A model generated the notes under the pieces. That model did no database searches. It worked only from the letters and a program-made list of their open reading frames with translations, and had not been told where the DNA came from. A stretch of 32,769 bases of DNA from Jimgerdemannia flammicorona (lineage: Eukaryota): contig RBNJ01000335.1 of NCBI GenBank assembly GCA_003990765.1, positions 1 to 32,769 on the forward strand. Direction: 5' to 3'. Shown here piece after piece: positions 1-32,769 of this stretch (the stretch's first letter is position 1; each line of letters opens with the position of its first letter). The position numbers were made by a program, and so were the translations under genes.

Positions 1-483
1 ACCACTTTCACCTCGCATGCCTCTCCCTCCATCAGTTCTGTCCAACTCCTTATCCCATACCATGTTGAAGTCCCCCCCTATACAGTCAAACCCAACTTCT
101 CCCAATAAACCAGCCTCTTTCAATCTGCGAATCCAATCCACCCTCTCCCCTCTCTCAGCCAGGCAGTAACAAGACCCAACCATCAGCGAGCCCCATCCAG
201 GCCTCTTCCATACTCCCCACACCACCCACGACCCCCAATGTCCAATGTCCCCAATGTCCCCCATCCCTTTCCAAATAAGAATACCCACTTTCTCCCTCCA
301 AACTACTGCACCCCCCCATTCCTTAGTCCAATCCTGTAAATCCACATCTGCATCATACCAAACATCCTGTAATAAGAAGAGGTCCACATCCAGACCCCAA
401 AGCCAACCAAAGATATACTTCCTCCTAGCTACCCCCCATAACCTATTAATATTCAATGAGAATATTCTAGTTGTACTATTCAT
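1..483 (-). CDS. LINE ORF2 N-terminus: apurinic-like endonuclease (APE) domain, partial
   Basis: Manual translation from ATG 483 gives MNSTTRIFSLNINRL...DLFLLQDVW...VGILI...SCYC...CIGGDFNMVWDKELDR. These are the SxN, LQE/D and GDFN motifs of LINE endonucleases. The frame is open to the window edge and is missing from the ORF track. Confidence 0.88.
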   Translation of the reverse strand, partial: MNSTTRIFSLNINRLWGVARRKYIFGWLWGLDVDLFLLQDVWYDADVDLQDWTKEWGGAVVWREKVGILIWKGMGDIGDIGHWGSWVVWGVWKRPGWGSLMVGSCYCLAERGERVDWIRRLKEAGLLGEVGFDCIGGDFNMVWDKELDRTDGGRGMRGESG

Positions 484-514
484 ATTGAGTAGACATTGTA
501 GAAGAGATCTCAAC

Positions 515-2407
515 CTATAATTCTATGCTCATCTCATCCCTTGCCAAGTCCAAGAGCCGCTCAGCTTCCAATTCACCCTCCGCAATATCCCGAGCATCCA
601 GTGCCCCCAAGATTTCCTGACACTCCACCCTGTCCACCTCCTCCATATCCGCCCTGTAATCCAAGCAGACTGCATGCCACTTCTCTAGTCCCTTCCTCGA
701 GTTCCACAAGATGAGTGCCCTATCACTCGCAATCCTTCTAAGCTCCTCCTCTCGCTGATCATCAACCTGATACTCAACAGACTCCAGGAGGACAGCCAGG
801 ATCTCATTCCTCATCTTCCTCAGCACCTCTTCTCCATGCAGAAACTCCTCCCAATGCCTCTCCTCCATCACCCTGAAGTCCTCACCCCCCAGCTCTTCAG
901 CCGCTACCCCTTCCAGGGTCTTCCACATCTACTTCTCCTTATCTACCGCCTCTGCCACCCCCTGAGCAATTTGTCCCCCATCCACCTCAGGGTCCACCAG
1001 CGCACTCCTCCTCACTGACTCATCCCACTCCTCATCCGGCACATCCATCAGCTCCTCCTCGCCTCCCGCCCCATTCGGAACACTATACTGAGGGCGCCCA
1101 CCTTTGCCCATTTCGGCATCCACCTCCAAGTTATCCTCCCTCCTCCTCGACTCCAATCTGAGCCCTGCCCTGGGCCATCTCTCCCCCTTCAGCCCAGGCA
1201 CTCTCCTGCAATCCTGCAGCCCCCTCCCTGGAGCTTCCACCAGCCCTACCCTGGCCCAACTTTGCCAACAACTTCTTCTGAATTCTCCTCCCCTGCATCT
1301 TCTCCCAGGCCCCCTTCTCCATCCAAACCCTCTTCCCATCTACCTCCCCCACCACTGTCCTGGCCTCAAACTCCTTCTAGGCTAATCTCCTCCTCGCAAC
1401 TGCCCCTTCCAGGTACTCCAGAACCTCCAACAGGTCCTCCTCCTCCTCCTGAGTCCCTTTCACCCTAGTGACCTTACACTCCACTGGTCCCCACCTCAGC
1501 GTTGCTGGCCAGTCCCTCGACTTCCCTGTATTCTCCCTCCCAGCCAGTCTCACCCTGACATCAATGTCTCCCAGACCTTGAACCCAACATCCACAATCTC
1601 GCCATACTCCTTGATTGCCTCCACAACCAACTCCCTGGTCCTTTCCTTCAACACCATAGGAAGGTCCAACACCATCAACTGCACCACCCGGGGGTCCCAG
1701 CACATACACCAGGCCATAGGGACCACAACCCCGCCAACCATCACCCCCTTCTCCATGGCTGCCAACAAGGCATCTTCCTCCTCAAACCCCACCTCAACCC
1801 CTTCCTTTCCCCTCAAGAACTTCACCGATGCTGCTCCCTTAGCCTCCTGTGCCACCAGCTCCAAAATCATCCTCGCTGTCACTACCAAGCCCCGGAAGCA
1901 CATCATGACCATGAATTTGGACCTCGACTTCTTGAGTAACGGGGCCGACACCATGCCCGTCACCCCATCCGCCAGGTCCCTGGGCCTCGTGCCCACTCCA
2001 AGTCCCGAATTGCCAACTACTATCACATCTGGATTTTTTGCCAGATCCCCAGTCACAGCCCCATCAATAGTCACATCTCCAGCCCCTACTCTGACCCCTT
2101 CCCTACCACCAGAAGTACCCTGGGGTGCACCTCCCTGACCCCCAGCAGTAGCCATTGACGCCTTCCCCAGGCCCAGCCAACTATCCAGCCCAGAAGCCAT
2201 CTTCTCCATCCTGACCTTGTCAGCAAAGGTCAATCTCTCCCCTCCTCTCTGCCTCAGACCTCCCCTCCCTCCACTGCTGGGGCCTCGGCTAGCCATCGAG
2301 GCCCCTGGCATCCCCAAACCATCTCCCCTCCTCCCCACCTGCTGCCAGCCAAAGGCACCATCATCCCCCTGGCCAGTACACTCACCAGATTGATCATTGC
2401 CATCCAT
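515..2407 (-). pseudogene. LINE ORF1 (Gag-like nucleic-acid chaperone), broken by frameshifts and a stop
   Basis: Pieces 1550-2407, 1377-1709, 1131-1355, 929-1339 and 515-928 lie consecutively, directly upstream of APE ORF2. The RRM-like segment VEVGFEEED...YGEIVDV is typical of ORF1. Confidence 0.75.
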
Positions 2408-2488
2408 GTTATTAGTTGTCAGATACCAAAAACGTTGTAAAAAGTGTTGTCTGAGTCTTGTGTCACCCGAATGTTACAGGTGAAAGAT

Positions 2489-3735
2489 GTGTGGAACCTT
2501 TTTCCTATGAGGTAATGCTTGAACAGGGTAACTGCCCATATAACTGCAAGGTATTCTAGTTTGGTGCTACCATAGTTCATCTGCTGCTGATTGGTAGCTC
2601 TGCTTGCATAAGCTATCACATGGTGCTGTTGGTCAGGTCCTTCTTGAGACAGTACTGCTCCTAGGCCATCTTTGGAAGTATCTGTATACAAGATGAATGG
2701 CTTCTGTAGATTGGGGCACATAGGTGCTGTAGTCATGCAGTTCTTGAGTTCTCTGAAGGCTTTTTCCTGTGATTCTGTCCATTTGAATGGTACTCCTTTC
2801 TTGAGAAGGATTCAGATTGAGGCAGCGATTTGGGCAAAGTCTTTGATAAACCTTCTGTAGTAAGATACTAGTATCAAGAATGATAGTGTTTCCTTTGGAG
2901 TCTTGGGTACTGGCCAATTGTTGATCTTCTCGGTTTTCTTTGGGTCTGCATGAGTTCCTTCTTTTGAGACCATGAATCCAAGGAATTCGAGTTTCTGTTT
3001 TCCAAAGTAGCATTTCTTTGCATTCAGTCTCAAGTGATTCTTGTGGGTGAGCTTGAAGAATTCCTCCAGGTGGTGCAGATGTTCTTCGAAATTTGCTAAA
3101 TAGATGTTGGAATCATCCATGTATACAATCAGACAGTAGTGGATCAAGGGGGCATAGACCGAATTCATCATCCTCTGGAAGGTGGGGGGGGGTACATTAC
3201 AAAGTCCAAAGGGTATTCGGAGGTATTCAAATAGTTTTCCTAGAGCAAGGAAAGCTGTCTTTTGAATGTCCTTGGGGTCCATGGGGATCTCATGGAATTC
3301 TGCAAAGAGGTCCATACTGCTGAAGTATCTGGTATCTTGTAACTGGTCCAAAAGGTCATTGATTCTGGGCAAAGGATAAGCATCCTTTTCAGTGACTGAG
3401 TTGAGTTTTCTATAATCCATATAGAGTCTCCATCCTCCTTTCTTTGGTACAATAAGTATAGGGCTGGCCCAGGGGCTGATAGAGGGTCAGATGACTCCAT
3501 TGTCTAAGAGTTCTTGGATGTGCTCCTTTTCGAATGTTTTCAAGTGATGGGGTATTTTATAGTTCTGCTGGATGGGTGTTGCACTTCCTGTATTTATGCT
3601 GTGGTGATATGATGGGTTGTATGGCAGGTTGTCATAATTGGTGGTGAAGATATCTTGATATTTGTTGAGAAGTTCTACTAATTGTTGCTGTTGTTGAGGT
3701 GTCAATTCTTCTCCAATGTTGGTGGAAGGCTTCAC
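2489..3735 (-). pseudogene. pol: Gypsy reverse transcriptase and RNase H (truncated), frameshifted
   Basis: DYRKLN...DAYPLPRI, KTAF, PFGLCN...FQRMM, YMDD, KC.F...FLG, FILYTDTSKDGLGAVLSQ, IAYASR, NY...KLEYLAVIWAV..FKHYL. Confidence 0.95.
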
Positions 3736-4134
3736 TATCTCCTGGGTCGCAGAGGGTCCTTTCCTTTCTTCTGGGACCTTTTGCCATTTCCTGATAGGTT
3801 TAGTTCATAAACTTCCCTATGAGTTCGGTTGAGGAAAGGCACCAGATGTCCTATGATGGTTCCTTTTGGCAGGATGATGGTCTCCCAACTTTGGTTGGTT
3901 GCTTGAGAGTGTACTGGATTCATCTTGTCAGGGAATGTGTATCCCTCTATGTCTAGGTGTGGGATATCTTCCTTAGGTTCAAAGAAAAGGTTTCTGGGGT
4001 TGGGTGGTGCAAAGATTTCGAAAGTAGTTTGTTCTCCAGGCTCCAGGATGAGATTCTGGTGTAGTCTGACTGGTTGCTGGTATACTTGCTGGGGAACATT
4101 CCTCTTGAGGTGGTTGACTTGAAGGAGATGTACC

Positions 4135-4560
4135 TCTTTTCTGTCTGAACTTCCAAATCTCTTAGCTTGTCTTGTTCCTTCAGTTAGTTCAGAGACTTCT
4201 TGTAACTGTGGGGTCTTGACCTTCATGAAGACTGCTTGGGCAATCTTCTGTCCTCTAATAATTCGGTGCCATTCTGCACTGCTGTTGTGTAGGATAACCT
4301 TGATTTTGCCTATATATCCAGGGTCAATGGTTCCTCCTTCTACAGTTATTCCTTGTCTGGCAAGTCCAGACCTTGAGGTCAGTTGAATATAAGCTCCTTG
4401 AGGTGGCTGCATGGCTAATCTGGTTCTGACCATGAAGGTTTTTTCAGACTTGATGGATTCATCCTCTAGGCTGTGAAGATCATATCCTACATCCTCTGGG
4501 TGGGTTTTGGTCAGGGGTTTGGCCTTGGGGTGCAGCAGAGCATACTGGGCAATATCCTCA
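4135..4560 (-). pseudogene. dUTPase domain within Gypsy pol (frameshifted near 4440)
   Basis: All five trimeric dUTPase motifs are recognisable: DVGYDL (about 4475-4495), SRSGLA, GGTIDPGYIG, GQKIAQ, RQAKRFGSSD. Confidence 0.9.
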
Positions 4561-5519
4561 CTGAGTTCAGGCTTTCCTAAGGCTGAAGCTCCACTAGCAG
4601 AAAGTCTCCAAGCTCTAAGGTTGAGGTGTGGTCACCTGGCTCCAGTAGAGGGGTCTCAGAGGTAATTGATTCCCCTCCTTTCTGTAGGGTCAAGGGCTTC
4701 CATGAAGTTGGTGGCATCTTCTGCCCATTCTTGGAAGGTTGCATGCCTGATGAGGGCTAGGATGTCTTCTCCCAAATCATAGATCTTGAGGATTCTTTTT
4801 CCAGGCTTCTTGGTCTGGTTTTTTCGAATCTGACTTTTTCAGATCTGGCTTTGGTTATCTCCTTTCTTCAAGGTGTGCACTGCAACATCATGACTGAGGT
4901 GAATCTTCTGATGTCTACAATCTTGGCAATCAGGGTGTCTCCCATGGTTGCAATATCCCATTGCTCAGAAATGATATTCCCAGCTATTTATCTCTTGTTG
5001 TCTTGGGAATTGGTACCCATCTTGATCATAGGTTGGGGGAAGGGTAGACAAGGGGTATATTTCTGTTTGGGTGAAGAAGCCTTGTCCCCTAAATCGACTT
5101 TGTAACCTTGTGGTGACTTCTTGAAAGGTAGTAGACTGTACAAGAGTAGTTGGGGGTTCTGGTCTCTGGGGTCTCTGTCTTTCTTACTGGTCCAACAGAT
5201 GACACTGATAGCAATAGTCTTGGGGAGAGTGGAAGACCATTTGATGTGGACATCTTCCTAGCTGAAAAGCTTTCTCTTGATGGGTTTCTTTCTTGGGGAT
5301 TATAGTGATGGTACTGGGTCCTTCCTCTGTATTCCAGGGGTCATTGTCTTCAGGTGGTGTCCAGCGAGAGTCATCCCAGGGAATGAGTTCAGGGACTTCT
5401 TCTTCATCAGGTACTTCTTGTTCAGGAACTTCTTGGTCAGAAGTTTCTTCTTCCTCAGATGATTCTTGACCCCAAATTGCTTGTACCTCTGCAGCTTCAG
5501 TTGTGGGTGTTTCTGGAAC

Positions 5520-5639
5520 ATATCTACATTTCTTCTTCTTTCTTCTGCATTCTGGACAGACTGCACCAGGCGATTTCCTTTTTCCCATGATCTTGGAGGA
5601 GTGCTCAGGACACTTGTGTCTCTTGAGGCATGTAGGGCA
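5520..5639 (-). other. Six-cysteine Zn(II)2Cys6-like motif inside the Gypsy polyprotein
   Basis: CPTCLKRHKC-x17-CPECRRKKKKC-RY, i.e. Cx2Cx5C-x17-Cx2Cx6C ending in CxY, in ORF 5184-5723. Spacing is slightly non-canonical. Confidence 0.5.
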
Positions 5640-5849
5640 TCCTTTGGCTTCCCCTGCAATGGCTCCAATGGTGATAGGGATAGTGTTCTTGGCCCACACA
5701 TTGTCTTCTGGTCTGTCATCCACCAGGTTAATTCATGGATTGAGTCTGGGATCATTTCCATCTTCGGATTCTTCTTCCTCTTCTGTAGTAGACTCCTCAC
5801 TGCTGACATATTCTTCTTGGATAGTGACCTTCTTTTTCTTCTTTGATTG

Positions 5850-6344
5850 CTTATAGCTGGTCACCTTAACTCTATACTTCTTGCCTCGGTAGTCAAACTT
5901 GAGTACTTATTGGCCGATATCAACAACTGCATTCATTTCCTTCATCCAGTTGGTGCCAAGAATCATGTCATAGGTGACAGCTTCGGTGACAACAGCTTTG
6001 GGGATGGAGAACTGAATGTGTCCGAGAGAGATGGTGATATTTTGTACTTCTCCAAGGGGTTGAGTTCAGGCTCCATCTGCTACTATGATGCTGAGGTTGG
6101 ATGGTCCATCAATGGGCCATTGGAGGGTGTCCAAGAATCGTTTGGCAATGACACAGACAGCTGCTCCTGTATCTATGAGGATTTTTGCTTTTTGTCCTCC
6201 AATGTCTCTATGTAGGTAAGTGCTGACATGTCTTTCAGCTGCTTGGACAGGGATGGAGGCTAGTTCTTGCTGTGGGATTGGAACTCGGCCAGTTCTAGAC
6301 CTGGTGGTTCTCAGCAATTTATTTCGGACTCCAGCTGGTGTCAA
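5850..6344 (-). pseudogene. Gypsy aspartic protease
   Basis: KAKILIDTGAAVCVI (DTG active site), with a downstream YDMILGTNWM flap-like motif near 5940-5970. Confidence 0.9.
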
Positions 6345-8100
6345 TTACAAGAACTGCAGGAGAGGAACTTCCATCTTGGCTTCTTGGATCTTCTGCCAGG
6401 CTTCATTGTAAATGTCTCTAGGCATGGTCTTTGGGGTATACTTTTTCTTAGGCCTTGGAACAACAGGTTCCCATTCTTCTTGTTCCATTTCTTCATCTTC
6501 TGGTGGCAATTCATTTGTCTTGGACATAAAGGGTGAGGGGGTTTGGGGAGGTGTTTCAACTTGTTCCTCCTCATGCTCTTCATCTTCTTCTTGAATAATT
6601 CTTCTGCTGATGTTTCTGGATGGTCTTCCCATAGGTCTCTTTCTTTTTTCTGCTGGGTAGACTGTCTTTCGGGTGGTAACCTTGGTAGGGTACAGGTCTA
6701 GATCACTGTAGTCTTCACTGTTGCTTGCTTCCTCAAAATCTTCAACAGGATGGGCTTCAGTCTTCTTGTACTGGGTGTCATTCCTTCAGTTTGGTGGTTC
6801 TGAGTCCCTCTGGTCACTTCTTTTATTGTCACATTCAGTGGCATAGTGTCCGAATTATCCACAGTAGAAGCATTGGACTTGGGCTCTGTCTCAGACAGGG
6901 TATCTTCTTTCTTCTTGCTGGTAATTCCTATTATCTCTTGGTGGATAACCTTGGCTCCTCTGTGGTGGATATCCTCTGTTGTCTTGATAGCTCTGATTTT
7001 TGTGTGTAGTGAGTTTTTCAATCTGGCCAACCAATCGATCTAACTTAGAGCTGAGGTCTTGAATTTCACTTCTGTCCTTCTTTCCTTCCTTGGCTGGCCT
7101 TCTTTCTTCAGATCTTTCTTGTCCTTGAAGGAGTCCTTGCAGGGCTTTGATCAGGATATCTTCCTTGTCTTCCTTCTTATCATGATCACTCCAGGTAGTT
7201 CCTTGCCTGACATCAAAGAATCCTTGGGCTGTATCTACTTGCTCTTCAGACCTTCTGATACCTAGGGTGCAGACATGCTGGGCAATATTTGGAGGAATTC
7301 CATTCATGAAGGTCATTGGACCTATGATGTCTTGGTTGGTGGCATTGAACCCAGCAGAATACATTCTCTTCTGGATTCTTATGAAGAAGGCTCTGGGTGA
7401 TTCTCCAAGATTCATCTTCATTCCCATGATGGATTCCTGAGTCTTGTGGCAGGTTTCATTTCCTGCATACTTTTCTATGAGCCAGTAGACCATGGCCTGA
7501 TATTCTAGCTCATAGGAGACTGCTGCTTGTATCTGTCTTGCTAGTTCTAAATTTGGGTTGTTTGCTGTCCGATGGAAAATCCCTCTGGCTGGTTCTCTGA
7601 GCTGAGCTTTGTAGATGGCAATTTTCCTTTCATCTGAGAGATTCCTCAAGGCTGCGATTCCTTCGATTCCATCAAGGAATTCTCTGGGGTCTTCCTCCGG
7701 GTATCCTGCAAAGATTGGCAATGAGGTGGCCATTTCTTTGTCACTTTCTTCTAATTCTGGTTCAAATTCGGATTCTGATTCTGATTCACTTTCTGAACTG
7801 TCACTAGAGACCAGGGTGCTTGGGTATCTTGAAGATGGTGTTCTGGTCCTTGGGTGGGGTGGAATAGGTCTAGGTATTCTTGTAGGAACTACTTCTGATT
7901 CTGCAAGGGGTTGTGGTAGGGGTTCTATTGGTGAGATTAGTTGGACTGGTGTGGGGTGTCTGGCTGTAAGGTATTGGGTCCAGGTAATAAAGTCTTCTAG
8001 TTCTTGTGCAAGTTCTTCAAAATCTCCAGCAGGACTGCCTGTATTGTCTGGTTGATCTGGTTGATCTGGTTGGAGATTGCAGGCTGTACTGCCTCCTGCT
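6345..8100 (-). pseudogene. gag: Gypsy gag (capsid plus CCHC zinc knuckle), disrupted; 5' boundary approximate
   Basis: LPIFAGYPEEDPREFL...QLREPAR capsid-like segment in ORF 6891-7733. Knuckle CFYCG*FGHYATEC at about 6833-6875. Confidence 0.85.
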
Positions 8101-8281
8101 TCTGGTTGGGATCCTTCTGATGCTGGATAGTTGGCAAGTCTTGAGGTGATTACTTCTCTTCCTGTCCAAATGCTAGTGATGACTGGTTCTCCTGTAGTAG
8201 CAGAGGTTGGTGTTGTATCAAATATATCCAGTTTGACTGTGGGTTCTTGTGAGTTGAAAAGTCACGTCGATTTTGAAATCT

Positions 8282-8298
8282 TCCCAGTTGAGCCCCCA
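8282..8298 (-). promoter_or_regulatory. Primer-binding site, tRNA-Pro-like
   Basis: Minus-strand TGGGGGCTCAACTGGGA starts 2 nt after the LTR end (...GTTACA TT TGG). It resembles the classic tRNA-Pro PBS TGGGGGCTCGTCCGGGAT. Confidence 0.7.
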
Positions 8299-8300
8299 AA

Positions 8301-9530
8301 TGTAACATGCCGGCTCAATGGAGGCAAATTACAAGGTTGGGGATTGATGTAGTTTGGCTTGAGCCCCCAGTTACTTTGTCAAAAAGCAACAAAATGTTCT
8401 AAGATTCCTGAGGTCTTTGGTGTTTAGCAGTATAATAGTCAAAGCTGGATATCTGCAAGCGATTTCCTTATTGGGATGGTTCTCTGGGTGTAGCAGCGAT
8501 TTGTATATCTTTTCCTTCTTGGGTCAACTGGGAATAGCACAATTTCTGTGTAGTGCGACGATCTCCTTGTATGTGACAGTCTGGCAATTTAGCAGTTCTC
8601 CTTCTTGGGCGGTGGCGATTTCTGCATGATGATCTTGTATAGTGTGACGATCTTCTTATATATGACAGTCAAGCAATCTAGCAGTTCCCCTTATGTAGAT
8701 TTGGCAGATAACTCGATTTGACTCACTGGGAATATTTGGTGTGGTTTCTTCGGTAACAGGCTCACTGGGAATAATGGATAACTTGGATGGCTCTTCTGGG
8801 AACAATAACTCAGGTTTCTTCCTGATTCGGTGGCTTTTCTGGGAATATGATGGTGCAGATTCTTTCTGGATCGGCAGACTTCTTGGAAACAGTGGCTTAA
8901 CTGGGAATTAACTTGGATGGCGCGGACTTGGCTTCAACTGGGAATATGGTAGATAACTCAAAAACGGCGGGCTTTAACTGAGAAATGGGATGGTGGCTTG
9001 GAAAGGGTCTCTTGGCAAAGTTGTGTCAAAGACTGGCTTCGTTTGTGTGAATGGATCACTGCAAAGTTGTGTCAGAAACTGGCTTGGGCAAGGTGGCTTT
9101 CTCTGGGAATACGGCGAAGTTCTTCCTTGAACTTGGCGGGAAACTGGGATTCTTCAGACTTATCTGGCAAGCAAATCAAAAACATAACAAACTCTTCTTT
9201 GTATTGGAAAGTGGACCAGAGTGGGAATAAGGGGACCAATTGCTCAATCTTTAGAGGCTTCTTTGGTTTGCACTTCAATTCGGACTGAGGTTTTATTCAC
9301 TCTCGCCTCTGGGGTAATTTATACAAGTTGGTTGCTATCTGGTTACTATGTGGCTAACTATAGATTTGCTATCTTTGGTAATGTTTGGGTGTGTCCTCTG
9401 GGTACAGGTGTGTCCACAGGACATGAGTGTGTCTGCAGGACATGAGTGTGTCCTCAGGACACAGGTAAACAATCCTGATCTGGTGTCTTGGCTAATTATA
9501 AGTGTGGCGGGCATGAGTAACTATGTTACA
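8301..9530 (-). repeat. 5' LTR of the Gypsy element (about 1230 bp)
   Basis: 8-bp inverted termini TGTAACAT (8301) and ATGTTACA (9530), adjacent to the PBS. Minus-strand TATAAA near 9320 and AATAAA near 9295. Internal repeats at 8550-8603/8640-8692, ACTGGGAAT-type units at 8720-8950 and GGACATGAGTGTGTC units at 9419-9452. No second LTR is available to confirm the outer boundary. Confidence 0.75.
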
Positions 9531-9619
9531 CTAAAAGTCACATCATGCTGAGTAAGTATACTAATTGTTCATGTCATCTGGCTAAGTTATAATTCAGGTG
9601 GTACATTTTAGTCTATTAC

Positions 9620-10824
9620 ACTAGTTACTCTATATGCAAGAAGATTAGTATTTTTATATTAGAAGGAGAACTCACTAGATATAAATATCAGTATTAGTTA
9701 GAATCAGAATTGCAAGAGAATATGATATAATAGAGTGGGCTCTGGCTGTTTGAATTGAGCTATCTGAACATTGGCTATATATTTTTGAGGATAACTAATA
9801 GTTATTACTAAAAATTAGAATGATAAGATAGAAGTGACTACTGATAGATTTGTTAAATAAGTAGTAGATAGAGTAGAGACCTAGGGGGGGTCTTCATCAA
9901 GAGTTGATAAAAGAATATATGCAAAGAGTGGAAAGAGGATTTAGACTATTGGAGAGATAGTTTTTTTCTATTATAAAGAGATGGTAAGTAGACTTTCTAA
10001 AGAAATTGAGTAGGGGTAGAATAGTTATATATTATAGTAATATAGATTAGTAATAAAGCAGAAGTCTATATAATTATAAAACAAAAAACAAAAAACAAAA
10101 AACAATATGAGATATTTATAAAAGTTATCAAAATAAGAAAAAGAACAGAATAGATATAATTGATAGTTGATAAGAGAACTCTGATCTGATAAGATTATTA
10201 TTTTTTATACTAGATAAAATTCCTTAGTGATCACTACAAGCTTGCAAAATAGCTTAAAGATCAGATAGACTATCTTTATGAAAGTCTTCCTAATTAATAT
10301 AAAGAGAAGATTATAGATCTTAAAGTCTTCAATATCTTAATATCTAATAAGTACTTTTAGTATGATATTCTTTTGAATTGTTGCTAAAGGAGCTATTTAT
10401 ATTATAGATCTCCCTTGCTCTAGTATCTATAGATTTACAAAATTATTCCAATTTGAGCTCTCTCAGACTTTTAATGATCAATTTTGCTACTACCTTCAAG
10501 CAACTATCATATAGCTTTTAGTAATTAAGGTTTATGTTTTTTTAAAAAAATCTTCTTAATATATCAAATGCATCAAAATGTAATAGCTTAATTATGTTCT
10601 TTAAATTTTCAGCAATATATATATACTATTATCAATATTTTAAATAGTATTTTATAAATAACTTAGTTGAATTTACATATTTAATAGTTATATATTATAG
10701 TCATAGTTAAAAAGATTAATTCACTACTAATTAGAGAAAACTCTCTCCTCTCTTACTCCCTATTGATACCAATTTTAGATCATTAAGTAAAGAAGTTATA
10801 AAGTTATAAAAAAGTAGATAAGGA
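9620..10824. other. Very AT-rich, heavily decayed sequence, probably an old TE relic; contains an (AAAAAC)n microsatellite at about 10078-10105
   Basis: No ORF of 60 aa or more, with the same TA-rich texture as the adjacent decayed LINE. Family not identifiable by eye. Confidence 0.4.
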
Positions 10825-12745
10825 ACCTTTCTATAGTATAATTCAGGTTATATAAACTTCTAACAATACTTTAAATATCATTTTTGGAGAAAAGGTAATA
10901 ATAATATAGCAACTAATGAGTATTCTAAGGAGTGTATAGAGCAGGGCAGCTCTAGTATATTTGACTAGTAATATATAAAAAGAAGTCATAGATTGAAGAA
11001 GAGCTGGCTGGATACTCTTACTGATGGATAAGAAGATAAATGAGAGGGAATCAGCAGACAGGGGTCTGGGAGAATAGGCTTTACTTATAAGATCAAGATA
11101 GGGTATCTGGTGACTGAACTAGAGAACTGGCTACAGAAGAGCAAGAAGAAGGAGAAGGCTGCAGAGTCTGATAGAGAGATCCATAGTAGTAGTAGTGATA
11201 GAGCTGGGGGAGTGGAGACTGGAGAGAGTAAGACTGCTAATAGAGGAGAAACTGCTAATCTAGAAAAAAAATCCAGATATGATAGCTGATAGTGGGGCTG
11301 AGCTAGGGGAGAGGTATGAGGCCTATGTACCTGACTGATAGTATAATGGATTTGATGGTAATATTGTTACTTAAGAAGTCAGTATCTGAATTTACTATCA
11401 CTTTATGCTTCTAAGACTTAGTAGTTATAATAAAAATGGTTCTGAGTCTTCTGGCTCAAGAGATGAAAGAAGCAGCTTTAGTGAAGTTTTTGAAGAGACT
11501 GGAAGAAGTAGAGGTGGGCTTTGAGGAAGAGGAGTTAATGTTAAGAGTATTAGAGAAAGGAGTAGTAGTAGGAGAGATGATAATTCCTATAACTTGGTAT
11601 CTATACTGAGACCCCAGAGTAGTGCAAATGATAGTAGTAAATGTATCTATAGTAAAAAAGGAGGTGGCTAGGAGGGCTGATTGTGGACATTATTAAGGAG
11701 TATAGTAATGTGGTAGATGTTGGCTTCTGAGTCTGAGAAGGGACTGAGTTCAGGACTGATAATATAGATATTCAGATTAGACTAGCAGATAAGGAGAATA
11801 CTGAGAAAGAAAGAGATTGACCAGTGGTACTAAAGTAAAGACTAGTGGAGTATAAAGTCTCAAGAGTGAAGAAGATACCAGAAGAGAAGGAGGACTTGCT
11901 GAAGGTGTTGGAGGATCTGGCTAGAGCTATAGAGAAGAGAAGGCTGGTCTGGAGAGAGTTTGAGACTAGGACAGTAGTTGAGATAGTAAATGGCAGAAGA
12001 GTGTAACTAGATAAGGCTATATGAGAGAGAGTACAAGAGAGATAATATTAGAAGGACCTGTTGGTAAATCTGAGAGAGAGGGCAGAGGGAGATATTACTG
12101 TAGTTAGTGGTAAATTGAGGGCAAGTGTTTGAGCAGGGAAAAAGAGAGGGACTCTTACAGTAACTCTGAAGAAGAGGGAAAGCTCCAAGCAGAGTATAGT
12201 GGTCAAGGATATGATGATAGCAGAGAAGGCCCAAGTACAGTATAGAGTACCCATGGAAGGAGGGAAAACTGATGAGCTGTAGAATATACTAGAAGAGGAC
12301 TAGGATGAGTCAGTAAGGATGAATACAGAGGGGGGTCTGGGAGTAGAGAGGCAGGAGGTGGCTCTAGGTATTGATAAGATCATAGAGGAGGAGAAGTAGC
12401 TGTGGAAGGTATTGACAAATATTACAGCAGATAAGTTGAGTAAGGTAGATTTTAGAGTAATTAGTAGTGACACTAGAGTAAGATCCTATAAGAAGAGGAG
12501 ATGGTACAGAAGCTTTGTAATAAACTATTAATGGGTCTGTTGAAGATAGAGAAATATGAGGTAGATGATATCAGAGAGATAGTACTTCTAACCATTATAA
12601 ATGAGTAGATAGTATATCTGTAGAGATCTAGAAAGAAGTTAGAGAAGTAGTAAGTGGTATATGAGGACTACTGGTCTGACATAGAGGTAGTAGATAGTAT
12701 AGACTATTAGAAGATCTTGGAAACACTTGATGCTTGAAGTATCAG
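10825..12745 (+). mobile_element. Older, heavily mutated copy of the same LINE family (5'UTR and ORF1), 3'-truncated
   Basis: Colinear with the reverse complement of 2488 to about 590. The 5'UTR AACAATACTTTAAATATCATTTTTGG matches GACAACACTTTTTACAACGTTTTTGG. Positions 11765-11960 match IDVRVRLAGRENTGKSRDWP...EDLLEVLE. It ends at the ILGALDAR-equivalent near 12740. Confidence 0.85.
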
Positions 12746-13654
12746 AATAAATGATTGGAGAATTTGAGTTTCCACAGGGAGCAACATCATTGGGTACCAT
12801 ATTGGGATACTACCAAGTACTACATACTATTCAGGTTGATGAGCATTTCCTATTTGCAAATATCATTTTTGTCAAAAGTTATTATTACTAATCTTAATAC
12901 TTCCTTTGCCTTTAGCATATTGTTGATAGTGGTACTATTAAGTATCAGTCTGCAATACAGCCTAATACCAGTCAGATTAAATTAGAAAAGATGAGAATGA
13001 CCAAACAAATGTTCCATAGTCCAATGAAAGTACCAAGTTGGAAATTTGCAGATTCAACCATTTGATTGATTATTATATAAAATTAAATAAATATCTGGAT
13101 ATATTTTATTATACTAGAACAGGTTTTTATTTTGCTACAACATAATAGAGTATTGTCAGTAGATTGTAAATCAATCCATATATAATAAATATAGTATTAC
13201 ATACTCTCAAATAAGAAAGCTGCACTAATCGAACCCTTCTCCCTCTAAATAGTGCGCAAATATATTGGTATTACTAATAGCCAGGATAAAAAGAACTAAA
13301 TAAGACTGCAATTATTATCTCATTAAAATAGGAATAGATGAAACTCTCTCTCTCATTGCTTCATCGCACTTTGCATGTATCTCTTACGGTTTCTCTGTCT
13401 ATGACATCAATATAATCTGTGGCTTAGACTCATCACATGATCAAAAAGGTGCAATTCTGTTGTTTGCACTTTATATTGTGGCTTTGCATATAGATGGTGA
13501 TTTCTCATGATCGCATGATCGTGTGACTGCATTATGCAAGCTGGTGGCTTGTCTGTCCAGACTCGTAGGATGAGACTGCTATTCCTCTGCCCCATGTGAC
13601 TAGAATTACAAAATACGTAAGCGGGCGTATATACCTCTTCTGCGAATACTCTGA

Positions 13655-15778
13655 ATGCATACGCCAGATCTACCAGCAGCAGCATTTACTATACGCGCCA
13701 ACAGCCACATACTTATTCTGTGACGGGACAGGCTATACTGACTATTCTGCACTGATACGGATCCCCGCATTCAGAGATTTATTGGTAACCAGTTCGTAGA
13801 TTCTTTCGAACTGCCTCCTGAGCTCCCGACAATCTTTGCCACACTTGAATGCCTGGTCTCGCCGGGTGAGGGCAGCATAGGTGCAATTATCACACAGAGT
13901 GGAAACACACCAGTGGAAGTTTTAGATGTCGAGGATTATGCTTCCAAGCATCAATGTGACTGGTGCGAGGTCTGCGAGAATGATCTCAATTGTCTACGTC
14001 CAGGGGAATGTCTCAATGACATCGTTATTAATGAATATATAAGCAGGTATGTGTGCTGGGTGCAATATTATTACTAGAGTTAAATCCAGCAATTCTTATT
14101 GTATTCTATGTCTACCAGCATTCCACAGAAATCCACACCTGTTACCATATTCAATACCTTTTTTTGCGTGCTTTGGAGAAAGGATCCTGCCAAAGTCATT
14201 GGGAAATTCGATCCATACAGCAACAGATTCTCTCTCATTCCAGTATATGAGGGGTAAGTATTTGTTCGGATGTTTTATCATGGTGGACAATGATATATCC
14301 TCACTGCCTCACAGTTATCACTGGTTTCTAGTAGTCCTTTGCAATATGGACTTGTGGGTCGACAGCTCTGAGGTCAAGGATTCCTCACAAAGGTTTTGTT
14401 TTTTTTTTTTTTTTTTTTCTGTATATATGTGAATGATCGATGTTTATTCATTTAACTGCTGGTACATGTATACAGGCCATTCGTCACAGTCTTGGACTCC
14501 CTGGAGGGTTGCTGCCAGCAGGAGAACATCAAGATAATTGTGGAATACCTGACAATAGAGGCTAAATGCAGAATCAGCACTCCACATACACCTGAACCAA
14601 GGATTGTCACAGCGAAGGTATGATGGGATATCAATTTTGTCAGGGGGGGGAAAGATACTAGTGTACAGATTCCAATTAAGACATCTGACCATTTTAGGTC
14701 CCTCAGCAAAAAAACGCATCTGACTGTGGGGTCTTTATGTTGAAATTTGCAAAAACATTCCTCTCCGATCCAGAGCACTATTGCTGAGTTTTATATGTAA
14801 ATATATTTTAACTGGATATGATGCTGTTCTTGCATAATAGAGTCCTGATTCTATTTTGTCTGATACATAGGAAAATACAGACATTGCTATATAGGAGGAT
14901 GAAGAACCAGCCATCTCTGACATGCGTGTCCATATTCAGGAGGTGATTCAAAGACGATATGACATGATGCCAAGCAATGAACCCGCCGCATCCGAACCCG
15001 CTACCGTACCGGCAGACCCCACTGATTCGAGGGTTATAGAGACCAGATCTAGAAAAGGAAAGGAGAAGGCAATGCCTGAAGTGGTGATAAGCCCCCCTGT
15101 TAAATGACCTGCCGGTGGATATGTAGAGAGTAGACCAGCCAAACACACCAAAACCAAGAAGTCGGCAGTGAATACAGTTGGAGATACAGACCCTAAGACG
15201 GTAGGCAGGCATACTGTATTCTGGTATTTGGACAGGGTTTCCAAGATGTTAAAATTTCTGTATGATTATTTTAGGTTGAGGCCTTCTGGAAAATGATCAA
15301 CAGGGCCAGACGCCGGGCAGGGGCTAGCTTTGCTGAGGATTCCACATTGTCCACTTCATCTCTTCCATGCAATGCACTCGAGACCCTCGTATAAAGGGCT
15401 ACCTTGAGCGACACCAATGTACAAATTGTGAATAATATAAACCTGATATGCTATCTCAACCTTGGCTGTGAAATCAACTCCATGGCACTGACAATGGGAG
15501 ATGACATACCATTTCAAACCAAAGCCACAAGACTTGTGGACAAAATTGCTGCCATTCCTGGGATAAAGGACCAAGGGGTTGCGAATAATATGCTCACGTG
15601 AGCAAAGTAGGTATATGCCCTCTTCAGGGACATCCCAAACAATACGATCAAGCACATCAACGGGTTCTCGGTGAAGGATGCGACACATAACTGGCCATAT
15701 GAAATTCAGGTAGCGATTAGTACAGAGAAACAACCATTGAAGTCTGTCGATTCATTTCCTTATTGGCTAGACCAGTAA
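13655..15778 (+). pseudogene. Ulp1/SENP-family (C48) SUMO/Ubl protease with a C-terminal helical domain, multi-exon, copy A
   Basis: DLNCLRPGECLNDIVINEYI (13982-14040), HWFLVVLCN (about 14320), VLDSL (about 14490) and VPQQKNASDCGVF (about 14700-14737) give the His-Asp-Cys triad and oxyanion Gln. GT-AG introns and several TGA/TAG stops. Start is approximate. Confidence 0.85.
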
Positions 15779-16048
15779 TAAAGTTCTGCTACATCTGGCT
15801 AAAAATCAAATGCGGAAAAATAGGCCAAATAAAGTAGTGACATAATATCAGAAAATAGAATGACATAACAGCAGAAAATGGAGTGATGCAATATGGCTCG
15901 TGACCCCAGAATGGTCACAGGATCTGCAGTCAATAAAATAAATATACAAGCCCCCAATCTGTTTTCACAACTCCTCTGTGAATATCCAAGCACATATACA
16001 GGGCTCTTTTGTTGTTTATACTGTTTTCCAAAGTCTTGTATGTTTTTA

Positions 16049-17298
16049 TTATTTAGCCATAGAGGAGACTGCTATAGTAATATCTTCAACTTCATTACAG
16101 GAAAGCTTATATAATAAGGATATATGGATCCCTCTTATAGCTAGAATTTCACATTCAGTAAGAGACTTTAAGATAGTATAAATGATGGTTGATCTCTGTA
16201 CATGCGCTCAGATATTCACTGTTCTTGAAAGACCAGCTTCTAAATGATAACGAATTGCAAACTCAGCTGTACACCCCTTTTTACCAGTAAACCCCACCTG
16301 GTCCAGCTCTTGATTGATCTGTTCAATACGGTCACCCATCCAGTACCTAATAAGATATTCATAGGCCTTGCTCTGTGCATGATTTTGTTTACATTGCGAT
16401 AGCATCTGCAGCATATTGCTAAGGTTTGTTGCTGCAGTAATAGAGCCTATCGGTAGGAGGGTGGGGTCGAACTTTGGATCTCGGACGAGAGTTTGAGCAT
16501 TAGCAATTATAGCCAAAAACCCATCATAGTCAAATGTTCTCTGTTGGGTAGCTACAATAATAAAATATAATTTTTATTATATTTCTATAAAGGAGAACTT
16601 GCAGTCTGTGAGAGTGAGATATATATATCATACCTTCATCATCTTCAGAGTCACTGATCACCTTATCCTTTCCATCACCCTTGTCTATCTTTGGGTTGCC
16701 ACTACTGCCTTTCGGTTTACTGGCCTTTTTTTTGATTTTGTCATTGGCAGACTCGGGTGTTGGAGGTGGGGATATGTTTATAGACACCGGCACTAGGGGG
16801 GGGGGTCGTCACTGGCACTGGCAGCTCCTCGGGGCCCGATGCAGCAAGTGCCTTGTGGTGCCTGTCTCCATCTTCATCACTCTCACGACCTCACTTGTTA
16901 GAGGGAATCCCGTCATCCAACACAATACCACCAAAGAGAGGCTCTAGATTACTGTTGGGTAGTAGCTCTGATGATATTGGATCTTCATCAAAGATGAAGA
17001 GGGAGGCTGGAGACAATGCTCCAGGTGGCATTTCTGGTATCGCCAGCAGGGCAGTGGTAATGTCAGTGAAGAGGGGGTCAGGATCATCTGCGGCAGACAT
17101 AGCTATATCAAATGGTTCGGAATTGTATTCAAGCTCTTTTGCCAGCAAATGTATTGCTGACAGAAGGTCGGGAAGCTAGCCCATTGCTACAGCAATCCAC
17201 AGGGCACTTTCTGTGATTGTGTATAATTGTGAATAGGAGTATATGGGGGGTTCATCAGGTGAGAAGGATTCAGTGGGCAGTTCAAATAGAATATTCAT
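16049..17298 (-). pseudogene. Unknown protein: acidic/Pro-rich linker plus C-terminal helical domain; 1 intron (about 16551-16633)
   Basis: ATG 17298 (MNILFELPTES) is in frame with ORF 16891-17148. A frameshift falls in the G-run near 16800. The last exon ...YLIRYWMGDRI...NI*AHVQRSTIIYTILKSL...AK* reads through a TGA. Confidence 0.6.
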
Positions 17299-17410
17299 CT
17301 TGGCAATAATGGATTAACCAGATAATTATGGTACTCAGCTTTTATTATGAGTTTTCTTGTCAGCTGATCAAATTAAAATAGAAGGTTTTGATTGTATGGC
17401 ATGAAATGCC

Positions 17411-17612
17411 TGGCCAATGAGCTGTCATTTAGCATATCCTTTTCATTGAAAGGGATATGCTAAATGTGATCTCATTGGTCCAATAAATATCAGGTGCCAC
17501 CAATGAGCTGTCATCTAGCATTGGTTTCATTGGCCAGACCAAATATTCGAAGTCACTTAGTAGGTTTTTGAGCAAAAAGTGTGTTTGCTCCTATATACAT
17601 TAACTATACTAA
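17411..17612. repeat. Palindromic non-coding module, copy 1 (partial)
   Basis: High identity to about 30787-31000. 41-bp hairpin at 17426-17466 (19/20 pairs), paired CCAATGAG/CATTGG boxes, a GAGCAAA-n7-TTTGCTC mini-hairpin and CTATATA. Confidence 0.9.
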
Positions 17613-17800
17613 TAATAATAATATTTGCTGTTTTCAATCAATTATCATATGACACCACATTATCATTTTCTAGAGAATCGCTTTTTGCCTATCACTCTTT
17701 TGCTATATAAACCCCTGTTAAAAATACATGACTCTATATCCTCACTCAGCATCCAGAGAAGTAATGTGAGTTTTTTACACACTAGCTCGAGATGCCATTC

Positions 17801-17925
17801 CTGGTCCTAGACCTCAATGGCATTATTTTCTTTTTTTTACATTCATTTCCTTTGTGTTGTATCTGGTCCTAGACCTCAACAAGCATGTCATTGGGATGGT
17901 CATCATGTTTGGTCGAAGACCTCGA
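17801..17925. repeat. Three short direct repeats with a palindromic GGTC-nnn-GACC core
   Basis: CTGGTCCTAGACCTCAA at 17801 and 17863 (identical), and TGGTCGAAGACCTCGA at 17910. Confidence 0.7.
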
Positions 17926-18018
17926 TAGTGTCATTCTACTACTCTTCTCCTCACTCAGTCAAGCTGTATGGTTGATCTACAGTTTTACTGACCCTCACCT
18001 TTTCTTTCTGCCTGCAGA

Positions 18019-20013
18019 TCATACACTTGCTCATGTAGGGAGAATAGTTCAAAGTATGTTTATTTTTCGAATTGTGCCAATTTGTATATTCACTATTTTA
18101 TTCTAACCGGAAGCTTTATAGTTACAGCCTGAACAACCTGGCTGCTCTACCACATGCTGTTTGTGTGGTGGTGGAGAACAGCTCTTTGAAACATGCAATG
18201 CTACTGCTTGCTACAATATTGTCTATATTAGTGATTGTGTGCACCCCTGTCTGCCAGGTGTACCTGAAAACGAATGGACCTGTCCAACACATAGTGGAGT
18301 AGGGGCCCTGATGTATGATGCCAATATGGATATAGATGTCCAGATGCTCATCCATCCTGAATCTGCCTTTACATGTGGTATTGAATCTGCTGCCAGCTAT
18401 ACATTTTTTGGCTATTGTCGTGGGCAGGTATCCGCTCGGGATTTGTATTTCCAGGACGAGGAGTCATTGGCCCAAGCAGTCAACAAGCTCTGCTGGCATT
18501 CCAATGCAGTCAAATGGCTCATAGTTGGCACATTTATCAGTGATGATGGTGATTACCAGCTTTGGGTGGATGGATGGTATCCATTGTATAACGTTCTGTA
18601 ATTTATTCTAAATGGACATGATGATATTAGAATCATTCTTGCAACTCCCTTCTACAAGCAAATGATCGCAGAGCAGATCGGGCTACTGTTGTCACAGATA
18701 AGTAAGGTTGTTGAAAATGGTATTGCACTTCTGCTCACTCATCCTGGTATCGAGCCTGCACATCTTGTATATCCACTTCTACAAGGTATTGAAAGGGGTG
18801 CAATTATGCACCGTGATTACCCTGAAACAATACATGAACTGCTTGGTAGAGATTCAGGAACTCCTGCATGGTTTGTCGGACAAGATATAGGATGGTATAT
18901 CAATTCCCATGTAATGCAGTATACTAAACACTCAGGTCACCAGAGATTTTTGGGAAAAATATGTGCATATTTTAGTTCTGGAGAGCTTGTCCAGTTACAT
19001 TGTTCCAAAAAGTAGTAAGATTACTATATAAATGGGCTCTACATCTCTCTCTCTCTCTCTGTTTCATTTGTATAATAATATTATGTTATTCTGAAATATG
19101 GCTACAGTCCAGTGGACTGCTGAGGAATATACTTGTATTAAGGCAAATCTCAACAAAGTCCTTCATCCTGCATTGATAGACTATAAAGGTATACTATTTG
19201 TAACAACTATAATTTGAGATATATCCTTCTCTGAGCTATATTATTGATCTTAGGCGACTATCCCTATATATCTGGAGATGTGGCCATTAATGCCCTCAAT
19301 GATATATTTGGGTTCAATGGTTGGTAGTGCGAACCACAGAATGTTACTGAGGAGTTTGTATGTCATTTTGGTTAGTCATTATATATATAATATATTATAT
19401 GCATGAATTCCATTATAACTGGCTGGGTATACAATATAGATCACAGTAGATGAGCAGGGGACATATTTGGTTGGAATCCAGATACATAGAGTCCTATGAT
19501 TGAAGGATGGAATCTTCCGTACAGTATGTATTCAATGATACTAGTACATCTTTTGAACATAAATATATGCAGATTTCTCAACTATTACATCTGCCACAAG
19601 ATTTCAGATTTGGAGATGCCTATCATCAGAAGACCCAGAGTGCTGCCACAGACAAGACATATAAGGGTACTATGACAGATTGTATTAAGCAGACAGCCCA
19701 TCAGCTAGGCTGGGTTTTCAACTGTATCTATGATAGATGATATGTGAAATTTCTCAAAGACCCGCACTCAGTGGTACCGAGACATAGTAATAATATTGAT
19801 GGCTGTTATCTAACTCATCGCTAGCATATTAATGGCTTTATTATCATATTACAGGTACTTTTCCCACCTAAGCAACAGTATTGTTATTCGTGGATAACAA
19901 CTGCTCTGCTTGACACTGCCGTCCGTGGAGATGAGCACAAGATCTCCACTGGAGGTGCAAAGAGAGATGCTGACGATGGTTTGTTAGTATGTGGGTTTAA
20001 GCGTGGTAAATAA
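18019..20013 (+). pseudogene. Multi-exon gene with an N-terminal PHD-finger-like domain; remainder unknown; boundaries approximate
   Basis: CCLCGGGEQLFETCNATACYNIVYISDCVHPCLPGVPENEWTCPTH (18155-18292) follows the PHD pattern including P..W.CP. The expected His is Tyr (CAT>TAT). Downstream exons include 18662-19015 and 19507-19740, ending GFKRGK*. Confidence 0.65.
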
Positions 20014-20209
20014 TAACATACAATAAAATTGGAAAAGCCTATAGTAGAGCTAGAAAGTTGTATTCATTTGGCTTCTATAGCTCTTAAATTATACTACAGG
20101 AAAAATATGTCTGAAAAAAATAAATAAAATATCAAATGGTTATAGCCTGTCAATAATGTATATATAAGAGTTACCTTTCCATATTATAAAATCCAACATT
20201 TGGAATATT

Positions 20210-23200
20210 ATGAAGCGCATATACCCAATAGAAGAGATAGGCGAATCCTCTAGACCAATCCCACAAAGACCCTGTACAATTGATCTTCAGGTGCACAGAA
20301 CATCGCTAATCGGTATGTGTGTTAAATGGAGGTTGTGAATATAATCACAAAATATACTAAAACAAGTTACTTTTGATATAGAATACAAGAGTCTAGAAAA
20401 GGCCAAGGAGGCAGCTGCACAAGTTTTGGTCAGGTGTCCTGATACCAGATTGGCAAGCTTCCTGCTAGTGCTCGAGACAGTGGCAACTGATACTGTTCAG
20501 CTATGTTCAAGCAGATCTGCGACAACTATATTCTGAACTATATTGAGTATGGGGGACTCTATCCAAATATTATGGAATACTGCTTTGGCAGTGTGCCATA
20601 TCCATTAATGCTTGATATGGAGTGGTTCAATTCCATAGATACACTATAGAAAGATCTGCTAGACACCATCAGTAGTTTCATCGACTCATTGGTTAATTTT
20701 ATCGCACTTTCTCTGTACCACGAAGCAGACTACATTGCTCGAGATAATGTTTGTATTGAAGAGGCTTGTACAGATGATGGTCGCAAAGCATTATTCCATA
20801 TAAAGATCCATAAGCTTGTGTTCACCTGTATGGAGCAGGATATGCGGTTTTTCGTCTTCTACTTCTACTCATAGCTATATGCCAACCGTGGCCACCTCCC
20901 TGCCATATTTTTCTGCCAGACACCAGAGGTTCAGACGAAGATCAAGGCATATGATGGTGGAGATGATTCCGAGTCAGTGGCAGAGTTTTTACAGGAGATA
21001 CATATAAGTTGAGGCAGAAGAACAATGGCGAGTTAATGACAGATACAAGTTTGAGTCATCTGGTTGTGATTGTAGCATTCACAGTCATGGTCGAGCCTTC
21101 CGCTGCTGTGGCTCTTGCAAACCCAATAAACTTGGTGAAAAGCCGCAATTCCTTCATCTATGCATGGTCACTGGCTGGTGGAACAAATAGAAGCTATCTT
21201 CCAGAAGTCTAGAATCAGATATCATACATACAGTTGAGCCTGACAAGCAGCACCATCGTGCATGGGCCCGTGAATCGCTATTGATACCACCATCTCAGTC
21301 CTATATACCGATTGTTGTGCCCTCACCAGAAGGTTTGAGAATTGTGGGCAAGCTGCAACCTGATGATGATGATGATGTTGGTGTATGGCACTGGGATTTG
21401 GACACTTCACTATACCCCTGGCTAAAGATACAGATTCGATGGTAATCCCAAGCACATGCATCATACTCAAATATACTACTGGTCGACGAATATAATAGTG
21501 GGGGTGGTATTTGCATGCCATCCATTGTACTGTTCGAAGAAGATACTATTGTGGTGTTCAAGAAGCATGACAGACAGTAGTACAATGTGTCTGGCAAAAC
21601 ATGGTGTAGTGTAGACGAGAGTGAAGCAGTCGAGCAAGAGAAGCAGAAGGTACTGTATTACCGACTGGATTCACAGACGCGGCACTGGCACCAGCATCTG
21701 GACATATGACTACAAGCACTGCAGCATATAGAGATGAGTGGCCTTGGGCAAGATGATCAGGGACAGCCTATAGACTATGCTGCAAAGCAAGCCAAATGTG
21801 ATGAGCTCAAAGAGCAGGATCGTGGCAAAATATATATCCAAGGACTAGATGACTGAGCTAGAGCCCTGATGTTCACAGTATCGGATACAGTCCTGGATCC
21901 CAGTTTCATGCTTGTGGATGCCACAGGAATGATTACTCAACTTGGAGGCATAACTGAGAAGATATGTGTCTTCTGCCCAAAGCATGAGATTGATGCAAGT
22001 ACTCAGATGTATACTCCATCAGTCTTTGTGGATATTGACCCTGCAGGCAGATGCTTTCTGTCATACTCTGCATGTGGTGGACCTGGCCGAAGTATTCGAG
22101 AAACTCTGCATGATGATACAGATAATAATGACTGGGAGGATGTGAAGAAACAGTTGGGTGAGGATATCGTGCAAATAATTAACAAGCCCCATCTCACCTA
22201 CGAGGATCTCTTGTGGATGAAGCCCACTGCAATTCCGCCACCTGATGGTGATCTGGTTCAGATTCCTTATATTGATTCAACTGCTGGCCCAATGGTATAT
22301 GTTGGTGTCTCTCCCATGGGGTCAGGCAAAACAACACTTCTGCAGTAGCTGATGACAGTCTTTCTCAGTCTGCTCATGCAGATGCTGGGTCTCGGAATCT
22401 ACCAGCAGCCATCGGTCCTCAGTGTGTCACCTCAGATCCTTCTAACACAGTTCACTGGGCTGGCACTTGGTCTACCAGACTATACACAGTATGACAGGTT
22501 ACGTCATTGTGCACAGGTACCAGAAGGTGAGCGAGTGTCATGTAAGGAGCTGCTGTGCAGGCAAAACCAGTTGTCTATCTGCATAAACTCACTAAAGCAT
22601 CTTGCAGAGTATGCTGACAATGGAGGCGGGTACAATGTCTTCATTCTTGATGAGTTTGCAACAAACGCACTATCATTGATATCCAAACTGATGCTACTAC
22701 ATGCAAAGGAGACATTTAGAGTGCTTACTGCACTTATGCAGAAGGCATGCGTAGTTATTCTACTAGCAGCCGATGGAGATATGCCCATGGTGAGGATGCT
22801 GCTACCCTTTGTGGACTGGGATGTACCAAAAAATGTAGCAATTACTATCAACAAAGGTGGAATTGGTGGTGTCTGTGGCCATGATCTGTTCATATCAGAT
22901 GATCATACTGCAGTGTGTCAGGTGCTAAAGAAGTACATCCAGGAGGGTAAGTCAGTATATATACCAACAAACCAGAACAATTATGCCGAGTGACTGGTTG
23001 AGGTCTGCAAGCTTATGGGGCTGGCAGATGATGAGATAATTCTGATCAACCGGGTATCACCTTCTGCACTGTGTGAGGAGCTGATCAGCAATCCAGCAAG
23101 ACGGCTTGGATTTACCAATGGTGGCCAGCTAGATTCAACACATCTACATATTTGTGTGCTTATAGCTACTCCAAAGTTCAATGTGGGCTTTAGTATTCCA

Positions 23201-24556
23201 AAAGGACTTTTTCATATTACCATTGCATTCTACTTCATTGAACCATCAACAGTGCCAGAAAATCTGCAACATATTGCATGTGTGCGTGGTGTGATCGAAA
23301 ATACAATTATTGTCTGCTATCAGTCTTGCCCCTACTCTGGTAAGTCTATGAGTACTCTTGGTGAGCAGGCCTGGCTCAGTCACCAGGTTGCAAAATATGA
23401 GGAGATGCTGGCAGAGGCTGAGCAGCGCTGTGAGGAGGTGCGCGATAGCAGCCTATGTTCATATGCAATCACACACAGCATTTGAACAAAGCAGGCAGAG
23501 TGGGATGCTGCTGGTATGTTCACAGAGGCTGCAGCAAGGGCTACTGGGACACAGTCGATACTGCTACACAGCTGGGTCTGCTCAAAGGGCAGTGGTGAAA
23601 TTAGAGCCCTGCCACAGTTGATGGATGCTGAGGTCGATACCATCATATGTAGAAACATCCCAGTTAATGAGGCCAGTCTCCCAAAAATATGGCAGGAGAT
23701 GGAGGATATGTGGATCCAACAGGAAAGAAAGGAGGACTTGACACCCCTGGAAGTAGATCTCTTACAATTGTACAAGGAGCTACCTGTTCCTGCTGGACTG
23801 CTGCACAAAGCCGAGTGACAGATGTCATATATGAGGTATCTGGACAATGGATGGCATGTGATGGAGGTGCTGGCAACTGGATCGTCAGTTGTTTTGCAAA
23901 TACTGGACATTGACAAGGGAGATAAATCCTCAAAGGTATCCTTTGTCACTCCTATATATCGTGAGTACCAACAATACCAGATGTTAAATATATGGGCATC
24001 CATTGTCCTTGTAGGGATTTATGGTATACACCAAACTGTGGATGATGGATCTTTACTATTTCAATATATCTGCTATTCCAGTAGCTTGGATGATGGTAGA
24101 TTTATGATCCACCTAAAGGCAGACCTCAATAGAGTGAAGAATGCAGTTACAGATGTACTGGGTAGTTTAAAGATACTCTCTGAGGCAGGCACAGATTTCA
24201 AAGTATGGTTTGTACAAAATGATCTTCGGAAGCTGCTTGGATATTGTAGTATAGGCAATCAAAAGAAGGCCACTAAAATATTTGTAAGTATTATGTGAAA
24301 GGGGTTTCGCCAGTTACTTGGAATGGCCAATGTCAAGGTAAAAACATACAGAGATGATGTTGTGTGTATACATATTACAGGACTCAAGCATTTTGTATGG
24401 CTGGCCTGCATACGTCGAATCAGTCTCAGATGTAATCATATATTGCACATAGGACCTAATGACTATAGGACAGTAGATATATATCAGTCATCACAAGCAT
24501 TACATGATATGATTCCATCAGATTTAGACCTCTCCCAACTGCAGGGCATTGATTAG
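20210..24556 (+). pseudogene. AEP (PrimPol/UL52-like) primase, Zn-binding region and UL9-like (origin-binding protein) SF2 helicase fusion
   Basis: AEP motif I LMLDMEW (20605-20625), motif II KALFH (20785-20799) and motif III DCSIHSHGRAFRCCGSCK (21068-21121). Helicase motifs SPMGSGKTT (about 22310-22336), VLSVSP, LSICINSLKHL, YNVFILDEF (about 22650), VLIATPKFNVGFSI and LQHIACVR. Six ORF pieces from 21869 to 24556 share one frame, separated only by TAG/TGA. Predicted intron 20313-20381. Confidence 0.85.
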
Positions 24557-24597
24557 ATACAGGTGCATCGAGCATAATACATATATCCAATTTTATT

Positions 24598-25108
24598 TCA
24601 ATTTCTTTGGTACACTCCAAAACCCAAGCCCTTCCAAAATTGTGGATGTCTCATTAACTGTATTCCTGTAAATAGAATTTCGATTGTTTAGTCATTATAT
24701 TTAAGAGGAGATCAGCCATTTATATACTACAGATACATACTCTGCTAAGGAGTAATCGTCTGGATCATCCAATACTGTGTGGGTCTTGTCTGATATCGAA
24801 TGTAATTGGGGATCAGTATTGTCAGATATTAAAGATTCTCTAACTTTTGGCATATGATGTAGTTGGCGAATAATGTGTTGATGCAGATTGGCATCTTCTT
24901 CAGATAATATCTGCTGAAGGATGCATCTGTGCATATTTCTATCTTCATCCTCAGAGGTCTCATCGATTGAAATGCTTTCATCTTCACTATAGGTTTCTTC
25001 AGTACTTGTATATGCCGAATCAGCAGCAGACTCGTCTGCTGCATCATCTATATATCGAGATTGCCGACGTGTCAGAGGTAGCTCTTTCTCACTATCAGAT
25101 GCTTCCAT
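24598..25108 (-). CDS. Small acidic protein with an SRYIDDAADES motif; probable intron at about 24667-24724
   Basis: 135-aa D/E/S-rich ORF from ATG 25108, converging tail-to-tail on the helicase gene. Confidence 0.5.
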
Positions 25109-25703
25109 TTTCCAATGATAATATTGTGCATTTAATACTCATCATATATATATCATGATTTGAAATATATAGAGCATTTTATAACTGTATGACTGATTGG
25201 AGAATAGTCTGGTACATATGGACCAGGAAGTTAGATAACTGTAATGCCCTGCACCTTATTCACCCCCACATCACCTCTTATCAATCTTGCACTGAACACA
25301 TGACTTCCCTGGTGACAACCATTTGGGTATATTGAAGATTGTGGAGCAAACATCATTCATTTTATTTTTGCAGGCTAGATATTGGCTACATTGGATCGTC
25401 TCGGGTGAGTGGCTGCTCAATGATGGGAGAGTGGGTCTGAAGGCAGTGGTTTGCCATGATTCTTCCAGTTAACAAATGGCTATTAGTGCCTATATATATG
25501 TCGATATGGGACAAAACTTTGGGATGATTCAGTATAATAATACTGTAGTGTTTAAATCATGGACAAATTTATTTTTCAGCATAAGCTGAATATGGTTGCA
25601 GATAACTACTATCATCATTGGGTTGCAGTTTATTTTATTTTATTTATACATTTATTGTTTTCCTTCATTTCACTATATATAATACATATCTACCCAGGTT
25701 TCA

Positions 25704-27763
25704 TTATCCTTTCTCAAGCCAGCATAGGAATGGATCACCATGGTCAAACATTCTATTACCAGTGGCAATCATCATATGGACCTCTGGTGGCTAGAGCTTT
25801 ATTGTGTCTTTCACCATAAAACTGTCGATCTGCTCTATGACATGGTTTGGAATGTCTCTGAATAAGGCATACACCCACTTTGTCCACCAGAACATATCAC
25901 TTGCAGCACACCGATTCTTTACCCCAGGTGCAGTTGCCATTCTGTCGATAATTGATACAGCACGGTCTTGATAGTTACGTATTTTCCTCATTGCCATCAC
26001 CATTGCATTTATCTCTCTTCCGAGTTCGAGGTAGCAAATGATGTTTGTATTGTTTGCAGTATTTACTGTGTTGTCACTCTCTATTACCTGTTTGATGAGA
26101 GACCCTAAAGTGCTATTGAGTTGGTCGACAGTCCAATATTCTTTATGTTGCTGCCCACAGCACGATGATGGGCTCGTTCGATTATATCCCAGAATGACTT
26201 CGCCTAGACAAATTATTTTGCATGTCAAAAAATGAAATTATTTTAAATTACTTGCATCCCCCATTAAAATTACATACTGTCATAGAGGCGTCTACTGTAT
26301 CTACATCCATCATCTGAGGCATGTCTACTTTGGTACATTTACAAGACCCAACCCTCGCAGAGGTGCTGGAGGGACATTTTGCCGAGATATATCCAGGGGC
26401 TCTAGCCTTGGGTACCATTCCCTGTGTTACCTTCCCCTTTCCTTTGTCCCGAACACCAATTACTATCCTTGCGGATTCTGGGGATATAGTAGTTGGCTGT
26501 GTCGATTTAAATGTAGCAGGTCGATTGACAGATTGTGATCCGCTATCTGCTGTTTTATCTGTCTGGTTGGATAGCGCCTAAATTACATCACGAATGTGGG
26601 GATGTGTGTCGGAAATAGGAGTTTCACCATTCCATGCATCGGTATTAGCATTCTCCTATATTATACATAAATATACTATAATCAGGATACTGTGTACATT
26701 CAATGGGAATAGGCAGTCATAAAACATAATTACATGCAGAATTCTACAGTAGTAGTCTGGGTCCATGAGAAATGTCCTTGCAAAATACAACAGAAAGACT
26801 CCACAATCAGAGCCATTGGTTTGCTGTGGAACCTATATAATATGAGATTATTAGTCATGGTTCTAGATATACTAATAGCTCTATGTCTCATCCCTACCTT
26901 TGCAGTAATGATCCTCACACCTCTCATACTTGATTTATATGATTCAGGCATGCCATCTATCTGATAGCGTGGCCTTTGTGCAGCGAGCATCTCCAGGTAT
27001 GCCAGAATAGGCTCGACTATTTGCAGCTGTGCAGTTATCTTCATAGAATCCAGGATCGCAATAAATGATCTGTAAATATGATTTAAAGTAGACCTATGAG
27101 TTTGGTGACTATCAATGCTTGAGAATTTTCATGTACTTCAATACCAACCTTTGCAATGGATCCTCTGCTGGAGTGATATCAAGTAAGGAATACATATTGC
27201 ATAGAACTACTAGAAACCAATAGTATCTGTAGTATTTAAAGTAGTGTGAGGTATATTGCCACATCGTCGTGCATGCCTCTCATACAATATTTTTACCCTC
27301 TGTTGACTGGGATTAGGGAATACTTGGTCTGGAAGGGATCGACCTTCCTGACAATCTTGGTGGAAGATTGCATCAGGCATGGATACAGATATGTATTGAA
27401 TATAGCAATGTGCTCGGAATATTGCTGAGAACTACACCTCCAAAAAAAACCCCCAATACCTATTTTAGATGGGTCGGAATAATCGCAGCCAAACTCAATG
27501 AATGTTTTACATCATACAGACCAGTTCATGTACTTATTTATGATGATATCATTGAGCCATTGACTAGGATCCAGACAGCTAAGGTCCTGCTGGTGAAAAC
27601 AAGGCCACTCAGGCTGATGCTTGGGCTCAAGTCACTCGATGTCTACTATCTCAATGATTGTGGCAAGACTATCAGTCAGATCTGGGCATGGGATGGATGA
27701 AAGGGGGATGCAGTCTTCAAATATCTTACAAACAAGCATGGCCTGGACATGTAGTCAAGACAT
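25704..27763 (-). pseudogene. Ulp1/SENP-family protease with a C-terminal helical domain, copy B (diverged paralog of 13655-15778)
   Basis: Manual translation gives DLSCLDPSQWLNDIIINKY (about 27530-27586), YWFLVVLCN (about 27197-27222; catalytic His>Tyr), ILDSM (about 27045) and VPQQTNGSDCGVF (about 26795-26832). The C-terminal IICYLELGREIN...VYALFRDIPN is shared with copy A. Confidence 0.85.
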
Positions 27764-27848
27764 AACTTCATACTAAACACCTGATTTCATACTTCCATTC
27801 AAATTCCACAGTAGTGATATGTATTATTACTAGCATAAATGTTTACAG

Positions 27849-29084
27849 TCATTGTGCTCTTTCTACTGTAATTGTGTCCCACTTAACAAACATCAATGAT
27901 GTAATATTCTGGACAAATACATGTAAAGTCACACTGGTCACTGGGGGTTCATATATAGTACCAGTAGCTGCAGTCTTGATTGTGAGGGTGCAGAGTCTGG
28001 TAAGAGTTGTAATGTTACCAGCAAGTTCAGAAGGACTGATGTGCTGAATGGTAATCTCAAGCAGCAGCAGTGCTGGAAAAATTGCCGCAATAGAAATGAT
28101 GCCAGCTGATGAAAGAGGAGCAATGTCATTCAATCTGAAGTGGGTCATATATCGATTTTGGAATCCCATGAGATAGCTGAAGAGAGTCAGATCAACCTTG
28201 CAGGAATCAATGCTGAGGTACTCAAGCTCGGTTGCACTGATAATCAGGGCTGCAAGTCCCCTAGTGGAAACATCTCCACAGTCAGCCAACTCAACCCTAC
28301 GGAGAGTTGAGCCAATATTCTGTGATACTACAGAGAGAATATCTTCACCAAGCTCATCATACTTGTGGAGTACAAGCTCGCGAAGATAGTCAATAGATAG
28401 AAGTAATCTATAGAAATATACCGAGAAGTACATGTCTCTACAGTTATAGTATGATAAACACTCAATCTGCTGGGGTATATGAGACATTTCCCAGTGTGGA
28501 AACCGACAGTCAATGAACTGTACACACTGAAGTGATTGGCATTGCTGGACAAGATGGTCAATAGAAGCATCATAACCTGAGTCAAAAAGAGCCAGTGTTT
28601 GGAGAGTGCTTGGTGGATTCAAAGAGTTACAACCTGATGAATGGGGGCTGTACTCTTGGTCTCCCCATTCAGCAAGTTCAAGTGCCTTGAGGGAGTGGCA
28701 ATTATTGAACAACATGGCTAGAATATATAGGTCAGTGTTCACAAGATAGGTCAATCACAGATTGGCAAGTAGGGGGAGGGTATTGCAGATAACACTTCTG
28801 CTGAAATCAAATGCATCTGGTAAATGGATTTCATCACATAGAGTAGCAAGATCCTCTCTGGTAGAAATGGTGTGATGGTATGAAAGCAGCCTTGGAGTGA
28901 GGTCCCTGGGATCAATATCAATTAGAGAGACCCTGCGGTAAAGCACTGCTGTTGCTTCAGCATTGAAGCTGTGACAGACTAGGGTGCAAGCATGAAGGCT
29001 TGTTCGAAGCAACTGTGCACAGTCATCATAAGGCCAGAGAGCATCATGTAGATACTCAATACTGATGTAAAGGATGTCATTCAT
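27849..29084 (-). pseudogene. F-box-like plus leucine-rich-repeat (RNI/FBXL-type) protein; one in-frame TGA at 28755-28757
   Basis: N-terminal DILYISIEYL...LHACTLVCHSF...ATAVLY, and LRR units LRRVELADCGDVSTRGL and LEYLSIDSCKV. The two ORFs abut in the same frame. Confidence 0.75.
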
Positions 29085-29208
29085 ACTTTTGGGGAATAAT
29101 TAGCATGAATTGAATGCCAGACATTTATATATTAATTGCATGACTGCCATTGCTGCGGATGATCAAGATAAAAAGCAGGGCTGAAAACCTCACAAAAATG
29201 ACAGTACA

Positions 29209-29502
29209 ATGGACACTAAGTGTATCCCAAGATGCTGTCAGTACTCTATTGAATATACTGATCCAATATATGTCACCTGTATATCATGCTGTATGATTTC
29301 GTGGCTTGATTGTGGCCAATGTAAGTTGCGAGGTCAATGTGTTAACTGTGCCTGGTACACAGATTGCCGACAGTGTGCTGGCCAAATCACAACAGATCCT
29401 GAATCACTCTATACCAGTTGCAAGGGAATCTGGACAAAACACCAATGCTTCATAGATACAATCCTTCAGATTCACACTCATATATCCCAAAACACCATGT
29501 AG
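29209..29502 (+). CDS. Small Cys-rich putative Zn-binding protein
   Basis: 97-aa ATG-started ORF with four CxxC pairs (CISC, CGQC, CVNC, CRQC), head-to-head with the F-box gene. Confidence 0.4.
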   Translation: MDTKCIPRCCQYSIEYTDPIYVTCISCCMISWLDCGQCKLRGQCVNCAWYTDCRQCAGQITTDPESLYTSCKGIWTKHQCFIDTILQIHTHISQNTM

Positions 29503-29583
29503 TAGCCAGGAAATCTCTTAACTATGCCCTTATGTATTGTATGGCTATGATAATAATATATGCACCAATTTATGCAATGGTCT

Positions 29584-30378
29584 TTATTCTACAAGTATTT
29601 CCATAACACTGGCTGTTCTCATTACCATTCTAGCTATATCATATGCTGTTGCACCATATCTGGTCCTTGCATATATATCTGCATCCAATTCAATTATAAG
29701 AAGGGTTACCATATCTTCCATTACTTGCTCATCATATATCTTACTACCAGATGATCTAAAATGAAAATACCCAGTACCCCATGCTGCATAATGTAATGGT
29801 GTCTCTCCAAACAGCTTATCCATAATGTCAACATATACCTGAAACTCAACAACTAGTATCTTTACAAGCTGGAGATGTCCATGGTATACACAAATGTGCA
29901 ATGTGCTATGCCCTCCCATCCATGTTCTTGCATTAACATTGATGCCACCAAACTCCAGCAAAGCATGTACAGTGTCAACATGACCACCCTCACAGGTATA
30001 GTATAGTGCATTCTGGTGATTTCGTCTGGTTGTGTTAGTACACAGAAAGGATACAACTTTGTGGTGACCATTGCATGCTGCTATCTGCAGTGGCGACTTC
30101 AATGTAAAATTCTGAGTTGCAGTGCTAGCCCCATATCTACAAAGAAGACGCACAGTATCATAGCATCCATACTTCACAGCTACATAGAGTGCTGACACAG
30201 CACTATATCCAATAGCATTGATATCAGCATTGAGCTCATGTATGAGAATAATGATAATGTGAGTGGCATTTGTATGTGCAGCTATGTGTAATGGACTGTA
30301 GCATGTTGTATCAGTTGAGGAGAACTGATTTAGATAGTCACTGATGGTTTTCTCAGGAGAGAAATTCTGTTCTTCCAA
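29584..30378 (-). CDS. Ankyrin-repeat protein (true start probably upstream, toward about 30670)
   Basis: About 6-7 ankyrin repeats: SPLHIAA, SALYVAV, SPLQIAACNGH, STLHICVYHGH, GETPLHYAA, GATAYDIA. Confidence 0.9.
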   Translation of the reverse strand: MEEQNFSPEKTISDYLNQFSSTDTTCYSPLHIAAHTNATHIIIILIHELNADINAIGYSAVSALYVAVKYGCYDTVRLLCRYGASTATQNFTLKSPLQIAACNGHHKVVSFLCTNTTRRNHQNALYYTCEGGHVDTVHALLEFGGINVNARTWMGGHSTLHICVYHGHLQLVKILVVEFQVYVDIMDKLFGETPLHYAAWGTGYFHFRSSGSKIYDEQVMEDMVTLLIIELDADIYARTRYGATAYDIARMVMRTASVMEILVE

Positions 30379-30720
30379 CCATTTACATAGGATGCCATCT
30401 CTTCCATCCTCATAGAATATTGAGGGTGGAATGGCTATAGCTACATAATATTACCTATTAGTATTATCTGAGGTGGGGTCAGTGGGGGGCTTTCGATGAT
30501 ATAGATTCATTGTCTTCACAGGTGGTTGCCTGCGAAGAGGAGGAGGCAACAGAAGAGCCAGCAGGTCAGATATAGATAGGTTCTTTGATGATATCTAGCA
30601 CAGGATGTGCTGTATTTAAAGGTTCTCTGGCAATAAATTCGTGACCAGAAATGGATACCTCTAATTGACATATATTTGAATTGGCTGAATAGCCAACTAA
30701 CATACATGTAATAGTAATAT

Positions 30721-30987
30721 ATAGTATATAGGAGCAAATGTACTTTTTGCTCAAAACCCTACTAAGTGACTTCGATATTTTTGCCCAGCCAATGAGCTGT
30801 CATTTAGCGTATCCTTTTCATTGAAAGGGATACGCTAAATGTGATTTCATTGGTCCAAAAAATATCAGGTACTGCCAATGAGCTATCATCTGGCATAATG
30901 CTAAATGTGGTTTCATTGGCCGGACAAAATATTTGAAGTCACTTAGGAGGTTTTTGAGCAAAAAGTGTGTTTGCTCCTATATACTAT
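30721..30987. repeat. Palindromic non-coding module, copy 2 (complete 267-bp nested inverted repeat)
   Basis: Outer arms 30721-30782 and 30926-30987 are reverse complements with about 6 mismatches and 1 gap. Inner 41-bp hairpin at 30801-30841 and two CCAATGAG...CATTGG units. Confidence 0.92.
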
Positions 30988-31125
30988 TAACTATACTAAT
31001 ACAAACTTATTAGCTATCAGCATTATTCTATATCCACCCTAAATAACAAACCATATCTGCATACATATAAATAGCTCCCATTATTTCTTTATACTGTAGA
31101 AATATATCCATATTATTGGAGTGAA

Positions 31126-32318
31126 ATGTCTGGGCCAAGATATCATCCATATGCCAGTGTTACCCTGAGGCAGCCAGTTATCAACCCACAGAACCACCTC
31201 TCAGACTCCTTTCGAAAAACAATCCTGGGGACAGTCTTGGTGAATGGGAAAGGTACCAAAGGCCAGCTTGGCCTTGGATCTGCCATTGAGGCTGCATATC
31301 ATCTACATATTATAGAGACCCTGAACAGTGTCGGCATTGTGGATATCAGTACTGGATATAACCATTCTGCAGCCATTGATATTGAAGGCAGAGTATGTGT
31401 CTCTATTTTAGTCTCAATATTGGTTTTTGTATATATTCTTTTTTATTTTTACCTGATGTATATATCTCTATCTAGGTTTGGACATAGGAGTGCAATACCA
31501 GTGGTGCTCTTGGCCGAAATGGGGATGGATGGAAACCTGCTCTTGTTGATATGCTAAATAGTATGCGGGTGGCAGCAGTCAGTTATGGATGGGCATTTAC
31601 TCTTGCCTTGAGTGACTCTGGATGTCTCTATGCCTGGGGATCCTTTTGTGACAAAGAAGGTAAAGCAACCTGCATCACAAATACCCCACATAACCCTCTC
31701 AACCCCACATGTAATCTGGGACCAGATGAATAATTTACTGCTATTGCCACCAGTGTTTCTCATACCATGGCTCTGACTACTGAGGGACAAGTGCTTATAT
31801 TTAGACATGGTCTACAGTGTCAGCTGGGACGACATCTGGTTGCACGTTGGGCTAGGGCCTATCTTGTACCCACCTTTTTAGCACTCGGGAGAATCAGGTT
31901 GATTGCCAGTGGGTACTTTCATTCATTTGCGATAGGTGAAGATGGTACTGTATATGCATGGAGCTGCAATGACCATGAGCAGATGGGAATACCCACCCCA
32001 TCTAGAGCACCCCCTCTAGTACAAAAACCCACCAAGGTCTGTGCAATCCAGGGCAGAATTAAGCAGATTGCAGCTGGGAAATTTCACACCTATGTTCTAT
32101 ATAAGAATGGCACTGTGGCAACATTTGGGATGGCGATTGCACTGGGTATCCCATCAGTAAGATTTATTTCAACTGGGTGTAGACACTCATTAGCTCTAGT
32201 TAGTGGAGGGGATGTTTTTCAGCAGATTGGCGAATCACCCTGGGCAAAAATGAAATGTACCACATCTGCACTTGCAGTTGCCACTAGTGTTAAATTCAGC
32301 ATGGTGTTATTAAAGTAG
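31126..32318 (+). pseudogene. RCC1-repeat (beta-propeller) protein; 1 intron (about 31393-31475), frameshift/stop
   Basis: GQLGLG, ISTGYNHSAAI, VSYGWAFTLAL..SGCLYAWG, IASGYFHSFAI..DGTVYAWS, IAAGKFHT, ISTGCRHSLAL. Confidence 0.88.
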
Positions 32319-32387
32319 GTAGTTGGAATGGCTGGAGTTTGTTATATTTATTCTAGAGTAGTATCTAATACACACATATTTCATCTA

Positions 32388-32769
32388 TAGAAATCCTGAC
32401 TTACCAAGGAAGCTGCTGGTCCTGGATCTCAATGGGGTGCTTCTCTGCAAGCATGCCCGGAAGTTCTATCCCCAGCCATATCTACATATATTTCTTGGAT
32501 TTGTTCTTTCGCACTTTGATGTCATAGTGTGGTCTTCAGTACAGTCACACAATGTAGCCTGCATGGTCAGTCTGTTTGGAGAGTACAGGAAAGGACTAAC
32601 TGTAGTATGGGCCCGTGATATGTTTGGACTAACAGACAAGTAGTACAACTCTGATTTCGCAATGATCAAGGATCTTTCTAGGATATGGAAGGACAGCTCA
32701 TTCAGTGGACGATATCACCAGCACAATATAGTCCTGATAGATGATTCAAGAGATAAGGCTCAGCTGCAG
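32388..32769 (-). pseudogene. Possible 3' end of an unknown gene entering from the right edge
   Basis: One minus frame is open apart from three TGA/TAG stops and converges on the RCC1 gene. No recognisable motif. Confidence 0.25.

Follow-up and report, generated by a model that had tools for sequence, protein, structure and literature searches.

The plus strand of the window, i.e. the whole analysed stretch of 32,769 nucleotides from Jimgerdemannia flammicorona, carries between 20.2 and 24.56 kb what we take, with a probability of about 0.75, to be a dead gene copy for a replication initiator made of one polypeptide. The parts of the protein follow one another in the order PrimPol-like archaeo-eukaryotic primase (AEP), C-H-C-C zinc finger, UL9-like superfamily-2 (SF2) helicase and UL9-like C-terminal domain (Table 1). 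The gene is of a known kind, the AEP-UL9-like fusions, and it is probably the relic of an undescribed fungal DNA element.

Table 1. Features of the locus and its surroundings (positions in the window).
Feature	Position	Strand	Basis
Decayed gene(s) with Ulp1 (Peptidase_C48) domain, copy A	13889..16570	+	Pfam, 24.8 bits (cut-off 20.7) at 14695-14778
ORF with PHD-like Cys/His cluster, one internal stop	18122..19015	+	Cys/His pattern read by eye
Relic of Rad52-type strand-annealing protein	19262..19750	+	Two frames with stops; Pfam Rad52_Rad22
Possible first exon	20210..20312	+	ATG at 20210, 34 codons and 1 base; open in frame 2; poorly conserved
Intron-like stretch	20313..20381	+	GTATGT ... TACTAA ... 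TAG, 69 nt
Main body of decayed primase-zinc finger-UL9-like helicase gene	20382..24556	+	tblastn with P0002, P0003, P0042, P0007
First conserved N-terminal family block	20393..20461	+	Aligns with P0042 residues 41-63 and P0002 residues 46-65
AEP primase core	20602..21124	+	Motif coordinates, family alignment, fold of family model
AEP motif I (D-x-E)	20602-20625	+	Motif search
AEP motif II (His)	20785-20808	+	Motif search
AEP motif III (Asp)	21062-21124	+	Motif search; a frameshift separates II from III
C-H-C-C zinc finger	21965..22081	+	Family alignment, window translation
SF2 helicase core	22310..23293	+	Motifs; Herpes_ori_bp and CyRepA1 matches in relatives; structural match to HSV-1 UL9
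Walker A	22310-22336	+	Motif search
Walker B	22634-22657	+	Motif search
Motif VI	23267-23293	+	Motif search
Conserved C-terminal domain	23294..24553	+	Homology; fold search aligns it with the UL9 C-terminal (origin-binding) region
Decayed gene(s) with Ulp1 domain, copy B, inverted relative to A	25095..27679	-	Pfam, 20.3 bits (just below cut-off) at 26835-26752

A protein homology search with the locus gave an E value of 2e-120, far above chance, and the locus is colinear with residues 95-1418 of the intact relative P0002. The main tblastn block (736 bits, 452 of 1204 identities) lies in frame 2 at 21017-24553 and a second one (115 bits) in frame 1 at 20539-20964; the main body as a whole starts in frame 2, passes to frame 1 for about 20506-21000 and then stays in frame 2 until the natural stop at 24554-24556, one residue short of the ends of the homologues. 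The first conserved block at the N-terminus is 39% identical to P0042 and 30% identical to P0002 (E 0.006 in a small search), and the C-terminal domain has many invariant columns in the family alignment. The read-through translation of the window copy gave no Pfam match at E<=1, so all family assignments come via the relatives.

Five full-length relatives were found, each a single fused ORF of 1419-1453 aa in which every catalytic motif is retained. One of them is RUP21891.1, an intact gene annotated in a fungal genome assembly, that of Jimgerdemannia flammicorona; otherwise the family is present in metagenome contigs and not in any recognised virus genome, and scans of viral contigs (IMG/VR) found no relative. 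The pairwise identity among the five is 31-53%. The family is also extremely rare, with these five full-length members in 5.8 billion clusters; a search of 1.84 billion representatives yielded only 26 clusters at E<=1e-30.

These relatives bear out part of an earlier, sequence-only reading of the same DNA. It had ended the gene at 24556, exactly at the natural stop; its size estimate of about 1400 aa fits the intact relatives; the fusion of primase and helicase recurs in all five, and the AEP motifs I-III, located in the locus, are conserved in each of them. The SF2 motifs it had noticed can be placed as Walker A, Walker B and motif VI, and the outcome that would have spoken against it, assignment to an ordinary cellular SF2 family, was returned neither by profiles nor by fold. 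The two His/Cys segments fared differently: the second (21965-22081) is the conserved zinc finger of the family, whereas the first (21450-21533) had been read in a third frame and is spurious. The homologue alignment crosses 21450-21533 in frame 2 with conserved blocks on either side, and at the matching stretch of the family alignment the Cys/His cluster is absent from all relatives.

The copy in the window is inert, a fossil. It cannot work because of its 12 internal stops (20647, 20872, 21188, 21443, 21578, 21707, 21854, 22346, 22991, 23483, 23816 and 24296; five TAG, one TAA, six TGA), ten of them in one long frame, its two frameshifts (within 20461-20506 and 21000-21011, respectively) and the loss of two residues that are invariant in the five full-length relatives, i.e. 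the third ligand of the zinc finger (Cys to Tyr) and the first arginine of motif VI (Arg to Cys). The proposal that the locus encodes a one-protein initiator therefore holds for the fused architecture of primase and UL9-like helicase, but not for this copy as a working protein. The CpG dinucleotide is depleted (observed/expected 0.31), TpG and CpA are raised (1.46-1.49), TpA shows no excess, and two TGA stops stand at alignment positions where 9 and 5 of 10 relatives, respectively, have Arg; judging from this composition, the gene was probably silenced and eroded by CpG methylation and deamination. The base composition of the gene is not different from that of its flanks.

The catalytic motifs of AEP primases are I (D-x-D/E), II (s-x-H) and III (h-D). 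A published description (PMC10778844), as far as it covers them, agrees with the motifs used here. The model of the N-terminus was built from the relative P0042 and not from the window copy, with a 7-row alignment and a mean pLDDT of 55.8, so its predicted AEP fold is a low-confidence one. Its best ten Foldseek matches are all human PrimPol (E 5e-4 to 3e-3). The VIA comparison gives PrimPol a Z of 9.5 (215 residues aligned, rmsd 6.0), followed by HSV UL52 (7.5-8.0), MPXV E5 and VACV D5 (about 7.1-7.5), ASFV PrimPol (about 7.1) and cellular PriS (5.1-5.7). Human PrimPol, herpes UL52, poxvirus D5-E5 and ASFV C962R share the AEP fold and the three catalytic motifs with the family. The differences lie in what follows the primase. 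PrimPol has a UL52-type zinc finger right behind its AEP domain and no helicase, whereas the C-H-C-C finger of the family sits about 300 residues downstream. The AEPs of D5, E5 and C962R are joined to SF3 helicases, that of the present family to an SF2 helicase (PDB titles; PMC1594570, as far as it treats them).

UL9 is described as the origin-binding helicase of HSV (PMC13483431). The model of the helicase and the C-terminal domain comes from the relative P0004 (11-row alignment, mean pLDDT 68.6) and is of modest confidence; its predicted architecture is like that of the solved UL9. [quoted passage not shown] UL9 also takes the first two ranks in VIA, with Z of 14.4 and 13.3 over 342 and 322 residues, as against 11.5 or less over about 145 residues for other SF2 proteins (147 for the next family). 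The alignment of Z 14.4 joins model residues 90-641 to UL9 residues 175-814, and the match reaches the C-terminal domain of UL9 (residues 536-830); its rmsd is large (17.6 A), so the likeness is to be read domain by domain only. Among the profiles, Herpes_ori_bp (PF02399, cut-off 20 bits) scores 27.2, 23.1 and 23.2 bits in three of the first five relatives, matches 4 of 11 aligned members at E<=0.01 as the sole Pfam family found in more than one of them, and exceeds its cut-off in 13 of 21 mostly distant relatives scanned. Motif II is of a non-DEAD/DEAH type both in the family (DEF, DEA, DEY) and in UL9 (DEVM or DEIM, according to PMC13483431), although the sequence identity between the two is 13%. 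Unlike the family, the UL9 of orthoherpesviruses is described as being without an active primase domain (bioRxiv 10.64898/2026.08.29.747986, 10.1101/2024.02.29.582850). No notable repeat or palindrome was seen near the gene.

It is interesting to compare the family with the AEP-UL9-like fusions already known from asfarviruses, mimiviruses, mriyaviruses and malacoherpesviruses (PMC1594570, PMC10653895, bioRxiv 10.1101/2024.02.29.582850, 10.64898/2026.08.29.747986); the sequence-only reading had rightly pointed to nucleocytoviricots such as ASFV with its pF1055L. According to these sources, excepting PMC10653895, such fusions are listed among viral hallmark proteins. By their descriptions, ASFV pF1055L, mimivirus R8, the SmDNAV protein, the mriyavirus SF2_hel and the OsHV-1 homologue all combine an N-terminal AEP with intact motifs and a C-terminal UL9-like SF2 helicase, as does the family, in which all five full-length relatives carry both on one polypeptide. 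In the SmDNAV protein the primase-polymerase domain is given as residues 270-515 and the helicase domain as 788-1409 (bioRxiv 10.64898/2026.08.29.747986, 10.1101/2024.02.29.582850), i.e. it reaches at least residue 1409 and is similar in size to the family. One feature that sets the family apart from the viral fusions is its C-H-C-C finger, which aligns with bacterial proteins.

In hhalign comparisons the zinc finger and helicase of the family align with the bacterial CyRepA1-type protein P0060 at E 8e-22 over about 400 columns, and more weakly with P0115 (5e-15) and P0097 (4e-9), which we guess from their sequences to be proteins of eukaryotic viruses. The AEP parts of the family could not be aligned by hhalign with those of the fused P0097, P0115 and P0060, so the fusion of primase and helicase may have arisen more than once. 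On the NCBIfam model CyRepA1 (NF042913) the five full-length relatives reach 46-88 bits, far below the cut-off of 200, as against 340-360 bits for the bacterial P0060 and P0068; P0060 also has a weak DnaG-type CHC2 match (18.7 bits, under the cut-off of 24.9). The CyRepA1-type bacterial proteins resemble the family in uniting primase, finger and helicase in one initiator, but they are shorter by about 400 residues, the AEP-fused forms having about 1000 aa. CyRepA1 and CyRepA2 themselves are described as carrying the Toprim-related DUF3854 rather than an AEP, and CyRepA proteins as supporting autonomous plasmid replication (both PMC10079941).

At the beginning of the gene, the possible first exon, joined over the intron-like stretch, would place a leader of 38 residues before the first conserved block, where homologues have 9-45. 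The candidate intron has GT-AG ends, a TACTAA branch-like word and a frame-keeping length, it is compatible with the N-terminus of the homologues, and its removal takes out two in-frame stops (20336 and 20342). A strict intron pattern, devised after the case was seen, matched twice over both strands of the window (once on each), against 0.23 expected. The adaptation to nuclear expression proposed earlier has this predicted intron as its only basis.

As for the surroundings, the relic upstream of the gene matches Rad52_Rad22 (PF04098) with 21.3 bits at 19259-19354, above the cut-off of 20.3, and with 16.8 bits at 19600-19749; the two pieces are colinear, and RAD52 provides the first 10 of 12 and 10 of 11 phmmer matches in the PDB, respectively. 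For the ORF with the PHD-like cluster, none of 690 candidates was a homologue at E<=0.001. The two Ulp1 copies are colinear by tblastx, with blocks of 35-66% protein identity and a sole match of 27 nt at the DNA level; they are too diverged for recent terminal repeats and may be unrelated transposons. Retroelement relics flank the gene, and the setting is debris of transposons, apparently in a fungal chromosome. Neighbouring intact ORFs (Ank, RCC1, LRR) are readable under the standard code. Six-frame Pfam scans of 8.2-29.5 kb, in which decayed or unmodelled genes could be missed, found no capsid, polymerase, packaging ATPase, integrase or transposase, i.e. no virus-genome setting with capsid or core genes beside the gene; "the element" to which the sequence-only reading had assigned it thus has no defined limits, nor does the evidence show it to be viral.

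How would the intact protein have worked? We infer that its C-terminal domain and zinc finger would bind the origin of its own replicon or single-stranded DNA, the helicase would open the DNA with ATP, the primase would make the first primers, and a polymerase from elsewhere, i.e. of the host or the element, would extend them. The gene was most likely brought in by a foreign, self-replicating nuclear DNA element, and the arrived copy would then have been silenced and eroded. As the source, a virus or virus-like episome is somewhat preferred over a non-viral mobile element, and the Rad52-type relic may be part of the same element. What the data show is the homology, the order of the domains, the likeness in fold and the decay; binding of an origin, priming, arrival from outside and a link to the neighbouring genes are inferred. 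A more specific picture, which we offer tentatively, is that the decayed gene and the Rad52 relic, perhaps with the PHD-like and Ulp1 genes, represent an undescribed nuclear replicon (virus or episome) of early-diverging fungi, which would bring an annealing protein and a UL9-like origin-binding primase-helicase of its own and use the polymerase of the host; in this initiator, a PrimPol domain of eukaryote or virus type would be joined as a chimera to a zinc finger-helicase module nearest to that of bacterial plasmid initiators.

Other origins have to be weighed against this. It seems unlikely to us that the locus is an endogenised piece of a giant virus (Nucleocytoviricota) with a gene orthologous to ASFV pF1055L or mimivirus R8. 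The same domain order is indeed reported for pF1055L, R8, the SmDNAV protein and some mriyaviruses (bioRxiv 10.64898/2026.08.29.747986, 10.1101/2024.02.29.582850), insertions of giant viruses are reported in early-diverging fungi (PMC7017919, PMC10640383, PMC13533422), and the modelled AEP fold is closest to the PrimPol, herpes and pox group. However, no nucleocytoviricot marker was seen in the 21 kb scanned around the gene, three scans of IMG/VR found no relative, and the closer alignment of the zinc finger and helicase is with the bacterial CyRepA1-type proteins, not with the two presumed viral ones; the viral region of Rhizophagus, moreover, is reported as being without the D5 and SFII helicase markers (PMC10640383).

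Somewhat more doubtful still is the view that early-diverging fungi have a cellular gene of this kind, e.g. for an enzyme of repair or replication restart in the nucleus or an organelle, and that the locus is a decayed paralogue of it, with no mobile element involved. An observation that counts against our main reading is that the intact RUP21891.1 in a fungal genome and the candidate intron, with its yeast-type consensus, also fit a resident cellular gene; the N-terminus finds its best structural match in PrimPol, itself an enzyme of cells, and in base composition the gene and its flanks are not different. A resident gene is hard to reconcile with a family so rare, patchy and divergent, with a copy that adjoins a second replication or recombination relic (Rad52) amid transposon debris, and with the description of UL9-like helicases as restricted to viruses, phages and plasmids (PMC1594570, PMC5862659). 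That the gene is still functional through recoding, i.e. by reassigned stops, programmed frameshifts or further introns, we consider highly improbable. Most of the stops do share one long frame, and the intron-like stretch would remove two more upstream; yet all three stop codons occur, the stops lie inside conserved alignable blocks and not in removable inserts, both frameshifts fall within the AEP domain, the invariant zinc ligand and motif VI arginine are replaced, and the nearby intact ORFs follow the standard code.

Very little is known of the dsDNA viruses and self-replicating DNA elements of fungi; the reported cases are so far relics of giant viruses and the newly named Mycodnaviridae (PMC7017919, PMC10640383, PMC13533422). 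For the replication of viruses and plasmids, a UL9-like primase-helicase is regarded as a hallmark (PMC1594570), and a distinct, very rare family of it in a fungal genome, with five full-length members of which one comes from Jimgerdemannia, provides a specific probe for such elements. If the reading as an undescribed nuclear replicon is true, the five intact relatives would mark living members of the group. The family also unites in one protein a primase of PrimPol type, a helicase and C-terminal domain like those of UL9, and a module of zinc finger and helicase that it shares with the CyRepA-type plasmid initiators of bacteria, a three-way link that bears on the origin of herpesvirus UL9 and of the pF1055L/R8 proteins. 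Of 428 candidate stretches from genomes of prokaryotes, 365 are relatives of the bacterial form, and at L008, the sole locus of bacterial relatives whose surroundings were examined, a phage-type integrase 3.3 kb away points to a mobile context.

The gene at about 20.2-24.56 kb on the forward strand is of a kind already known among viral or plasmid replication initiators; the copy in the window is a fossil, no longer a working gene. No long open frame exists there in the standard code, and the three-frame translations give a protein-like reading that is broken by stops. A translation read through 21857-24556, stops being written as X (P0001), served as query against a collection of 5.8 billion proteins. 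Of the 8000 candidates scored, five reached E<=0.001 (best E 2e-120). Two of these relatives are full length: P0002, with 1419 aa, and P0003, with 1453 aa and the source name 'Origin of replication binding protein'. In a word-based search with the intact P0002, four of 2483 candidates, one of them the query, reached E<=1e-5; this brought the full-length P0173 and P0174 (1429 and 1424 aa) into the family. Another full-length member, P0007 (1447 aa), is RUP21891.1 of Jimgerdemannia flammicorona (Mucoromycota). A profile of the helicase half was run with HMMER on 1.84 billion cluster representatives; matches numbered 302 up to E 0.001, 84 up to 1e-10 and 26 up to 1e-30, many of the close matches being fragments. 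[quoted passage not shown] Aligned with 10 relatives, the window copy shares 24-47% identity with them, most with P0174. P0003 has an additional Cys-rich insert with several C-x2-C pairs within the helicase (residues ~905-965), absent from the other four. Primase and helicase are fused in one protein in every intact relative seen, and the sequence-only reading was essentially right in identifying a PrimPol-like primase with a UL9-like helicase. The family is rare and undescribed, seen so far in J. flammicorona, the one named fungal source, and in a few contigs. Three scans of viral contigs and two of metagenome contigs found no relatives, and a literature search covering papers without their supplements found no description of the fungal-type family or of its association with a Rad52 gene.

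Pfam gave no match to the window gene's own translation, and PDB sequence searches with this translation and with the family profile gave nothing useful. Among the relatives, Herpes_ori_bp passed its threshold of 20 bits in three of the five found first and in 13 of the 21 covered by another scan, mostly distant ones, and it was the only family matched by more than one of the 11 aligned members (4/11). The NCBIfam domain of the plasmid replication protein CyRepA1 is also matched by the helicase, at 46-88 bits in the five full-length relatives, short of the 200-bit cut-off. When the N-terminal half was modelled (family member P0042, 7-row alignment, mean pLDDT 55.8), human PrimPol took all ten top places in a Foldseek search of the PDB, ahead of MPXV E5, VACV D5, ASFV PrimPol and HSV UL52; VIA-align gave Z 9.5 for PrimPol (215 aligned, rmsd 6.0), 7.5-8.0 for UL52, 7.1-7.5 for E5/D5, ~7.1 for ASFV PrimPol and 5.1-5.7 for the small subunits of cellular primases. 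The model of the helicase and C-terminal half (family member P0004, 11 rows, mean pLDDT 68.6) aligned with UL9 at Z 14.4 and 13.3 over 342 and 322 residues, at an rmsd of 17.6 A, so the likeness holds domain by domain and not for the overall pose. This alignment extends to UL9 residues 814-830, well within the C-terminal domain of UL9; all other SF2 proteins matched only a single RecA-like domain (Z <=11.5, ~145 residues). One of the His/Cys segments noticed earlier, KHMHH...FACHPLYC (21450-21533), lies in the third frame, and the relatives align across it in frame 2 between conserved blocks, with an acidic, Cys-free linker at this stretch. The conserved finger may be called UL52-like only tentatively; finger and helicase together align with bacterial proteins of about 1000 aa.

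For the latter group, which includes P0060 and P0068, hhalign gave an alignment to the family (E 8e-22) that takes in zinc finger and helicase alike; the proteins of the group reach 340-360 bits on CyRepA1 and have, by eye, AEP-like motifs at the N-termini. That the group is bacterial is seen in prokaryote genomes: of 428 candidate stretches, 365 code for relatives, the majority in Proteobacteria (the 428 were obtained with the alignment as query; a single bacterial protein as query gave none). At the one locus annotated, 5986-14787 in Afipia clevelandensis (L008), an AEP-finger-CyRepA1-type gene stands 3.3 kb from a phage-type integrase and adjoins a HEPN/RES pair, so this gene probably lies within an integrated mobile element. 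Bacterial AEPs fused to UL9-like SF2 helicases are reported by Kazlauskas et al. (PMC5862659). Two distant fused proteins, P0115 and P0097, align with the family in the helicase only (E 5e-15 and 4e-9) and, judged from their sequences, look eukaryote-viral; other relatives have Toprim-type primases (P0049, P0070, P0093). Since both AEP-like and Toprim-type partners occur, the UL9-like helicase is a module that is coupled to differing primases in differing replicons, and the fungal-type family is a PrimPol-like AEP paired with a finger-helicase module nearest to the bacterial one.

The decay of the window copy can be followed by tblastn with the relatives, in which 21017-24553 (frame 2) corresponds to P0002 residues 250-1418 (736 bits, 452/1204 identical) and 20539-20964 (frame 1) to residues 95-241 (115 bits). 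Frame 1 reaches over 20506-21000 with shorter N-terminal queries, and the first conserved block of the family is found at 20393-20461 in frame 2; these positions give the order frame 2, frame 1, frame 2, i.e. two frameshifts, at 20461-20506 and 21000-21011. We rejected introns as the cause of the frame changes, the gaps being 44 nt and 10 nt and the alignments abutting. There are 12 internal stops (5 TAG, 1 TAA, 6 TGA), of which the TGA at 23816 stands in a column with Arg in 9/10 relatives and the TGA at 24296 in one with Arg in 5/10; a TAG at 24554 is one residue short of the relatives' ends. Two positions invariant in 5/5 relatives are also altered: Tyr stands in place of the third zinc ligand, and Cys in place of motif VI's first arginine. 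Recoding, which might rescue such a gene, is not credible, because the stops are of three kinds and fall within conserved blocks and because the frameshifts lie within the AEP core. The dinucleotide pattern of the gene (CpG 0.31, TpG and CpA 1.46-1.49, TpA 0.86) is a methyl-CpG deamination signature; classical RIP was rejected as the cause of decay, since CpG loss and TpG/CpA enrichment come without any enrichment of TpA. CpG is strongly depleted throughout the window (observed/expected 0.07-0.39), with TpG/CpA in excess, suggesting that the host methylates CpG heavily in this repeat-rich region.

The intron proposed at 20313-20381 is plausible but unproven. The 69-nt candidate starts with GTATGT and has TACTAA 20 nt before TAG, the stops at 20336 and 20342 fall inside it, and ATG 20210 joined over it gives a 38-residue leader ahead of the first conserved block (9-45 residues in the relatives). 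The strict consensus has one match per window strand against 0.23 expected in Markov simulations, a significance that is overstated because the pattern was written after the case was seen. The relatives are called as uninterrupted ORFs, so the intron would not be a family feature; alternatively, an original start may have lain within 20345-20392 and since been lost. The string KRIYPIEE (20213-20236) was rejected as the family's true N-terminal block (KRIYQIQ), the colinear block being the one at 20393-20461. The other strict GTATGT...TACTAA...YAG match, 19970-20021 on the reverse strand, is in the spacer between a Rad52 relic and the primase-helicase gene, to which no gene could be assigned.

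Features in the neighbourhood of the primase-helicase gene
Feature	Position	Strand	Remarks
Non-LTR-like relic	1-2400	-
Ty3/gypsy-type retrotransposon	2419-8261	-	RT 101 bits, RNase H 110 bits, in-frame dUTPase 89 bits; gag-like 456-aa ORF
Non-LTR-like relic	~11000-13000	+
Ulp1 copy A	13889-16570	+	Ulp1 protease domain, 24.8 bits
MITE-like unit	17407-17598		between Ulp1 copy A and PHD-like ORF
PHD-like ORF	further upstream of Rad52 relic	+	298 codons, PHD-like Cys/His cluster
Rad52-type relic	~19262-19750	+	Pfam Rad52_Rad22 21.3 and 16.8 bits, two colinear fragments, two frames
Ulp1 copy B	27679-25095	-	Ulp1 protease domain, 20.3 bits
LRR-like ORF	27849-28754	-	intact; weak Pfam match
Ankyrin-repeat ORF	29584-30450	-	intact; 99 bits
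MITE-like unit	30721-30987		between ankyrin and RCC1 ORFs
RCC1 repeats, two ORFs	31075-32318	+	intact; ~176 nt apart

The Rad52-type relic stands upstream of the gene on the same strand, and RAD52 chains were at the top of the PDB sequence searches for both of its fragments. For the PHD-like ORF no homologue was found at E<=0.001 and the atlas search gave no usable match. The two Ulp1 copies are gene relics that form an inverted pair bracketing the PHD-like ORF, the Rad52 relic and the primase-helicase gene. Their tblastx blocks are 35-66% identical, and the sole DNA-level match is 27 nt. They also share a conserved downstream block (15371-15775 versus 26114-25710, 39% identity over 135 residues). 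The copies are too diverged for recent terminal repeats; they may be paralogues within a single element or belong to two unrelated Ulp1-bearing transposons. An atlas search with the conserved ORF of copy B returned only low-recognition rows, which were discarded.

Both the architecture and the likely replication-initiator role are already known, from published viral AEP-SF2 fusions and from the CyRepA initiators. According to two recent preprints (10.1101/2024.02.29.582850; 10.64898/2026.08.29.747986), the AEP-SF2 architecture also occurs in mimivirus R8, ASFV pF1055L, some mriyaviruses, Ostreid herpesvirus 1 and SmDNAV, the SmDNAV protein having its primase-polymerase domain at residues 270-515 and its helicase domain at 788-1409, and the primase part is inactivated in orthoherpesviruses. 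CyRepA proteins are described as plasmid initiators shown to support autonomous replication (PMC10079941). In passages from papers on relics of giant viruses in fungi, the primase-helicases mentioned are of the D5 type and not of the UL9 type (PMC7017919, PMC10640383, PMC13533422). We consider it likely, with a probability of about 0.75, that the gene came from a foreign replicon, and within that reading a virus-like replicon is our preferred choice. Six-frame Pfam scans of 8.2-29.5 kb showed no polymerase, capsid, packaging ATPase, integrase or transposase; no tRNA genes were found, and there are no tandem repeats of note near the gene. Judged from the window alone, the gene could be the mark of an endogenous virus or of a non-viral element that replicates itself, or else a lost cellular gene.

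We ruled out the direct repeats at 17407-17598 and 30782-30984 as ends of an element, as each lies within a small palindromic MITE-like unit, the two copies of which are 88-95% identical. The LRR-like, ankyrin and RCC1 ORFs are presumably host genes, and the gap between the two RCC1 ORFs is probably an intron. The two non-LTR-like relics stem from the same retroelement, are opposed in orientation and were assigned no Pfam family; the right-hand one is more decayed, with similar protein blocks in its six-frame read-through, and the left-hand one is C-rich on the forward strand, with a GC skew of ~-0.55.
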